Part shown: piece by piece, positions 1 to 64,000 of the stretch | Position numbering within the stretch: position 1 is the first letter of the stretch | How the letters are laid out: each line of letters opens with the position of its first letter | Assembly: GCA_039189765.1 (NCBI GenBank) | Contig: JBCCYL010000003.1 | Location: forward strand, 32,001-96,000 | Length of the DNA stretch: 64,000 nt | DNA from: Cyanobacteria bacterium P01_F01_bin.150 | GTDB taxonomy: Bacteria > Cyanobacteriota > Cyanobacteriia > CAKZMO01 | Direction: 5' to 3' | Notes under the pieces: generated by a model | Databases searched by the model: none | What the model was told of the DNA's origin: nothing | What the model saw: only the letters and a program-made list of their open reading frames with translations | Translations under genes and position numbers: made by a program

Positions 1-1
1 C

Positions 2-415
2 ATGGTAGACGTGCAGCGAGCGGCCACGGTTGCCGAGGCCCACGACTTTATCGTTCGCTTTCCCAATGGCTACAACACCATTGTTGGAGAACGAGGACAA
101 AAGCTATCCGGGGGCCAGCGGCAGCGATTGGCGATTGCCCGCGCTGTCCTCCGAAATCCCCCCATCCTAATTTTGGACGAAGCCACCTCAGCAGTGGACA
201 ATGAAACAGAGGTGGCGATTCAGCGATCGCTCAACCGCATTACCCAGGACCGAACGACCATTGCGATCGCCCATCGCCTATCGACCATTCGCCATGCAGA
301 CTGCATCTACGTGATGGAATACGGCAAAATTGTGGAACAGGGCACCCATGAGGAGCTGCTGGACCAAAACGGAGTATATGCCGGACTGTGGAATGTTCAA
401 CTGGGAAACGTATAA
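2..415 (+). CDS. ABC transporter ATP-binding/permease protein, C-terminal NBD (5' part outside window)
   Basis: LSGGQRQR signature, [12 protein letters not shown]alker B, IAHRLST H-loop. Confidence 0.93.
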
Positions 416-418
416 AGG

Positions 419-2410
419 ATGAAAATCGAGTATGAAATCCAGCTTCAAGATATCCAAAGCTGGGTAGAATTCTGTACTAATTTGTCTGAGATAAAAGCAA
501 CTATCAAGTTTAGGCCACAGGCCATTTTTTTCCTTAAAGCCTGGCTTGGAATCAATATAGCAACGATTGTATTGAAGATTGTTTTTGCCTCCATATCGTT
601 GATTACTCTTATAGTAGTCTATATCATTTTAGTTCTCTTACTAGCGTTTTTTTACAGTACCCTTTCCATCTCTAAAAATTCTATACTTGACACGATTAAA
701 AATAAAACACGTCAATCAAATCATTATCATTGGTTAGGGCCAAGACAACTTACCTTCTCCAACACAGCCATCTCAGAAAAGATTGATGGCGTATTTTACT
801 GGTATTTTTGGGAGGATATTCAAGACATTATTAGAACCCGCAATCATTTATTCTTAATCGGAGAGAAGATACCTCAGTTTTTTAGCATTATTCCTCTTCG
901 TGAATTGCGTAAGACTTCCCAAGGAGAAAAGATAGTAGATCTGATTATACAAAAATGCCCAAAACCCTATATTTTTTTCCAATCTCCTTCATCCAAGAAA
1001 TCTGCCAACCCTAGTTTAAAGACAAATATTACCTATGCTGATGTTGCGTGGCTCTGGCACACAAACCTTTTAAAATTTTGGATAGAATGTGTCCATCGAT
1101 CAAATGCCAATAACCAACCAGACCTTAGTCTACTGCAAATCAGTAGAGCAACATTTATAGATGCCAGCATTCCTGGTAATTGGGCTGAACGAGCAAGATT
1201 ACTGCATAGTTTAGGGCGATATCCTGAATCCTTAATCTGCTGTCGAAAAGTCTTAGAACTATTTACTCATCAGTATAATATCGCAGGTCAAAAAATATTT
1301 AAAGAAAATAATGAACTGCACGTTGCATTACAAATTGCGATTTCAACTCGTGCAAGTATTCTAGCAACCTTAAATAGACGAGAAGAGGCTATTGACAGAT
1401 TTAACTACTCTCTAGAACTCAGAGAAAAGGTAGAAGAGGGTTCTGAAAAACAAATTGAGCAATCAGTCTCAAAAGTACTCACTTATTTCTGTAAACTGAG
1501 CCTTTTATCTAGCTTAAATAAAGCGAATGCTGCCTTAGATTTATGTGAAACGATAATATCAGAAAGTACTTCAACACCCTATCTACAATCAGCATGGATG
1601 TCGAAAGGTAATTTGCTCTTTATTCTTAAAAAATATGATGAAGCAATTGATAGCTATGTTAAGGTATTAGAAATTGATTCAAAGTTGATTTCAGCACATT
1701 ATGCAATTGCATGTTGCCAGTTATTTATAGAAAATATAGAGTCTTGCGTCAAGAGCTTAAAAAAAATTATTTCTCTAGATCCTGATTATAAAGAGTTCAT
1801 TTTATTAGATCCAGATTTACAGAAGGTTTACCATAGTTTAGATATCCAGGATAGACAGGTATCTGAAGAGACGTCGAAACCGTCAACCTCGTCTGTTACA
1901 CCAGGCTATCAAACGAAAGACCCCTCGCTTCATCAATTAAAATTTCGACGTGCAACGTCCAATGACCACGTTGCTATTGTGAAGCTTCAAACGCAAGTAC
2001 TCAGAAAAGTTTGTTCTGCCCATTATTCTCCAACACAGGTTGCCTCTTTAGTTCGAGGTCAAAAGCAAGGGCGAGTTCAAGATAACAATGAAACTATCTT
2101 TATTGCCCAAGATGATAATGATCGCCCGATCGGATTTGCAACTTTAATGTCCGCACAGCCCTTTATTGGAGGGGTTTATGTTCACCCAGATTGTCTTCGT
2201 CGGGAAATAGGGTCAGTTTTACTGAAAAAAATTGAGCAAACAGCTTTGAAAAAGCGATGTCCAGATCTTTACGTATTGGCAAGTCTAACTGCGTACCCGT
2301 TTTTCCAACGTAACGGATATCGAGAAATGCAAAAGACTGGTTTTTGGTCAGAAGGTCGAATATGGGTTCCCTGCGTCATGATGGAAAAAAGTCTGGTTCC
2401 TCTTAAATAG
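419..2410 (+). CDS. Multidomain protein: N-terminal 2-TM/YcxB-like region, TPR repeats, C-terminal GNAT acetyltransferase
   Basis: Hydrophobic helices at aa ~35-85; TPR motif AWMSKGNLLFILKKYDEAIDSYVKVLEIDS; GNAT motifs VYVHPDCLRREIG and AYPFFQRNGY. Confidence 0.7.
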   Translation: MKIEYEIQLQDIQSWVEFCTNLSEIKATIKFRPQAIFFLKAWLGINIATIVLKIVFASISLITLIVVYIILVLLLAFFYSTLSISKNSILDTIKNKTRQSNHYHWLGPRQLTFSNTAISEKIDGVFYWYFWEDIQDIIRTRNHLFLIGEKIPQFFSIIPLRELRKTSQGEKIVDLIIQKCPKPYIFFQSPSSKKSANPSLKTNITYADVAWLWHTNLLKFWIECVHRSNANNQPDLSLLQISRATFIDASIPGNWAERARLLHSLGRYPESLICCRKVLELFTHQYNIAGQKIFKENNELHVALQIAISTRASILATLNRREEAIDRFNYSLELREKVEEGSEKQIEQSVSKVLTYFCKLSLLSSLNKANAALDLCETIISESTSTPYLQSAWMSKGNLLFILKKYDEAIDSYVKVLEIDSKLISAHYAIACCQLFIENIESCVKSLKKIISLDPDYKEFILLDPDLQKVYHSLDIQDRQVSEETSKPSTSSVTPGYQTKDPSLHQLKFRRATSNDHVAIVKLQTQVLRKVCSAHYSPTQVASLVRGQKQGRVQDNNETIFIAQDDNDRPIGFATLMSAQPFIGGVYVHPDCLRREIGSVLLKKIEQTALKKRCPDLYVLASLTAYPFFQRNGYREMQKTGFWSEGRIWVPCVMMEKSLVPLK

Positions 2411-2487
2411 AGGATTGGAAAGCAGCGATATCGGTTACATTATAATCGGTGAGATAATCAACGTCCGATGGGTGACACGCTGTTTTT

Positions 2488-3141
2488 ATGACACCTTTAG
2501 ATGCACTACTTTTAGTCCTGTATGTCCTGATTGTGTATCAAGTCCTTACAGGAGCGATCGCCAAGCTGGATAAACGGGCTAAGGTCAATCTGAGTGAGGA
2601 TAAACTCAAGGCCGATCTTGAGGCTCGTAATTTGCAGGATATGGTTAAATTTAAGTTTAAGTTTGAGAAAACTTATTCCTTAAGCGATAGCCTCAAGAAG
2701 CTATCCATTACTGTTACGAATAAGTCAAATGATACGCTCTATGTTGACTGGGACCGCAGTTCTTTGACCAACTTTAAGGAGCGATCGCGCCGCGTCATTC
2801 GTCTCACCCCTAATAAACGGCCCGATCTAATCCGCGCCCAAGTCGTAAGTGCCATTTCTCCTATGCGACAGATTGAGGAAGAGATCACCGCTGAAGACGT
2901 ATTTAACCAGGAAGCTGAATCCGCTTCTCTGGATCTCGGCGGGGTTATTGTCCCCGTTGAACGACCCAAGCCGAAGAAGGGGCAACCGGAGCCAAAAGGC
3001 CCCCCCACGTTCTACCTTTACCTTTGGGTGGAAGGAAAATTGACGAATGAGGATGAAGGCAGTTCTCAAGAATTTCGACATCTTATCCCTTTCGAATTTA
3101 TTATCAGTAAGCGACCCTGGACTGACGCGCTGCCGTGGTGA
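2488..3141 (+). CDS. Hypothetical protein with N-terminal membrane anchor
   Basis: 217-aa ORF with hydrophobic N-terminus; no recognised motif. Confidence 0.65.
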   Translation: MTPLDALLLVLYVLIVYQVLTGAIAKLDKRAKVNLSEDKLKADLEARNLQDMVKFKFKFEKTYSLSDSLKKLSITVTNKSNDTLYVDWDRSSLTNFKERSRRVIRLTPNKRPDLIRAQVVSAISPMRQIEEEITAEDVFNQEAESASLDLGGVIVPVERPKPKKGQPEPKGPPTFYLYLWVEGKLTNEDEGSSQEFRHLIPFEFIISKRPWTDALPW

Positions 3142-3292
3142 TCGTCAGTAAAACGCGGTAGTAAAACGAGTTAGGCCATAGGATGTCTGAAGCGATCGCC
3201 AGCACATTGGTGCCGATATAATAAGGCAGCACCAAAATACAGGTTATGTTGACTGACAAAAGTCCTGAAAATCCTGATTTCTTGTTCATACT

Positions 3293-3416
3293 CCTAGCAA
3301 CTGGAAGTTGCGGCTACACAAACAAAGTCCACCGCCGTGGACTAGGTATATTAATGCTTCTGGTAACCCGCGTAGGCGGGTTTTGTTTGTGTAGCCGCAG
3401 TTTCTAACTGCCCAGG
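3293..3416. repeat. REP/MITE-like palindromic element with two internal hairpins
   Basis: TGCGGCTACACAAACAAA (3309-3326) is the exact inverse of TTTGTTTGTGTAGCCGCA (3382-3399); inner hairpins AGTCCAC..GTGGACT and ACCCGC-GTAG-GCGGGT. Confidence 0.8.
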
Positions 3417-3540
3417 TTTAAATTTTTGTCAGGCAACCAGGGCTTCAATTCCAAGCGGATGCAGATCTGAACCAGGATATCGTCACAGGGATGGGGCAAC
3501 GATTCACCACGTTAAGAATTCAGGAAACATGCTGTGCATC

Positions 3541-4077
3541 TTAGAAAACAAGCACTTCAGCACTAGGATAGCCCAGCGAAATTGGTGCAGAGGCCCAATT
3601 ATAGAAATCGGGAGCTAACTTAATCAGCTTTTTGATGATGTCGTCGTTTACCCACAGAACAATGGGGAACGAAAAGTTCTGCTGAAACTCATTGCGAGTC
3701 TGGTTAATGGATATCAGCAGCTCATCCAGATGCGTGACGTTATTTAGACCCAAGATAAAAAGACAGAAAGATGCATCAGCATCACACGCAGATTGACTCT
3801 TTCTAACGAGCGAATAAAGCTGTTGTGTGTTGTTCGGCAGCTCTAGCACTTCAGGGGCAAGATTGTAGCGATCTCGTAAGAGTCTTAAGGCGAGGGATTG
3901 GGGGTAGGCGCGATCGCACCGCACAAACGTCAATGAAAAGCGATGTTTTGACAGGGAAATCGAACGAGCCAAAGTTTTTAAGGCGCGATCGTCCCGCGTA
4001 GTACACAAAGAATTATGGAATTGCGACATAGAACTAGCTTGGTGAGATGCGTCTCCCAATTCGGAGAATATATTCAT
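3541..4077 (-). CDS. Stand-alone copy of the N-terminal domain of the ATPase-partner proteins (degenerate P-loop-like domain)
   Basis: Aligns by eye with aa 1-155 of 5113..8484: LKTLARSISL..FVRC, INQTRNEFQQNFSFPIVLW, APDFYNWA; start uncertain (4077 or 4029). Confidence 0.7.
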   Translation of the reverse strand: MNIFSELGDASHQASSMSQFHNSLCTTRDDRALKTLARSISLSKHRFSLTFVRCDRAYPQSLALRLLRDRYNLAPEVLELPNNTQQLYSLVRKSQSACDADASFCLFILGLNNVTHLDELLISINQTRNEFQQNFSFPIVLWVNDDIIKKLIKLAPDFYNWASAPISLGYPSAEVLVF

Positions 4078-4616
4078 TGTTCCCGTGTGTGTGAATGCAC
4101 TATACCCATCCTTTTCAAGGGGACAGCCCACCAATCAGAATCATTTTCCGACTGACGACCAAAAAGATGGAGCTTATCCAACACACAAACTAGATGCCAC
4201 AAATCTCTGATGGATGATCTGACGAACAGATCAATGAATAAGTGCCAGCATTGTCATGACCTTCCAACTAAAGATGCTGACTTAGCAATTATCACTCTGA
4301 CAACACATCGAAATGCAAAAGAAGCACTTGCACCCATTGCAGACAATACAGACAGAATACAATCTGTGCTTTAGATCACTCAATAAGTGTGATCTAGTAA
4401 AGACTCTCACAAACCTGAGGCTCTTTACTGGATGCCTTTATGATTCGTAACAATACAGAAAAAATGACATAGATAGGGAGGGGGCTTAGATTTTGCCGAG
4501 GTCAACATAATGCATTGAGTTACAGAAATGATGGCTACCAGCGAAAAAATCAAAAACTTAGTTGATGTTCCGGATAAAAAATTCCAGAAGAGAACAACTA
4601 AACGTACACCGTTTAG

Positions 4617-5099
4617 TTGTTCTTTTCACAGCTCCCTATGTTTAATAAAATCAACAGATTAATACAAAAAAGATTTTTTCCTGTTTCATTGTTGCTCATT
4701 TGCATAGCGACAACCCCTGTACTGGCTCAAGACACTAATTCTGCTCACCAAAGCTCCAAAGAAGTGCAAGAATTAGTACAATACAATGCTCTTAAGAACC
4801 AAAACAATACATCACAGGAATGTTTAAGAAAAGATGACCTAAACAAAGATTTTCTTGAGCATATCATTAGTACTGGATACTCTGTACAATCAGATACTGG
4901 ATATATTTTACAAGCATCTACAGAAGAGAACCCAATTAGAGAATATACGATTCTTGATGACTCAACAGGAATAAGGGCCAGAAGATGGAATGAGTCATCG
5001 CATCAATGGGACTGTTGTCCTAAAACAAAAGCTAATTTTCCAATCATTGGAGGTTTATTTCGCGAATATATAAGTTGTGATCCACCTCTACAAAATTAA
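4617..5099 (+). CDS. Hypothetical secreted protein, AT-rich
   Basis: Signal-peptide-like SLLLICIATTPVLAQ; true start may be downstream (MFNK). Confidence 0.55.
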   Translation: MFFSQLPMFNKINRLIQKRFFPVSLLLICIATTPVLAQDTNSAHQSSKEVQELVQYNALKNQNNTSQECLRKDDLNKDFLEHIISTGYSVQSDTGYILQASTEENPIREYTILDDSTGIRARRWNESSHQWDCCPKTKANFPIIGGLFREYISCDPPLQN

Positions 5100-5112
5100 A
5101 GTAGTTGGAATG

Positions 5113-8100
5113 TTATTCCAGCTTATAAGAAACAGTGCAGCTCTCTTGAAAATTAAACTTATTTAATATTTTATCATCAGAATTTATCACCTGACAATAA
5201 GATTTTAACCAATTCTGAGTAAGGTTGTTTAACTCATCTGAGCTTAAGTTTTCTAGTTGATTATCATTCAAATATTCAGGAAAATGGACTTGGTTAAGTG
5301 TTGAGGATTTACTGGAATTTAATGGTTCGTCTTTAAGCATTGATTGAAACGCTTTAACGATTTTTATTTTGATGATATCCTCTTTATAGCCCTCGTCTTG
5401 AATTCCCAATAGCTGTCCTGCTCGGATTATGGAAATCGCAGCTAAATCTTCAGCTTCATGTTTTAAAATCGGATCGGGGTTCAGTTTTTTCTCAGCGTCT
5501 CTTAAGTAAAAGAGGATTATGCTATTTATCTGATCATTCCTTGCTTTCTTGAAAAGTGCAAGGTTGTGTTTATTGACAGAACGTGAGTATATAAATATTC
5601 CTAGGAATACAGCTATTGAAACTAGCGATAGGGTTAAAATTACTATCTTCTGGTGTAGTCTTCTTTCAACCAGTGCTCTCTCAAGCTTTTCTTTCTCTGC
5701 TTGATAGTTCTCTTTCTCAAGCTTTTTTTCTAGCTCTATAATCTTTATTTTCTCTTTAGTGCGAGAATGCAGTTTTCGTTCCCTTTTTAGTTCATCTACG
5801 ATATTTCTGATAAAAGTTCTCTTAGAACGAATAAAAGTCACGAGATAGTCATGAATTAGCTGATATCTGTTGGTTGGAGCTTCGGGAATTAAAAATATTA
5901 AGCCAGCTTTTTGAAAAATGTATAAAATTAATTCAATCTGAACTATCTCTTGTACAAGTTTTTGCTCCAAATTTTCAATTTCAGTTTCGATTTCATGACG
6001 TGTTTTAGGCGGTCGTGTATTATTTTCATCAGTAAGAACATATAAGATTAAATTTGCAGCTCTTTTATTTTCAGAACCGCAATCTTGAATTATACTTTCA
6101 AGATACTTCTGAACTAGAATATTTATCTGTTTTTTACCAACAGTCCTATAGATATTTAAGTTAACTATTCCTTCACTTTGAAGCTGGAAACCAACCACTT
6201 GAAGTTCAATAGGTTTGACTTCTCCATTAACCGTTAAGTTTTGAACGATGCGATCGCGCAACTCCTCTTCCATATAAAACTGAGCGCGTTCAGTGAGCTT
6301 ATCTAGAATAGCCTTAGCATCTTCGGGAGTAAAATTACCTAGGGGATAGCGATGCTCTTGACTAAGGATATTTTTATAGAGTTGAATTTGGCCTTCTGTG
6401 GGAGTAGGGGCATAGCGTTCCCATTCCAGCAAATAGTGGAGATAGTCTTCTCGAAGGGATAAAATCACATTAACGTGAAGAATATTGAGACATTGGCTCA
6501 GAAAACTAAAAAAGGTTTGACGTTCGCTAATTTCCCGGCAGTTAAAGAAGAACTCTTCAAACTGGTCAAAAATAAGAACTGTTACCAGATTAGAGCGAGA
6601 ATTTGCCTGAAGCTGAGTCAAAATAGTATCCGCAGACTGTGGCGTAGATACTGCTTGGTCTGGATTTTGTTGAAGCTGGCTTGCTAATTTTTCTCCTAAC
6701 TTTTCGGCCCACTGACAATTAGTATAGGTTCGGGTCATTACCGATAGAATTTTTCGGGTTTCGATGCGTTTGGATTGCAGCGTTGGGATTAATCCTGCTT
6801 GGAGGATGGAGCTTTTGCCAACGCCCAAAGGACCGTGAAGAATGGTTAGTCGGCATTGTTTATCTACAATTCGTTCCCATAGAGCATCCACATCGCGTTG
6901 GCGTCCGGATACGGCAATTTCTGGGGATACTTCAATGGCTTGTCCATCGGCAGATTCTTTGGGCTGCAGGCGTCCGGCACCAATAAAGGCTTGAAATCCG
7001 TATTGATTTTGGAGCTGGTTTTTCTTGCGCTTACACTCAAACGCTTCACGGTAATTCTTTTGCTGAAAATAGATTTCCCGGAGCTGGTCTAAAATGCCGA
7101 TATATAGTTGGGGGTTCTCGGCTTTGGAACCATAGTCGAGGGTCGTACGCAAATGCTGCTTGGCGGCATCGGTATTGCCAAGATGGTAATCCGCTTGGGC
7201 CAGCAGTGATAGAAAGAGACTGCAATCTAGACAAGGCTGGGGCAGACGGTCGACGATCGCCAACGCCTCCTCTACATGAGTTTTAGCCTGTTGATACGCT
7301 TGCTGCTGCAAAGCCAACTCTGCCTTAAAACTGTAATCCCTTGCCCTTTCTAGGGCATAGATATCGCGTCCTTGTGTATCCGACTGATGCAAATCCAGCG
7401 CTTCTCGAACAAGGATGTCCAAATCATCCCACTGCTGTAGACGTTTGAGGGTTTCACTCAAATAACCAATAAAGCGGGCCTTGAGGTCCAAGCGATCGCC
7501 CCCCTCAAACCCAGCCAGAGCCTCCCGAAAATAGTCTGCTGCATCCTGCCAGTGATCCTCTTGGTGAGCGCGATCGCCCTCCGCTTTACGCCAATAGCAA
7601 AGGCCCAGGTGTATGCCAAGAAATCCTGCACGGATAGGTTGCGGTTGGGTTTGCCAAATGTCCAGGCTTTTTTGGTAGTGTGCGATCGCCTGATCAAGGG
7701 TGCGTTGTGTCTCACGATCGTACCCCCAAGAGGTCCGCGCTATTTTACGAAAATAGTCCCGTCCCCAAAGCAAATCTAAGTTCGCCTTTAATTCAGGTTG
7801 CAAGTCATAGGCATGGGTGTCCAAATCCTGCTGGAGGGACTTTAATTCCCAAGACTGTAGGGGAAAAAGGGCAGCATCACCCACGGAAGTACCATCAGCA
7901 TCGACAATATGAGACTGGAGACCCTGGGGAAATAGGGGCCGATGGGATTGCAGTAGCGTTGCCCATAGCCGCTCTGTCTGGTCAGTTAGCCCATGCAAAA
8001 GATCCTCTCTCGACGGCACAAAAGAGCTGGGGCTAGCGGCCCAGTTATAGAAATCTGGGGCGCGTCTAATCATCAGCGGTAAGACATCATCCGTCATCCA

Positions 8101-8484
8101 CAGCAGCATCAGAAAGGGAAACCGTTGATGAAACGCATCACGAACTTGATTGGTCGCAGAGAACAATCCCTCTAGATCTGCTACCTGCTCAAATCCATGA
8201 ATACTGAGGACTCGTAACTCTGCCCGTTCTGCGGTGCTAAAAGTAGTTTCGATGGCATCTACCAAGGTTAAGGTGTCTGCTTTTAGTGTCAGCGATTGAA
8301 TCGGCAACGAACAGGTTTGTCGCAGATGGGTCATTACCCGCTGACGAAGGTCGTTATAGTTGCAACGTACAAGCTTTAGGGCAAATTCTTGCTCATTTAA
8401 TAGGCTAACCGAACGGATCAAGCTACGGAGCGATCGCTCGTTTTCACCAGAGAACTCTAGGGGGGAAGGGCGATCGCTTATCAT
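5113..8484 (-). CDS. Degenerate N-terminal domain + TPR + nSTAND1-type NTPase + coiled coil + TM helix; no WD40 array
   Basis: Walker A GPLGVGKSS, Walker B VLIFDQFEEFF, ILSLREDYL and YQLIHDYL motifs; TPR helices; TM IVILTLSLVSIAVFLGIFIY; ATGA overlap with upstream ATPase. Confidence 0.8.
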   Translation of the reverse strand: MISDRPSPLEFSGENERSLRSLIRSVSLLNEQEFALKLVRCNYNDLRQRVMTHLRQTCSLPIQSLTLKADTLTLVDAIETTFSTAERAELRVLSIHGFEQVADLEGLFSATNQVRDAFHQRFPFLMLLWMTDDVLPLMIRRAPDFYNWAASPSSFVPSREDLLHGLTDQTERLWATLLQSHRPLFPQGLQSHIVDADGTSVGDAALFPLQSWELKSLQQDLDTHAYDLQPELKANLDLLWGRDYFRKIARTSWGYDRETQRTLDQAIAHYQKSLDIWQTQPQPIRAGFLGIHLGLCYWRKAEGDRAHQEDHWQDAADYFREALAGFEGGDRLDLKARFIGYLSETLKRLQQWDDLDILVREALDLHQSDTQGRDIYALERARDYSFKAELALQQQAYQQAKTHVEEALAIVDRLPQPCLDCSLFLSLLAQADYHLGNTDAAKQHLRTTLDYGSKAENPQLYIGILDQLREIYFQQKNYREAFECKRKKNQLQNQYGFQAFIGAGRLQPKESADGQAIEVSPEIAVSGRQRDVDALWERIVDKQCRLTILHGPLGVGKSSILQAGLIPTLQSKRIETRKILSVMTRTYTNCQWAEKLGEKLASQLQQNPDQAVSTPQSADTILTQLQANSRSNLVTVLIFDQFEEFFFNCREISERQTFFSFLSQCLNILHVNVILSLREDYLHYLLEWERYAPTPTEGQIQLYKNILSQEHRYPLGNFTPEDAKAILDKLTERAQFYMEEELRDRIVQNLTVNGEVKPIELQVVGFQLQSEGIVNLNIYRTVGKKQINILVQKYLESIIQDCGSENKRAANLILYVLTDENNTRPPKTRHEIETEIENLEQKLVQEIVQIELILYIFQKAGLIFLIPEAPTNRYQLIHDYLVTFIRSKRTFIRNIVDELKRERKLHSRTKEKIKIIELEKKLEKENYQAEKEKLERALVERRLHQKIVILTLSLVSIAVFLGIFIYSRSVNKHNLALFKKARNDQINSIILFYLRDAEKKLNPDPILKHEAEDLAAISIIRAGQLLGIQDEGYKEDIIKIKIVKAFQSMLKDEPLNSSKSSTLNQVHFPEYLNDNQLENLSSDELNNLTQNWLKSYCQVINSDDKILNKFNFQESCTVSYKLE

Positions 8485-9899
8485 AATTGCCCCCGAAATT
8501 GCTGCCCCCGAAACTGTTTTGTTTCCTGGAGGGCTGGATTAACTTCGAACCATCGTCCCTCTTGAGGATCGTCATACTCAAATACAAAGAGACTCCGCAA
8601 CAGCATTTGATGGGCTTTTTCCCCGCTGACCCGCTTTTGTTGGGCTACCTGCTGAATTAACTCCCACTCATGGTCTTCCACCGCAAGACTAAGGCTGTCG
8701 CGATATTCTCGAATGGCCCGCTCTAAGCAGTCACGGGTAATGGGTGGGTCATCTTCCTCCAAACAGCGATGCAAAATGCTTAACAGATTACGGCTATGAC
8801 CTCCGGCAATGCGACACAGTCGCTCCAGGGTATCCGGTGAGTCAAACACCTGATCGACAAAATCTAACCGCTGTTCTGGGGGGGCGTCTGGAAACGCCCG
8901 TGCCATTACCATCTGTTTCAGGAGCTGGATACCCTCGCCGTAATCGCTACCATCCATTTTATAAATGGGGACCATGGGCAGGCGCTTTACGTCGTTTCCC
9001 CCGCCCAGACGATTTTTTAAGTACTCTGCATCATTGGAAAAGGCCAAAACAAGGGGAATGGTGTAAATCACATGGCAATCAAGCTGGCGGAGCTGATCGC
9101 CTCGGTCTACAAATAAATACTCTGGCAAGGTGCGCTTGCTGCCGTCTTTCTGGCGATTATCTACTCGGTCTAAATTATCGACAATCACTACCAGCCCTTC
9201 TTTTCCCTGATCCCGTAGCTGTTTCTGGGCAGGTTCCAATAGCTCTTTGTTAATCACCTCTAAAATAGTCTTGACCCGAGGTTCAAGATGCTGGGAAAGG
9301 AGCGATCGCACATTTTCACTATTTCTAGCAGTACTCGTTAATTCACCGAGGCCAAAGGCAATGGAATAGCTATCATTATCTCGCTTGATTCCGAACTCTT
9401 TTTTTAGCTTTATCCCCGTTCCGGCAACTTCAACGTCTGGAGCCTGAAAAGTAAGCCCCGTAACTTCAGAGGTTAGTAAGGCCTTGGCTTCATTGATAAT
9501 TTTGAGAAAGCGAGTGGGCTGGAGCTGAATCTTAAACGGCTCTAGACTCAGAGCGATTTGACGGGCGATCGCCAACAAAATATCGCTGATATCCACGTTC
9601 GCCATATCCAAATCTTCAGTGGAGGCAAAATAAACCACATGGAAGCCTTGGTCTTCCAGTTCCGCCTGGAGTCGCCGTAGTTCGGTGGATTTGCCACAGC
9701 CAATATGTCCCGTAAAGAGTTGGCAGGTGGGTTCACCCAGCTGCGATCGGTTGAGGATAGTGCGCTCTAGGCGCTTAATAATTTTGCCGCCTCTCACGGA
9801 GGCAAAGTCTATATAATACTTCCGGTCTTCAGGCTTACTGATTTGCAACGTGCGACTAGGATCACACGCATGAAAAAATTTGATGGGGTCGAGTTGCAT
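8481..9899 (-). CDS. P-loop ATPase (cyanobacterial AAA/STAND-related ATP-binding protein)
   Basis: Walker A GHIGCGKST, Walker B VVIVDNLD, GGHSRNL; ATG at 9899. Confidence 0.85.
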   Translation of the reverse strand: MQLDPIKFFHACDPSRTLQISKPEDRKYYIDFASVRGGKIIKRLERTILNRSQLGEPTCQLFTGHIGCGKSTELRRLQAELEDQGFHVVYFASTEDLDMANVDISDILLAIARQIALSLEPFKIQLQPTRFLKIINEAKALLTSEVTGLTFQAPDVEVAGTGIKLKKEFGIKRDNDSYSIAFGLGELTSTARNSENVRSLLSQHLEPRVKTILEVINKELLEPAQKQLRDQGKEGLVVIVDNLDRVDNRQKDGSKRTLPEYLFVDRGDQLRQLDCHVIYTIPLVLAFSNDAEYLKNRLGGGNDVKRLPMVPIYKMDGSDYGEGIQLLKQMVMARAFPDAPPEQRLDFVDQVFDSPDTLERLCRIAGGHSRNLLSILHRCLEEDDPPITRDCLERAIREYRDSLSLAVEDHEWELIQQVAQQKRVSGEKAHQMLLRSLFVFEYDDPQEGRWFEVNPALQETKQFRGQQFRGQL

Positions 9900-10419
9900 G
9901 GTAGATGCCGGGGCAGAAGTGACAATCAAAGGAACTATTTAAAATAGTTATACCCCTACCACCAAGGAAAAATCTACTGATTCCCCTGAAAAACTACACT
10001 TTCGTTACAGTAAAATGCCCAACAAAGACTTTCTATTTCATCGCGAGATGCTAGAAAATAGAAATTTGAGGGTACGGTAGCAACAATGCGATGATAGCCC
10101 CGACACTACAATAGCGGATGTACAGAGGTGGCACTTCGGCGATCGCTAGAATAGTTGCAGCTCAATGAATCCTTTCAGTTTAAAATTGGCGAAACAACCA
10201 AAGTTTGACAGGTGGCACACTGCTCTTATGACACCCTTAGGCCCATCGAGCGATATTCTTCATCGTGACTCGACCACTCATCGCAAGATGGTGCTAATGA
10301 CGACAATGAGGCACTTAATCGTTGTCTCATCAAGCGTAAACATCAGGCATTGGAGCAGTGATAAGATATCATAACTGGGATTTTGGTTGGTGCTGCGTTT
10401 TGCTTTACATTCAGTTTCT

Positions 10420-10740
10420 ATAGGGTTGCTGTATTATCTTTCTGAACAGGAGGTAAGAGCGTTGATGCGGTTAACTCAAGATTTAGCAGCGACGGGCAGT
10501 TTTTGGGCTTGTGATGTGATGAATGATGTAGTTTGCAATGGTAAAGATAAATGGGCGCAGTATTGGCAGTGGGGATGTGATGAACCGGAGTCTTTTTTTA
10601 GGCAGTATGGTTGGCAGGCTCAGGCCATTCAGCCAGGTGAGGAAGGCGCTTGTTTCGATCGGCATACGTTTCAGTTTGCACCACGAGAAGAGAAAGAGGA
10701 GATGCATATTTTTTTCGTGACGGCGTTTAAGAGTAAGTGA
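10420..10740 (+). pseudogene. C-terminal fragment of an LCM-family SAM-dependent methyltransferase
   Basis: GLLYYLSEQEVRAL, GCDEPESFF..YGW and QPGEEGA motifs; the N-terminal SAM-binding half is absent. Confidence 0.65.
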
Positions 10741-10893
10741 GTCCCCTTGTCCCCCATTAGCGATCGCCGCTCCCATCACATTACGATTGACCAAGCCTAA
10801 AGACAAATTAAATAGAAGACTGGAATGATCGCCCACTTCAGGCCATAACTCAAGCCCCAGCGGTTGTGAGGAACTCCGGGGCTGGCCTCTCAT

Positions 10894-11172
10894 TTAGCCT
10901 TTGGCTGGGGGCTGGTTAACCCGCACTTTCTTGGTGAGGGTGGCCATCACCTCATTGCCCCGCCCGGTTGGCATTAGTCTGCTCCATTCATTGGGTTCGG
11001 CATAGTTGAGGGCATACAGATGCTTGATGGTGGCCTGAACGATGCTTGGGCGACCAAATAGCATATGCCGTACGGGTTCATACTGGGGGCTGGGCAATGG
11101 TGCAGGGGCAGATGATAAATCGGCACTCGCCTCTGTGGACGCATAGGCGTCCGAGTCTGAAGGTTGAAACAT
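10894..11172 (-). CDS. Small cyanobacterial hypothetical protein (EPVRHMLFG..YAEPNEWS type)
   Basis: 92-aa ORF with a GGAG SD ~10 nt upstream; resembles a multicopy cyanobacterial family as recalled, not searched. Confidence 0.75.
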   Translation of the reverse strand: MFQPSDSDAYASTEASADLSSAPAPLPSPQYEPVRHMLFGRPSIVQATIKHLYALNYAEPNEWSRLMPTGRGNEVMATLTKKVRVNQPPAKG

Positions 11173-11385
11173 CGGTTCTGATCTCCGTATTGGGTTTGTA
11201 GGAAACCAGAACTCAACTAACCTCTAACCATCCCGCGATCGCCTGTGACAAGTCGGGTCGGCTAGGGCTAAAATCAACCCAAGCCCTTTGACTGGCTGGT
11301 TCAGTACGAGGGAATAGCCGTTAGCAGGTGCTTCCAACACCTGCTAGCGGCGCTAAAGGATAACTGAGTTCTGAACTTGGGATAG
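11173..11385 (-). promoter_or_regulatory. Structured 5' leader with alternative RBS-sequestering and anti-sequestering helices
   Basis: 12-bp SD hairpin 11175-11186/11201-11212; competing 20-nt helix 11207-11226/11354-11373; 14-bp hairpin 11317-11351. Confidence 0.55.
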
Positions 11386-11710
11386 CAATACGCTTTGGGA
11401 TAGTACGTCAAGGATGTTCGGCACGTCCTGTAGCAATTACGATCCTAGTCACTGAAGATAGGCTGACTGTGGGTGTTTCGTCAAGGAACGGATGGGGGCG
11501 TAAAGTGGCGCTTTTACGATTCTGAGGTCGTAAATGGGAGTTTATCGCCCATTTCGTCCTTATTTTAGGATAGTCACAGTTTGGGCATTGGGGGCACTGG
11601 GGAATGTATGGAGGCAATCGCCATCACGCTACTTCCTCCCACCCCATCAGGACCATCCGCCTCATATTCCAGAACCATTTGCCCTGATTGAAGTCCGTGA
11701 TGCTCAGAGC

Positions 11711-12865
11711 TTATTCATCGATCGCTATTCTTTGGAAAGCCTGATTCACATAGGTTTGGTTAATCCGTTCTTGCTCTAATCTTAGCCCCTGATCAACCAG
11801 ATCAACGTAGAGCGATCGCTCCTCTTCCGTCAGATGAGGCAGATTTTCTGGAGGCGCTGGGGAAACGGATACGGCAAATTCTTGGAAGGCATCGAAGGTC
11901 TGGCGGTCCATCATGATTGAAACGGTACGGGGAAAGTGCGATCGCATTTGCGACAGAATTTTGAAGCCATCGCCATCCAAATCTCCCCAATACAGCAGCT
12001 CACAGTCAGCTAGCCACTGGGCATATTTGAGATTTTGTACGGCGTAGCCACTGCCAAAGAGGGCGATCGCGTTCTCTATCTGGGGCAATGTCAGAAAAGT
12101 CATAAGATTTTCGGTCACGATGCAGCGCTGGGGTGGCAGGTTGAGGCAATTGAAATCAGATAGAGGCAGACTGATATCCTGCAATTGCAGCGGGGAGGGA
12201 TAGAGAAATCTAAGGCGAATTAGAGGTTCTCGATACTTGAGCAAAAACCGTTTTTCAAAGATATAATCCCGCTCATTTTCAATAGTGATCAGCTTTTCAT
12301 CTGGCAGAATCGCTTCTAAAAGGCTACGAAGGATGGCCTTATTTTGCTCAATAAATTTGGTGTCGACCGCAATGGAGAGTTCGCGAATATATCGATTAGG
12401 ATTTTTATAGTGATGATCCCGAAAATATTGGCAGACTTTGAGTAGATTGGGCCAGCGATCGCCATTTTCTACTACTTTTTTGGGATGGGCTAAAAGCCAG
12501 GATTCCAGTTCAGGAATGATTAACCTAATTTGGTGAATATCCGCTTTGAACTGCTTGACTTCTGTCTCCTTTTTGATAAGTTTTATATAGTCCGCTTCAT
12601 TATCAATACTCACCCGCTGAGGCAAAGACTGTACTCCATATTTTTGCGTCCGTCGGCTTTCCAAGTGCAGATCGTATCCATAGCCAATCGTTTGTTTAGA
12701 ATTTTTGATAAGCTGATTGACCGCTTTCTGAAGCGTTGGATAATCTTTGGGGCGGGCACCGATAGGAAACTCCAACGGGAAAAAAGAATCTCCTGTAACC
12801 ACCGAACAAAGAAAATTAGTGTACCGATACTGGGCTTTCTTTTGGATTTGGGCAGGGTCAATCAT
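11711..12865 (-). CDS. jetD: Wadjet nuclease JetD (DUF3322 + DUF2220 Toprim)
   Basis: YIRELSIAVDTKFIE, ENLMTF, GSGY, YWGDLDGDGFKIL, RLEQERI; likely start MIDP at 12865. Confidence 0.9.
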   Translation of the reverse strand: MIDPAQIQKKAQYRYTNFLCSVVTGDSFFPLEFPIGARPKDYPTLQKAVNQLIKNSKQTIGYGYDLHLESRRTQKYGVQSLPQRVSIDNEADYIKLIKKETEVKQFKADIHQIRLIIPELESWLLAHPKKVVENGDRWPNLLKVCQYFRDHHYKNPNRYIRELSIAVDTKFIEQNKAILRSLLEAILPDEKLITIENERDYIFEKRFLLKYREPLIRLRFLYPSPLQLQDISLPLSDFNCLNLPPQRCIVTENLMTFLTLPQIENAIALFGSGYAVQNLKYAQWLADCELLYWGDLDGDGFKILSQMRSHFPRTVSIMMDRQTFDAFQEFAVSVSPAPPENLPHLTEEERSLYVDLVDQGLRLEQERINQTYVNQAFQRIAIDE

Positions 12866-12967
12866 TTTCTTAAGCAGTGCCGTTATTTGCGTAGTAGCGC
12901 GACAGGCTCCTGGTTGCCCTGACATTGTAAGATTTAAAGAGTACGCGCAACTCGGGATAGTGAGCCA

Positions 12968-13633
12968 ATGGTCAATGTCGTATCTCGCGTAAAGAATTCT
13001 CAGCCCGATAATGAGTTTTCTCCCCAAGCGTTTGTAGTGTTGCAGAATATCAGTTGGCCCACGTATCAGGCGCTTTTAGCCGATATGGGCGAGCATCGGG
13101 CTGCCCGACTGACCTACTGTTGTGGCACTCTGGAAATTAAGATGCCATCCAAATTACATGAGCTGATCAATCGTCTGTTGGAACGAATTATCGCTACGTT
13201 GACGGAAGAATTGGGATTGGACATTGTGCCGTTGGGGTCCACTCGTTTTGATGCCGAAGAGAGTGAACAGGGTGTAGAACCAGATTCCTGTTTTTATATT
13301 CAACATGCCAATTGTGTAGAGCCAGACGATATTGCGCCTCCCCAAGATATTCCTCCGGATCTGGTGGTTGAGGTAGACATCACCAGTTCATCAAAGTCTC
13401 GTCTATTGGTATACCAAATGATGGGAGTCCCAGAAGTGTGGCGCTACAATCGTCAGGAGATAAAGATTCTTCTGCTCACTCAAGGGGAATATGTGGAGTG
13501 TTCCAGTAGCCCGACATTTCCCATGCTCTCAGCGAAGACCTTATGGCGGTTTTTAGAGCTTGGCAAACAATCCAAGAACCACAATCAGATCATTGCTGAA
13601 CTCCGGGCATGGATTAGAAAACAGGCTGGTTGA
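12968..13633 (+). CDS. Uma2 family endonuclease-like protein
   Basis: ISWPTYQAL, EPDSCFYIQ, PPDLVVEVDITS, GVPEVWRY. Confidence 0.92.
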   Translation: MVNVVSRVKNSQPDNEFSPQAFVVLQNISWPTYQALLADMGEHRAARLTYCCGTLEIKMPSKLHELINRLLERIIATLTEELGLDIVPLGSTRFDAEESEQGVEPDSCFYIQHANCVEPDDIAPPQDIPPDLVVEVDITSSSKSRLLVYQMMGVPEVWRYNRQEIKILLLTQGEYVECSSSPTFPMLSAKTLWRFLELGKQSKNHNQIIAELRAWIRKQAG

Positions 13634-13662
13634 CTGACAACAGTAGGCGTATGGGGTGGTCC

Positions 13663-13727
13663 AGATCCCAGGGTTCTGCAAAAGAATCTAGCGAGAAGCC
13701 AAAGCGTTAGACAGAACCCTGGGATCT
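13663..13727. repeat. 16-bp perfect inverted repeat between convergent Uma2 and jetC (short dispersed repeat or terminator)
   Basis: AGATCCCAGGGTTCTG (13663-13678) / CAGAACCCTGGGATCT (13712-13727). Confidence 0.7.
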
Positions 13728-13742
13728 CAGCGTTTAGGGTTC

Positions 13743-16700
13743 TTACTCTGAGCGATCGCCATTTAGAGCCTCCTGCCGTTTATATCGGTAGTCTTCAATG
13801 GTAATCGAGGCAATTTTCGAGCAATCGCCTTCAGGAGTATTAGAAACAAAGTGAAGGCTGGCAATATAGGGCTCAATCACATTAATTTTATCTTTGGGAG
13901 TCACGACTAATAGCTGGAGATTCAGGTTCTTAAATAATTCCATGGCATAGCGGGCATTGCTATCATCAGACTTGCTAAAGGCTTCGTCAATGACCACAAA
14001 ACGGAAGGATTTATGCTTGATGCTTTCCTGGTTTAGTCCAAACTGATAGGCGATCGCCGAGGCCAAAATCGTGTAGGCCAGCTTTACCTTTTGCCCCCCG
14101 GATTTTCCAGAAGAGTCCGTATGGTGTTCCTTTTCCGTATGGTCCGCTCGATAGCGTTCACTAACGGAAAAATCCAGCCACTTGCGCACATCGGTCACCA
14201 ATGCCGTCCATCGGTCTTCGGCCTTAAAACGTTCAATCAGTCGAGTTTGAATATTATTAAATCGCTCTTCATTATCTTCAAAATCCTGTTTAGCCACATC
14301 CCCCAAACAGAGTTTCAAATCATCCTTAAAGTCGCGAATTTCGCGATTGCGAGTGGTGTCACAACAGAGGTTAATATAAGTAGAGTCGGTGTAGTCAATC
14401 TTTTGCAGCGATTCGTTGAGTTCTTCAATGGCTTGTTGGATTTCTTCTTCCTGCTTTTCCAAAGCACTTTTGAACATAGAAATGGCAATAATCACCTTTT
14501 CGTTCATTAACTGCTTAAATCGCTTTTCGTGGCGGGGTAAATCATCCTTTTGAATCTGATTTTTACGATTAACGTATTCCTCCACGTAGTCCAAGGTCGT
14601 GCCCAATTCCGATGCCATTTCAGGAAAAGAATTTTTGAACCGTTCCATTTGAATTTGCAATGAGCTTTCCGATTTTTCTTGCTTGCGCTCATGCTGTCGA
14701 ACCTTGTCCCGCAAAAAGTCATGCAAGTTCCGCTCTTCTTTAGCAATGGTAGCAAGGGTCATCTCATATTTCTTCAGCTTGGTGGCCATGGCTTTTTCAA
14801 ATGCCTCTAGGTCACTGGCCGCAGATCCGTCTGCGATCGCCTCACATTTGCTCTGCTCCTCCTGGGCAGAGGCCTGACGATCTTCTAGGGTTTGAATCTG
14901 ACGGATCAGCGTTTCTCTCTGTTGCTCTGCCTCAGCAATTTCAGTCCGGGCATCTTGGAGCTGCTGCTCCAGTTGCTTGAGCCGATCGGAGCTAGCCTCT
15001 AGCTCTTGGCGCTGGTTTTCTAAATCGATTCGTTTGAAGTCCAGCGAACGCCAATCGATGTCGGAGAAGTCCTCATAGTTCATAAAATCCTGGAGCCAAG
15101 AGCGCTGCTGCTGGCGTTTACCTCGCTCCTCTTCAATAAACTGAATCCGCTGCTCAATCTGCTTCAACTGTTTTTTAATTTTGCGGAGTTCTGACTCCAG
15201 CGCTTTAATTTTGTTGACATTGCTCCAGCCCAGAATGTAACGACTGCGATCGCCAATTTTAGACCGATCGTCCTTCTCGTGACGTTCGCCTCCGTGCTTA
15301 ATCAATCCGCTAGTAGTGATGGCCCGCGCTTCCCGCTGGAACTGCTCAATAGAGTCACAACACACGTAGTTAAACTGGCGCACCAGTTGGCCCCGGAGCC
15401 ACTGATAAAAGGTGAGATTGTCCTGTTTGATTTCCAGTTTGTAGGGCACATGGTCCGGCGGCACATCTCGCTGGGTAGCTTTGCCGCCAGGACCATCATC
15501 TGTAATCCGGTAATACACCAAGCGGCCCTTCAAATGGGTGCGATGAACATAGGCATTTACCGCTGCATAATCATCATCGGACACCAGCACACATAGGCCA
15601 AAGCCCCGCAACAATCGCTCGATTGCCCCTTCCCATTCCTGGGCTTCAGGCCGCACCTGCAATAGTTCTCCCACAAAGGGCAGTTCAGTTTCATCTAACT
15701 TGAGATCTTTGACCAAGCGATCGCGAATATCCAAATTACTCTTGGGGATCTGGCTTTTGCGACTGCGGAGAGACTTGAGCTCTTCTTCCAGTTCTGTACA
15801 CTGTTTGACCAGTTCCGCCTGTTCGACCTTGAGTTCGTCCCGCTGACCTTCCAGGATGTTTAGCCCCGTCTCAATCTCAGCCTTGAGGTCCTCTCCCTCG
15901 GTGCGATTAGTGTAAAAAGTGTCACGATCGGTATACTCCCCAAACTCTAGCTTTGCTGCCAGTTGATTGTAGGCAGTGGCCTGTTTTTGACTGCGATCGA
16001 CCGCCTCTTTGGCCTGGGCAATTTCTCGTGCCAGCTCCTGCAAGCGCTGGCCGATGCTGTCTTGCTTAATCGCAAATTCCAGGTCTTTTTCCCGCTGGCG
16101 TAGATCAGAAAGGTGGCGATCGCGCTCGGTCCGTTGGTCCTGATACTGGGTCAGTTCTTGATTAATCGCCTGTAGGTCTTGGACCAGCAAGGTCAACTTC
16201 TTACAAGCAAAAAAGGCCGGTAGAATTCCCTGTAACGCCTGGGTTTTAGCCGCATCATCCTTGAGCCGCTTATATTTTTTGGCTTCATCGGTCAGGGGTT
16301 TGAGGGCCTCTAACTGCTGACGGGCATTGAGGATGGCGGTGTGGGAAACGGTAAGGTTTTCGTAGCTTTCTTGCAGCTCCCGAATCTTTGTGCGCATGTC
16401 CACTTTTTCCAACATGTGATTGCGCACAAAATCGTTCAGTCCCCCGATTTCTTTGATGCTGACGGTTTGGTTAAACAGGTCCAACGCCTTTTCGGACTGG
16501 AGACCCAACCGTTTGCGAAACTGCTGACTGTAGCGGGTAAAGTCATCAAACAAGAATGCGCCATTCACCTTGAGCTGCTTCTTTAAATCCGCGACTCGAC
16601 TGAACTGGGAAAAATCCTGACGGATGGTTAACTGCTCATCCGCCAGCACAAAAAATTTCCGCACCGAGCCATCCTGCATCCACAGGACTTGAGCCAGGGT

Positions 16701-17255
16701 CACGTTCTGGGCGCTGACATGATCCTGGAAATAGGCGAGCAGCACCGACAACGTGGCTTTTTCTCGCAATAGCTTGGGCTTAGACCCGTAGGACTCTTCC
16801 GATCGCGTCCGTCCATAGGCCCCCTGGACATAGCTCTTTTCATTCCGCTCTTTCTTACCGGTCCCTGTGGACGCTTGATTATAGTTGCGGCCCCGATTTG
16901 GAACAAGCAGCGTCAACATTCCATCTACCAGGGTTGACTTTCCAGACCCATTGGCCCCGGTCAGTAATCCAATTCCGCCGTTTAAATCAAGCGCCCAAGG
17001 AGTTTGATCAAACGTGCCCCAATTCAGTATTTCCAATCGCTGTAGGCGAAATCCAGCCAAGGCATTTTCACCGTAATGGCCATTGCTATTTTGGCTCACC
17101 GTATTTTGGCTCGCTGTACCTTGGCTCCCCGTATCTTGGCTTACTTCTCCTTGGCCCCCAGTACTCTTGCCATTGCCATTCTCTGAACCATTTTTTGAAC
17201 TATTCTTTGCCGTACGCTCGTTATCTAGGGTATCCAGAACATCAGCCTTTGTCAT
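13743..17255 (-). CDS. jetC: Wadjet SMC-like ATPase JetC
   Basis: LEILNWGTF, Walker A GANGSGKST, long coiled coils, PFVGELL hinge region, KSGGQK signature, VVIDEAF Walker B; overlaps jetB. Confidence 0.93.
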   Translation of the reverse strand: MTKADVLDTLDNERTAKNSSKNGSENGNGKSTGGQGEVSQDTGSQGTASQNTVSQNSNGHYGENALAGFRLQRLEILNWGTFDQTPWALDLNGGIGLLTGANGSGKSTLVDGMLTLLVPNRGRNYNQASTGTGKKERNEKSYVQGAYGRTRSEESYGSKPKLLREKATLSVLLAYFQDHVSAQNVTLAQVLWMQDGSVRKFFVLADEQLTIRQDFSQFSRVADLKKQLKVNGAFLFDDFTRYSQQFRKRLGLQSEKALDLFNQTVSIKEIGGLNDFVRNHMLEKVDMRTKIRELQESYENLTVSHTAILNARQQLEALKPLTDEAKKYKRLKDDAAKTQALQGILPAFFACKKLTLLVQDLQAINQELTQYQDQRTERDRHLSDLRQREKDLEFAIKQDSIGQRLQELAREIAQAKEAVDRSQKQATAYNQLAAKLEFGEYTDRDTFYTNRTEGEDLKAEIETGLNILEGQRDELKVEQAELVKQCTELEEELKSLRSRKSQIPKSNLDIRDRLVKDLKLDETELPFVGELLQVRPEAQEWEGAIERLLRGFGLCVLVSDDDYAAVNAYVHRTHLKGRLVYYRITDDGPGGKATQRDVPPDHVPYKLEIKQDNLTFYQWLRGQLVRQFNYVCCDSIEQFQREARAITTSGLIKHGGERHEKDDRSKIGDRSRYILGWSNVNKIKALESELRKIKKQLKQIEQRIQFIEEERGKRQQQRSWLQDFMNYEDFSDIDWRSLDFKRIDLENQRQELEASSDRLKQLEQQLQDARTEIAEAEQQRETLIRQIQTLEDRQASAQEEQSKCEAIADGSAASDLEAFEKAMATKLKKYEMTLATIAKEERNLHDFLRDKVRQHERKQEKSESSLQIQMERFKNSFPEMASELGTTLDYVEEYVNRKNQIQKDDLPRHEKRFKQLMNEKVIIAISMFKSALEKQEEEIQQAIEELNESLQKIDYTDSTYINLCCDTTRNREIRDFKDDLKLCLGDVAKQDFEDNEERFNNIQTRLIERFKAEDRWTALVTDVRKWLDFSVSERYRADHTEKEHHTDSSGKSGGQKVKLAYTILASAIAYQFGLNQESIKHKSFRFVVIDEAFSKSDDSNARYAMELFKNLNLQLLVVTPKDKINVIEPYIASLHFVSNTPEGDCSKIASITIEDYRYKRQEALNGDRSE

Positions 17256-17823
17256 TGCTATACTCCTCCAGCTTTTGCTTTAAGCGTTCCAACATATCCG
17301 CGTCAATTTTGGCTTTGATGATGGGGCGGACTTCGTAGTTGGCTTCCCGCCCTGATAGTCGTCGCAAAAAGCCCAAGTCTGTCACTTGCCGCACCAAGCT
17401 ATCCACATCGCGCCGAAATTTCTCTTCGTTATTGGTGTCAGGCAAATAGGGCTGGAGGAGATCCCTCAGGGTTTCAATATTCAGCACCAGTCGCCCAGTG
17501 GCATCGCTGGAGTCAAACTGTCGCAATTGGTCCCGCAACAGCACACACAAAAGCGTCACTTTGAAGCTGAGCGATCGCCGTGCCGTCAGCCGAGGTAAGA
17601 CTTCACTGGCGGGAGCATCCTCATCTGGGTCCGGCTGGTCTACGTAAGCAAAACCGTCGGTGTCGAAGTTCTGGACCCGCATGCCAATTTTGCTGAAGTA
17701 TTCCTCAATCGGAGTCAAGTAACTTTGCAGCCGATCCCAATGGGGGTCATCGCTGTACATCACGCCTTTCAACAGCTTAATAATGACCGGAGCATAGGGT
17801 TGGGGTGGCTGGGATTCGATCAT
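17242..17823 (-). CDS. jetB: Wadjet JetB (DUF4194)
   Basis: IIKLLKGVMY, DGFAYV, TLLCVLLR, LGFLRRL, YEVRPIIKA; coupled to jetC. Confidence 0.88.
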   Translation of the reverse strand: MIESQPPQPYAPVIIKLLKGVMYSDDPHWDRLQSYLTPIEEYFSKIGMRVQNFDTDGFAYVDQPDPDEDAPASEVLPRLTARRSLSFKVTLLCVLLRDQLRQFDSSDATGRLVLNIETLRDLLQPYLPDTNNEEKFRRDVDSLVRQVTDLGFLRRLSGREANYEVRPIIKAKIDADMLERLKQKLEEYSNDKG

Positions 17824-17857
17824 GTAGCTTTGCGAAAAGGATAGATGCAGTATGTGG

Positions 17858-17916
17858 AAGGACGCTCTTTATGATATTCAGACTATTAAGGACGCTCTTT
17901 ATGATATTCAGACTAT
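17858..17916. repeat. Tandem duplication, 29 bp x2 (30-bp period)
   Basis: AAGGACGCTCTTTATGATATTCAGACTAT at 17858 and 17888. Confidence 0.9.
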
Positions 17917-17983
17917 CACCGTACGCTGCCTGGAACCGTATTGTTAAGTTCAGTTTCTGAATTACTGGCAAAATAGTCAATTC

Positions 17984-18188
17984 TTGGAATGTTCATTCCG
18001 TGGCCTTTAAAATCAAAAGCATTCATGCGTAGATTCTGCATTAGGTCAGGAGACCTGACCCCTACCGTGGCTAAATACCCTGTAGGGGAGAGGTTTCCTC
18101 GCCCGATGCAGAGCGGTTGATAATCGATATTGTTCACCAAAACTGCATGAATCAATGGATGCCAGAAGCAGGCAAAATGAACAGCCCA
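17984..18188. repeat. REP-containing ~205-bp element, copy 1 (inverted relative to 22601-22805)
   Basis: Reverse complement aligns without gaps to 22601-22805; contains GGTCAGGAGACCTGACCCCTAC and GTAGGGGAGAGGTTTCCTCGCCC. Confidence 0.85.
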
Positions 18189-18352
18189 GTCAATGCTCGT
18201 TAAGGCACGTCAATGCCCCTTTTCTTGCAAACACCGTTCAACCCACTCTGCGTCCTTTTTTTCGAAGCAAGGGACTGGAGCTTGACAATAATCCTATCCC
18301 CCTTACGACCTTAAGCTTCTTCAGCAGCCCCTTTAAGTCTTGCAACCACAGA

Positions 18353-19042
18353 CTAACGCAACCACTCTCTCAACATCAGTTCTGCTTCTACCTCATCCTG
18401 ACGGGCGATCGCCAAAAACTCATACAGCTTTTCTTTTGGTACGGATGGAAAGGTTGGACTCGCCTCCACTTCCTTATACTCGCCATTCTGCAACGCATAA
18501 ATACGCCACAACTCACCGTTATAGCGCCAAAATTCCGGTATCCCCATAGCTGCATAGAGCGTTAATTTATTGATATCGGTGTGGGTGATATCGACTTCCA
18601 CCACTAAATCGGGCGGTGGATCGCGGTCTAAATCTACGTCCCGACCTGCGACTAACGGCTGATTCTGAATGTAGTAGGCGTTATCTGGTTCAGCGGATCG
18701 ATCCAGCCTTTCTCTGTCCAGGGTAGTCGATCCCATTGTTTTTACCTTCATGCCCAACTCTAGGACTAAAATCCAAATGAATTTCTCAATCAAGCGGGTC
18801 GCAAACTCGTGGATTTCAAGGGGCATGGTAACTTCTAAGGTTCCGTTTAAGTAGGTGAAATGGATGTTACGATTGACGATGGATGGAGCAGGGCCTTGGG
18901 TTCCCTGTGCGTTGCCCGGACCACGACTCAAGATTTCTCGCAGTGCTTGATAACGCTGCCAATCGAGGTCACGGAACACTAACCGTTTTTCCCCAACAGG
19001 CTTGGGAACAGGCTGAGTAATGATGGGTACAACGCTAACCAT
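18353..19042 (-). CDS. Uma2 family endonuclease-like protein
   Basis: LEVTMPLEIHE, EPDNAYYIQN, PPDLVVEVDIT, GIPEFWRY. Confidence 0.92.
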   Translation of the reverse strand: MVSVVPIITQPVPKPVGEKRLVFRDLDWQRYQALREILSRGPGNAQGTQGPAPSIVNRNIHFTYLNGTLEVTMPLEIHEFATRLIEKFIWILVLELGMKVKTMGSTTLDRERLDRSAEPDNAYYIQNQPLVAGRDVDLDRDPPPDLVVEVDITHTDINKLTLYAAMGIPEFWRYNGELWRIYALQNGEYKEVEASPTFPSVPKEKLYEFLAIARQDEVEAELMLREWLR

Positions 19043-19374
19043 TGGTGTATGGAGATAAAGGACGTAATAATTTCTGATCTTAGTTTAGATCGCAGGGTAG
19101 TGCGATCGCCCCAAAGTAGTCGCGCAAAATTCGCTGTGTTCGATAGCGATCGCCTGGGAGCAGATGGGGAAAATAAATGAAATGTATAGGATTTGTCTGG
19201 ATTTAACAGTTTTGCTGGTGCCATAGAGAAGCCTAGGAACGCGCAAGGTTTATTTTTCCGAACATCAATTGGTGTTTGGCTGAGACGGTGGAATTTGTAC
19301 GATGTGTTTCAACCAGCAATGCGAGGAAACAGCTTCGCGTAAGATTTGCATAGCTCACAACAGATCCATCTATC

Positions 19375-21149
19375 ATGACGTTTCCCAACCTTACCCTTGC
19401 TACAGTCCAGCGTCACGCCAATGCTAAATCCTACAGTCGAGGAGAAGCCTACTATCGTTCTGGCGCGGTGGTGTCCGTTACTCAGCGGCAGCAAACAGTA
19501 GAGGCAGACGTCGAAGGAAATGAAGCCAGACCCTATCGTGTCGTGATTGATGTGGATGGAGGTGGAGTCCCCAGGCACGCTGCTCTTGCCCCTACGCTTT
19601 TGAAGGATGGTGTAAACACATCGTTGCAACGTTACTGACCTGCATCCAACAGCCAGAATTGATTGAACAGCGCCCCAGCTTAACCGATTTACTGCAATCC
19701 CTTACCTTGGCCCAGGCCCAAGAATTGTTACAACGCCTAGTGGCTGACCAGCCGGAGTTAATTGAATCGGTGGATCGATACGTGAATGTGTTGAGTCAAC
19801 CAGACTCGTCTGTCACCCAACCATCCCGGCCAAAACGTAAAACGAGCATTAATACGACCACCTTTAACCTACGGGCGCGCGAGATTTTATGGAATGCGGT
19901 TCACGAGTGGGAGGATGGGCGGGACGATGATGATATTGGCTACGATATGAATGCTCTGATTAAAGATGCGATCGCCTTTTCTGAAGAGGGGGATAGCGCT
20001 AATGCCATGGCCGTTCTCCAAGCCATTACGGAAGGAGCTTTGGAAAACTGGGACGTGGTGGATAACTATTGTGGGCTAACGCCCCATGATTGCGAGGTGG
20101 ATTTTGACGGAGCTTGGGCTAAGGTATTTCTTAGTACAGATTTGACCGAAGAGGAGGTTCTAGAGTGGCAGGAGACCCTGGAAGGGTGGCTAGAGTTAGA
20201 GGGTTTTTCGATGGCCTTCGAAGCGTTGCGCCAGGGTTGGACCTATCCGCCTCTTGTGAGAGTTTTAGAAGGAGATCCATCAACCCCAAGAGCTTGGGCA
20301 GGGGAACCGCCGGATTGGGCAGATGATTTGACCAAAATCCGGCTCAAGATTTTAGACGAACAGGAACGCTATGAAGAGTATCTAAATCTAGCTAAAGTGG
20401 AAGGGTTTACCCAAGAGCATTTGACTATGTTGGGTCAGTTGGGGCGGGTTGAGCAAGCGATGACAACGGCCCAAACCGAAATGACGACGATGGCTGAAGC
20501 CCAGGCTCTGGCGGAAACATTGCGAGAGCAAAATCAACTGGAGCAAGCCCTAGAAATTACCCGAAAGGGTTTAGAACTGGAACAGGATAGCCACTACAAA
20601 GCCTATAATTTTGCGGTTTGGACCAGTGATTTAGCTGAAGGTCTGGCCCAGAATAAAGATGCACTGGATGCACGGATCAGCGCCTTTAAATTTAAACCCT
20701 CCTTTCAGGACTATGAGAAAATTGAGCAGATGGCGGAGGCCGATTGGTCGGAGATCAGACATGCTCTGCTCCAGCATTTGCGTAAGAGTAAAGAGTGGGG
20801 TTTGGAGGAAGCGCAGGTCGATATTTTTTTGCATGAGGGATTGGTGGAGGATGCGATCGCCGCAGTCTCCAAGTTAAGCCAATATCAGAGTCGAATTATT
20901 CTACGGGTGATGGATGCGGCGATTGATGCGCACAGCCAGTGGGTGATTGATAAGGCTCGTCCCTTTGCAGAATCCATTATGGACAGTGGTAAGGCCAAAG
21001 CATACTACGATGCCGTAGAGTGGCTCAAGCGAGTCAAAGCAGCTCACCATGAGCTGGGACAAGATGCGGACTGGTCGAAATATTATCAATCCTTAGCCCA
21101 ACAACATGGTCGAAAATACAAGCTGATGAGTCTGCTGAAGCAACTTTAG
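19375..21149 (+). pseudogene. SWIM zinc-finger protein split by a 1-nt frameshift near 19570
   Basis: ORF1 has SYSRGEAYY..VEG..PYRV; the second frame reads QARCSCPYAFEGWCKHIVATLL (SWIM CxC..CxH) straight into 19659..21149. Confidence 0.8.
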
Positions 21150-21181
21150 GTTACACTCCGTGTTTTGTAAAAGTCTCCCTC

Positions 21182-21757
21182 TTAAACGCGCAGCTCAAAT
21201 TCTGGCAAAACCTTTTCTCCCGACAAAACGGTGGGCATTGAAACCACCTCAACCGCTTGTCCCTGTCGATAAATCTCCACATGCTGGTCCTGGGGATTGA
21301 TCAACCACCCCAACCGCAATCCACTCGCCAGATATTCGGTCATCTTGGCCCGTAATTCTGACAACGACTGAGGTTTGACCACACCGTTTGCAGACACTGA
21401 TTGAGACCGCAACTCAATCACAAAATCTGGACAAATCGGCGGAAATCTGATCTGTTCTTCCCGTGTTAAGGCATCCCAGCGGTCTTGACGGACCCAGGCT
21501 ACATCTGCTGCCCGAGTCGAGCCAAAGGGCAATCTAAAGGCACCTTGAGAGCTAAACACTTTGCCCAATTTGGTTTGTCTATTCCAGATCATTACATCTG
21601 TAATCAAACCTGCTTCCTGATTACTACCTTCTCCTCCAACGGGTGACACCTCTAAAATTTCTCCTTGTGCGGTACGTTCCATCATTCGATCGGGTTTTTC
21701 GATGCAAAGCCGCTCAAACTCCTCCTGGGTCACATATCTAGTAGACGTTTGAACCAT
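21182..21757 (-). CDS. Uma2 family endonuclease-like protein
   Basis: ERTAQGEI..SPVGG, FPPICPDFVIELRS, GLRLGWLINP. Confidence 0.92.
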   Translation of the reverse strand: MVQTSTRYVTQEEFERLCIEKPDRMMERTAQGEILEVSPVGGEGSNQEAGLITDVMIWNRQTKLGKVFSSQGAFRLPFGSTRAADVAWVRQDRWDALTREEQIRFPPICPDFVIELRSQSVSANGVVKPQSLSELRAKMTEYLASGLRLGWLINPQDQHVEIYRQGQAVEVVSMPTVLSGEKVLPEFELRV

Positions 21758-21831
21758 CGTTCAGCCTTGGATTATGGTACGAATAGATCTACCCCAGTGT
21801 AGCTCCAACCCAGAGGAGTCAGGCTCTTAAA

Positions 21832-22557
21832 ATGAACATTTTTCAAGAACTCGATCGTCTTAAGACCCAATTAGACGCTCTGCGCCCCCTCGACCCAGGC
21901 TTGCTAGAGAATTTACGTGAGGTTTACACCGTTCGTCTGACCCACCACTCCACCGCCATTGAAGGCAATACCCTCACTGAATCAGAAACCCAAATTGTTT
22001 TGGATAAAGGCATCACCATCGGCGGTAAATCCCTACAAGAACATCTAGAGGTGATCAATCATGCAGAAGCCATTGACTTTGTGCGAGCATTAGCTAAAAC
22101 AAGTGAACCCATAAGTGAGTGGGATATCCGCCAAATTCATAGCCTGGTGTGTAAGGGTGATAAACGTTCAGGTGCCTACCGTGCCGTCAACGTAATGGCT
22201 GCGGGAACGAACTATCGCTATCCCGATGCAGTTAATATTCCCGATCTAATGGCTGAATTTGGACAGTGGTTGGCCCATCCTTCCCCCAATCATCCCGTTG
22301 AAACGGCCACCGAAATCCATGCCCGTTTAATCACTATCTACCCCTTCACTGATGGCAATGGTCGTGTGGCTCGATTGCTGATGAACTTACATCTGTTGAG
22401 AACAGGGTATCCGTTGGCAATTATTCAAGTGTCTGAAAGAGCAGCCTACATCGACGCTGTTGTTGCTTGGCAATTGGGGAACCCCACACCGCTAGTGCGT
22501 ATGGTGGCAAGTAGCGTCAAAGCATCCATCTTGGAAATTCTGAGCTTGGCGACATAA
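21832..22557 (+). CDS. Fic family protein with N-terminal inhibitory helix; catalytic His replaced by Tyr
   Basis: STAIEGNTL inhibitory motif; YPFTDGNGRVAR instead of HPFxDGNGRxxR. Confidence 0.88.
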   Translation: MNIFQELDRLKTQLDALRPLDPGLLENLREVYTVRLTHHSTAIEGNTLTESETQIVLDKGITIGGKSLQEHLEVINHAEAIDFVRALAKTSEPISEWDIRQIHSLVCKGDKRSGAYRAVNVMAAGTNYRYPDAVNIPDLMAEFGQWLAHPSPNHPVETATEIHARLITIYPFTDGNGRVARLLMNLHLLRTGYPLAIIQVSERAAYIDAVVAWQLGNPTPLVRMVASSVKASILEILSLAT

Positions 22558-22600
22558 GCTTCCCTGGCCAAGGGTTAGAGTCCGTAGGGTGGATATCGCT

Positions 22601-22805
22601 TGGGTTGTTCATTTGGTCTGCTTCTGGCATCCATTGATTCATGAAATTTCGGTGAACAATACCGATTGCCAATTGCTCTGCATCGGGCGCGGTTTCCGCG
22701 CCCCTACAGGGTATTTCGCCACGGTAGGGGGCAGGTCTCCTGACCCAACGCAGAATTTACGCATGAACGCTTTTGATCGTAAAAGCCACAGAATGCACAT
22801 TCCAG
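22601..22805. repeat. REP-containing ~205-bp element, copy 2
   Basis: GGGCGCGGTTTCCGCGCCCCTAC and GTAGGGGGCAGGTCTCCTGACCC; inverted homolog of 17984-18188. Confidence 0.85.
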
Positions 22806-22876
22806 GCACTGCTCACTGCGCTGGATGAGCGAAGTCGAATCCAAAATCCCACAGAACCTGCTAGCGTGTGAGACTA

Positions 22877-24334
22877 TCAGCGGTGGAAGAGAACTTGGGG
22901 AAGTTTGAGCTGGAGTTCGGTGTCTGGATCAAGACCGGGAATGGTGATGGACTCAGTGGTCTCGTGGTTGACCGAATGGCGCTCGGATTGGGTGGCGATC
23001 GCCACATAAGCCACCACTTCCGGCAAACCTTGGCTGATAGGAAATAGCTTGAGCAAATCCACCAGCGCCACCTCCGACGACACCTCCAGCATTTGGGCAA
23101 TATGATGGCCTAACACATCCTCATCCACATAGAATTGCTCATACAGCTCAGTGAGTTCCTCTTGTAAGCTCAGATCGATGGCGTTGGTATCGGCAAAATC
23201 AAGAGAAAAGGTCGGAGTTTCCGATTCCTCCAATGGGTGCAACGGACGCTCCATAACCAACTGAGTCGTGGGTTCCACTTCAAGCTCACTAAAGGACGCA
23301 ATAGAAATGACCTCCTCCTTCACCTGCACGGCCAACCGCTGTACGTCTGTAATCAGTTCCGCTACCCGCCGATTTTCCCGCAGGCTCCGCTCGTCGAGCA
23401 TTTGCCGTAGCTTTGCGGTCAAGCGGTGGTTGGACTGGACGATATATTCCCCTGCATCCAGCAAACTGCGCTCAATCCGACGCAATAGCCGATATTCTTT
23501 GGTGAGGGGCTGGAGTTCATCGAGCTGATACACCGTTTGGATCATGGTTTTCAGCTCCTGACGTTTGGTGTCGGACATCAGAAAATTCCAAAAGGCATAG
23601 AAACTGCGCCCCTGGTCCGACTCCTTTAGTTCCTGATCCGCATCCAGCACCCGCCCAATCACTGCCCCTTTACGAGCATCCTTGTCAAACTGAGCCTCCT
23701 GGACCTTGCGGGTCAGATTACGAAAATTTTGTTCAATGTCCCGAAAGTCAGCAATCAACTGACGGGTCACTTGGTTCGCTAATAAAAATCGCTCTTGTAG
23801 TTGGGTTTGACTGTACCGTTCGACCTCCCCCGTGCGGCGAATTTCATCAATCTCGGCCTGGATGCGATCGCGATCCCGTTCCAACTGGGCAATGCGGGTT
23901 TCTACATCGGTGGTGCTGCGTTCCTGGAGTTCTTTCAACAACGCAAAAATCTGCAAAAAGCGCGATTCTGCCCCGACAAATTCCTCTTGCACGTAGAGTT
24001 CTTCCACCCAGGCGATCGCCTTTTCTGCGGCTGGCGTTAGGGTAAAAATCGGGTCGTCCCCACTGTCGAACATCTTTCGCAGGAGTTGGTTATCGCACCA
24101 TTCTGCTAAATATTCGCGGGGTGACCGGGGATATTCATCTTCTGGATAGACCTCTTGGATAAATTCAAGATAGTCACCGAGGGCTGTTTCCAAGTCTGTT
24201 TGGGCGATGGACACCTGATGGGTTACTTTATACTGCTGATGCAAAAAGCTCAAAATTAGCGCAGCATTAGGACTCCTCAACAGTCGTAACTCCGCTGAAG
24301 CTTTTAGTTCATACTTAATTTGCTCATATTTCAT
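22877..24334 (-). CDS. jetA: Wadjet JetA (DUF3375)
   Basis: LRLLRSPNAALILSFL, LTPAAEKAIAW, SDQGRSFYAFWNFL, GLPEVVAY, LPQVLF; same strand as jetBCD. Confidence 0.9.
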   Translation of the reverse strand: MKYEQIKYELKASAELRLLRSPNAALILSFLHQQYKVTHQVSIAQTDLETALGDYLEFIQEVYPEDEYPRSPREYLAEWCDNQLLRKMFDSGDDPIFTLTPAAEKAIAWVEELYVQEEFVGAESRFLQIFALLKELQERSTTDVETRIAQLERDRDRIQAEIDEIRRTGEVERYSQTQLQERFLLANQVTRQLIADFRDIEQNFRNLTRKVQEAQFDKDARKGAVIGRVLDADQELKESDQGRSFYAFWNFLMSDTKRQELKTMIQTVYQLDELQPLTKEYRLLRRIERSLLDAGEYIVQSNHRLTAKLRQMLDERSLRENRRVAELITDVQRLAVQVKEEVISIASFSELEVEPTTQLVMERPLHPLEESETPTFSLDFADTNAIDLSLQEELTELYEQFYVDEDVLGHHIAQMLEVSSEVALVDLLKLFPISQGLPEVVAYVAIATQSERHSVNHETTESITIPGLDPDTELQLKLPQVLFHR

Positions 24335-24453
24335 AGGCCCGATGCCCTAACCTCTTTGGTGTGATGCGTTGGTATTTACATTAACCTCGTCAGGCTCTCT
24401 GGTACAGTGTTGGAATTAATTCTGGACGACTAATAATTTCGTCCAGATAAGGA

Positions 24454-26235
24454 ATGGCCCCAGCATTATCCCAGGAGATTGAGTTTATGAAATCAAACGT
24501 CATCAAGCAAATTAAGCCATTTGTAGGGAGTGTACTGGCTCTAATCGTGGCCTCTGCCTTGGTTGGATGTGATTCTCAACCCAGTGCGGACCTATCATCA
24601 TCTCCTGACTCTACTCCTGCTGCGGCAGAAAATACAGATGAGCTTAAGTTGCTCTATTGGCAAGCGCCCACCATTCTCAATCCCCACCTCTCCACAGGGA
24701 CCAAAGATGTGGAAGCCAGCCGCATTACCCTAGAACCCCTTGCCAGCTATGATGCCAATGACAATATGGTGATGTTCCTAGCCGCCGAGGAACCGACCCT
24801 GGCCAATGGTGGCCTATCCGAAGACGGAACCCGCGTGACCTGGACACTAAAGTCCGATATTAAATGGTCCGATGGCACTCCATTTACCGCTGATGACGTG
24901 GTGTTTACCTATGAGTTTTTGACCAATCCAGACGTAGGGGCAGCCAGCGCTAAAGCCTATGAGGCGATCGCCTCCGTCACCGCCACTGACGACACAACGG
25001 TGGAAGTTATTTTTAAGGAACCCAATCCTACTTGGTATCTGGTATTTACAGGCACAGAAGGCATGGTGCTGCCCAAGCATATTTATCAGGACTACAATGG
25101 AGCCAACGTACGAGAAGCGCCGGCCAACCTGATGCCCGTGGGCACGGGTCCCTATCGCGTTACAGAATTTAAGCCAGGGGATGTGATTGTATTTGAAGCC
25201 AATCCCAATTTTCGAAATGCGGACAGCGTGGGCTTTAGTCGAGTGGAACTAAAAGGCGGCGGCGATGCCACCTCTGCGGCCCGTGCGGTGCTGCAAACTG
25301 GGGATGCGGATTTTGGCTATAACCTGCAAGTGGAAGCGAGTGTTCTAGAAACCCTGACTGGGACCGGACAAGTGGTGGCAACCCCTGGCTCGGATATGGA
25401 GCGAATATTGCTCAACCAAACCAATCCCAATCCAGACAGCGGTGAGCGGTCGGTGTTGGGCAATCCCCACCCATTTTTAACGGATCCTGTGGTGCGTCAG
25501 GCCATGAACCTCGCCCTCGATCGCGACACCATTGCCACTCAGCTCTATGGACCCACTGGGGAAGCGACCGCTAATGTCGTGGTGAATCCGAAGCAGTATG
25601 TGTCCACCAACACGTCTTATGAATATGCTCCAGAGAAGGCGATCGCCCTCCTGGAAGACGCTGGGTGGGTGGATAGTAACGGTGATGGCACCCGCGATAA
25701 GGATGGAGTGGAATTAGAGCTTGTCTTTCAAACCTCGGTCAATCCCTTGCGTCAAAAAACGCAAGAAGTGGTGAAGCAGTCCTTAGAAGACATTGGCATG
25801 GCGGTAGAACTTAAGAGTATCGACGCCAGTATCTACTTCTCTGGTGATCCCGCCAACCCTGATGCGTTGGAGCGGTTTAATGCCGATATCCAAATGTACA
25901 CCACGGGCAATACGGACCCAGACCCGATGGATTATCTGCAAACCTTTACCTGTGGGGATATCCCCCAATCTGACAATAATTGGGTGGGGTACAATTCGGC
26001 GCGATATTGTAATTCTGACTACGATGCGATGTGGCAGGAGCTTCAGGCAGAACTTGATCCCCAAAAACGGGTTGAACTGGCGATTGCCATGAACGATATG
26101 CTGGTGGAAGAGGCTGTGGTGATGCCGCTGGTCCACCGGGCGACTACGGTAGGGGTGAACGATCGCCTCCAGGGCCTTAACCCCACCCCCTGGGATCTCA
26201 ACACCTGGAATATTGCTGAGTGGAGCAAGGAATAG
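24454..26235 (+). CDS. Peptide ABC transporter substrate-binding lipoprotein (SBP family 5)
   Basis: Lipobox LVGC, WQAPTILNPH, WSDGTPFTADDVVFT, GTGPY. Confidence 0.92.
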   Translation: MAPALSQEIEFMKSNVIKQIKPFVGSVLALIVASALVGCDSQPSADLSSSPDSTPAAAENTDELKLLYWQAPTILNPHLSTGTKDVEASRITLEPLASYDANDNMVMFLAAEEPTLANGGLSEDGTRVTWTLKSDIKWSDGTPFTADDVVFTYEFLTNPDVGAASAKAYEAIASVTATDDTTVEVIFKEPNPTWYLVFTGTEGMVLPKHIYQDYNGANVREAPANLMPVGTGPYRVTEFKPGDVIVFEANPNFRNADSVGFSRVELKGGGDATSAARAVLQTGDADFGYNLQVEASVLETLTGTGQVVATPGSDMERILLNQTNPNPDSGERSVLGNPHPFLTDPVVRQAMNLALDRDTIATQLYGPTGEATANVVVNPKQYVSTNTSYEYAPEKAIALLEDAGWVDSNGDGTRDKDGVELELVFQTSVNPLRQKTQEVVKQSLEDIGMAVELKSIDASIYFSGDPANPDALERFNADIQMYTTGNTDPDPMDYLQTFTCGDIPQSDNNWVGYNSARYCNSDYDAMWQELQAELDPQKRVELAIAMNDMLVEEAVVMPLVHRATTVGVNDRLQGLNPTPWDLNTWNIAEWSKE

Positions 26236-26249
26236 GATTTTCAATTACT

Positions 26250-27209
26250 ATGCCTGTTTATCTGCTGCGTCGTATCCTCTCCGCACTTCTTACTCTTCTG
26301 ATTATTAGTCTGATTATCTTTTTGATTTTGGCCCTGGCTCCCGGTGATCCCATGAGTGAGTTTGCCAACAATCCAGCGATATCAGAAGAGGTAAGGGAAA
26401 ATATCCGCCGCACCTTGGGGTTAGACCAGCCCATTCCGGTGCGCTATGTAAAGTGGCTCTGGGCACTTCTCCAGGGTGACCTAGGCTACTCGTTTACCAG
26501 CCGTAGTCCAGTGATCGGCCTAATTTTGCAGCGACTGCCCGTTACCCTATCGGTGGTGGGGACCGCCTATTTGATTAGCGTGCTGCTGGCGCTGCCCTTG
26601 GGGATTATTTCGGCCATCAAGCGCTATTCCCTATGGGACCAGGGGTTAACCACTGTGGCATTTTTTGGCATTTCCCTGCCGCCCTTTTTTACCGGGCTGC
26701 TGCTGATTATTATTTTTAGCGTGCAGCTTGACTGGCTACCGTTTATCTACGACAGCACCCTGACCGTGACCAACTGGAGCAGTTTTGTAGAACAGGTAAA
26801 GCAGTCAATTATGCCAATTGCAGTGCTGGTGGCGTTTCAAACGGCGGTGCTGATGCGCTATATGCGATCCTCCGTGGTAGAGGAACTGCCCCAGAACTAT
26901 GTGCGCACCGCCTATGCCAAGGGGCTAACGACCGCAGCGGTGATTGGTCGCCATGTCCTCCGCAATGCCCTAATTCCGGTGATTACCCTGGTTGCCCTGG
27001 ATATTCCTGCGGTGTTTACTGGGGCACTGATTACCGAACAGGTTTTTCGGGTACCGGGCATCGGCGCACTGCTGATTGATTCAATTTTGCGTAACGATAC
27101 CCCGGTGGTAATGGCGATTACGTTTATCTACGCTATTTTGGTGGTGCTTTTTAATCTGGTTGCCGATTTGCTTTACGCCTTTCTCGATCCCCGCGTCCAG
27201 TTATCGTAA
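26250..27209 (+). CDS. Peptide ABC transporter permease (DppB/OppB type)
   Basis: LAPGDP, GLDQP, QGDLGYS, YVRTAYAKGL..HVLRNAL EAA loop, YAFLDPRV. Confidence 0.93.
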   Translation: MPVYLLRRILSALLTLLIISLIIFLILALAPGDPMSEFANNPAISEEVRENIRRTLGLDQPIPVRYVKWLWALLQGDLGYSFTSRSPVIGLILQRLPVTLSVVGTAYLISVLLALPLGIISAIKRYSLWDQGLTTVAFFGISLPPFFTGLLLIIIFSVQLDWLPFIYDSTLTVTNWSSFVEQVKQSIMPIAVLVAFQTAVLMRYMRSSVVEELPQNYVRTAYAKGLTTAAVIGRHVLRNALIPVITLVALDIPAVFTGALITEQVFRVPGIGALLIDSILRNDTPVVMAITFIYAILVVLFNLVADLLYAFLDPRVQLS

Positions 27210-27236
27210 GGGACTTGCAAAGAAATAAGATACCGG

Positions 27237-27315
27237 ACGTAGGATGGGCAAAACGAACGTGTGCCCATCAAATCGTCTAGTTGATGGGCACACGTTCGTT
27301 TTGCCCATCCTACGT
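27237..27315. repeat. REPIN: perfect 35-bp inverted pair of GTAG-type REPs
   Basis: ACGTAGGATGGGCAAAACGAACGTGTGCCCATCAA, 9-bp spacer, then its exact reverse complement. Confidence 0.9.
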
Positions 27316-27343
27316 AAAATTGGTATGTTAGTTTTTTTAAGCC

Positions 27344-28270
27344 ATGTCCTCTTCTCCAACACCATCAAATACATCGCCTCCACCTGACCCCTCTGCTAAG
27401 TCCCTCACGCCGACCCTGGAGGCGCTCCAGCATTTAATTGACGTGGTTGCTCAACTGCGATCGCCCGATGGTGGCTGCCCCTGGGACTTGGCCCAAACCC
27501 CCGAGAGTCTTACCCCCTATGTCATCGAAGAAGCCTACGAAGTTGTGGATGCCATTCGTCAGGGCAATCCAGAGGAAATTACAGATGAACTAGGGGATCT
27601 GCTGCTCCAGGTAGTGCTTCAGGCGCAAATTGCCCAAGAAATGAAGCAGTTTTCCATTAAGGAAGTGGCAGAGGCGATCGCCACCAAGCTTATCCGTCGC
27701 CATCCCCATGTATTTGGCGATATTGCTGTGGACGGAGTGGAGCAGGTCCATCAAAATTGGGAAACTATTAAAGCTGCCGAGGAGGCCGCCGCAAAACAGC
27801 AGGCGAAGGCCCCCGATACCGTAGATGCCAAGCTGCTGGAGAACAGCAATCCCTCTCCTGAACTCACGCCTAAATTACGGAAGTATGGGCGATCGCTGCC
27901 TCCGCTAATGGCCGCCAGCAAGATTTCTAAGAAAGCGGCTGGAGCAGGGTTTGAATGGAAAACTGTAGAAGGCGTGTGGGAGAAATTTCAGGAAGAGCTG
28001 GGGGAATTGCACCATGCCATCGCCCACGAATCAAAAGAGCGGCAGCAGTCGGAACTGGGGGATCTGCTGTTTACCGTGGTCAATATCGCCCGCTGGTATG
28101 GCTTAGACCCATCAGAGGCGCTTCAGGATACTAATTATCGGTTTGTTAATCGGTTTTCCCAAGTAGAAGCGACAGCACGTCAACAAACGGGGCGGACCCT
28201 GGCAGACTTTTCCATTGAAGAGCTGGAGGAGTTCTGGCAGGCAGCAAAAACGAAACTGGCGAATTCCTGA
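27344..28270 (+). CDS. mazG: Nucleoside triphosphate pyrophosphohydrolase MazG
   Basis: LRSPDGGCPWD, EEAYEV, ELGDLLLQV, KLIRRHPHVF; second MazG domain ELGDLLF. Confidence 0.95.
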   Translation: MSSSPTPSNTSPPPDPSAKSLTPTLEALQHLIDVVAQLRSPDGGCPWDLAQTPESLTPYVIEEAYEVVDAIRQGNPEEITDELGDLLLQVVLQAQIAQEMKQFSIKEVAEAIATKLIRRHPHVFGDIAVDGVEQVHQNWETIKAAEEAAAKQQAKAPDTVDAKLLENSNPSPELTPKLRKYGRSLPPLMAASKISKKAAGAGFEWKTVEGVWEKFQEELGELHHAIAHESKERQQSELGDLLFTVVNIARWYGLDPSEALQDTNYRFVNRFSQVEATARQQTGRTLADFSIEELEEFWQAAKTKLANS

Positions 28271-28344
28271 GATATGGCTTTGGGCGAAGAATTGGGGCGA
28301 ATTGTTTACGATGGAAACGTTCTTGGCAATAGGAGGACTATCGG

Positions 28345-28980
28345 ATGGCCTACAGTGACTTTACGCTGGCAACCGTGAAAGCAACCTTTGGGCTTATTTT
28401 GCAAGAAGGACAGGATTTATTTGGCAGTGGTGAGGAGCAGGCTTTTATGGTGCCAACGCTGCCGCCATCCCTGCCATTAAAGACCCTAATGGATGACTAC
28501 TTGCCCTTGGCAACAGCGATCGCCACTGAAAAAGCTCGTTCTGAGTTTTTGATTGCCCCAATTTTGGCGGATATTCGACGCCAGTTAGACCATCAGGTCT
28601 CTCTGTTTTCCGGTAGCGATTTCTCGGTTGCTCCAGAAGATGGCCTGCAAGGGTTTTGTGACTACATCCTGAGCGCATCACCAGAACAGCTATTGATTAC
28701 CGCACCAGTGGTGATTATTGTAGAAGCAAAACGAGAGAATATTGTGGGTGGACTGGGGCAGTGTATCGCTGCGATGGTGGCGGCCCAGCGATTCAACCAA
28801 AAAGATGGAAAAGTTGTAGAGGCCATTTATGGAGTCGTTACGACAGGCACCAACTGGAAATTTCTGCGTTTGATTCAAAATACTGTTGAGATTGATCAGG
28901 TGGAGTACTTTATCAATCAGCTCGACCAAATTCTAGGCATACTGGCAAGTCCTTTTACAGGGTTTAATCAAACCGAATAG
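28345..28980 (+). CDS. Conserved cyanobacterial protein, PD-(D/E)xK-like fold
   Basis: MAYSDFTL, EKARSEFLIAPIL, VEAK..GLGQCIA, YGVVTTGTNWKF. Confidence 0.75.
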   Translation: MAYSDFTLATVKATFGLILQEGQDLFGSGEEQAFMVPTLPPSLPLKTLMDDYLPLATAIATEKARSEFLIAPILADIRRQLDHQVSLFSGSDFSVAPEDGLQGFCDYILSASPEQLLITAPVVIIVEAKRENIVGGLGQCIAAMVAAQRFNQKDGKVVEAIYGVVTTGTNWKFLRLIQNTVEIDQVEYFINQLDQILGILASPFTGFNQTE

Positions 28981-29278
28981 AAGGATTCATATCGCAAGGA
29001 GAGAACCAAGTAATTTCAAACGTCTCTTTAAGAATCCGCTGCTTTGTTTTCCAGTACAGATAGCAAAATCCACGGTTCCTAGGGGCATCAGCAAGATCGT
29101 CTGCCGCTAAAGCGTCCGCTAGGGCGATCGCCACCATATATTTTGCATCATCCTCAATCGGATCATGTAGAGCCTCGTTTCCAGGCTGACTATTGCGAGC
29201 GTGCTGGAGTCGCTGCTTTAGAGTTTTTTGGCGATCGCGTGATTCCACAAACCAGCGATACAGGGCATTAATCATCAT
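28964..29278 (-). CDS. Hypothetical protein
   Basis: 104-aa ORF with HDPIE, GFCYLYW..K..ILKE and WFSPCDMNP motifs. Confidence 0.6.
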   Translation of the reverse strand: MMINALYRWFVESRDRQKTLKQRLQHARNSQPGNEALHDPIEDDAKYMVAIALADALAADDLADAPRNRGFCYLYWKTKQRILKETFEITWFSPCDMNPSIRFD

Positions 29279-29350
29279 GAATTCGGCTTAGGGTTACACT
29301 TACGTTTATTTTCACAGAGATGGGCTTAAAACTTAAGCCGAGAAGAACCT

Positions 29351-29389
29351 AGCAGGATACTGGGGCGCTCAGCGCCCCAGTATCCTGCT
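29351..29389. repeat. Perfect 19-bp palindrome
   Basis: AGCAGGATACTGGGGCGCT-C-AGCGCCCCAGTATCCTGCT. Confidence 0.85.
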
Positions 29390-29550
29390 TTATAAAGACA
29401 ATCCCACAGAGATGTTCATAACAGAAAACCTGTGGAAGCTGGGCAAGGTCGGATAAGATGTTGTGTGGGCAGTATATAGATTATCTATCGCCCCACTCTT
29501 GCACGTTGTATTAAGCAACGCAATTCCCCGAACACAGTCGTCGTAGTTCA

Positions 29551-32232
29551 ATGACAAAGGCAAAACCCAAAGCACATGTAAAGGCAAACTCTAAGGCAGA
29601 GGCGGCTCCTTTTCCGTCCATGTCTGGAGAAGACATTCGTCAAACGTTTCTGGACTTTTACGCAGCGCGATCGCACAAAATTTTACCCAGTGCCTCATTG
29701 ATACCAGAAGACCCGACAGTGTTGTTGACCATTGCCGGAATGCTTCAATTTAAGCCCATTTTCTTGGGACAGCGCAAGGCTGAAGTGGATCGAGCCACGA
29801 CGACTCAGAAGTGTATTCGCACCAACGACATTGAAAACGTAGGCCGGACAAAGCGACACCATACGTTTTTTGAGATGTTGGGGAATTTTAGTTTCGGCGA
29901 TTACTTTAAGAAAGAGGCGATCGCCTGGGCTTGGGAGCTGTCCACGGAAGTCTTTAAGCTGCCTCCAAAGCAGCTTGTGGTCAGTGTTTTTAGAGAGGAC
30001 AATGAAGCCTTTGATATCTGGCGGGATGACATTGGCGTCCCGGTCAATCGCATTAAGCGCATGGACGAGGCCGATAATTTTTGGAACTCTGGCCCGACTG
30101 GACCCTGTGGTCCTTGTTCTGAAATTTACTATGACTTCCATCCGGAACGGGGCGAAGACAATATTGACCTGGAAGACGACACTCGTTTTATCGAGTTCTA
30201 CAATCTGGTCTTTATGCAGTACAACCAGGATGCGGACGGCAATCTTACTCCCCTTGAAAAGCAGAATATTGATACCGGCATGGGGCTGGAGCGGATGGCT
30301 CAAATTCTCCAGCGGGTCCCCAACAACTATGAAACCGATCTGATTATTCCCATTATCCAAACCGCTGCTGAGATTGCGGGCATGGAGTACACCAAGGTGG
30401 ATGAAAAGACCAAAACCTCACTAAAGGTGATTGGCGACCATATCCGGGCAGTGGTTCACTTGATTGCGGATGGTGTTAGGGCCTCCAACACCGATCGGGG
30501 CTATGTGCTACGACGGCTAATTCGCCGAGTCGTTCGTCACGGTCGTTTATTGGGCATCGACAAGCCTTTCACCGTAGAGGTGGCAGAAAAGGCGATCGCC
30601 CTTTCAGAAAAAGTATTCGCCAATGTGCGGGAGCGGGAATCCGTAGTTAAAACGGAGCTGGAACGAGAGGAGCTTCAGTTCTTAAAGACCCTGGAACGGG
30701 GCGAGAAGTTAGTGGCGGATATCCTAGAGCAAAAGCCCAAGCAAATTTCAGGGAAGGATGCCTTTGATCTTTATGATACCTATGGATTTCCCCTGGAGCT
30801 GACCCAAGAGATTGCCGAGGAAAACGACATTACGGTTGATGTCGAGGGCTTTAAAGTGGAGATGGAGAAGCAGCGAAAGCGCTCCCAGGATGCCCACGAA
30901 TCCATCGACCTTACAGTGCAGGGTAGCATTGATAGGCTGGCCAAGATTATTGATGGCACCCATTTCCTAGGCTATACGGACTTCCAATCCACTGCCACGG
31001 TAAAGGCTATTTTAGTGGATGGTCAAACTGTGGATACGGCCTCGGCCGGAGCGACCGTCCAGGTGATTCTTGACCAAACGCCCTTCTATGCTGAATCAGG
31101 GGGCCAAATTGGCGATCGCGGCACTTTTTCTGGAGACGACTTAACGGTTCAAATCACCGATGTCCAGAAAGAAGCAGGCATCTTTATTCACTTTGGCACC
31201 GTTGAACAAGGGACCCTGTCCGTTGGCGATACGATCACGGCCAATATCGACGTGGAAGGTCGCCGTCGCCTCAATGCCAACCATACTGCAACCCATCTAT
31301 TGCAGTCCGCGTTGAAGAAGATCGTTGCTGATGAAGTATCCCAAGCCGGCTCGTTAGTCGCCCTTGATCGGTTGCGATTTGACTTTAACTGTCCACGGGC
31401 GCTTACCCCCGAAGACGTGGCCCAGGTAGAAATGTGGGTCAATATTTGGATTGCTGAGGCCCACGGTCTTGAAGTTTCAACGATGCCCATCGCCGAGGCA
31501 AAAGCGAAGGGGGCGATCGCCATGTTTGGCGAGAAATACGGTGATGTGGTGCGGGTGGTGGATTTCCCCGGCGTCTCCATGGAGCTGTGTGGCGGCACCC
31601 ATGTCTTAAATACGGCTGAGCTGGGAGCCTTTCGCATTACCTCTGAAACGGGTATTTCCGCTGGCATTCGCCGGGTTGAGGCGGTGGCAGGACCAGCAAT
31701 CCTTGATTACCTCAAGGTGCGTGACCAGGTGGTGAAAGAGCTGGGCGATCGCTTTAAGGTCCAGCCCGAGGAAGTCGTGGGTCGCGTCAATGCGATTCAG
31801 GCCGAACTTAAGGAAACCCAGAAGCAGCTTGCGGCTCTCAAGTCAGAGCTAGCCATTGCTAAATCCAGCCAGCTGTTAAGCAATACGGAAACCGTTGGTG
31901 ATTACCAAATTCTAGTGGCGAATTTGGGTGAAATGGATGCAAATGCAACTAAAACTGCGGCTGAACAGCTTCAGCAAAAGCTAGGGGCAAACAGTGCAGT
32001 GGTGCTGGGGGCGATTCCAGCAGAGGGCAAAGTAAGTCTAGTGGCGGCATTTGGAGCAGATATTAATAAAGCAGGGCTACAGGCCGGTAAGTTTATTGGT
32101 GCCGTTGCCAAGATCTGTGGCGGTGGCGGCGGTGGCCGCCCCAATCTTGCTCAAGCAGGGGGCCGTGATGCGAGCAAGCTTCCAGAAGCGCTGGACAAAG
32201 CTATGGCTGATTTAAAGGCTGCATTGGGTTAA
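29551..32232 (+). CDS. alaS: Alanine--tRNA ligase
   Basis: DPTVLLTIAGM, QKCIRTNDIENVG, HHTFFEMLGNFSFGDYFK, NHTATHLL, ELCGGTH, GGGGGRP. Confidence 0.98.
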   Translation: MTKAKPKAHVKANSKAEAAPFPSMSGEDIRQTFLDFYAARSHKILPSASLIPEDPTVLLTIAGMLQFKPIFLGQRKAEVDRATTTQKCIRTNDIENVGRTKRHHTFFEMLGNFSFGDYFKKEAIAWAWELSTEVFKLPPKQLVVSVFREDNEAFDIWRDDIGVPVNRIKRMDEADNFWNSGPTGPCGPCSEIYYDFHPERGEDNIDLEDDTRFIEFYNLVFMQYNQDADGNLTPLEKQNIDTGMGLERMAQILQRVPNNYETDLIIPIIQTAAEIAGMEYTKVDEKTKTSLKVIGDHIRAVVHLIADGVRASNTDRGYVLRRLIRRVVRHGRLLGIDKPFTVEVAEKAIALSEKVFANVRERESVVKTELEREELQFLKTLERGEKLVADILEQKPKQISGKDAFDLYDTYGFPLELTQEIAEENDITVDVEGFKVEMEKQRKRSQDAHESIDLTVQGSIDRLAKIIDGTHFLGYTDFQSTATVKAILVDGQTVDTASAGATVQVILDQTPFYAESGGQIGDRGTFSGDDLTVQITDVQKEAGIFIHFGTVEQGTLSVGDTITANIDVEGRRRLNANHTATHLLQSALKKIVADEVSQAGSLVALDRLRFDFNCPRALTPEDVAQVEMWVNIWIAEAHGLEVSTMPIAEAKAKGAIAMFGEKYGDVVRVVDFPGVSMELCGGTHVLNTAELGAFRITSETGISAGIRRVEAVAGPAILDYLKVRDQVVKELGDRFKVQPEEVVGRVNAIQAELKETQKQLAALKSELAIAKSSQLLSNTETVGDYQILVANLGEMDANATKTAAEQLQQKLGANSAVVLGAIPAEGKVSLVAAFGADINKAGLQAGKFIGAVAKICGGGGGGRPNLAQAGGRDASKLPEALDKAMADLKAALG

Positions 32233-32264
32233 AGTCATATCTATAGAGTCAACCTAATAGTCTG

Positions 32265-32309
32265 AAGCGATCGCTATTTTCCCCTCTGGAGAGCGATCGT
32301 TTCTTTTTA
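32265..32309 (+). terminator. Possible intrinsic terminator after alaS
   Basis: AAGCGATCGCT...AGCGATCGTTT stem followed by CTTTTT; the loop is long. Confidence 0.4.
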
Positions 32310-32424
32310 CTGTCAGAAGAAATACTTGGGTTATCAGCGCTTCAGCGCGATATGAATCATTATTACCCTGTGTATCATGGGATTAGGAGCAGTCGCTTCT
32401 AGATTCATCTAGGATTTTTAACTT

Positions 32425-34776
32425 ATGATCGGGACTATCTCTAAAATGACCCCCAAAAAGGTCATAGGCAATCCTCTACGGCTATTGATTATTCATCAGA
32501 AGCTACATATTCAAGCTATTTATACAGAACTGGAAAAAGCCGGGATTGAATACTACTGCGATATTACCCAACGGGTTCTGACTTGTGAGCAGCTAGTCGC
32601 CACGCATCACTATGATGCAGTCTTATGTGATGAGACGGTATCTAATGAGGAACCAAGCGGAGAAAACGCATTAGATATCTTTCGAGCTATTCAGAAAGCA
32701 GGTAAAGGCATCCCGTTTATCGTACTCACGACGGAAGCTAAAGAGAAAACGGCTCTGGCCTGGGTAAATGATGGCATAACGGATTATGTGATAAGCGATC
32801 GCCTGTTTCGTTTACCGATGGTCCTAAAGCGATCGCTCCACACATTTACCCTCCAGCGTCAGCAACAGGAGAGCATTAACCAACTACAGCAACAGGCCCG
32901 AAAGGAAACGATTATTAGCCATATCCTCCAAGCAATGAGAAAGACTCTGGTATTGGAGGACATTTTACAAACGACTCTTAATCAACTACAAGATGCCCTA
33001 GAGGTGACCCGATGTCTATTTTTGCGATTTTCTGAGGTTGATTTTCGCATTCGATACATTGGTGAGACCACGCCCCATCGAGACCAAATGTATGATGTAC
33101 GCTGCGATTTGTGTAACTTCTACCGGTATTTATTGGTCAATGGTCAATTTGTCATTATTCAAGAATTTGACAAAGTTCCCGTCCCCGCTCAAAAGATAGC
33201 ACAGGACTTTAGCCTCTCAGCATCCATATTGGCTCCCCTGATTTATAATCAGCGATGTTTAGGCTTAATTTGTCTCCATCAGTGTACTAATGATGGTGAA
33301 CGAGACTGGACCCATGATGAAGTCCGGTTAGTAAAGGCGATTGCCAACCAATGCGCAATCGCCGTTTATCAATCAGAGCTCTACAGTAAGGCCCAACAAG
33401 AATTAGAGAAACGCGAACAGGTGGAAGCCAAACTCCGATACGATGCCTTCCATGATAGCCTCACCAATTTGCCAAACCGCACCCTCTTAACCCATCGTCT
33501 GAGCCATGCGTTAGAACGCGCTAAACATGAATCATTAAGTCGTCTAGATACACACACAGAACAAGAAGAGATATGCACGTTTGCGGTCTTGTTTATTGAT
33601 TTGGATCATTTTAAGGATATCAATGATAGCTTAGGGCATCTGGTGGGCGATCGCCTCCTGTGTGATGTTGCCAAGCGACTAGAATCCTGTATCCATTCCT
33701 GGGATACCATTGCTCGCCTAGGAGGGGATGAGTTTGTCGTCTTGATGGAAGAGATGACGGGGATAGCGGCAGCCATAGAAATGGCGGAGCATATTCACCG
33801 AGTATTGACCACTCCTTTACTTCTAGATGGCCAAGAAATTTTCATCAATGCCAGCATTGGGATTGCTCCGGGCTGTAGCCATTATGAACAATCGGCTCAA
33901 CTGCTGCGGGATGCTGATTCAGCGATGTATCGGGCCAAGCAAGACGGACGTCACGGCTACAAGGTTTTTGATGAATCGATGCATATTCAAGCATTGCAGC
34001 GCCTCAACCTGATGAATTCCCTTCGGAGCGCGATCGAAACCCAAGCCTTGCAAGTGTACTATCAGCCGATTATTAGTCTACCCAACCACCAGTTAGAAGG
34101 GTTTGAAGCCCTTGTTCGCTGGCACCATCCCCAACAGGGGCTGTTAACGCCGGATCGATTCATTGCCATGGCAGAAGAGACGGGGCTGATTTTCCCATTG
34201 GATCTTGCTGTTTTAGAGATGGCCTGCTGTCAGTTGCGAAGCTTGCGAACCCAATTTCCTCATCAGTCTTTAACTATCAGCGTCAATTTTTCTGGCAAAG
34301 AGTTATCTTACACTGACCTAATGGAGCAAATCGATCATATTCTTGGGGTTACAGGTGTTGATGCAGCGGGTCTTAAGCTGGAAATTACCGAAAGCAGCAT
34401 TATGCAAAATGATGCGATCGCCATGGAGCAGCTCCAGCAAATTAAGGCTCGTAACATCGAGCTATCCATCGATGATTTTGGCACTGGATATTCTTCACTG
34501 AGCTATCTACAACATTTACCCGTAGATCTTCTCAAAATTGATCGAGCATTTATCGATGCCATTGATCGCAACAGCACCAATTTAAAAATTGTTGAAACAA
34601 TTACAAACCTTGCCCATAGCCTAAATATCAGAGTTGTCGCAGAGGGGGTTGAGACCCATGCTCAGCTAGAACAGCTCACTCGCCTACAATGCGAATATGC
34701 CCAAGGCCATTTATTTGCAAAACCCATGCCAGCGACAGAGGTGGCTCAGTTTATACGCGATTATAATCTTCCCTAA
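32425..34776 (+). CDS. REC-like + GAF + GGDEF + EAL diguanylate cyclase/phosphodiesterase
   Basis: HDSLTNLPNR, RLGGDEF, FEALVRW, DDFGTGYSS, VAEGVET. Confidence 0.95.
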   Translation: MIGTISKMTPKKVIGNPLRLLIIHQKLHIQAIYTELEKAGIEYYCDITQRVLTCEQLVATHHYDAVLCDETVSNEEPSGENALDIFRAIQKAGKGIPFIVLTTEAKEKTALAWVNDGITDYVISDRLFRLPMVLKRSLHTFTLQRQQQESINQLQQQARKETIISHILQAMRKTLVLEDILQTTLNQLQDALEVTRCLFLRFSEVDFRIRYIGETTPHRDQMYDVRCDLCNFYRYLLVNGQFVIIQEFDKVPVPAQKIAQDFSLSASILAPLIYNQRCLGLICLHQCTNDGERDWTHDEVRLVKAIANQCAIAVYQSELYSKAQQELEKREQVEAKLRYDAFHDSLTNLPNRTLLTHRLSHALERAKHESLSRLDTHTEQEEICTFAVLFIDLDHFKDINDSLGHLVGDRLLCDVAKRLESCIHSWDTIARLGGDEFVVLMEEMTGIAAAIEMAEHIHRVLTTPLLLDGQEIFINASIGIAPGCSHYEQSAQLLRDADSAMYRAKQDGRHGYKVFDESMHIQALQRLNLMNSLRSAIETQALQVYYQPIISLPNHQLEGFEALVRWHHPQQGLLTPDRFIAMAEETGLIFPLDLAVLEMACCQLRSLRTQFPHQSLTISVNFSGKELSYTDLMEQIDHILGVTGVDAAGLKLEITESSIMQNDAIAMEQLQQIKARNIELSIDDFGTGYSSLSYLQHLPVDLLKIDRAFIDAIDRNSTNLKIVETITNLAHSLNIRVVAEGVETHAQLEQLTRLQCEYAQGHLFAKPMPATEVAQFIRDYNLP

Positions 34777-34880
34777 TCTCAAAAAGCTCTTCCTTGAGTT
34801 GCCCAAAGCGCATTGTCTCCAATATTCGACCCGCGTAAATAAACAGGGTGGTTTCTGGAGCTGCCACACCATGTGCAGAG

Positions 34881-35202
34881 CTAGGACCCTGGCATCGGCA
34901 GGACAACGATAGTGGCAGTTTCAGGGGCTGGAGCTTTACCAAACCACGTTTTATGAATCTCAGCCAGAGTGCCATCCTCTTTGAGAGTGGTAATCGCTGC
35001 ATTGACTTGATCGCGGAGAGGATTCTCTTGGCTAAACATCAATAGCAATGCCTAAGGTAATTCCATACCCGCAGTAGATTTGCTGTCCAATGCTCAAATG
35101 TTGGGTTTTGAGTAATAACTTTGGGATGCGCACAACGGAGCCAACCCCAGTATGCTTTTTCTGAGTGGACTGAGACACTGGGATAGGATCTGGCTCGGCC
35201 AT
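34881..35202 (-). pseudogene. Chimeric remnant: sensor-protein-like N-terminus (35032-35202) abutting the C-terminus of an amino-acid ABC substrate-binding protein (34881-35042)
   Basis: Manual translation: ..LSIGQQIYCGYGITLGIAI, then in another frame LMFSQENPLRDQVNAAITTLKEDGTLAEIHKTWFG..*. Confidence 0.6.
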
Positions 35203-35334
35203 TAGTTATGTAGAACCATAGACAATATGAAGCGTTGAGGGAAAACGCTAGGACTTAGAGGGTAGTTGCCACCGCAATAGTAGCGATTTTATTTCAGGCG
35301 TACCCACCCATCGTGAACGTTTTGATTAGAATCC

Positions 35335-35376
35335 TTGTGAGGAGCGATCGCTAGGGTAGGCGATCGCTCCTCACAA
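35335..35376. repeat. 17-bp inverted repeat with a HIP1 site in each arm
   Basis: TTGTGAGGAGCGATCGC-TAGGGTAG-GCGATCGCTCCTCACAA. Confidence 0.75.
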
Positions 35377-35510
35377 AAATAATATGCCCATCTCGCTGAT
35401 ATATGTTAACCCATCAGCACACACCCGTCTTCAGCTTACTCAAGGCTAGTGAAACGCAACCTTATCCTCCCCTCAACCATAAGTCATACTGCCAACGGCT
35501 AAGATTTGGA

Positions 35511-35540
35511 GGTGTGTCCCCCGCGCAGCGGGGACACACC
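35511..35540 (-). terminator. Hairpin abutting the stop codon of the FAD oxidoreductase
   Basis: GGTGTGTCCCC...GGGGACACACC; no clear U-tract. Confidence 0.4.
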
Positions 35541-37457
35541 TTATAAAAAGTCCAGCACTCGGCCGTGCAGAGTATATGTCTGTACCGTTTCTGTTCTCAA
35601 CCAAGGACCAGACCTATTCCAATATCCCTGCACCGTCATAGCAGTTTTATTAGGCCACGTTGCCAAGTGCTGCCTAACATCGGGATTTAGGGTAATTAAA
35701 GGCAAAAAGTCAACATGAAACTCAGACTGTAAATAAGATTGAAGTGCCAGCCGATAAGTCCCATCATCTATTCGTTCAAACTGGCCCGTAACCGTGACCC
35801 ATTGGGAGACATTGCTATTGTTTGACAGTAAGTTGGAGCCAATATTTTCATGGGAAGAAAAATGCGAGGTAGATGGACTTAAAGCAATATCTGCTTCAAG
35901 TATTGCCAGGTCATCGAGCCCATGTTCCAGACCGTGTCGTTGCCAATATTGCCACTTAGGATGATGGGGCAAACTATTCAACAAGGGAATAACGGCTGCG
36001 GGGGCGATCGCGTCCGTCAATAGCGCCTCCTGCAATATTCGCACGGGCAAGTCCCTGGGCTGACACCCTCGTTCAATACACAAAGCAGCGGCCATCCCCG
36101 CCGCTTGACCGATATTCATCACCGTAGGCTGTAGCCGAGTAGCTCCATTGGCAATATGGGAGACAGAAATATTTTTCTCACAGACGAGAAATCCATCCAT
36201 CGTTTCAGGAATCAAACATCTGTAGGGCAAAGCAAACGGCGTTCCGGTCCAGCGACCGCCCCAGCGTATGGATTTTGGGGCCAGCGTTAATAGCTCAGAT
36301 TCAGGCGAGGGATAGTGGTGGTCGTTGGCATAGTTGCCAATGGCGATCGCCTCAATTTCCCCATATTCATTTACGGGCAACGGTGCTATCCCGCTATCCC
36401 CCAAAGGCAAAATATCCTGTTCCCGGACGGTCACAAGTCCCTGAAGTCGTCGGCTTTCACGATAGTACGGATAAAGGGCATAGGCTCCTCCGCCTAGACT
36501 GTTTGGGGCGAGGGGAAAGGTATCGCTGGCCAAGCCATATCGCTGGCCTATATTAGCCTGGATATGTTGGGCAAAGGCTTGGGTATGCCAACGGGCCTCT
36601 TTGAGATACTCCCGTCGGGACTGCTCGGATTGCACCAGACGATTAAGGTCTTTCCCATAGTCATTGCCGTGCTGGGGCCAGTTGATCATAAAGCGATCGC
36701 CCGGCAGTCGCCCATAGTTGATAAATCTTTCTGGCCCATAGCCTTTCCAGGCATGGGCAAAGCCAGGCGGGGGAGCGGTCGGCGGATGAGTTGGGGAACA
36801 AGTGGGCGGAACAGGAATAGTTGGAGCCGTCTCCCCCTCACCAAAATCCTGCATTACTACCACCCATGTCGGCAGCTGCACTGGATAGGTTTTAGTCAGG
36901 TTGTTAGGCTCACGGAGTGCACTGGGTTCATCCCACTGACTAACTTCTGGCCAATCCCAGCCCCATCGATAGGGGATCTCAGCCAAGGCCATCACATCTC
37001 CAAGTTCCGTCCCATCAAGGATAATTTGGGCTTCAATCTCAATGTTATCGAATGTCACGGTGGTGACTTGGCTATCCGTTTTCCCAACTGTCACAGGCTT
37101 CTGGCCTGATATCCAATGCAAATTGGGCAACGCTTGGACCCAGTCGGCAAAAATCTTAGCCCCCACCCGTGGCTCAAACGTAAAGCAACTCACCCAGCCG
37201 TGGTCTATTCCACCCGCTTGCCGCTGCTGCACCGTCCGTAAAAAATCTCCCCAGATCCCTGTTTGTAGCGCCAGCAACTCGTTGCCATCCGGAGCACTTA
37301 CCCCCGCACTGGTCAGCATTCCCCCCAGCCAGGAAAACTCGCTAACCAGGGTCACTTGAGTATCTAAAGCGCGGCCCCGCCGAGCCGCCTGAATTGCCGC
37401 AACGGTTCCTCCCGTCCCACCACCGACGATTAAAATATCGGTTTTATAGTGTTTCAT
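35541..37457 (-). CDS. FAD-dependent oxidoreductase
   Basis: DILIVGGGTGG, LGGMLTSAGV, YYRESRR, SHIANGATRLQP, GQAAG. Confidence 0.9.
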   Translation of the reverse strand: MKHYKTDILIVGGGTGGTVAAIQAARRGRALDTQVTLVSEFSWLGGMLTSAGVSAPDGNELLALQTGIWGDFLRTVQQRQAGGIDHGWVSCFTFEPRVGAKIFADWVQALPNLHWISGQKPVTVGKTDSQVTTVTFDNIEIEAQIILDGTELGDVMALAEIPYRWGWDWPEVSQWDEPSALREPNNLTKTYPVQLPTWVVVMQDFGEGETAPTIPVPPTCSPTHPPTAPPPGFAHAWKGYGPERFINYGRLPGDRFMINWPQHGNDYGKDLNRLVQSEQSRREYLKEARWHTQAFAQHIQANIGQRYGLASDTFPLAPNSLGGGAYALYPYYRESRRLQGLVTVREQDILPLGDSGIAPLPVNEYGEIEAIAIGNYANDHHYPSPESELLTLAPKSIRWGGRWTGTPFALPYRCLIPETMDGFLVCEKNISVSHIANGATRLQPTVMNIGQAAGMAAALCIERGCQPRDLPVRILQEALLTDAIAPAAVIPLLNSLPHHPKWQYWQRHGLEHGLDDLAILEADIALSPSTSHFSSHENIGSNLLSNNSNVSQWVTVTGQFERIDDGTYRLALQSYLQSEFHVDFLPLITLNPDVRQHLATWPNKTAMTVQGYWNRSGPWLRTETVQTYTLHGRVLDFL

Positions 37458-38334
37458 CTATTCGCTGGCAATACACATCAGTACTTTGGGTTGAATGAAC
37501 AGCGATTGGTGACCACTCATGGATGACAAATTCACTCAATCCAACGTTAACGGGGCGATCGCCATCAACATTATCCCAGTCGGCAGGATTGCCCCAATCG
37601 TAGGTATAGCCCAATTGAGTCCAGGGATACGGGAGATTTTTTTTATCAATATTGCTAGGACTCATCAGTTGTCCCGAGACTTGATAGCGCTGGTCATACT
37701 GCTGATAGAACCAGCGTTGATATTGTTGTTGATGTCTCTCTGAGTTCCCTGTAAATATGCCAGTTGGCTGGAAATCAACTTCTGCTTCATGGTCGGTAAT
37801 TTCTGGGTCGGGGCTGGGGCGAAACATAAATCGAGGATCTACCCACAGTTCAACGACTTGGCGATCGCCAGATGTATCGACGGTTCCTGGTACCAAACCC
37901 AAAACCTGGCGCAGGCGCTCTTCAAGGGATACCTCTTCAGTGGGTTCATAGGCCGAACAGAATGCCTTAAGTTCAAAGGGCGGGGTGACCCAAACATCTC
38001 GGGTAACGACAAGACGTTCACCAAGCCCAAGGGTATACCCTTCCCAGCCAGTCCAAAGCGTAACCAAGACTTGACCGTGGTCGTTCCAAATTAAGTTGGG
38101 ATTATGGGGAGCGATCGCGGTCAGGTCTCGAAAAATCTCTTGGGGTTCTGGTATTCTCGCATCTCGAACCGCGTCCCAATATTCAGGCGGAAGGGTTATG
38201 GTCTCTGTTTCTGTCTCTGTCTCTCTGACCTGGGCTAGAGCGGAAAAGCCTCCCAAGAGGGTCATACACGGAAAGAGGAAAAGGGTCCCCGAAAATAGAC
38301 AAAACCTGCGGAATTGATTTAAATGGCTCATCAC
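37444..38334 (-). CDS. Hypothetical secreted protein (PWTQLGYTYDW motif)
   Basis: Signal peptide ending ALAQ; RLRQVLGL, FRPSPDPEI, GLSEFV. Confidence 0.7.
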   Translation of the reverse strand: MMSHLNQFRRFCLFSGTLFLFPCMTLLGGFSALAQVRETETETETITLPPEYWDAVRDARIPEPQEIFRDLTAIAPHNPNLIWNDHGQVLVTLWTGWEGYTLGLGERLVVTRDVWVTPPFELKAFCSAYEPTEEVSLEERLRQVLGLVPGTVDTSGDRQVVELWVDPRFMFRPSPDPEITDHEAEVDFQPTGIFTGNSERHQQQYQRWFYQQYDQRYQVSGQLMSPSNIDKKNLPYPWTQLGYTYDWGNPADWDNVDGDRPVNVGLSEFVIHEWSPIAVHSTQSTDVYCQRIDETL

Positions 38335-38341
38335 TTTAAAG

Positions 38342-38779
38342 CTAAAGAATAGTCAAATATGTATCCCAGGATTCTGAGGGTAGTACCTTCAGCGTTTGCT
38401 TTTGTAAATCTAGCTCCAGTCCCAATGCTTCCAGAGGGATGACCCCAATTAGCGGATCGCGTCCACCCGGCAATTCCAGACATTCAAATGTGCCTTCTCT
38501 TCCGCACAACGACATCTTGGCATCCTGAAAAATTCGTGCTGTACTCAATCCTGTGGCGGTGGAAACATTGACCTCTTTGAGAAGCTTTAGCCCAAGTTCT
38601 GCAATGACATTGGCGGGTAAACACAACGTGGTTGCCCCAGTATCGACCGAAACGTCATTTAGAGTAACGCTACGAACTTTTTCAGCGGGAAGTAATCCGG
38701 TTTCAGCATTCGCTTCGTCAATACGGTTAGTGACCGTTAGTGTTGTTAAAACTCTACCCATATCAGAAGTTTCGCTCAT
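38342..38779 (-). CDS. Clan AA (retropepsin-like) aspartic protease
   Basis: VDTGAT catalytic motif and LIGVIPLEALGL. Confidence 0.88.
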   Translation of the reverse strand: MSETSDMGRVLTTLTVTNRIDEANAETGLLPAEKVRSVTLNDVSVDTGATTLCLPANVIAELGLKLLKEVNVSTATGLSTARIFQDAKMSLCGREGTFECLELPGGRDPLIGVIPLEALGLELDLQKQTLKVLPSESWDTYLTIL

Positions 38780-38957
38780 CTAATTATCCTCCGGGTCAGT
38801 CTATCCTAATTATGACAGCTCGCGCTGATGGACAAGGCTACGGTTGAAAATTAGGTTCGGATCATGAAAATGCTCTTCGCTGTAGTCAGAAATACCGTGT
38901 TCGGGAAACCTGAAGAAAGATAGTCAGCAAATATTTACTCTGAACTGGTATGGAACG

Positions 38958-39384
38958 GCGATCGCTTCGGTATATCGCCTTCGATTAGTGTAATCACTTG
39001 GGTCGCCAATTCTTACGAAAGTGCCTTGGCTTCCTGGGGCACATCAAAGATTTCGTCGTTTGCGTAAAAGAGCGATCGCGGCACAACAGTCCATGCTGAG
39101 TCCTTTAGAGCAACAAACGGAATGGCAGGCGAGAGTTCTGCCGCTTCGGAATAGTCCACAAGGGCAACATTTTGCTTGCGTTCAAACTCCAGACTTGCAA
39201 CGGGCACTTCCTTCATTTGTGTGGCTTTAACATCAAAACGACGACGGGTTTTGCGAGTTTGGCAAACCGTTATAAACGCTTGGATTGTTTTTTCTAACGG
39301 TGCCTTAACGGCTATCAGCGTGTACTCTGGATGACCCTGATAAATCATGTCTACAAAATCAATGATGCCTAAGGTTTCCGTCAT
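38958..39384 (-). pseudogene. Truncated hypothetical gene with a probable premature stop
   Basis: ORF 39013..39384 reads on past TAA as ELATQVITLIEGD up to a HIP1 site at 38958. Confidence 0.45.
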
Positions 39385-39574
39385 AATTGATTATCCCGTT
39401 TTAAGTGAGTGAGTCATTTCAATGGTGAGCCACCGTGTTAGTGTCTTATCCAGTACCAGCATTCCCAATCCCAGAGGGTAATCATGCTTAAAGATAAATC
39501 AAGGTGTCTTCAGGCATAGGCATTTGATGCCATAATTTTTATCTGACGCACTCTTACGTTTGGACCCTGGTTCT

Positions 39575-40984
39575 ATGCCGATTTCTGATGACTTGCTTAA
39601 CGATTCCGAGGCATTGCTGGTGGAAATATACAGCGCGTTTGAACCGTTTCAGCCGCCACCAAAGGATGCCTATGTGAATTGTGAGGAAGTGCGGGGCGGA
39701 TGGGATATTATCCGTGAGCTGGGCAAAAAGATTACCCTATCGAAAAATCCGACCTGTCAACTTTACAGTGGCCATCGGGGGGTGGGAAAGTCCACAGAGT
39801 TGGGGCGATTAAAGGTTTACCTGGAATCCAAGAAGTATAAAGTTGTGTCCTTTGCTGTGGACGAGGAAGATATTGAACCCCAGGATGCAGAATACGCGGA
39901 TATTCTATTTGCCTGTACGCGAAAGTTGGTGGAAGATGTCAAGCTGGAAAAAGACCGTAATCCCCTGGTGCAGTGGATTGCAAAACGATGGACCGCTTGG
40001 AAAGATTTTGCCCAAACAGATGTTGAATTTGACGGACTGACCATAGAGCAGCAGGTTAGTGCGTTTCGCAAACTATCAGCGACGTTTAAGGCCGTACCCG
40101 ACAAGCGGCGACAGATGCGACAGAACATTAATGCGGAAACTCCATCGCTGGTGGAGGCGCTCAATGAGTTTATTCAAAATGCCAAGGAAGACCTGGCCGC
40201 TGACTATCCCCGTGGCTTGGTGGTAATTGTGGATAATCTGGACAGAATTGCGGAAACCCAGGCCGACAAGGGAGCGCCTAGCAATTATGACGAGATTTTT
40301 ATTAATCGCAGTGAAATGCTGCGAGGGCTGGCGTGCCATGTCATCTACACGGCACCGATTTCGATGATTTATTCGGAACGAGCGACTCAGCTAGAAGACC
40401 GCTTTGATACTCCGGACGTGTTGCCAATGATTACGGTGCGAACGCGGGAGAATCAGGTGAATCCGGCGGGGTTAAGGAAGCTAAAGGAACTGATTACTCG
40501 GCGAGTGCAAACGGTGCATCCAAAGCTGGTGCAGACCCTGGAGGGATCTGTGGACGGTGTTGATATTCCGGCGGTGTTTGATAGCCCCAAGTCAGTGGAA
40601 GACCTCTGCATTATGAGTGGAGGCCATGTGCGGAATCTGGTGCAGCTTGTGCAAAAGGCGATCGAGTGGACGGATGAGCTACCGATTTCGGAAAGGGCGG
40701 TGAGGCGAGCCATTGCCGACGCCAGAGCAACCTACCTAAAAACTATCCAAGAATCACAGTGGACACTGTTGGTCACCGCCTATAAAAAGCGGGACTATAA
40801 GCGCGACCCAGATCATTTACGACTATTGCTTAATCGCTGTCTACTAGAATATCGGGACTATGATGAAATAGTGGGGACTAGCGAAACCTGGTGTAATATT
40901 CATCCCTTGATTGAAGCGATTCCCCAGTTTCAGGCTGCATTAAAGGCGTTGGAGGCAGCGCAAAATGGCCAAAGCTCCAATTGA
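39575..40984 (+). CDS. P-loop ATPase, paralog of 8481..9899
   Basis: PTCQLYSGHRGVGKSTEL, VVIVDNLDRI, CHVIYT, GGHVRNL. Confidence 0.87.
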   Translation: MPISDDLLNDSEALLVEIYSAFEPFQPPPKDAYVNCEEVRGGWDIIRELGKKITLSKNPTCQLYSGHRGVGKSTELGRLKVYLESKKYKVVSFAVDEEDIEPQDAEYADILFACTRKLVEDVKLEKDRNPLVQWIAKRWTAWKDFAQTDVEFDGLTIEQQVSAFRKLSATFKAVPDKRRQMRQNINAETPSLVEALNEFIQNAKEDLAADYPRGLVVIVDNLDRIAETQADKGAPSNYDEIFINRSEMLRGLACHVIYTAPISMIYSERATQLEDRFDTPDVLPMITVRTRENQVNPAGLRKLKELITRRVQTVHPKLVQTLEGSVDGVDIPAVFDSPKSVEDLCIMSGGHVRNLVQLVQKAIEWTDELPISERAVRRAIADARATYLKTIQESQWTLLVTAYKKRDYKRDPDHLRLLLNRCLLEYRDYDEIVGTSETWCNIHPLIEAIPQFQAALKALEAAQNGQSSN

Positions 40985-42098
40985 TGATCAAGCATCTCCC
41001 GATGAAATATACGAGACATTGATCCGATCGCTACGACGGCGGAAAGGGTTTGGGCTGGTGTTTGTTAACTGTACGCCAGTCAGAGGCACTCAGCTAATAG
41101 AGGAAATCCGGCGAGATCTGCCCCAGAAGCAAGTGGGAGTAATGGCGCTAACGGAGCCTGTGGAGACGCTGCGGGATTTAGTCGCAGCCAAGGCGGATAT
41201 TGCAGAACTAAATATTCTGGTCATTACAGGGCTGGAAAAATCCCTGGAAGCCGATATTAAACCAGGTTACGGTGGCAACGGGGATTATTACAACTTGAAT
41301 ACGGTTCCGCCTATCTTGGCCCATCTCAACCAGCAACGGGAAAACTTTCGGGACCGCTTTGACCACCTCTGTTTTGTGTTTTTACTGCCCATCTATGCCA
41401 TAAAGTACATTGTGCGTCGTGCGCCTGATTTTTTTGATTGGGGGACGGGGGTAGTTGAGCTACCTACAGATGAAGAGACTACTGAGCGTAAATCTGGCCA
41501 ACTGTTTGGTGACTACCATCAATATCTAACTTGGACGCAGACAGAGAGGGATCGCCGTATTCTTCAAATTCAAACCTGGCTAGCAGAATGCAAAGATAAT
41601 GCAATCCGCCAGTCAGAACTCTTTTTTGAGCAGGGCAATCTTTTTGCTGCATCACAGCGACTTGAAGAGGCGATCGCATCCTATGACAAAGCCATTGCAT
41701 TCAAACCAGACATGCATAAAGCATGGTCTAATCGGGGGCTTTCGCTGGATGATTTAGGGCGACGAGAAGAGGCGATCGCATCCTATGATAAAGCCATTGC
41801 ATTCAGACCGAACATGCATGAAGCATGGTCCAATCGAGGGGTGTCGCTGGACGATTTAGGGCGACGAGAAGAGGCGATTGTGTCCTATGACAAAGCGCTT
41901 GAATTCAAACCGGACTTTTCAAGTGCAATGTATAACAAAGCTTGTTCTCTCAGCTTAATGGGCGATCGAGATGGGGCATTGGAGTGGTTAAAAAAGGCGA
42001 TCGCTTTGGATGCCAAGTATCGGGAGATGGCAAAGACCGATGAGGATTTTTCAGAGTTGAGGGACGATCCAAGATTTCAGAAACTGGTGCAACTTTAG
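40965..42098 (+). CDS. Degenerate N-terminal domain + TPR repeat protein (ATPase partner)
   Basis: LNQQRENF and APDFFDW motifs; near-identical 34-aa TPRs (EEAIASYDKAI); overlaps the ATPase stop. Confidence 0.85.
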   Translation: MAKAPIDDQASPDEIYETLIRSLRRRKGFGLVFVNCTPVRGTQLIEEIRRDLPQKQVGVMALTEPVETLRDLVAAKADIAELNILVITGLEKSLEADIKPGYGGNGDYYNLNTVPPILAHLNQQRENFRDRFDHLCFVFLLPIYAIKYIVRRAPDFFDWGTGVVELPTDEETTERKSGQLFGDYHQYLTWTQTERDRRILQIQTWLAECKDNAIRQSELFFEQGNLFAASQRLEEAIASYDKAIAFKPDMHKAWSNRGLSLDDLGRREEAIASYDKAIAFRPNMHEAWSNRGVSLDDLGRREEAIVSYDKALEFKPDFSSAMYNKACSLSLMGDRDGALEWLKKAIALDAKYREMAKTDEDFSELRDDPRFQKLVQL

Positions 42099-42143
42099 AT
42101 TTTGGATTGGTTGGTGAGGGGGCGATTGCATCTGCCCCATATT

Positions 42144-42209
42144 CTATATTAGGGAAACCTTGATTTTTCTCAGGTCCTTCTTGAAGTTCGGCTTAAACCT
42201 GATTTTCAT
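42144..42209 (-). pseudogene. Truncated RelE/ParE-like toxin (first 21 aa)
   Basis: MKIRFKPNFKKDLRKIK..* starts in an ATGA overlap with the upstream antitoxin-like gene. Confidence 0.6.
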
Positions 42210-42427
42210 GCTTCTCCCCGAAGAATATTGCGAATGTCGCTTTCATCGACCCATTCTTCATCGTCCCCATCGGCGGCCATACCCTCTTCAATCGCCCGAG
42301 CTAAGCCAACATCCTCCAAAGCCTCCAAGACAATGTCATAAAATACTTCTCGCTTTTGCTGCAATAGCTCCACCAGAATTTCAGTCATTAATTCCTTCGT
42401 TTTGGGGTCATCTAGGCTGATGGTCAT
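42206..42427 (-). CDS. Putative antitoxin (small acidic protein)
   Basis: 73 aa, EALEDVGLARAIEEG..EWV; coupled to a RelE-like remnant. Confidence 0.65.
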   Translation of the reverse strand: MTISLDDPKTKELMTEILVELLQQKREVFYDIVLEALEDVGLARAIEEGMAADGDDEEWVDESDIRNILRGEA

Positions 42428-42549
42428 GTCTCTTTTACATTGATTGTAGTCCTAGTATAGCCACCCTCGTGTAGCCTTGCTTTATGGCAATGGGTTCGCT
42501 TCAATAGGGTCGTCTACAGGGCGATCGCCTCTTCTCATGACCTCGTCAC

Positions 42550-42798
42550 TTACTCGTCAACTTCCTGCAATGCTTTTTCCTGCTCGTCTTCAATCCAGGC
42601 TGTGCTGGGTGCGATTTCTAAGGCCCGGTCAAAATCAGCTAGGGCATCTTCAAAACGCCCCGTAAGATAGGTCGTGTTGCGATCTATCAGAGCATCCCAA
42701 CCCCCTAGAGTTTCCTCAATTTCTTTGATAGTGATATGAATGGTTCGAACAACGTCGGCCTTTGCGTCCTGAGTTCGAACCATTTGCTGATAAATCAA
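42550..42798 (-). pseudogene. TPR gene remnant
   Basis: Single TPR GRFEDALADFDRALEIAP at the C-terminus of a short ORF. Confidence 0.45.
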
Positions 42799-42824
42799 CC
42801 CTTAATGGGCTAATTTCCATACCG

Positions 42825-45800
42825 CTATACAAAATCAGCCTGATCTAGAACCTGGAGAGAAGTATCCTCAAGGCGTAGAAGCTTTTGTCTCCCAAGCTTG
42901 ACGATGACATCATCTTTTTGTTGCTGGAGCGTTAGCTGATTAAAGTTGATATTGACTAAGTCAATTTTGTCACGACCATCACGGAAATCTTTTACCCGAT
43001 CAAAGCCTTGGCCACGACGGATAAGAATGCGATCGCGGCCTCCACCCGTTACGATAATATCGCTGCCTTTGCCGCCATCGAAGCGATCGCTGCCGCCGCC
43101 ACCTTTCAGAGTATCATTCCCACCGCCACCTGTTAGGATATCGTCGCCGCCGCCACCTTTCAGAGTATCATTCCCACTGCCACCTGTTAGGATATCGTCG
43201 CCGCCGCCACCTTTCAGAGTATCATTCCCACCGCCGCCGACTAGGGTATCGTCGCCGCTGCCGCCTTTTAGCGTATCATTCCCACTGCCGCCGATAAGCT
43301 GGTCATTCCCTGACTTGCCGAGCAGAAAATCATTGCCTGCTTTGCCAAGAAGCCGATCGTTTTGCCTACTTCCCACCAGTCGATCGCGACCTTTTCCTCC
43401 GACTTGTTTGGTTGACTTCTCAAGTGTACTGTCAGAACCACCTCCATTATTTCCAGAACCATCGTCATTGGTGCCGCCATTTGGCTGCGCTCCATCCCAT
43501 CTAGGTTCGTCTTCACCTTTATTTTCTATTGCCAAGAGCAGACTGTAGCGCCCTTGGCTACCCACTGCCGCGCCTGAACCGTTCAACGGATCGTAATTTC
43601 GAGCACTGGGACTGTATCCGTTTACCCCAATAAAGTAGTCTTGTCCTGCCGTTACCGAAGCCTGGATAAAGCTGCTGCGGGTGGTGCTGGACTCGTCATC
43701 ATTAAAGGCAATTTCATTGCCGCTGCTGTCAAAGAGCCGCAGCACCGTGTCCGCAGAAAATGATTCATTGGCAAAGGTGCGAATACTTACGGTGCCTGTC
43801 GCAGATGGCTGAAACTGGTACATATCGATGTCTGCGGCACCTATGGTAAAGCTATCATCTGTGCCAATATCACCCTCAATTATTTCGTTCAAATGAATAG
43901 TTGTTACCGCCAGGTTTTCAATTCCGCCATCTGATAGGCTCGATAGCTGGGCAGACGGCAGCAGACGACTACTTAACCGATAATCTCCGGTTGCGCCAGG
44001 GGAGCCACTTCCAGTTAGAAACGGGTCAAAACTACCGTTGCCGTAGCCTGCCACTGCCACATAGTAGTCTGTATCGGCGGCGATCTGGAACTGTATCCTC
44101 GGGTCTAAGGAATCATAATCGTCATTCTCTGCCAGTAGGTTTCCATCACTATCAAAAAGAGACAGGGTCGTATCAACATAATCTGTAATTGATAGGTCTG
44201 TAAACGAGTCTACGTCTACTTCCAGAATTCCAGCTTGAGGAGATCTAATGCGAATAAAATCAACGTCGAGATCGCCCACCTCTTGATCTTGATTCGTTTG
44301 GGGATTGCGATCGCGCCCAATCGTTCCGAACTGGTTATTCAGCGACAACGATGGCTGACTGCGACTGGCCTGATCAATGCTGCCGTCGGTATCTTGGCTG
44401 ATAAAGTCAACCCGTAAATTATATGACCCACCGTCGCCAATATCAGCTCGATTATCTAGATTGGTCGGGTCATAGTTGCTATTGAAAAAATCGGAAACGC
44501 CGATATAGTAAATATCTCCTCGTTCAACTGATGCGCTGATAAAACTATCAGTAGTATGGCCATAAAACAAACGTCGATCCGTTGGGTCGTTAAACACCAA
44601 GCCTGGATAGCGGAAGTCGGTAAATTCGACTGGATTGCCGAAGTAATCAGTGGCTAAATCATCATCACTTTCAACTAATCCACCATCAGTGAAATATAGC
44701 TCGTTCCCGTCTTCATCAAATAACCTCAGATAGGAATCGACATACCCGCTCTCGTAGGGAGTATCAATATCGATAAACAGGGCACCATCGTCGGGAACCA
44801 CTATTTTATATAGGTCAACATCGGATACTCCCACCGGCTCACCGTAATCAAACCCGATCATTCCTTCTTGATCATCGGTAATGATTAGAGGATCGCGACT
44901 ATTCCCTAAACTGATAGGAACGGCTCCGCTGAGTAAACCATTTGGGTCAGGATTCTCTAGACTAAATTCAATGGAATAGTTTCCTGTCGCAGCCGCAACG
45001 CCGCTACCTGCAACATTGGGATTATAGTTGCGGTTGCCATAGCCGCTGACCCCCGCAAAATAGGTTCCCGGATCAAGAAAAACCTCGATTTTGGAAAATA
45101 GCCCTGCTCCATCATCGTCATCAAATGCGATTTCAGTCCCTGACTCATTAAATAGCCTTAAAAGGGTATCAAAGTCATCGGGATTATTTGCCCTGGAGCC
45201 TAGCTCAATCGTAACAAATCCTGGAGACAGTACCTCAAACCGGAAAATATCCACATCCGTATCTCTAACGGGATTGCCGCTGAAGTCAACACCAATAGTG
45301 CCATTCCAAAAATTAACGGGAGAACCATCTAAGGTTGGTCCCGTAATCGCGCCTTCAAAGGTTCCGTTTGGATCGTTGGTTGAGCCGTCACTTGATTGGA
45401 ACCGATTAAAAATTTCTTCAACGGCTTTGTAGATATTTAACCGGGGGTAAACCTCATTGGTATTTGCAACATTGTCGTCCCCAATGCCATCACCATCCGA
45501 GTCTGGCCCATCAAAAATTTCGTCAGCGGTTGAGCGGATAATATCAACGATTTCATCCGGTGACAAATAACGTCCACCAAATTGCTGTGCTGCTTCCTGC
45601 ATCAGGGCAACTGCTCCGGCCACATGGGGAGCGGCCTGACTGGTTCCACCTTGAAGGCCAGTCGTTTGTCCGTCTTTGGGTGGAAGAGTACTATTAATTA
45701 ACGCACCCGGTGCGAAGATGGTTGTTTCCGAAACGAGACGTTGACTAAAGCTAGTGATAAAATCGCTGCCTGTATCGTAGTCAACTGCCCCGCTTCTCCA

Positions 45801-46970
45801 TTGCAGGGAGTTTCTTCCAGATAAAGATAGATAGTCATTTTGCCAGACGGCACCTACGTTAAGCGTGCTGGAAATAGCCGGAAAGGAAATGCCTTGCTTT
45901 TGGTCGCTAAAATAATCATTGCCTGCCGACGACACAATGGTAACGCCAGAGTTTTCAAGCTGTTGGATGAGGTTCTGAATCTCAAGGGCAATGCCCCCTG
46001 AGATTTGAGTTCTTGACGTTAGGAATAGATCGCCACCTCCCAAGGACATATTGACGGCGACAATGTTGTATTCTTGCTGGTTATCTAAAACCCATTGAAG
46101 CGCATCTCGAACCGCTAAGTTAGTCCCTGACCCATTTTCGTCAAGAACCCTTAGGCCAATTAAGTCCACATCAGGGGCCACTCCCAAGTTCTCGTCAGAT
46201 GCGCCTATCGTCCCGGCAACATGGGTTCCATGACCATCAGCGTCATCTGGAATCGTATCTCCGTATACAAAGTCAAACCCTGCAACGTAGTTTGACAACA
46301 GGAGTGGATGGTTCTGAAATAAGCCGGAATCGATAACGGCAACGCTGACGTTGCTGCCGTCAATGCCAGCAAAGCGGGGATCATTACGCAGTTGGGTGAG
46401 GCCAATCAAATCGAAGGCCGGGTTAATGCCAGCGGTGGCTTGCTCAAGCTGGATGAGCTGACCGTCGAGGTTAACGCTGACGCGATCGCTTTCCCGATAA
46501 AGCTGGTCCAGAGCAGACGGAGTAAGCTCAGTCCCTCTCACTAACGCGCTAAAAATAGCCCCCTCATCCCCAGCGGCATCGCTGTAATTTAGGGTTGCAT
46601 CTACAAAGTGCCCTAGTTCTTCGATCCATACATCCATAATGGTGGCTGGGTTATCCAGGTGGTTGAGTAAAAACTCATTGGATAAATAAATTGTGTTGGT
46701 CTCAGCCGAGAATGCGCCGTAGGCTCCGTTGATGTCCCGTGCTGATCGAACCTCAATGTTGGGAAGATTGCTCCCGTCTTGAACCATATCGAGGATGAGC
46801 TGGGAAGCCGCGTTGACGTCAATGCCCTCGCCAAATGCTAGCTTCAGACTGTCTGCAAATTCTGGGCTGTTTTCAAACGACAGAAGCAAATTCTCAATGG
46901 AATTCCACAGGCGAAACAACACTGTATCTATGGAGTTAGTGGCTGTGGAGATTTGGTATGAAATGTTCAT
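42825..46970 (-). CDS. Secreted S8 subtilisin-like peptidase with PPC-like repeats and an RTX tail
   Basis: Triad VIDSG / HGTHVAG / GTSQAAPHVAG; four DTLLRLF..NDD-type domains; GGxGxDxL repeats. Confidence 0.92.
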   Translation of the reverse strand: MNISYQISTATNSIDTVLFRLWNSIENLLLSFENSPEFADSLKLAFGEGIDVNAASQLILDMVQDGSNLPNIEVRSARDINGAYGAFSAETNTIYLSNEFLLNHLDNPATIMDVWIEELGHFVDATLNYSDAAGDEGAIFSALVRGTELTPSALDQLYRESDRVSVNLDGQLIQLEQATAGINPAFDLIGLTQLRNDPRFAGIDGSNVSVAVIDSGLFQNHPLLLSNYVAGFDFVYGDTIPDDADGHGTHVAGTIGASDENLGVAPDVDLIGLRVLDENGSGTNLAVRDALQWVLDNQQEYNIVAVNMSLGGGDLFLTSRTQISGGIALEIQNLIQQLENSGVTIVSSAGNDYFSDQKQGISFPAISSTLNVGAVWQNDYLSLSGRNSLQWRSGAVDYDTGSDFITSFSQRLVSETTIFAPGALINSTLPPKDGQTTGLQGGTSQAAPHVAGAVALMQEAAQQFGGRYLSPDEIVDIIRSTADEIFDGPDSDGDGIGDDNVANTNEVYPRLNIYKAVEEIFNRFQSSDGSTNDPNGTFEGAITGPTLDGSPVNFWNGTIGVDFSGNPVRDTDVDIFRFEVLSPGFVTIELGSRANNPDDFDTLLRLFNESGTEIAFDDDDGAGLFSKIEVFLDPGTYFAGVSGYGNRNYNPNVAGSGVAAATGNYSIEFSLENPDPNGLLSGAVPISLGNSRDPLIITDDQEGMIGFDYGEPVGVSDVDLYKIVVPDDGALFIDIDTPYESGYVDSYLRLFDEDGNELYFTDGGLVESDDDLATDYFGNPVEFTDFRYPGLVFNDPTDRRLFYGHTTDSFISASVERGDIYYIGVSDFFNSNYDPTNLDNRADIGDGGSYNLRVDFISQDTDGSIDQASRSQPSLSLNNQFGTIGRDRNPQTNQDQEVGDLDVDFIRIRSPQAGILEVDVDSFTDLSITDYVDTTLSLFDSDGNLLAENDDYDSLDPRIQFQIAADTDYYVAVAGYGNGSFDPFLTGSGSPGATGDYRLSSRLLPSAQLSSLSDGGIENLAVTTIHLNEIIEGDIGTDDSFTIGAADIDMYQFQPSATGTVSIRTFANESFSADTVLRLFDSSGNEIAFNDDESSTTRSSFIQASVTAGQDYFIGVNGYSPSARNYDPLNGSGAAVGSQGRYSLLLAIENKGEDEPRWDGAQPNGGTNDDGSGNNGGGSDSTLEKSTKQVGGKGRDRLVGSRQNDRLLGKAGNDFLLGKSGNDQLIGGSGNDTLKGGSGDDTLVGGGGNDTLKGGGGDDILTGGSGNDTLKGGGGDDILTGGGGNDTLKGGGGSDRFDGGKGSDIIVTGGGRDRILIRRGQGFDRVKDFRDGRDKIDLVNINFNQLTLQQQKDDVIVKLGRQKLLRLEDTSLQVLDQADFV
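43090..43290. repeat. Near-identical RTX-coding tandem repeats (54-bp period)
   Basis: CCGCCGCCACCTTTCAGAGTATCATTCCCA repeated. Confidence 0.8.
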
Positions 46971-47090
46971 TGGTTGATTTTTGTGGGGGTAGTGTAGATA
47001 CAGAAAACTTAGAAATGAGATGAACTATTAAGGTGATCCTTGAGGCGGAGCCACCAAACGAAGAGATTTGCGTAAAGGAATATACCGCTT

Positions 47091-47173
47091 GCGTAGGATG
47101 GGCAAAATGAACGGGGGCCAATCAGGGATTGGCTTTGATTGGTCCCTTCTAACGTGCTTTTCCGACCCTACGC
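47091..47173. repeat. Degenerate REPIN of the 27237 family
   Basis: GCGTAGGATGGGCAAAATGAACG ... CCCTACGC. Confidence 0.65.
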
Positions 47174-47213
47174 TGGTACTTTATTTTCTGGTAGAACCCT
47201 AAAAAGGACAATG

Positions 47214-49352
47214 CTAAGTAAGCGTGCCAAGATCGCTGACAAGAAGTTCAGAGACCCCTTCTACTACTGCGATGACGTTTCCCTGATAAAGCAGTTGGGT
47301 GTCAAGAGCAGGGGAACCAGAAACTTGAAGCGTTCGAGTCCGATAGTTTGCTTTATCTCCTATGACGCCAATGCGATCGCCTTCCTCTCTTGAAAAGTCA
47401 GTAATGGTGGCAAATCCATCTCCCTGGTAGAAGATATCGCCCAGTTCCGGACTGCTGCCGATGCTGCCAAGATAGAAAATATCGGCTCCAGCTCCACCGG
47501 TCAAAACGTCTCGCTCTGATGTCGGGATTGAAAAGGCAGAAACGTGGCCGCTCAAATAATCGTTACCGTTACCCCCAATTAAGGTATCGTTTCCTCGCCC
47601 CCCTCTCAACTGATCGTTGCCATTGCCACCATTGAGGATGTCATTATCATTCGGATTATCGATGGATGCTACGCTAATATCGTCTCCACTAATTAAGTCA
47701 TTCCCCTCTCCTCCATCTAAGGTGTCATTGCCTAGACCTCCAATTATGAGATCGTCACCAGCTCCACCGTTTGCCTGATCGTCACCGGCCTGTCCGTTGA
47801 TTAAATTGTTTCCTGCGTTACCCGTAATACTATTGTTGAGGCTGTTGCCATAGCCGATGGCGTAGGCTGATGTATCGTTGACAGCAAGTTCATCCAGATA
47901 GCGATCGCCCCTAAAATTAGGCTCACCTAAGGGAAACGACAGTCCCCCAACCATCACGAGATTTTCGATATGATCCGGTAAGCGAATTGCTCCACTACCT
48001 TCAATGGTGTCAATGCCGCCGTTTGCCTCTTCAACAATGCTAGTAGAGGTTAAAAAGCGACTTTCAAGGATAAATGAATTGTTGATGCCATCATCATCAC
48101 TATCTGTAAGAGTGTAGAATGCATTGCTTTGAATAACATAGGTGTCATTCCCGGAACCACCCGTTAAGCTATCGATTCCCGAACCAATTAACCGATCGTT
48201 GCCAGGTCCCCCGAATAGGGTATCTAGACCCAGGCCGCCATCGAGTAAATCATCGCCATCTTCACCATTGAGGCGATCGCTCCCCTCTCCACCCAACAGA
48301 GCGTCTGCTCCGGCACCACCGTTGAGAGTATCATCCCCCCCTTCCCCAGAAAGAATATCGTTGACGGCTGACCCGGTCAGGACATTATTCCCGCTGTTGC
48401 CTTGGCCGATGGCGAGGGCCGAACCAATGATGAAAGTTGCCAGGGTTTGATTGACCGTTGTCAGGTCTTGGATTGCAATCGTGTTGGACTGGACCCCCGA
48501 TAGCGTTAGATTTTCGATATTGTCCGGTAGTCTAAAGGCCACGCTGGTTAAGACGGTGTCGTTGCCGCCCCCGGCGTTTTCAATCAGTGCCCTGGATGTA
48601 GGGGCGGCTGAAAGAATATATTGATCATCCCCCGTCCCCCCGATGGCAGTATCGTTGCCGTCAGTGATACGGAGAATATCATTGCCGTCGCCCCCAGAGA
48701 GACGATCTTGTCCTTTTCCTCCGGATAGGTCATCGTTGCCCGCACCACCGTTGACACGGTCGTTTCCCCCTCCGCCTTGGATGGTGTCGTTGCCTGTACC
48801 GCCGTTGAGTCTGTCATTGCCACCGTTGCCTTTGGTGCGATCGTTGCCTGCATCTCCGTTGACTCTATCGTTACCGCCGCCACCTTTTAGGTTGTCGTTG
48901 CCTGCACCACCATTAACCCTGTCATTGCCACCATTCCCGTTGATGATATCGTTCCCGCGACCACCCTCTAGCGTATCGTTGCCCTGCTTGCCGCTGATTC
49001 TATCGTTGCCACCTCTGCCGGAAATGCGATCGCCCTTTGAGGTGCCTCTAAACGTTTCAGCTGAACTATTGCCTTTTATATTGAGTGCCTTCGTGTTTCT
49101 GTTCGTATTGCGCCCCTGGATAGTGGACGCTGCTCGAGACAATTTAGCACGGCCATTTTGGCGAGTCGTTTGCTGTGTGTTCTGTTGAATAAGCTGGACA
49201 TCCGATAATTCATCTCCTGGTAACGTCACTGCAAGTAAATCAGTGGATTCGGGACCGGGTAAGATTGATGCTTGATGACGTGTCATGGGCTTGTATCTAT
49301 ATTGAGCTTGTTCTGTAATCATGTATTTCTCACCTGTGCATACCCGATGCAC
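47214..49352 (-). CDS. RTX (hemolysin-type calcium-binding) protein
   Basis: Many GGxGNDxL nonapeptides, IENLTL motifs, ATITDF C-terminal domain; start uncertain. Confidence 0.88.
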   Translation of the reverse strand: MHRVCTGEKYMITEQAQYRYKPMTRHQASILPGPESTDLLAVTLPGDELSDVQLIQQNTQQTTRQNGRAKLSRAASTIQGRNTNRNTKALNIKGNSSAETFRGTSKGDRISGRGGNDRISGKQGNDTLEGGRGNDIINGNGGNDRVNGGAGNDNLKGGGGNDRVNGDAGNDRTKGNGGNDRLNGGTGNDTIQGGGGNDRVNGGAGNDDLSGGKGQDRLSGGDGNDILRITDGNDTAIGGTGDDQYILSAAPTSRALIENAGGGNDTVLTSVAFRLPDNIENLTLSGVQSNTIAIQDLTTVNQTLATFIIGSALAIGQGNSGNNVLTGSAVNDILSGEGGDDTLNGGAGADALLGGEGSDRLNGEDGDDLLDGGLGLDTLFGGPGNDRLIGSGIDSLTGGSGNDTYVIQSNAFYTLTDSDDDGINNSFILESRFLTSTSIVEEANGGIDTIEGSGAIRLPDHIENLVMVGGLSFPLGEPNFRGDRYLDELAVNDTSAYAIGYGNSLNNSITGNAGNNLINGQAGDDQANGGAGDDLIIGGLGNDTLDGGEGNDLISGDDISVASIDNPNDNDILNGGNGNDQLRGGRGNDTLIGGNGNDYLSGHVSAFSIPTSERDVLTGGAGADIFYLGSIGSSPELGDIFYQGDGFATITDFSREEGDRIGVIGDKANYRTRTLQVSGSPALDTQLLYQGNVIAVVEGVSELLVSDLGTLT

Positions 49353-49370
49353 AGGCGACAGGATGAAGGG

Positions 49371-51497
49371 CTAGACGACGAAGTCAAAATCCTGAGTTAA
49401 CACGACATCAGTGGTGTCTTCGACAATGCCGATAATGTCATTTCGGTAACGAATCACTGAATCTAAGGCGCTGCTGCCAGACCAGGATTCAAAGCCGATG
49501 GTGTAATCGGCGATGGAACCATATAATTGGATGCGATCGCCTTCTAGCCAGTAAAAATCTGTAATAGTGGCATAGCCGAAGCCAATATAGTAGGCTCCAA
49601 TAATGCTGTCTCCCAGGACAAATCGATCGGCCCCATCGAGGATATCTATCTGATTTGGCACAGAGGAGCTTAAGTCGCCAGTCAACACATCATATTCTTG
49701 GATGCCGCCGTTATAGCCAATTAAAGTATCACTGTCTGCTTCGCCCAATAGCTGATCAGAGCCTTGACCACCATAGAGAATATCATTGCCTGTAAATCCT
49801 AGCAGCGTATCGTCGCCTTCATTGCCAATCAGGGTATCGTTTCCGGTCCAACCATCCAGGAAGTCGTCTCCTTCAGACCCCCAAATCACATCAGCCCCAT
49901 CCCCACCATCAATGATGTCATCGCCATCCCCGCCGTCAAGCATGTCATCACCGTTTTCGCCAAAAAGGATGTCATCACCACCGATGCCCTGGAGAAGGTT
50001 GTCAAATTCATTACCGAACAACGTGTCATCACTGCTGCCCCCTACTGCATTTTCGATAACCACACCGTTGGCGATGGTAAGCCCGCCGTAGACCCCGTCT
50101 GCTGAAGAGATATATCCCCCGGCATTGGGTCCGGTTAATGGGGCATCGTTGAGGTCAATGGTCACGGGGGTGAGGGAGGCGATCGCCGAAATCGTGTCAT
50201 TTCCCCCCGTATCCCAAATCGCCGTGTAAGCGGTGCCCGGACCATTTTGGCTTGGCAACTCGTAGATGTCATCGCCATTATTGTGGTTGGGGTTAATGCC
50301 GTATAGGGCTTGAATTGCCCCAATGTCTAGGGTCATTGGCGAGGCTTGATAGCCATAATTGCTCAAGCGTAGTCGCCCATCCTCTTCTCGACCATCGCTA
50401 TCGGCGTCTAGTCCATCGTTATAGGACATGGTGGTCCATACCCCTTGATTGAGGCCAAACAGTCCAGTGGTATAGCTATCGATAAATCCGTCAGCATCAG
50501 CGTCGATACCTTCGACCCCGGGAAACGTTGCAGACCCACTACTATCATCATGGGGATGGGCTAACCCCAAACCATGCCCTAGTTCATGCAGGACCGTCAC
50601 AAATCCATAGCCTCCAGGCTGTAAGCCCGCAGAATCCCAACCCAACCCTTGCCAGTTAAAGTAGGTCATCCCTTCAGCGAAGGTCTGGGGCGGAGAGCTT
50701 TGGCCTAAAATGCCAAAACCAATTTCGCTATCATTGACCAGTGTAAATTTTAAATCTGCCGATGGGCTGTTATCGTTGAGTGGCACAAATTCAATATTTG
50801 CAACGTTTGCCCAAAACTCCAACCCTGTCTCCACGGCGGCCATTTCATAGTCAAACCATGGCGTATCTAGGGTGTCGTAGGCATAGAAGTCATCGTCAAG
50901 GCTGGCATCGTTCCAAAATGAGTAGGTGATAATTGTAGGCTCATTTGGCTCATTGCCTGGCTGATTAACTGGATTGTCAGCAATGTTACTGCCCCATTTG
51001 TTGCCGCCCCACAGAAGCGCATCAATATAGGAAAAGTCCACAGGAGGCGGGGGGAGGATGTCCAAGGACTCGGCTGTCATACTAATGTCGTAGCTAAAGC
51101 GGGGCTGGGGGCTGGCATTAGCTCGGCTGACCTGTACCGCATAGCTTCCTGGAGCAAGGTTAATGCTAATTGTTTCATCAACAGAGCCAAGGGTAAGCGA
51201 TGTGGCAATTACTTCTAACAGATCGTCTGGATCAAAAAGGGCTGGGTTTAAGCTATTGTAGGGACCATCACCGTCCACATCCGTGTAGGTAAATAGCTGT
51301 AGATCGACATCTCCATTGGCACTGATATCTGAGATATTGACCGTAAATGCCTGAGCTTCGGATAGGCTAAAGATATAGAAATCGGCTTCGGGGGCTAAGC
51401 CGGACCGATCCAGACCAACAGTTTTATTTTGCTCAGCAAATGATCCAATGGTATTGAAGGGAATGGTAGGGGTTCCGGTAACGAATGAAATAGACAT
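49371..51497 (-). CDS. Serralysin-like M10 metalloprotease with PPC-like N-terminus and RTX tail
   Basis: HELGHGLGLAHPH zinc motif, TTMSY Met-turn, IWDTGGNDT, IENAVGG. Confidence 0.92.
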   Translation of the reverse strand: MSISFVTGTPTIPFNTIGSFAEQNKTVGLDRSGLAPEADFYIFSLSEAQAFTVNISDISANGDVDLQLFTYTDVDGDGPYNSLNPALFDPDDLLEVIATSLTLGSVDETISINLAPGSYAVQVSRANASPQPRFSYDISMTAESLDILPPPPVDFSYIDALLWGGNKWGSNIADNPVNQPGNEPNEPTIITYSFWNDASLDDDFYAYDTLDTPWFDYEMAAVETGLEFWANVANIEFVPLNDNSPSADLKFTLVNDSEIGFGILGQSSPPQTFAEGMTYFNWQGLGWDSAGLQPGGYGFVTVLHELGHGLGLAHPHDDSSGSATFPGVEGIDADADGFIDSYTTGLFGLNQGVWTTMSYNDGLDADSDGREEDGRLRLSNYGYQASPMTLDIGAIQALYGINPNHNNGDDIYELPSQNGPGTAYTAIWDTGGNDTISAIASLTPVTIDLNDAPLTGPNAGGYISSADGVYGGLTIANGVVIENAVGGSSDDTLFGNEFDNLLQGIGGDDILFGENGDDMLDGGDGDDIIDGGDGADVIWGSEGDDFLDGWTGNDTLIGNEGDDTLLGFTGNDILYGGQGSDQLLGEADSDTLIGYNGGIQEYDVLTGDLSSSVPNQIDILDGADRFVLGDSIIGAYYIGFGYATITDFYWLEGDRIQLYGSIADYTIGFESWSGSSALDSVIRYRNDIIGIVEDTTDVVLTQDFDFVV

Positions 51498-51968
51498 GGG
51501 GATAGATCTTGATTTTAGTAGATAAAAATTGACAAATAAAACCCTGTGGATTTTTCAATGGGAAGCTCTAAGCAGAAAAAACTCGATCAATTGAATGCAG
51601 GACAATCAGGACGCAAAGAAAGAGTCTTCTCTTTGGTCCAGTCATTAAATGGCTGAAAGGCAGATGTTTGAGACTGTTCTGAACACCTGACCTGGGGCAT
51701 TAGCCGACGAAATGGTTAAAGGGGGTGATTCATGCCTCCATGAATCACCAAATCACCAAATAGGATGCTCCTGAACGATAAACTGCGTTATCTGCTCATG
51801 TGTAAGGATGTATATCTCAAAGGGTTGGAGTTATGCATTTAGATTCATGGGGTATCATGAAACGCTGAGGTTATCGGACATTACGACGCTTTATGAGCCA
51901 GTGCGTTGTAAATCAGAATGCTTTTGCTCCTATTCGAAATCGTGGCTGTATACGAACGCACCAATACC

Positions 51969-52047
51969 CTAGTACTCTGTCAGGAACTAAATGAGGGGAA
52001 AATCCCGTAGGGATTTTCCCCTCAAAATAAAGCTGACGCGGTACTAG
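51969..52047. mobile_element. Putative 79-bp MITE
   Basis: Ends CTAGTACTCTGTCAG / CTGACGCGGTACTAG; central palindrome GAGGGGAAAATCCC-GTA-GGGATTTTCCCCTC. Confidence 0.6.
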
Positions 52048-52184
52048 TCACATTGCAGCGTTTTATCGAGGTTTTGCATCGGCAAAAAATAATCACAGCA
52101 GTGTGAGGCATGGTGCACCCCCCACTGCCGTTTTGAACTTAATGCGGTTGCCCACCGCTACACGTCATGATTTTTTGTCAGACA

Positions 52185-52481
52185 TCACACGGCGATAAAG
52201 TCAGCCTCTGTCAGGCCGATCAGATCGGCATCCTGCTCAAAGTCTCGAATAATATCGGCATCTTTACTCGGCTGTAGGACAAAAATATCTTCGCCAGGTC
52301 CTCCCCATGGGTGATCGTTATTATCGCCACCGTATAAGACATCATTGCCATTTCCCCCCCGCAGGGTATCGTCTCCAGTCCCTCCACGCAGGTGATGATC
52401 GCCATCGCCACCCAACAGGCGATCATCACCATCGCCACCGAGCAAAATATCATGATTGCTCCGGCCCCAAATGCGATGGAC
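52185..52481 (-). pseudogene. Remnant C-terminus of an RTX protein
   Basis: GGDGDDRL repeats, DIIRDFEQ and TEADFIAV*, with no proper 5' part. Confidence 0.7.
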
Positions 52482-52866
52482 AAAATTGGGGCAAAGGTCC
52501 TGTCAGCCTGTGTTTTCAGTCGTCGAGTCAACCCGCTTCAAGACGGGCAAACAATGATCTCTGCCAACCAACCGTATTGTGGCGACATGGACCCCTGAGA
52601 CTCAATCGGAAATGTCGGGTTCTGGATGTCGGCAGACATAAATTTGATGAGTTTAAGCGATCGCGCTAATTTAAGGCTTAATGACCTCCCACCATACGTT
52701 CCGTGATCTTACTGACAGACTACGCTGGGTTTATCTGCACCAATTACAGGCGTTACTGGCATTAGTCTGGACCAACTGAGAGCTGAGGCTATAGAGCTCT
52801 CCTGGGACGAGTATTTGTACTATGGAAATCACGGATTCTTGATAAATCATTGGCGCAGTTGGCATA

Positions 52867-52918
52867 TATATGCTAGTACAGAGCAGTTTTGGTATGTATA
52901 TGCTAGTACAGAGCAGTT
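52867..52918. repeat. 22-bp direct repeat x2 upstream of the TpsA gene
   Basis: TATATGCTAGTACAGAGCAGTT at 52867 and 52897. Confidence 0.85.
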
Positions 52919-52960
52919 GATATTACGGTTCCCCCCATAAGTTTTAGATTTTTTGCTCCT

Positions 52961-55900
52961 ATGGTCTCTTCAACTTGTTGGTCTAATAATTCTTTGTTTC
53001 TGGGGCGGTGGGCGATCGCGCTTCCCTTCACGCTTCTGCCGATAACCGTAATCACTAGTCTGGAAAGCGGTCCGGTGCTGGCTCAGATTGTGCCGGATCA
53101 GACGCTGGGGGCAGAGGCGTCGGTAGTGGTGCCGAATATGTCGATCAATGGGCTGGATGCGGATCGGATTGAGGGGGGCGCAATTCGATCGGAGGTGCTA
53201 TTCCATAGTTTTGATCAGTTTAATGTAGCGGAGCAGCAGGGGGCGTATTTTGCCAGCCCGGTGGGGATTGAGCGGATTCTGAGTCGGGTGACGGGGTCTG
53301 ATGTGTCGGATATTTTTGGCACGTTGGGGGTGGAAGGTACGGCGGATTTGTTTTTTCTGAATCCCAATGGCATTGTCTTTGGTCCCAACTCATTGCTGGA
53401 TATTGGTGGGTCGTTTGTGGCGACAACGGCGGATGCTTTTGAATTTGGCGAGTTGGGCACCTTTAGCGCCCGTGATCCGGAGTCACCCTCACCATTACTG
53501 ACCATTGCCCCCTCAGCGTTTCTGTTTGGTCAGCAGCCTTCAGGGGAGATTGTGAATCGCTCGACGGCTAAGGTGGCGGCGGATGGGGATTTTCCGGATT
53601 TAGCGGTGGGGTTACGGGTGCCCAATGGCGAGATGCTGCTGTTGTTGGGAGGCGATGTGGTGGTGGATGGGGGCCGATTGAGTGCCTTTGGGGGGCGTAT
53701 AGAGATTGGCTCGGTGGCGGGAGTGGGCAGCATTGGGGTGGATGGAGAGGGAGGCTTAATGTTTCCCGATGACGTTAAGAGGGGGAGCGTTCGTCTGGAG
53801 AATGATGCGGTGCTGGATGGGGCGCTAGATGGGGGCGGCGATATTCAAATGCAGGCCGGGATTATAGATGTTCTGGCTAGCGTGGTGCAAACGGGCATTC
53901 GAGAAAATTTTGAGGCAGTCGGAGGTCAGGCTGGAGATATCCGAGTGGATGCCACTGAGCAGGTGACAGTTGATTCCGCCTCGGTTGTTACCATTCCTAA
54001 TGAGAGCCGTTTTGTTTCTGGAATCGGTAACGTAATAGAGCAAGGAGCAATAGGGAATTCAGGCAGGATAGACATCATCACACCTATTCTGCAGGTATTG
54101 AATGGTGGCCAGATTAGCTCTAGCACTTTTGGAGAAGGGAATGCAGGGAGTGTGACAATCACCGCGACTCAATCTGCGACCGTTGATGGAACTGATTCCA
54201 TTGATGAAGAGTTTCCCAGTGGAGTGTTCAGTGTCGTAGTCTCAGGATCGATGGGTAATGCTGGTGATGTAAGCATTAATACCCCTATTCTGCAGGTATT
54301 GAATGGTGGCCAGATTAGCTCTAGCGCCTTTGGAGAAGGGGATGCAGGGAGTGTGACAATCACCACGACTCAATCTGCGACCGTTGATGGAACGTCCTCC
54401 GGTGGTGCGATTTCCAGTGGAGTCAGTAGTGACGTGATATCAGGAGCAATGGGCAATGCCGGTAGCGTCAGCATTAATACCCCTATTCTACAGATATTGA
54501 ATGGTGGTCAGATTCGTTCTAGCACCTTTGAAGAAGGGGATGCCGGGAATGTGACAATCATCGCAACTCAATCCACGACCATTGATGGAACGTCCTCCAG
54601 TGGTGCGTTTTCCAGTGGAGTCTTTAGTGAAGTAGTGTCAGGAGCTACGGGCAATGCTGGTAGCGTAAGCGTTAATACTCCTGTTCTGAATATATCAGAT
54701 GGGGGCGAGATTAGCTCTAGCACTTTTGGAGAGGGGGATGCCGGGAGTGTGACAATCACCGCAACTCAATCTGCGACCGTTGATGGCACTAATGCCATTG
54801 ATGAGGAGTTGGACAGTGGAGTGTTCAGTGTCGTAGCATCAGGAGCGATGGGTAATGCTGGTGATGTCAGCATTAATACCCCTATTTTGCAGGTATTGAA
54901 TGGTGGCCAGATTAGCGCTAGCACCCTTGGAGAAGGGGATGCAGGGAGTGTGGCAATCACCGCAACTCAATCCACGACCGTTGATGGAACGTTCTCCAGT
55001 GGTGCGTTTCCCAGTGGCGTCTTTAGTACCGTGGAGGCAGGAGCGACGGGTAATGCTGGTAGTATCAGCGTTAATACTCCCGTTCTTAATATATCGAATG
55101 GTGGTCAGATTATCTCTAGCACCTTTGGAGAAGGGAATGCCGGGAGTGTGACAATCACCGCGACTCAATCCACGACTGTTGATGGCGCGTCCTCCAGTGG
55201 TGCGTTTCCTAGTGGAGTCTTGAGTGACGTGGAGGCAGAGGCTATGGGTAATGCTGGTAGTGTCAGCGTTAATACTCCCGTTCTAAATATATTGAATGGT
55301 GGCCAGATTAGCTCTAGCACCCTTGGGGAAGGGGATGCCGGGAATGTGACAATCATCGCGACTCAATCCACAATCGTTGATGGAACGTCTTCTAGTGGAA
55401 CGTTTTCCAGTGGAGTCAGTAGTGCCGTGGAGACAGGATCTATGGGTAATGCTGGTAGTGTCAGCGTTAATACTCCCGTTCTAAATATATTGAATGGTGG
55501 CCAGATTAGCTCTAGCACCCTTGGAGAAGGGGATGCCGGGAATGTGACAATCATCGCGACTCAATCCACGACCGTTGATGGTACGTCCTCCAGTGGTGCG
55601 TTTCCCAGTGGAGTCTTTAGCACCGTGGAGGCAGGAGCGGTGGGTAATGCTGGTAATGTAAGCGTTAATACCCCCGTTCTGAATATATCGAATAGTGGCC
55701 GGATTAGCTCTAGCACCCTTGGAGAAGGGGATGCAGGGAGTGTGATAATCACCGCAACCCAATCTGCAACCATCGATGGAACGGATGGATTTGCCGATAT
55801 CTTCAGTCTCGTTGATTCAGACGCTATTGGGGATGGTGGAAGTATAAGGATTATGACTCCTCTATTGAATATCCAAAATGGGGCGAGTATCAGTGCAGAA

Positions 55901-57112
55901 AATTTGAATGACAGGGATGGCGGCGATATTGTGATTGCAGCTAAAGTAGTCAACCTAGAAAATCAATCTAGAATCCTTGCCTCTTCTGAATCCGGTAGTG
56001 GCGGCGATATCATATTCACGGGACTTGAAACCCTAACCGTGAATAACCATGGTCAGATTGCCGCTGCAACTAATACGGGTGTAGCAGGCCGAATTGACAT
56101 TGTGGCAAGCGATACCGTTCACCTTAGCAATCACTCCCAATTATCGGTTGAAACAGGCATCGAATCCGCAGTCTCTCCAAACCGCACTCGGTTTGCTCCG
56201 GTCAGAACGGAGGACAATACATTCATTCCCAAAGGAGGAGATATTGCCATCACCAGCGATCGCCTGATCGTTGAAGGCAATTCTGATATCTTGGTCAGCA
56301 GCCCTAATGGCCAAGCTGGGAATATCGACATCAATGCCCGTCTTGTCCATCTGGATGAGGGAGAATTCCGGGCAACTACCAATGCCAATGCCCCAGACCG
56401 AGACTCTGCCACTATTACCCTAAGCGGATTAGACCTATTGGCTGTGACCAATGACAGCTTAATCTCTGCCGAAGCATTTGCTGCAGCGGATGGTGGTAAT
56501 GTCATTATCAACGCCGAAGATGGATTTATCGCAGCTCCGGCCAACGCCAACAGCGACCTTATTGCTAACGCTATTGGTGGTAACGGAGGAAACATTAGTA
56601 TTAATGCTGTCCAGATCTTTGGTCTTGCTCTGAACTCTGGTGAAATAGAAGTACTACGGGCTAATCAAACTAACGACCTCAGCGTCAGTTCCCAGTTAGG
56701 CATTGATGGTGCTGTGGTGATTGAAACCCTGGGGATTGACCCCAGCCGAGGACTTGGTGAACTCCCCGGCGAAGTCGTAGACGCACCCCCACTAGACGCC
56801 GTCTGCTCCGCCAACTCCCAACGCCAAAGCCAATTTATCCAAGCCGGACGCGGCGGCCTCCCCACCACCCCTACCGATCCCTTCAACGGCAGCACCCCCT
56901 CCACCCCCTGGGTTATCCGCCCCACCCCAGAAAGTGCCCAATCCACTCCCCCCGCCCCCCTCACCCAATCTCCCACTCCCCACCTCCCCACCCTCACCGA
57001 AGCCCAAGGCTGGGCCACCCACCCCAACGGCACCATCACCCTAATCGCCACCCATCCCCAAACCACCCCTCAAGAATCAGATCAACCTCCCCAAGGCGTC
57101 TGTCACCCCTAA
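52961..57112 (+). CDS. Filamentous haemagglutinin family (TpsA) exoprotein
   Basis: AQIVPD, LFHSFDQFNV, FFLNPNGIVFG TPS domain; C-terminal GRGGLP and EAQGW motifs. Confidence 0.93.
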   Translation: MVSSTCWSNNSLFLGRWAIALPFTLLPITVITSLESGPVLAQIVPDQTLGAEASVVVPNMSINGLDADRIEGGAIRSEVLFHSFDQFNVAEQQGAYFASPVGIERILSRVTGSDVSDIFGTLGVEGTADLFFLNPNGIVFGPNSLLDIGGSFVATTADAFEFGELGTFSARDPESPSPLLTIAPSAFLFGQQPSGEIVNRSTAKVAADGDFPDLAVGLRVPNGEMLLLLGGDVVVDGGRLSAFGGRIEIGSVAGVGSIGVDGEGGLMFPDDVKRGSVRLENDAVLDGALDGGGDIQMQAGIIDVLASVVQTGIRENFEAVGGQAGDIRVDATEQVTVDSASVVTIPNESRFVSGIGNVIEQGAIGNSGRIDIITPILQVLNGGQISSSTFGEGNAGSVTITATQSATVDGTDSIDEEFPSGVFSVVVSGSMGNAGDVSINTPILQVLNGGQISSSAFGEGDAGSVTITTTQSATVDGTSSGGAISSGVSSDVISGAMGNAGSVSINTPILQILNGGQIRSSTFEEGDAGNVTIIATQSTTIDGTSSSGAFSSGVFSEVVSGATGNAGSVSVNTPVLNISDGGEISSSTFGEGDAGSVTITATQSATVDGTNAIDEELDSGVFSVVASGAMGNAGDVSINTPILQVLNGGQISASTLGEGDAGSVAITATQSTTVDGTFSSGAFPSGVFSTVEAGATGNAGSISVNTPVLNISNGGQIISSTFGEGNAGSVTITATQSTTVDGASSSGAFPSGVLSDVEAEAMGNAGSVSVNTPVLNILNGGQISSSTLGEGDAGNVTIIATQSTIVDGTSSSGTFSSGVSSAVETGSMGNAGSVSVNTPVLNILNGGQISSSTLGEGDAGNVTIIATQSTTVDGTSSSGAFPSGVFSTVEAGAVGNAGNVSVNTPVLNISNSGRISSSTLGEGDAGSVIITATQSATIDGTDGFADIFSLVDSDAIGDGGSIRIMTPLLNIQNGASISAENLNDRDGGDIVIAAKVVNLENQSRILASSESGSGGDIIFTGLETLTVNNHGQIAAATNTGVAGRIDIVASDTVHLSNHSQLSVETGIESAVSPNRTRFAPVRTEDNTFIPKGGDIAITSDRLIVEGNSDILVSSPNGQAGNIDINARLVHLDEGEFRATTNANAPDRDSATITLSGLDLLAVTNDSLISAEAFAAADGGNVIINAEDGFIAAPANANSDLIANAIGGNGGNISINAVQIFGLALNSGEIEVLRANQTNDLSVSSQLGIDGAVVIETLGIDPSRGLGELPGEVVDAPPLDAVCSANSQRQSQFIQAGRGGLPTTPTDPFNGSTPSTPWVIRPTPESAQSTPPAPLTQSPTPHLPTLTEAQGWATHPNGTITLIATHPQTTPQESDQPPQGVCHP
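54030..55790 (+). repeat. Nine intragenic tandem repeats of 198-201 bp (66-67 aa)
   Basis: GQISSSTxGEGxAG unit recurs near 54108, 54309, 54507, 54705, 54906, 55104, 55302, 55500 and 55698. Confidence 0.9.
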
Positions 57113-57382
57113 TCGCCACCATCTCTCTGACATAGGTCAACATACAGCGCAGCAACTGGGCCATAGCCTGGCCCCAAAGCTCAAAGCCCCAGCGGCAGGC
57201 CACCGTATTAAGTCCAAACCAGCCGCGTGGGCAACCAGCACAGTCCCACTGCCGTTTTTGGCTGGCAAGTATCCGACATTTCCAACATTTAGAGCCGACA
57301 TGCCCGACTGACAGAGCCTCAGCAAACAGTGCATGATGCAAACAGAACACACGATTGTAAGCCTGTGCAGGTGTTTTTGAAG

Positions 57383-57413
57383 TGATGGGCACACGTTGTT
57401 TTGTCCATCTTAC
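57383..57413 (-). repeat. Single degenerate REP of the 27237 family
   Basis: TGATGGGCACACGTTGTTTTGTCCATCTTAC matches the right arm of the REPIN. Confidence 0.7.
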
Positions 57414-57471
57414 ATGGCTGCTCAGATTTGTCCTCTACCAACACACAAATAACACACAAGGATGCCCTCCC

Positions 57472-57953
57472 ATGACTCAACAGGAAATTCAAGTGGCAGA
57501 CCTGAATGGCACCAATGGCTTTGGCGTTGCAGGCTCAAACCTCCTCGAACAGCTCGGCACATCCGTTAGTATTTTGCAGGACTTTAATGGCGATGGCATT
57601 GATGACTACCTGATTGGTGCCCCTAACACAAACCGGGCCTATTTGATTTATGGACGACAAGGCACACAGTCTACGGTGGACCTAGCTCAACTCATGGCTT
57701 CTCAAGGAGTCGTCTTGCGGGGGGTAAACGACGACTTTGCCGGATCCACCGTGCGTGGCATCGGTGACTTTAATGGGGATGGGTTTGATGACGTGGCGAT
57801 CGCTTTACTTTAGCTGGAGGCTTTCGCTTTAATCAGCTTACGATTGTCCAGCAGGGAGATGACGCTCTTGTGCGTATTGGCAATACCAACATTGCTCTAG
57901 TGAAGAATACAAATGCCAATCGTTTAGACCATCCCCAAATTTGGCAAGCATAA
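57472..57953 (+). pseudogene. FG-GAP/RTX secreted protein gene with an internal deletion at HIP1
   Basis: FG-GAP repeats DFNGDGIDDYLIGA up to HIP1 (57796); the RTX-type tail GDRFTLAGGFRFNQLTIVQQGDD.. continues in another frame. Confidence 0.8.
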
Positions 57954-58018
57954 GTAAGACACTAAGGTGTGCATCCCTATCAGGAGCGCACAACTCAATA
58001 AAAGTATGTCCCTTTGGC

Positions 58019-58939
58019 TTAAGTAACCAGTTTTTTTTTCTCAGTAAATGACATCGCCACACCCTTCTCATAGTAGGCCGCTTCATTAATAAAAATTGGG
58101 TAGACGGGCGTCTTGCCCTCATAGCTAATGGTTTCTCCCTCAAACGTCAAAAACATCGGATCGCCAAGATTTACAACTTCGTAGTCCTGAAATTGTCGTT
58201 GGGGATGGGTCATCGCGATCATCTCTGCGTTGTTATTTTTGGGATAGTCAATGGCACCGATATATTGATAGACCGTTAAAGGGGTTGGCTCACCGGATTG
58301 TGTTGGTCGCTGAGTGGGTGATTGTGTTGGCGATCGCTGGGGCGAAGCATACTGGCAATTATGCTGATCCGCATAGTCTAAGGCATGGTGAATCAACGCC
58401 TCCGTTTTCTGAAACAGGTCGGCATTCAATGTGGCGTGAGCCAGGGGACCCACCTCAATGCCCAGCCGATATTTGCCCAACGTTCGCATGGAATCATTCT
58501 CCCGGCCTGACCCTGTGGAGCTGTAGAGCTTAACAGCGGGGGTTTTAGCCTGTAAGTAGGCCGCAAGACCAAGGGTAAAGGGATCAAGATGATCTAGAAT
58601 CAACATCAGCCCAGCATTGGATGTGGTGCTATGGAGATCAATCACAAAGTCAGTCGGCGTTTCCCCCTTTGGGCCATACTGCTTTAAAAGATTTTTTGCC
58701 CTGGCTTCTTCGTAAATCGACGCAGATGCACTCCATGCTTGATGATCAAAGCAGCGATTTAAGTCTTTATCAAGATAGCGGGTCACCTGACTGACCGCTC
58801 GAGGATTGCCCATTAAAGAACGGGCTGCAAAACTAGTCCGTTTGATTAAGTCTGGACATTCTTGAAATTTCCTAACCATGTAAATGCCAGTCAGTTCATT
58901 CCCATGGGTCCCTCCCACAATTAAAACCTGATGAATCAT
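58019..58939 (-). CDS. Aspartoacylase
   Basis: IVGGTHGNE, DLNRCF, DLHSTT, IEVGP, YPIFINEAAYYEK; start 58939 or 58996. Confidence 0.93.
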   Translation of the reverse strand: MIHQVLIVGGTHGNELTGIYMVRKFQECPDLIKRTSFAARSLMGNPRAVSQVTRYLDKDLNRCFDHQAWSASASIYEEARAKNLLKQYGPKGETPTDFVIDLHSTTSNAGLMLILDHLDPFTLGLAAYLQAKTPAVKLYSSTGSGRENDSMRTLGKYRLGIEVGPLAHATLNADLFQKTEALIHHALDYADQHNCQYASPQRSPTQSPTQRPTQSGEPTPLTVYQYIGAIDYPKNNNAEMIAMTHPQRQFQDYEVVNLGDPMFLTFEGETISYEGKTPVYPIFINEAAYYEKGVAMSFTEKKKLVT

Positions 58940-59144
58940 TTTCGCTCCTTTACTGTCAAGGCTATGAGAGGGCACATCCGCTAAAACAGTAGTCATGATT
59001 TCTTCAGCAAATTGGCGTAGTTGATCGTGATATGGAAGCGCGATCGCCCTCCTTAGAAATTGTAGCTGTGTACGAACACACAAATCCTTTGGCTACATTG
59101 CAGCGCTTTATCAAGGTTTTGCGGGAAATAGAGTAATTGTACTG

Positions 59145-59231
59145 CTAGGGGCTTCAACGTAAGGCGGAACAAATTTGTGGAAAATTGGGGCGCAACGCGC
59201 CCCAATTTTCCACCTTAAGTTGATACCCTAC
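59145..59231. repeat. Palindromic MITE-like element
   Basis: Perfect 17-bp stem GTGGAAAATTGGGGCGC/GCGCCCCAATTTTCCAC (59177-59213) inside imperfect outer arms TCAACGTAAGG/CCTTAAGTTGA. Confidence 0.65.
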
Positions 59232-59448
59232 TGCAAAATGAATTGTCGTATGTGAGCATCACCTACATCCCCTTTATTTTGGACAAATTTTGTACGCGCC
59301 TGAGCGTGATGCTGGCAGATAACATATACGCTTATTTTCAGAAAATTTAACGGCCTCACAACTGCACGATGACGACTAGGCTGTAAATTTATTGTGCTGT
59401 TTATTTATATTTAGCTAGCTTCGCGCAATTGATTTTGAGCGATCTTCA

Positions 59449-62160
59449 ATGCTTTCGCCAATGACTTTCTCTCCCGTTCCTGATTCTAAGTTCCAGAACA
59501 TACGCTATTTACAGCGGGCTATCCTTGGGTATTCGGCTCTAACCTTACTGTTGCTGAGTTCATCAGTGGCGGTCGTTAGTCTGCTTCCGCTGTATCGAGG
59601 CATGCGGGAAGAGCGGCAAGAGCATCTTCTTGATGCTCTCCATTCTCGGAGCCTTACTGTAGTAGAATGGAAAGATCGTACCCGGCAGATTGCTCTACAG
59701 ATTGCTAGTCGTACCACAGCAAGACAACAGCTTGAATCCTACAATCGCGGTGACGTTGAACTGGTTGCCCTTCGTCAAAAGAGTCAGGAACTACTCCTAG
59801 ATGCCTTACAGAAAAGCCATGATGTGGTGGGTATTACGCGCTTGGACATAATGCAGCAGCCGATTATTGATATTGGGATGAAAATCCCCACTGAAGCTTG
59901 GCCAATACCTCCCCATCAGTCCCAACCGGCTGAGGTAAAAACCATGGTTGAGCATATTGATGATCGTACCTATATCGTTGTCGGTGCACCCATTGTTAAT
60001 GCTCGTGGAGAACGGGTTGGGACAGATATTGTTCTGTTTGATGCTGATAAGCTTCAGCAAATCCTTGCTGATTTTGAGGGTTGGGGAGCAACTGGAAATC
60101 TCCTCCTTGGAACCGTTTGGCAAGATAGACCTCAACTCCTATTGCCTAATGAAAAGGATAAGCAAATTGATCGGCAAGTGAAAACCGCCATGACCTTGGC
60201 TTGGCGCGGAGACATGGGGCTATTGTCGAATCGGCGACAAACGACTACCGTTGCCTATACTCCTGTTACCGAGAGCTTATGGGTACTTGTTGCTGTCGTT
60301 GACTCTAAAAAACTCTACGCGCCAGTATGGCGTCAATTGTGGAACATTGTTGGGACGACAGGCATTCTTATTCTTTTAAGTATTGGTGGAATGTTGTTGT
60401 TGTTGCAGCCTTTGACCGGACGGATTATTCTGCGGGCTGAAGAACTTGCCGAAATTGTCCGCAGTCAGACTGCAGCTTTGCGAGAGGCCCGTGATGATCT
60501 CGAACGGCGAGTTGATGAACGGACAGCTCAACTCTCTCAAGAAGTTAGCGATCGCAAACATGCCGAAGCAGAATTACAGGCGGTATCTGAGCGGCTAACC
60601 CTGGCGCTACGATCGGGTGATTTAGGCTACTGGCAATGGTTACTTGCAACCAACGAAGTATATTGGGACGATCGCCTTTATGAGCTTCATGGCATTCCTA
60701 AAGGGATTATGGACTACGACATCTTCTGTTCTACCGTGCATCCCGATGACGTTGTGTCACTCCAAGAGCTGATGCGACGAGCCATTGCGGAAGAATCCTA
60801 TGAAAATGAAATTGGTCATTCGATTCCCTATGAGGTTATTTACCGAACGGCGGGTCATGGAGGAGAGACGAATTATCTTAAAGCTTATGGCTCCGTTTTA
60901 CGAGATCAGGCCGGTAAGGTTACAGGATTGTTGGGCGTAACCTTTAATATCACTCGCTTTAAGCTGGCGGAAAAGCAGCTAGCACTCTCAAACCAAGAGC
61001 TAAAGCGGGCTAGTCAAATGAAAGATGAATTTTTGGCAACCATGAGTCATGAACTGCGCACTCCTCTCAATGCGGTTTTAGGAATGGCAGAGATTTTGCA
61101 GAAGGAAATTTATGGGGCCGTTAATCCTAGACAACGGGATGCACTCAACATTATTGAGCAGAGTAGTCAGCACCTGCTGAATTTGATCAATGGTATTTTA
61201 GACCTCTCAAAAATTGCGGCTGGCCAAATGCAGCTATATTCAACCCCTACAGATGTAGCTGAGCTTTGTCACAATAGTTTGTCCCTCATTCGACAGCAGG
61301 CCCAGTTGAAACAGCTTCAACTGCATCTAAAGTGTCCAGATAGCATTCCATGCCTCATGTTGGATCAACAGCGGATTTATCAAGTCTTGATCAACCTGTT
61401 GAATAATGCGGTCAAATTTACGCCAGAAGAGGGCCAGATTACTCTTTTGATTGACCCACAGCCTGTACCCGATCCCGCAGGCTTTTTCCCCTGCGGTTTT
61501 CTTCGATTGACGGTCAGCGACACTGGAATTGGTATCCCACCCGAAGACATCGATAAACTCTTCCAACCTTTTTTTCAAGTTGATAGTACCCTTAATCGTC
61601 ATTATGAAGGAACAGGACTCGGATTAGCCTTAGTCAAACGTTTTGTGGAACTTCATAGGGGGCGAGTCAGCGTAAAAAGCAAAGTTAGTGTTGGTAGTTC
61701 TTTTACGGTGGAACTTCCTTGGACCGTAGCAGTACACTCTCCGGCTTATTCATCGATACCTCAAGCTAATGTCGCTGCGATCCAAGCAAATGATGTTCCG
61801 GACATCCTGCTTGCTGAAGACGACACAGCTAATATTCGGACGCTCTCTAGTTATTTAGAGGCAACAGGATACTGTCTTGCGGTAGTAAGAAATGGGCAGG
61901 AAGCCGTTGAGCTGATCCAAAAATGGCAACCAAAGCTAGTGCTGATGGACGTTCAAATGCCGGTGATGGATGGGCTTGAAGCAACACAGTATATTCGACA
62001 AACTCTTGACTTGGTTGATATCCCGATTATTGCGCTAACCGCACTAGCTTTGGAGGGGGATCAAGAACGTTGCCTGGAGGCTGGTGCCAATGATTACCTA
62101 AGTAAGCCAATACGCTTAGAGTATCTGGACGACCTCCTGAAACGATATTTATTAAAGTAA
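59449..62160 (+). CDS. Hybrid sensor histidine kinase (2 TM, extracytoplasmic sensor, PAS, HisKA, HATPase, REC)
   Basis: MSHELRTPLN, NAVKFT, DTGIGI, GTGLGL, LMDVQMPVMDG, SKP. Confidence 0.95.
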   Translation: MLSPMTFSPVPDSKFQNIRYLQRAILGYSALTLLLLSSSVAVVSLLPLYRGMREERQEHLLDALHSRSLTVVEWKDRTRQIALQIASRTTARQQLESYNRGDVELVALRQKSQELLLDALQKSHDVVGITRLDIMQQPIIDIGMKIPTEAWPIPPHQSQPAEVKTMVEHIDDRTYIVVGAPIVNARGERVGTDIVLFDADKLQQILADFEGWGATGNLLLGTVWQDRPQLLLPNEKDKQIDRQVKTAMTLAWRGDMGLLSNRRQTTTVAYTPVTESLWVLVAVVDSKKLYAPVWRQLWNIVGTTGILILLSIGGMLLLLQPLTGRIILRAEELAEIVRSQTAALREARDDLERRVDERTAQLSQEVSDRKHAEAELQAVSERLTLALRSGDLGYWQWLLATNEVYWDDRLYELHGIPKGIMDYDIFCSTVHPDDVVSLQELMRRAIAEESYENEIGHSIPYEVIYRTAGHGGETNYLKAYGSVLRDQAGKVTGLLGVTFNITRFKLAEKQLALSNQELKRASQMKDEFLATMSHELRTPLNAVLGMAEILQKEIYGAVNPRQRDALNIIEQSSQHLLNLINGILDLSKIAAGQMQLYSTPTDVAELCHNSLSLIRQQAQLKQLQLHLKCPDSIPCLMLDQQRIYQVLINLLNNAVKFTPEEGQITLLIDPQPVPDPAGFFPCGFLRLTVSDTGIGIPPEDIDKLFQPFFQVDSTLNRHYEGTGLGLALVKRFVELHRGRVSVKSKVSVGSSFTVELPWTVAVHSPAYSSIPQANVAAIQANDVPDILLAEDDTANIRTLSSYLEATGYCLAVVRNGQEAVELIQKWQPKLVLMDVQMPVMDGLEATQYIRQTLDLVDIPIIALTALALEGDQERCLEAGANDYLSKPIRLEYLDDLLKRYLLK

Positions 62161-62384
62161 AGAATCTATCTCTGACCCAACTGATCCCATTCTCTATGGA
62201 AGTGAGCCTGAAATTAGTCCGGAATGCATCCCTAATTGAAATAAGTCTTCAAATACATCTAGAATCGCCGTTAAGGCTTTTGTGTTAAAATTTATAGGCA
62301 ATTTGGTCTTGGGCCTCTCTTCGGACTTCAGACCTGCGACTTCCCCTAGTTGTAACACCTAGAAACGTAGGAGCAACAGCATTT

Positions 62385-64000
62385 ATGGCAACGGAATACG
62401 GTGCTGATCAGATTCAAGTCCTGGAAGGGCTAGAACCCGTTCGTAAGCGTCCAGGCATGTATATTGGCAGCACGGGACCCCGTGGGCTTCATCACTTAGT
62501 CTACGAGGTGGTGGATAATTCGGTGGACGAAGCGTTAGCAGGCCACTGTAAAACCATTCGAGTCGATCTGAATGCCGATGGCAGTGTTCGTGTTATAGAT
62601 GATGGGCGAGGCATTCCCACGGACATCCATCCTACCACTGGAAAGTCAGCCCTAGAGACTGTAATGACGGTTCTCCATGCGGGCGGTAAATTTGGAGGAG
62701 GAGGATACAAAGTCTCTGGTGGTCTGCATGGCGTTGGTATTTCCGTTGTGAACGCTCTATCTGAAATGGTAGAAGTAACGGTATGGCGTAAGGGCAAAAC
62801 CCATATTCAAAAGTATGCCCAGGGTATTCCCCAGGGAGATTTAGCCATTACTGACTCCGACGATACGTCTCGGACTGGAACATCAGTATGTTTTAAGCCT
62901 GATATCGAAATTTTCAAAACCACAGGCATTAAATTTGAATACATCACCCTGGCCAGTAGACTGCGCGAGTTAGCCTATTTGAATGCAGGGGTAGAAATTA
63001 TTTTCACCGATTACCGCTTGGAGCTAATCAAAGCGGAGGAGCCTCATTCAGAGACCTATCACTACGCTGGCGGTATTAAGGAATATGTAAGTTACATTAA
63101 TAATGAGAAGCAAGTCCTGCATGAGGACATCATCTATGTCCAAAGTGAAAAGAAAGGGGTGCAGGTCGAGGTGGCAATGCAGTGGTGTATTGATGCCTAC
63201 TCCGATAATCTGCTGGGGTTTGCTAACAATATTCGCACGGTAGATGGGGGAACCCATTTAGAGGGACTCAAAACGGTTTTGACCCGCACCATGAACAGCA
63301 TTGCCCGCAAGCGTAAAAAGCTTAAGGACAATGATTCTAACCTGGCGGGGGAGAACATTCGAGAAGGGCTAACTGCGGTGATTTCGGTAAAAGTACCGGA
63401 CCCTGAATTTGAGGGACAGACCAAGACAAAATTGGGCAACACCGAAGTGCGGGGAATTGTAGACTCAATTGTGGGTGAAACCCTGACGGAATATTTGGAT
63501 TTTCACCCCAGCGTTGGCGATACGATTTTAGAGAAAGCGATCGAGGCGTTTAACGCTGCTGAGGCGGCTCGACGAGCGCGGGAGCTGGTACGACGCAAGT
63601 CGGTGCTGGAGTCATCGACGCTGCCGGGGAAGCTAGCGGATTGCAGTAGTCGAGACCCGTCTGAGTCTGAAATCTATATTGTTGAGGGAGACTCAGCCGG
63701 AGGCTGTTTTCATGGTGATACTAAAGTTGCTTTGGCCGATGGGCGTAACCTCAGCTTTAGAGATATTGTGACTGAACAGCAGGAAGGGAAAGAGCATTTC
63801 TGTTATACAATCCGACAGGATGGCAAGATCGGCATAGAGCGCATTCTCCATCCCCGTATTACTAAAGCAAATGCTGAGGTAATTAAGGTCACCCTTGATA
63901 ACGGAGAAGACATTATTTGTACTTCTGACCATCGGTTTATGTTGCGAGATGGCTCCTATCGCCAGGCCGCAGAGCTTACCCCCAATGATTCGTTAATGCC
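62385..64000 (+). CDS. gyrB: DNA gyrase subunit B, intein-containing (3' end outside window)
   Basis: Manual translation [67 protein letters not shown]. Confidence 0.97.
63705..64000 (+). mobile_element. Intein N-terminal splicing domain in GyrB
   Basis: After EGDSAGG the frame reads [13 protein letters not shown] (block A) ... IICTSDHRF (block B TxxH) instead of SAKQ. Confidence 0.93.

Follow-up and report, generated by a model that had tools for sequence, protein, structure and literature searches.

A cyanobacterial ATPase/nSTAND1 cassette with a predicted pseudo-AAA+ docking domain that is also encoded as a stand-alone gene

Gene organization of the locus

We analyzed a 64,000-nucleotide stretch of Cyanobacteria bacterium P01_F01_bin.150 (GCA_039189765.1, JBCCYL010000003.1:32001-96000), hereafter called the window. 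The gene for P0001, a soluble P-loop ATPase of 472 aa, lies at 8481..9899 on the minus strand (open reading frame [ORF] 8481-9929, ATG at 9899, with a TTG at 9929 as an alternative start). It is followed on the same strand by the gene for P0002, a 1123-aa protein (ORF 5113-8484), and the ATGA overlap of the two genes described in the original prediction was confirmed at positions 8484-8481. The N-terminal domain of P0002 (N-domain) is also encoded alone on that strand, as had been proposed. The product, P0003 (178 aa; 3541..4077, ORF 3541-4134, ATG at 4077, or TTG at 4134 for 197 aa), ends 17 residues past the motif APDFYNW. Its gene forms a separate transcription unit, apart from the ATPase gene, with a MITE-like inverted repeat just 3' of it (~3290-3410). 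Between the P0002 and P0003 genes, convergent with the former and divergent from the latter, sits the gene for P0004 (4638..5099, plus strand), a small exported protein whose N-terminus carries a signal/anchor segment and whose C-terminus contains Cys. The distance from the cassette to JetBCD (Wadjet) is 1.8 kb. A third copy of the N-domain, likewise anticipated, is present in a second, distant pair on the plus strand of the window (39536..42098), in which an ATPase gene (39536-40984; product 29% identical to P0001) precedes a gene for an N-domain-plus-TPR-only protein (40944-42098).

P0002 is composed, in order, of the N-domain (aa 1-165; 7990..8484, minus strand, as for all that follow), a TPR/helical-repeat region (aa ~166-526; 6907..7989), an nSTAND1 NTPase domain (aa 527-909; 5758..6906), a charged coiled-coil-like stretch (aa ~895-945) and then a single predicted transmembrane (TM) helix (aa ~947-967; together 5584..5802), and a 156-aa tail (5113..5583). 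The intact NTPase, TPRs, coiled coil, and TM helix expected from the first reading of this protein were all recovered. The nSTAND1 domain (PF20703) scored 113.1 bits against a Pfam cutoff of 27.1 and contains the sole Walker A of P0002 (GPLGVGKS, at residue 551) along with a Walker B-like LIFDQFEE. The Pfam models TPR_12, TPR_2, and TPR_MalT matched residues 383-495, and a custom profile of the TPR region (midTPR) was also matched in relatives. The coiled coil is assigned solely by reading the sequence, as a K/E-rich, heptad-like stretch. The TM topology comes only from a hydropathy scan, in which a single strong hydrophobic segment follows that stretch (KD19 2.89 at 947); at the threshold used, the segment was seen in 29 of 62 relatives.

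The tail, which is low in G+C, occupies the place where WD40 propellers would be. By Pfam, WD40 is absent from P0002 and present in 6/6 close paralogues of the same genome. P0002 also has none of the superstructure-forming C-terminal repeats typical of STAND/NLR-like sensors, with its TPRs located N-terminal of the NTPase. The tail matched no Pfam family; a conserved motif near its end, ...L..L...(G/Y/S)C..., is common to orthologues. PADLOC-DB 2.0 gave no match for P0002, P0003, or P0004, and no effector domain was recognizable in the cassette by Pfam or PADLOC.

P0001 carries a Walker A (GHIGCGKS, at residue 64), a Walker B (VVIVDNLDR), a sensor-2-like SGGHSRNL, and a C-terminal part that is winged-helix-like, as in Orc1/Cdc6. 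Its Pfam match to KAP_NTPase (PF07693) was marginal (24.9 bits, cutoff 20); NPHP3_N scored 28.1 bits (cutoff 24.8), and AAA_16 and ATPase_2 fell slightly under their cutoffs. Orc1/Cdc6-type AAA+ proteins consist of an AAA+ core, a lid, and a winged helix, in that order. The top Foldseek match was Cdc6/Orc1 2qby_A (E 1e-5), with a global TM score of just 0.28-0.34 for the Cdc6/Orc1 and ORC matches, and no Pfam ORC/Cdc6 model was matched. P0001 resembles the KAP family in its hhhhDxLDR-type Walker B and in the long insert that separates Walker A from Walker B, and a plasmid homologue is named "KAP family NTPase" by NCBI. KAP NTPases are said, in work of Aravind et al. from 2004, to have transmembrane helices inserted in the P-loop domain. 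In contrast, P0001 has no transmembrane inserts (maximum KD19 of 1.23 in the hydropathy scan, with no TM-like segment), and the closest solved KAP entry reached only E 0.016. PADLOC-DB 2.0 returned only weak, P-loop-level matches (mad8, 1.8e-5; PDC-S20, 4.4e-5). The ATPase module is also found at the C-terminus of other, multidomain fusion proteins, where it follows either a SAV_2336 N-terminal domain or an ATPase_2-type NTPase with TPR; one such fusion, L007, was scanned with the N-domain model and gave no match.

The N-domain and its predicted contact with the ATPase

The N-domain gave no Pfam match at E 0.01, matched no EAD model of Pfam, and lacks a Walker A in residues 1-170 of P0002. It had been described from the outset as degenerate, and the structure model (pLDDT 87.4) agrees: its top listed structural matches are all AAA+ cores (TnsC, Z 11.9; Cdc6/Orc1, Z 10.6), and a Torsin/LAP1/LULL1-type entry (5j1s) is also among the matches. 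Across the family, a Walker A is found in 89/89 ATPases versus 0/85 N-domains. As modeled, the N-domain is an AAA+-core fold without nucleotide-binding motifs. By profile comparison, the N-domain and the ATPase show no relation in sequence. The N-domain profile matches 3088 clusters at 50% identity, and residues L22, R24, F34, L36, N112, R115, P143, D144, and W148 are invariant or near-invariant.

The original prediction held that the degenerate domain is the docking module for the ATPase, and complex modeling of the fused copy supports this. P0001 and the N-domain of P0002 scored ipSAE values of 0.84, 0.82, and 0.81 in three runs, versus 0.00 for the best of three controls, with a partner pLDDT of at least 82 and at least 96% of contacts common to the runs. 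The mark used with this tool was passed by 116/157 solved complexes and 2/215 mismatched pairs, counts that are rough here because custom alignments were used, which were shallow (11 and 12 rows). AAA+-to-AAA+ contacts resemble many solved assemblies, and part of the score may be memory. With these qualifications, docking of the co-encoded ATPase by the N-domain of P0002 is a high-confidence prediction.

The predicted interface includes N112, R115, R140, P143, D144, and W148 of the N-domain and P14, P-loop residues 66-67 (G67), residues 242-247 (N242, R245), and R370 of P0001. The motifs that mark the family thus fall within the predicted interface. Within the N-domain, conservation is higher at interface positions than elsewhere (entropy of 1.55 versus 2.06, p 0.007, 40 non-redundant sequences), which does not hold for the ATPase (1.40 versus 1.18, p 0.15). 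Position 140 is R in 80% of N-domain sequences and K in the P0003 clade.

Distribution of the family and the stand-alone gene

The module had been put forward as uncharacterized. That part stands, in that no experimental study of the ATPase/N-domain pair was found in the literature searched, but this locus is not its only site: the ATPase/N-domain gene pair occurs widely in cyanobacteria, and the module represents one subtype of a large family there. Within 80 related loci, 75 of the 81 ATPase genes have an N-domain gene at most 2 kb downstream on the same strand (median distance, 100 nt). The present genome has 12 ATPase matches, P0001 included, and 9 N-domain places, including the two of this locus. 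Those on five additional contigs sit immediately behind close paralogues of the ATPase, and another two (the second pair in the window and C335) follow distant paralogues; there are about ten cassettes in this genome. The N-domain was found in 21/31 related genomes, with 1-8 matches each, and extra copies are bare or TPR-only. ATPase matches were also placed on 8 cyanobacterial plasmids, and HicAB, recombinase, and NACHT genes flank the pair in the one plasmid region read. An entry of "AAA_22" followed by "TPR+nSTAND1+BetaPropeller" in Nostoc appears, unnamed, in source data of Kaur et al. 2021 (PMC8195603); in the parts of that paper covering these systems, the N-terminal domain goes unnamed and there is no discussion of the upstream ATPase. 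The cassette family is already in published neighborhood tables, without a name, and the stand-alone-domain variant is the new part.

P0003 and P0002 share 35% identity over 150 aa (BLASTP, E 8e-24), including APDFYNW in both; the ~40-aa leader of P0003 is poorly conserved. Database searches matched P0003 to 13 other proteins (109-199 aa, 43-78% identical). Aligned P0003-type sequences (n = 14) all stop 0-48 residues after APDFYNWA, 13 of them within 25. P0003 keeps 19/37 of the P0002 interface residues versus 29/112 elsewhere. In 6/6 loci found, the stand-alone gene is situated 0.9-1.1 kb downstream of a STAND gene without WD40. An ATPase gene lies ahead of the STAND gene in 3/3 such loci that reach far enough, and all six loci of this WD40-less subtype have a P0004-type gene at the corresponding position (P0004 is 30% identical to its homologue in G001). 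The P0003-type gene is rare, with a short open frame in only 3/401 sampled genomes of the class; thus, the cassette works without it nearly everywhere. In a quick tree, P0003-type sequences form their own clade with full support and a long stem, and the stand-alone N-domain appears to have arisen by duplication more than once.

Such an ORF could also be the decaying remnant of a broken cassette. P0003 contains only the domain that opens a far longer architecture, the MITE-like inverted repeat is right downstream, and decay is suggested at other loci, where L059 looks recently truncated and frame breaks divide L028 and L074. However, we consider a remnant highly improbable at this locus. No TPR, nSTAND1, or ATPase coding traces surround P0003, and the well-supported, long-stemmed clade also speaks against decay. 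Orthologues occur in at least 5 other records with the same length and stop position, at 41-78% identity and with saturated dS. Poor conservation or neutral evolution of the ORF would have counted against the original prediction, and neither was found: comparison with the closest orthologue (G001) gave a dN of 0.34-0.36, a dS of 1.5-2.4 (saturated), and an omega of 0.15-0.23. Judged by these sequence comparisons, P0003 is evidently a real gene under purifying selection and not a remnant.

Comparison with known systems and candidate functions

In the Torsin system, the inactive AAA+-like domain of the membrane protein LAP1/LULL1 completes and activates an AAA+ ATPase. The present pair is similar in that the AAA+-like domain, which is nucleotide-free and belongs to a membrane protein, is predicted to cover the nucleotide pocket of an ATPase encoded separately, and conserved arginines (R115, R140) lie in the predicted interface. 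The pair has no sequence relation to that system, and its ATPase is KAP/Orc1-like, not Torsin. The best structural matches of both partners come from assemblies that mix active and degenerate AAA+ cores, namely clamp loaders and ORC with their inactive subunits (delta-prime, Orc2/3/5) and the Cdc6/Orc1 heterodimer. Those are replication machines, whereas the degenerate core in the present case is part of a STAND receptor, and none of the Pfam models for those families is matched. Mammalian CARD-only and pyrin-only proteins are adaptor-only decoys encoded beside their parent genes. Their likeness to P0003 (an adaptor domain encoded alone beside a full-length receptor system, having arisen by duplication more than once) is an analogy of logic only, as fold and partners are unrelated.

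The family shares several features with nSTAND1 conflict systems (Kaur, Iyer, Burroughs, Aravind, eLife 2021, PMC8195603): the nSTAND1 match of P0002, a concentration in cyanobacteria, and close relatives with TPR plus beta-propellers. In the parts of that paper devoted to them, those systems have an EAD or effector at the N-terminus, whereas P0002 has a pseudo-AAA+ domain and no propeller. EAD coupling, as set out in the relevant sections of Kaur et al. 2020 and 2021, similarly places an adaptor at the N-terminus of a STAND NTPase and extra copies nearby. In contrast to the homotypic EADs with their effector-fused copies, the contact predicted here is heterotypic (pseudo-AAA+/ATPase), and the copies are bare or TPR-only. 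The iSTAND ternary systems (Kaur et al. 2020) differ in joining an inactive STAND protein to a MoxR/vWA gene pair; neither a MoxR nor a vWA gene is beside this cassette, and a MoxR-type locus elsewhere in the genome has the ATPase module and not the N-domain.

Our preferred explanation as a whole, held tentatively and at slightly less than an even chance, is a two-NTPase cassette subtype in which a pseudo-AAA+ adaptor docks the ATPase and P0003 is a threshold-setting adaptor-only protein. P0002 would be a membrane-anchored, NLR-like STAND switch whose N-domain binds the KAP/Orc1-Cdc6-like P0001, with a predicted footprint over the nucleotide pocket, the lid, and an N-terminal "ACNP" motif. A signal received beyond the TM helix, by the 156-aa tail here and by WD40 propellers in most relatives, would lead to nSTAND1 oligomerization, which would change the state of the bound ATPase as the output or licensing step. 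P0003, with its ATPase-binding surface kept, would most likely bind the same ATPase and set the threshold as a buffer or decoy. We infer a conflict (immunity) role for the cassette from a few genomic contexts.

P0003 might instead be a positive subunit that completes a mixed ATPase/pseudo-ATPase assembly or, as LAP1/LULL1 does for Torsin, activates free ATPase by a trans residue. In L027, L046, and L084, a stand-alone N-domain gene comes immediately after an ATPase gene, so that the ATPase and a bare N-domain can be a unit of their own, and the L046 ATPase is the top match to P0001 (61% identity). The near-invariant R115 and the frequent R140 within the predicted interface would also suit an activator. 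However, K at position 140 in the P0003 clade fits a binding-competent, non-activating cap if R140 were the finger, and P0003 is transcribed away from the ATPase; we regard this alternative as unlikely, though far from negligible. We find it more doubtful still that the giant STAND protein uses the ATPase as its chaperone or assembly factor, much as vWA partners use MoxR, with the N-domain as a handle and the ATPase not the output. The ATGA translational coupling, the strict adjacency of the ATPase and N-domain genes, and the lack of a recognizable effector would all be accommodated, but C-terminal fusion of the ATPase module to other multidomain proteins looks more like a portable output or signaling module, and the Orc1/Cdc6-style winged-helix-like C-terminus also argues against a chaperone.

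The role in immunity is itself open to challenge. The block could instead serve membrane signal transduction or cell biology in filamentous cyanobacteria, as the missing toxic effector domain and the positionally conserved small exported protein adjoining a receptor with a predicted outside-facing tail would suggest. Against this, which we view as a doubtful but serious contender, copy number varies across the 31 genomes and reaches about ten cassettes here, the ATPase is matched on plasmids, with the pair between recombinases and toxin-antitoxin genes in the region read, and Wadjet adjoins the cassette. In addition, the ATPase module is common to a VMAP-type locus; in this genome, the SAV_2336-fused ATPase-module gene adjoins genes for a VMAP-C protein, a MoxR-like AAA protein, and a caspase.

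The preferred explanation of adaptor docking and threshold setting can be extended to a transmembrane NLR-like circuit. The outside-facing tail of P0002 would read P0004 (or its loss or modification), the pseudo-AAA+ cap would hold the ATPase inactive until the receptor oligomerizes, and P0003 would titrate free ATPase to set the firing threshold. We offer this extension as a long shot. If true, P0003 would be a bacterial counterpart, of unrelated fold, of the CARD-only/pyrin-only inflammasome decoys of animals.

In the bacterial NLR-like proteins studied to date, the effector either forms part of the receptor chain or is brought in through homotypic adaptors. In this cassette, the adaptor role falls to a dead ATPase fold that is predicted to grip a live ATPase, and in one subtype the adaptor also exists as a free, conserved protein. 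If docking and titration both hold true, the cassette would represent a new wiring principle for STAND switches and a simple, testable example of how an adaptor-only protein sets a threshold.

Gene anatomy and folds at the locus

The three genes under study lie on the minus strand. A KAP/Orc1-Cdc6-like ATPase, P0001, occupies 8481-9899; paralogue alignment agrees with a start at the ATG at 9899, and a TTG lies upstream at 9929. The stop codon of P0001 and the start of P0002, an open reading frame of 1123 aa at 5113-8484, share an ATGA at 8484-8481. By Pfam, P0002 contains tetratricopeptide repeats (TPRs) at residues 383-495 and nSTAND1 at 527-909 (113 bits versus a cutoff of 27.1), with no match in residues 1-170 and none at an E value of 0.01 or better in the last 175 residues. 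A single strongly hydrophobic segment (947-967) is preceded by a K/E-rich stretch. P0003, a small protein of 178 aa (197 aa if the TTG at 4134 is used), is encoded alone at 3541-4077 and likewise has no Pfam match. It aligns with P0002 residues 15-163, the N-domain, at 35% identity (BLASTP E value, 8e-24); both carry the motif APDFYNW, and P0003 stops 17 residues after it. Walker A motifs occur once in P0001 (residue 64) and once in P0002 (residue 551), with none in the first 170 residues of P0002 by motif scan. Thus, every gene feature named in the original prediction (the ATGA overlap, an N-terminal domain lacking Walker A, TPRs, an NTPase, APDFYNW, and a lone copy of the domain) is present in the sequence. 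Searches of PADLOC, NCBIfam, and Pfam assigned the N-domain, P0003, and the P0002 tail to no recognized family.

Base composition changes within the P0002 gene. In its 3' half (5113-6700), G+C drops from ∼0.50 to 0.33 and GC3 from 0.49 to 0.27, with the onset inside the nSTAND1 domain; the adjoining plus-strand gene at 4638-5099, which encodes the small exported protein P0004, is similarly low (G+C, 0.34; GC3, 0.25). A recent chimera was considered for P0002 and rejected, as the orthologues in the related genomes G001 and G229 show the same drop. Because it is common to these orthologues even though synonymous sites between them are saturated, the drop is old and maintained. A MITE-like inverted repeat (...ctgcggctacacaaacaaa... 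/ ...tttgtttgtgtagccgca...) lies at ∼3290-3410, ∼130 bp downstream of the P0003 stop.

The original prediction described the N-domain as degenerate, and structural comparison agrees. The model (pLDDT, 87.4; pTM, 0.81) is a five-stranded alpha/beta domain whose top structural matches are all AAA+ cores, including TnsC (Z score, 11.9; rmsd, 4.6; 163 residues aligned), Cdc6/Orc1 (Z score, 10.6), and RFC, ORC, and NLR NTPase domains; the best Foldseek E value was 8e-4. Walker A was found in 0/85 N-domains versus 89/89 ATPases. Because AAA+ folds are matched and Walker A is absent throughout, we regard the N-domain as a pseudo-AAA+ core. Descent as a recent or diverged copy of the partner ATPase was rejected by hhalign profile comparison (probability, 0.3%). 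P0001 itself scores a few bits above the Pfam cutoffs for KAP_NTPase and NPHP3_N and narrowly below those for AAA_16 and ATPase_2. In its model (pLDDT, 76.9), the P-loop core contains a long helical insert, the lid bears the motif SGGH(V/S)RNL, and the C-terminal part is winged-helix-like. Foldseek ranked Cdc6/Orc1 and ORC subunits first (E value, 1e-5; low global TM score of 0.28 to 0.34), followed by an archaeal ATPase_2 protein, Apaf-1, NRC2, and BrxC. The ATPase profile gave P-loop-level matches only against PDB sequences, and a hydropathy scan found no hydrophobic segment in P0001.

Pairing across the family and predicted docking

The pair belongs to a large family of such cassettes. In the 10.6-Mb source assembly, tblastn located the ATPase at 12 places and the N-domain at 9, each count including the query. 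An N-domain gene directly follows the ATPase gene on five contigs (C29, C108, C52, C140, and C188), and a Uma2 gene separates the two on C7; two more distant pairs lie at window positions 39536-42098 and on C335. All 6 close paralogous partners have the order N-domain, TPR, nSTAND1, and WD40 array (1138 to 2023 aa), P0002 alone lacking the WD40 array, while the two distant partners consist of N-domain and TPR only.

Relatives were sought with one genome per species, and 579 were confirmed among the at least 593 pattern matches listed. The best 80 loci, all from cyanobacteria or unlabeled metagenome-assembled genomes (one labeled Sericytochromatia), were scanned with profiles built here and contained 81 ATPase genes. 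Within 2 kb downstream on the same strand, 75 of the 81 had an N-domain gene, which encoded N-domain, TPR, and nSTAND1 in 66 cases, was cut by a contig end in 2, carried a frame shift in 3 (L028, L074, and L079), and was a stand-alone open reading frame (ORF) in 4 (L027, L046, L059, and L084). Four ATPase genes had none despite sufficient room (L053, L067, L086, and L094; L086 does have an N-domain gene at a distance of 3.6 kb), and for two the contig was too short. A profile of 11 N-domains retrieved 3088 clusters (50% identity) with E values of at most 0.001, including 601 with E values of at most 1e-30; the match was N-terminal in nearly all of the 150 best clusters.

Several variant architectures were also observed. 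P0005 (1193 aa) has two tandem N-domains followed by TPR, nSTAND1, a coiled coil, and a C-terminal transmembrane (TM) helix, without WD40. In P0198 (2045 aa), the first ∼205 residues of a family ATPase continue in frame into a STAND-WD40 protein at a point just past its N-domain, and the sequence looks as if one deletion had removed the second half of the ATPase plus the N-domain. Two more distant ATPase paralogues of the source genome (L009 on C211 and L010 on C2; 23 to 27% identity) are followed by giant NACHT-plus-TPR proteins of 1590 or more aa and 2408 aa, from which the N-domain is absent by tblastn on the genome and by Pfam. With such partners, the ATPase family pairs with other STAND clades as well.

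Complex prediction for P0001 and the P0002 N-domain, made with our own alignments (12 ATPase and 11 N-domain rows), gave ipSAE values of 0.84, 0.82, and 0.81 in three runs, versus 0.00 for the best of three controls. Partner pLDDT values were no lower than 82, and the runs had 96% or more of their contacts in common. The tool's mark is reached by 116/157 solved complexes and 2/215 mismatched pairs, counts that are only rough for our own alignments. The model supports binding between P0001 and the N-domain, although part of the score may come from resemblance to solved AAA+ assemblies. The predicted interface involves W148, D144, and P143 of APDFxxW plus N112 and R115 on the N-domain side, and the N-terminal ACNP motif (P14), the P-loop (66-67), N242, R245, R370, and the lid helices (374-406) on the ATPase side, such that signature motifs of both families meet. 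Interface positions of the N-domain are more conserved than the remainder (mean entropy, 1.55 versus 2.06; Mann-Whitney P = 0.007; 40 sequences below 70% identity), while those of the ATPase are not (1.40 versus 1.18; P = 0.15). The earlier suggestion that the N-domain is the docking module for the ATPase thus gains support from structure prediction.

The stand-alone N-domain and its conserved block

Thirteen further database proteins of 109 to 199 aa are 43 to 78% identical to P0003. Twelve of the database proteins were aligned with the window and G229 copies; the fragment P0217 (109 aa) and P0205, the database record of the window copy itself, were excluded. Each of the 14 sequences stops 0 to 48 residues past APDFYNWA, and 13 do so within 25. 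Over 169 codons, P0003 and its same-genus orthologue in G001 share 57% identity, with dN of 0.34 to 0.36 and dS of 1.5 to 2.4; dN for the neighboring P0002 is similar (0.38 to 0.41). A dN/dS near 1 and lack of conservation had been named as evidence against the original prediction. Homologues were found, and omega was ∼0.15 to 0.23 (0.09 to 0.16 over the domain), values to be read with dS saturated; this codon comparison shows P0003 to be under purifying selection. The interface is retained in P0003: the protein is identical to P0002 at 19/37 interface positions versus 29/112 elsewhere and to the G001 orthologue at 29/37 versus 59/112. It keeps L22, R24, F34, L36, N112, R115, D132, P143, D144, and W148; position 140, which is R in 80% of the family, is K in P0003.

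In a quick IQ-TREE run on 85 N-domains (SH-aLRT support), P0003 groups with the G001 orthologue in a clade that has full support and a long stem. A separate clade (support, 96), beside the full-length gene of L027, unites the stand-alone copies of L027 and L046, and the L059 copy, nested within Nostoc full-length genes, may have been truncated recently. Judging from this tree, stand-alone N-domains arose more than once. The gene order is ATPase, bare N-domain, and full-length STAND in L027 and ATPase, full-length STAND, ATPase, and bare N-domain in L046. As leads rather than alignments, the ESM Atlas lists cyanobacterial clusters (57 to 124 members) of 151- to 173-aa hypothetical proteins resembling the N-domain, as well as N-domain-plus-TPR proteins; these entries have no Pfam family on the aligned part.

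Six places with the P0003 type were found: the window, G001 (on two contigs, C703 and C905, the join being inferred), G229 (contig C42, the same contig as L122 and counted once), and the metagenome loci L123, L124, and L125. At all six, the gene 0.9 to 1.1 kb upstream on the same strand encodes a P0002-like STAND protein lacking WD40, or has an end like that of such a gene. In these STAND proteins, a coiled coil and a TM helix are accompanied by a tail of ∼150 to 170 aa, which ends in a common motif, ...L..L...(G/Y/S)C. The ATPase gene precedes the STAND gene in all three loci long enough to tell (the window, G229, and L124), and contig C703 of G001 holds an ATPase fragment plus the STAND gene. 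Identity between block relatives and the window's proteins is 58 to 74% for the ATPase, 39 to 50% for the STAND protein, and 41 to 58% for the small protein. The gap at all six places contains an opposite-strand ORF of 109 to 153 aa whose product has a signal or anchor segment at its N-terminus and Cys in its C-terminal part. The gap-ORF sequences resemble each other within subgroups only: P0004 shows no similarity at an E value below 1 to those of L122 to L125 and is like them only in position, orientation, and signal-peptide/Cys character. Among 401 sampled genomes of the class, 15 had a P0003 match at an E value of 1e-28 or better, 12 being N-termini of 1667- to 1831-aa frames; because short open frames account for only 3 of the 401 (the source genome, G001, and G229), the subtype is rare.

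Genomic context, possible role, and relation to known systems

Type I Wadjet genes lie nearby on the minus strand (11711-17823), namely, JetD (11711-13027), JetC (13743-17255), and JetB (17242-17823), with a plus-strand Uma2-family gene (12968-13633) between JetD and JetC. Directly upstream of JetB, no ORF has the size of JetA; instead, the next ORF on the minus strand (18353-19042) has a match to PDC-S17 in PADLOC. At the window's start, a plus-strand gene (419-2410) encodes a 663-aa protein with TPRs and a C-terminal GNAT acetyltransferase domain, and the 217-aa ORF that comes next (2488-3141) has only a faint DrmE_N match (E value, 0.024).

Elsewhere in the source genome, a VMAP-type locus (L007; C49, 44001-54291; genes at 2307-9283) encodes a 1004-aa protein with a SAV_2336 N-terminal domain in its first half (443 bits; cutoff, 200) and a P0001-family ATPase in its C-terminal half. 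The gene follows those for a VMAP-C protein and a MoxR-like AAA protein and faces an EACC1-associated-type caspase gene on the opposite strand. The gene order of L007 resembles that of the VMAP ternary systems described by Kaur et al. 2020, whose vWA component has variable C-terminal effector modules, STAND NTPases included; the SAV_2336 domain would represent the vWA component. Among 51 longer ATPase homologues (twelve sequences read; the others judged by listed Pfam families and source names), fusion partners include the SAV_2336 domain, an ATPase_2-type NTPase with TPR, further AAA domains, a sigma-70 region 4 insert, and, distantly, HipA; the TIR Pfam family is listed for none of the 51. 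Eight cyanobacterial plasmids, of which four are predicted to be conjugative, also carry ATPase matches. On an Acaryochloris plasmid, the pair, annotated as "KAP family NTPase" and "hypothetical protein," sits between HicAB, two tyrosine recombinases, and a NACHT gene.

From the complex model, the pseudo-AAA+ N-domain is predicted to dock on the ATPase so as to cover the nucleotide pocket and lid of the latter. We propose that P0002 is a membrane receptor whose nSTAND1 switch would oligomerize in response to a signal from beyond the TM helix, and this oligomerization would change the state of the docked ATPase as an output or licensing step. P0003 would bind the same ATPase and set a threshold, possibly as the decoy suggested in the original prediction. 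Alternatively, P0003 could be a positive subunit, or the ATPase could be a chaperone for the STAND protein. The K140 of the P0003 clade would fit binding as a cap without activation if R140 were a trans-acting finger, a guess that is testable.

A further alternative is that P0003 is a relic. We rejected this explanation: tblastn with 6 paralogous STAND proteins and ATPases plus P0001 and P0002 found no TPR, nSTAND1, or ATPase remnant in window positions 1-5300 beyond the N-domain itself, homologues and their ends are conserved, and omega is low. The system as a whole might serve a non-immune signaling role; the contexts (Wadjet, the VMAP-type locus, and plasmids), few in number, favor a conflict system.

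A full-text literature search retrieved no experimental study of the ATPase/N-domain pair. In the part of Kaur et al. 2021 (PMC8195603) available to us, the source data contain "AAA_22" followed by "TPR+nSTAND1+BetaPropeller" in Nostoc operon strings, with the N-domain unnamed and the ATPase not discussed. The available text of a 2026 preprint on bacterial pattern-recognition STANDs mentions WD40 sensors and not this pair. P0002 is an nSTAND1 protein by profile; it differs from the nSTAND1 architectures described so far in having neither C-terminal repeats nor an N-terminal EAD or effector.

The anatomy, fold, adjacency, purifying selection, and conserved block are shown, and the finding is real and coherent. 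New here are a WD40-less subtype, a conserved stand-alone adaptor, a positionally conserved exported protein, a controlled docking prediction, and an ATPase fused into a VMAP-type locus. The block falls within the nSTAND1/NLR-like systems, as a new variant.

Follow-up and report, generated by a model that had tools for sequence, protein, structure and literature searches.

Can the mRNA leader of a small cyanobacterial gene fold in two alternative ways, and might the choice between them control how well the gene is translated? The question is raised by a locus in the window (the whole stretch of DNA that was analysed, 64,000 nucleotides in length), where an ORF encoding a 92-aa protein follows a leader in which one strand can enter either of two helices. 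The initial annotation described a structured mRNA leader with a buried Shine-Dalgarno (SD) sequence and two helices that compete for this strand. That description is supported by the analysis reported here, in which both helices prove to be conserved, while several of the conclusions attached to it, concerning the ribosome-binding site, the protein and the genomic neighbourhood, have to be changed.

Structure of the leader at the flagged locus

On the minus strand, and in mRNA sense, GUUCUGGUUUCC (11212-11201) pairs with GGAGAUCAGAAC (11186-11175) over 12 bp, two of which are G-U, and the AUG (11172-11170) lies just 3' of this SD helix. A second, long-range helix is formed by CAGAACUCAGUUAUCCUUUA (11373-11354) and UAGAGGUUAGUUGAGUUCUG (11226-11207), whose 20 positions comprise 16 Watson-Crick pairs, 3 G-U pairs and one U-U mismatch, so that 19 are paired. 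The hexamer GUUCUG (11212-11207) is common to both helices. Each helix is present where the initial annotation had placed it. Its observation that five of the six non-Watson-Crick positions are G-U also holds, with two of these in the SD helix and three in the long-range helix, the sixth position being the U-U mismatch.

A repeat search recovered the arms of the long-range helix (11207-11226 and 11354-11373, 80% Watson-Crick complementary, with a spacing of 127 nt), as well as the 14-nt arms of an inner hairpin (11317-11330 and 11338-11351, 93%), which had been noticed earlier as a 14-bp hairpin at 11317-11351. The folding energy of the 251-nt stretch is -91.8 kcal/mol, compared with -70.3 +/- 4.6 kcal/mol for 200 shuffled sequences (z = -4.69), none of which folds to an energy as low. 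The minimum-energy structure of this stretch contains the long-range helix. The parts of the element are listed in Table 1.

Table 1. Parts of the module at the flagged locus, in positions of the window
Feature	Position	Strand	Remarks
Sense promoter-like site: TTGACG, 18 nt, TATCTT	11455..11484	-	predicted start at about 11448, ahead of the P1 5' arm
P1 5' arm, outer part: CAGAACUCA	11365..11373	-	rivals the pre-AUG box for the switch strand
P1b 5' strand: CUUUAGC	11352..11358	-	pairs with 11222-11228; two-sided change at 5 of 7 pairs (67 sequences)
P2 hairpin	11317..11351	-	apical GGUG/CACC stem conserved, 7-nt loop variable; two-sided change at 11 of 13 pairs
P3 hairpin: ACUG, 7-nt loop, CAGU	11291..11305	-	two-sided change at 3 of 4 pairs; 95.1% of cells paired
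P4 hairpin	11260..11285	-	conserved loop (UUGAUUUUAG here); two-sided change at 6 of 7 pairs
P5 hairpin: CCC...GGG	11232..11257	-	variable loop; weakest helix, 78.6% of cells paired
P1b 3' strand: GUUAGAG	11222..11228	-	partner of the P1b 5' strand
Switch strand	11201..11215	-	P1 3' arm 11207-11215; anti-SD 11201-11212; shared GUUCUG 11207-11212
SD and pre-AUG box	11175..11186	-	SD GGAG 11183-11186; pre-AUG box CAGAAC 11175-11180; partners of the switch strand
ORF, 92 aa	10894..11172	-	variable N-terminal part; C-terminal domain conserved over about 55 aa; no match to a known family
Opposite-strand promoter-like site: GTGACA, 18 nt, TAAAAT	11245..11274	+	-10 hexamer beneath the P4 loop

The P5 loop of the flagged copy carries the palindrome GCGATCGC. 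A tiny uORF within the P4 loop (AUG CCN UAG) was considered as a further component; it occurs in some subfamilies, is missing in the flagged copy and in many others, and was rejected.

A multicopy module in the source genome

The source genome that was searched comprises 10.6 Mb in 350 contigs. With the leader as the query, blastn found seven copies at 87-100% identity and further ones at 68-76%, and tblastn found 60 copies of the 92-aa protein. A nucleotide profile (nhmmer) gave 52 leader matches, 46 of which are full length, and a covariance model (R1), built from a shortened core alignment rather than from the full leader, gave 50 matches. All of the full-length leaders precede the ORF except one, which is sited at a contig end. 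Among close copies the homology spans 11575 to 10827, that is, from about 200 nt 5' of the 5' arm to past the stop codon. Among distant copies it spans 11377 to about 10916 and so covers precisely the stretch between the outer edge of the long-range helix and the ORF's end.

The leader had at first been treated as a one-off; it is in fact a member of a large, multicopy RNA family. The region 11484-10894 is one copy of a self-contained module that is present in about 50 copies in its own genome and is also carried by many other cyanobacteria. Read along the minus strand, its parts are a promoter-like site, a short 5' spacer, a structured RNA domain (about 170 nt), a hairpin that sequesters the SD, and the small ORF. 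Five helices (P1b and P2-P5) make up the RNA domain, and the long-range helix, P1, closes it. A promoter-like sequence matching TTGAC[GT], 17 or 18 nt, TATNNT lies 39-84 nt 5' of P1 in 39 of the 46 own-genome copies, compared with 4.3 expected from shuffles. Given this position, the 5' arm is predicted to lie within the transcript, and it is probably transcribed.

Occurrence in other cyanobacteria

A protein-pattern scan of species-representative genomes found 236 relatives of the 92-aa protein, and the best 80 of these loci were taken for inspection of their leaders. The leader lies directly 5' of the ORF in 76 of these best 80 foreign loci, the carriers of which include Leptolyngbya sp. PCC 7375, Heron Island J, BC1307, Leptothoe, Adonisia, Phormidesmis, Oscillatoria sp. 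CS-180 and various MAGs. The protein profile has matches in 35 of the 301 sampled genomes of the phylum, and the RNA model R1 in 45 of the 151 sampled genomes of the class, representing 30 of 81 genera. Five further genomes have 14, 22, 15, 33 and 21 matches to R1.

The RNA and the ORF are not always found together. Eleven of 28 model matches in five other genomes lack an ORF of the 92-aa family. In two genomes (G333 and G314) the RNA core, recognised as full-length matches of 47-58 bits, is followed by a helical ORF (71-72 aa) or, in one case, by an ORF of 115 aa, and in some loci of these genomes it stands before a GC-rich hairpin with no ORF. The presence of the core before unrelated ORFs, or before none, marks it as a modular element and weakens the case for strict autoregulation by the 92-aa protein. 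Conversely, distant relatives of the protein mostly have leaders of another kind. Among 20 such loci, for which the start codons were chosen by hand, an automated test found the re-pairing in only one (L159), and the other 19 have different leaders, for example a short CCC/GGG hairpin at the SD.

An Rfam search had been proposed in the initial annotation, and it gave no family match for the leader. Release 15 (4227 models), searched over 9500-13000 at E <= 10, returned three weak matches, none of which involves the leader strand. The nearest, to sR32, is on the plus strand and scores 13.5 bits, where the gathering score is 40. At 11 other loci a search at E <= 1 gave a single sub-threshold match, which lies outside the leader. 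A full-text literature search brought up no paper on the RNA motif or on the protein, a result that does not establish the motif as unpublished. The leader is best read, from its sequence and distribution, as an uncatalogued structured-RNA family that would gate the SD of small ORFs.

Covariation among homologous leaders

The consensus structure was examined in two sets of sequences. The own-genome set contains 46 paralogous leaders, for which the model comprises P1, P1b, P2-P5 and the short SD hairpin. In this set 94.2% of the cells are paired, compared with 88.9 +/- 0.3% after shuffling, and two-sided changes occur at 16 of 46 pairs, compared with 10.8 +/- 1.6, a value that none of the 500 shuffles equals. 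When the partners are slid against each other, 30-52% of the cells are paired. The independent set (A3) has 67 rows, namely the flagged copy and 66 leaders of other genomes. Here, 88.9% of the cells are paired, compared with 82.1 +/- 0.3% in shuffles, and two-sided changes are found at 34 of 49 pairs, compared with 21.1 +/- 2.0 (equalled by 0 of 500 shuffles), while slid controls give 29-50%. Kinship alone may lift related sequences above shuffles, an effect to which the slid-partner controls are an answer in part. Covariation among homologous leaders, proposed earlier as a check on the structure, is thus present in both sets, relative to shuffles and to slid controls.

The individual helices are not equally well supported. 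P1 is paired in 99.1% of the cells of the independent set, and four of its nine pairs are compensatory. For the long SD helix, 90.1% of the cells are paired in the 67 sequences (86.1 +/- 0.5% in shuffles; 0 of 500), and 30 cells have a two-sided change, compared with 14.4 +/- 3.5 (again 0 of 500). When pairs are counted rather than cells, two-sided change is seen at 5 of 12, which is not above the shuffles (4.5 +/- 1.0; 255 of 500 equal it). The loop of the SD helix takes insertions, of 14 to about 100 nt, exactly at that place, as would be expected for a hairpin loop. Covariation therefore argues for the five-helix domain together with P1 and, more weakly, for the SD helix; the case for the long form of the SD helix rests on conservation, on the cell counts and on one strongly covarying pair.

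Single fold or two states

The covarying pair lies in the strand that the two helices share. When the three residues concerned, one each in the 5' arm, switch strand and pre-AUG box, are read together in 112 leaders, the triple is GCG in 95, AUA in 5, GUA in 3 and AUG in 3, and is gapped in 6. Within the independent set, pair 6-178 is GC in 51 sequences, AU in 8 and GU in 3, and pair 178-286 is CG in 55, UA in 9 and UG in 3. Covariation thus links the C of GUUCUG to its partner in the 5' arm and also to its partner in the pre-AUG box. A subfamily of eight divergent copies (subfamily 2), the RNA core of which is recognised by R1, has the same three-way complementarity written in other letters (AGCGUCCAA / UUGGACGUUCCU / AGGAGCGUUC), and the complementarity is also kept in other lineages, including G158.

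The two states are also close in predicted energy. When each is forced in turn in the 46 paralogs, the difference is -0.55 +/- 3.85 kcal/mol, with 27 copies favouring P1 and 19 the long SD helix; the values for the flagged copy are -88.9 and -88.3. In the predicted full 5' UTR, the minimum-energy fold places P1 beside a 6-bp SD hairpin, and in the centroid three P1 pairs are exchanged for three SD-helix pairs.

The alternative helix had been thought to free the ribosome-binding site, and this is not borne out. With P1 forced, the SD remains paired to UUCC in a 6-bp hairpin, so the effect of the alternative helix is to cut the SD helix from 12 bp to 6 bp, not to release the site. With P1 forced, the predicted probability of an unpaired SD is 0.03 for the flagged copy and 0.18 on average over the 46 copies, compared with a mean of 0.05 without constraint. 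The stability of an SD hairpin affects initiation, and a shortening from about 12 to about 6 bp would be expected to alter translation strongly.

The overlap of the two helices is only about 3 nt in several other lineages, where they could largely coexist as a coaxial stack and no switching would occur. In a duplex test on foreign genomes, which used a crude extraction of the 5' arm and raw duplex energies, the arm was weakly paired in 4 of 17 loci, all of them from G017. The idea of a two-state leader consequently stands in part. The triple covariation, the near-equal energies and the complementarity kept in other letters speak for it, and the pairing of the SD in both states speaks against it.

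A promoter-like element on the opposite strand

All 54 of the diverse cores compared have a -10-like hexamer (A2, T6) opposite the P4 loop, in 10 sequence variants, whereas 9.6 would be expected from shuffles; a -35-like hexamer is found at the same column in 30 of the 54. The scan of the flagged locus found no terminator-like site. The conserved A...U pattern could equally be a motif of the RNA loop rather than a promoter. If the candidate site does act as a promoter, the antisense transcript would span the 5' arm and shift the balance towards the long SD helix.

The encoded protein and its genomic neighbourhood

An alignment of the 92-aa protein shows a variable, disordered N-terminus followed by a domain of about 55 aa with invariant H36, G40, Y57, A58, E59 and W63. 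The AlphaFold model has a strand at 30-40, a helix at 42-54 and a strand at 75-85, with pLDDT >= 95 across most of residues 31-80. The protein is confidently modelled as soluble beta-alpha-beta, and neither the alignment nor the model contains a hydrophobic span or a membrane helix. The analogy with type I toxins that was drawn in the initial annotation therefore fails as far as the protein is concerned, which has 92 aa and a confident soluble model. A profile search places the protein in a family of at least 549 clusters at 50% identity, with lengths of 41-185 aa among the matches listed (150 of the 549 clusters).

Searches for a known family gave little. Pfam returned only Topoisom_bac at 17.8 bits (cut-off 35.1), NCBIfam only reverse gyrase at E 0.23, and PADLOC and PHROGs no family each. 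The best match in the PDB by sequence has an E value of 0.39. With the protein model as query, Foldseek found no match in the PDB at E <= 0.001, and the wide VIA-align search found no chain at Z >= 5, the best Z being 4.0. The ESM Atlas holds unnamed cyanobacterial clusters of the protein and one that was automatically named 'Peptide ABC transporter substrate-binding protein family'.

The flagged copy adjoins a JetD gene at 11711-13027, and the initial annotation had described the gene as next to Wadjet. Neighbours differ among the copies, and even the most frequent neighbour family is found beside at most 10 of the 60 own-genome copies. By Pfam typing, jet genes are absent among the neighbour families common to at least two of these 60 copies. 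The 132 nearest neighbours in the 76 foreign loci comprise housekeeping genes, Uma2, MNT-like nucleotidyltransferases, DUF559 and defence genes, and none belongs to a Jet family in Pfam. Since the neighbours vary and jet genes do not recur in the own or the foreign genomes, the adjacency to JetD is incidental. CHAT / STAND 'conflict' genes are only weakly enriched near the copies, and the module has no obligate partner. They lie within 6 kb of 13 of the 60 copies (5.7 +/- 2.3 in simulations, 0 of 500 reaching this number), and within 1 kb of 3 of the 60 (1.7 +/- 1.2), which is not significant (125 of 500).

Models of leader function

We favour a bistable translational gate that operates by branch migration between P1 and the SD helix, and assign this reading a probability of about 0.55. 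In such a gate, GUUCUGGUUUCC would give its first six bases either to the P1 5' arm (CAGAAC...) or to the pre-AUG box (...CAGAAC). Closure of P1 would leave an SD helix of about 6 bp, and opening of P1 at its base would allow this helix to reach about 12 bp. A ligand or protein that stabilises P1 by binding in the five-helix domain would make initiation easier, while sequestration or removal of the 5' arm, for instance by a complementary antisense RNA or by processing of the 5' end, would fix the SD helix in its long form and turn translation off. The 'on' state would have a weaker SD hairpin, not a free SD.

Whether the leader switches at all is the first matter to be weighed. A static fold, in which P1 and the short SD hairpin would damp translation, stabilise the mRNA or melt with temperature, and in which the pre-AUG complementarity would be a by-product, agrees with the joint presence of P1 and the 6-bp SD hairpin in the minimum-energy 5' UTR, with the pairing of the SD in both forced states, with the overlap of about 3 nt in some lineages, and with pair counts for the long SD helix that are no higher than in shuffles. 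However, position 178 shows covariation not only with the 5' arm but also with the pre-AUG box, subfamily 2 and G158 preserve the three-way complementarity in sequences of their own, and near-equal energies of the two states over 46 paralogs would not be expected of such a fold, which we consider improbable. A dispersed, MITE-like repeat, the arms of which would be the terminal inverted repeats of a DNA element, is scarcely credible. It would account for a 20-nt inverted repeat around 127 nt and for the many copies per genome, but the repeated unit extends far past the arms on both sides (11575-10827) and includes the ORF, and copies down to 68% identity keep their pairing through compensatory changes and G-U changes that suit one strand only. 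This reading was rejected, as the arms are internal to a larger conserved fold and covary as RNA pairs.

If the leader is a gate, the nature of its input is the next point. It is tempting to regard the five-helix domain as the aptamer of a metabolite- or ion-sensing riboswitch, in which the ligand would stabilise P1, weaken the SD helix and turn translation on; this would be a special case of the favoured gate that names its kind of effector. The stems that covary around a multi-helix junction, the conservation of bases in the junction and loops, the coupling of P1 to an SD-sequestering platform, and the occurrence of the same core before at least three unrelated families of small ORFs or before none (G333, G314), a modularity typical of sensors, all point in this direction. 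This possibility nevertheless has to be held tentatively, given that nothing metabolic can be read from the downstream genes, which match no family in Pfam, NCBIfam, PADLOC or PHROGs, that the SD is still paired in the P1 state, and that 14-50 copies per genome are unusual for riboswitches. Binding of a protein, either the encoded one or a common trans-acting one, to the five-helix domain might set the balance between P1 and the SD helix instead. The RNA and the ORF are coupled in most copies (76 of the 80 foreign loci and the full-length own-genome matches), the apical GGUG/CACC of P2 is conserved in sequence as well as in pairing, which suggests recognition, and the small alpha/beta model bears a weak likeness to KH, ACT and ribosomal S10-type folds, with a best Z of only 4.0. 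The core also stands before unrelated ORFs or no ORF, however, and no RNA-binding fold was matched significantly (Foldseek, 0 at E <= 0.001; 0 chains at Z >= 5), so that a protein-binding leader appears rather improbable. We give no more weight to control of the kind seen in type I toxin-antitoxin systems. Here a cis-antisense RNA, made from the strand opposite the P4 loop and complementary to the leader's 5' half, would pair with the mRNA, take away the P1 5' arm and lock the 12-bp SD helix, perhaps with cleavage; the small protein would be the effector under control and might be toxic. Such control would suit the promoter-like site at 11245-11274 with its -10-like hexamer in 54 of 54 cores, the self-contained, scattered units with heterogeneous neighbours, and an mRNA in which the SD is buried and the 5' and 3' parts pair over a long range. 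Against this, the hexamer may owe its conservation equally to an RNA loop motif, no terminator-like site was found at the flagged locus, and the protein has 80-92 aa, a soluble model and no membrane helix.

A bolder form of the favoured gate can be envisaged. The domain of about 170 nt might be the aptamer of a new class of riboswitch or RNA sensor for some cellular signal, placed at 14-50 sites per genome before at least three unrelated families of small proteins, which would amount to a genome-wide translational regulon, with a cis-antisense RNA from P4 as a second layer. We regard this as speculative and unlikely.

Implications

If the bistable gate is correct, the module represents a large, widespread and uncatalogued family of structured RNAs with dozens of copies per genome and a testable switch design, and it would add an orphan class of sensor or gate to those of cyanobacteria. 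It would also offer a handle on an uncharacterised family of small proteins (the 549 or more clusters mentioned above). The dozens of natural switch variants in one genome would provide a ready set of compensatory mutants for studies of leader folding. For annotation, the context of the locus is corrected, in that the element is unrelated to the adjoining Wadjet genes.

Comparison with known systems

Several known systems resemble the module in one respect or another. The leaders of ribosomal-protein genes, like other autoregulatory leaders, use a structured 5' UTR to gate the SD of their own gene. The element described here differs in that its RNA core is also found before unrelated ORFs or none, and in that no RNA-binding fold was recognised in its protein.

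The type I toxin mRNAs of hok/sok, tisB/istR and zorO/orzO have long-range 5'-3' pairing and are under antisense control, and type I toxins are small hydrophobic or membrane proteins, usually of fewer than 60 aa. The likeness lies in small, self-contained, multicopy loci, in an SD buried by long-range pairing and in a candidate antisense promoter. In contrast, the protein encoded here has 80-92 aa and a soluble model, and the covarying five-helix domain is far more elaborate.

Among the cis-regulatory RNAs of cyanobacteria, the glutamine riboswitch and the Downstream-peptide motifs are found before short ORFs, sometimes several times per genome. They share with the present leader their host group and their position before small ORFs. 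They differ in being much smaller, pseudoknotted aptamers, and the search of Rfam release 15 gave no match to them or to any other family on the leader strand.

In design, the leader has a parallel in translational riboswitches such as the thiM TPP and add adenine riboswitches, in which P1 and an anti-SD compete. The cyanobacterial leader stands apart from these in its lack of an Rfam match, in the uncharacterised small proteins that it precedes, in its 14-50 copies per genome and in an SD that is paired in the P1 state. What it has in common with them is a multi-helix domain closed by P1, a 3' strand of P1 that is also part of the SD helix, and two folds of nearly equal predicted energy.

Distribution of the leader RNA

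The RNA core of the leader is not confined to the 92-aa gene family. In two other cyanobacterial genomes (G333 and G314), it is also found 5' of small ORFs unrelated to this family, and at further loci in these genomes it is followed by a hairpin in place of an ORF (see table).

Within the 10.6-Mb source genome of the window, a second subfamily of the small gene has eight copies (L051-L060), which share the protein motif QLGYAEPHEWS. Their leader has diverged with its architecture unchanged: all three switch segments (the P1 5' arm, the switch strand and the pre-AUG box) differ in sequence, and the covariance model of the core, R1, matches the core of these leaders with E-values of ~1e-5 to 1e-6. 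More distant relatives of the protein, which begin with M(M)TQ (L153, L154, L156, L162-L164, L166), have a different upstream region, where GCGATCGC palindromes are found and a short hairpin (CCC/GGG) is located at the SD.

Location of the features discussed, with strand and content
Feature	Location	Strand	Remarks
1123-aa protein	window 5113-8484	-	TPR and nSTAND1 domains
482-aa P-loop NTPase	window 8481-9929	-	AAA_16/KAP-like
Promoter-like site	window 11245-11274	+	opposite strand to leader; -10 hexamer beneath P4 loop
69-aa ORF, called mechanically	window 11408-11617	-	overlaps conserved region upstream of leader
JetD gene	window 11711-13027	-	JetD_C and DUF3322 domains
Uma2-family gene	window 12968-13633	+	between JetD and 1170-aa ORF
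1170-aa ORF	window 13743-17255	-	further upstream, same strand as JetD; SMC-like by eye
Second-subfamily example	L051:322-560	-	
ORFs after RNA core, G333/G314	L175, L176, L181, L186, L191, L196		helical ORF family, 71-72 aa; one 115-aa ORF
RNA core without ORF, G333/G314	L180, L185, L188, L195, L198		GC-rich hairpin follows; no ORF within ~150 nt

Additional elements in and around the leader

A hexamer resembling a -10 element on the opposite strand, with A at position 2 and T at position 6, is present in the P4 loop of all 54 diverse cores of alignment A4, compared with 9.6 expected from shuffles. It occurs in 10 sequence variants across these cores, and A2 and T6 are retained in each of them.

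P4 may also contact the coding region. The heptamer GGGUUGA in its 5' strand and loop (11274-11280, minus strand) and the sequence UCAACCU within codons 2-4 (11161-11167, minus strand) are complementary, and a pseudoknot could be formed between the two. The first codons, AUGUUUCAA, show almost no nucleotide variation among 46 copies in the source genome.

Upstream of the leader, the 69-aa ORF is probably not a gene, since a Pfam search with it gave no match and it sits over the sense promoter-like site.

Gene neighbourhood

On the Wadjet side of the small ORF, the Uma2-family gene overlaps the 5' end of JetD on the opposite strand. Immediately downstream of the small ORF are the TPR/nSTAND1 and NTPase genes, which overlap each other by 4 nt. 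Using CHAT-domain segments as tblastn queries, 81 separate CHAT loci were found in the source genome, and on one of its contigs (C248) the small gene is present three times, alternating with TPR-CHAT genes.
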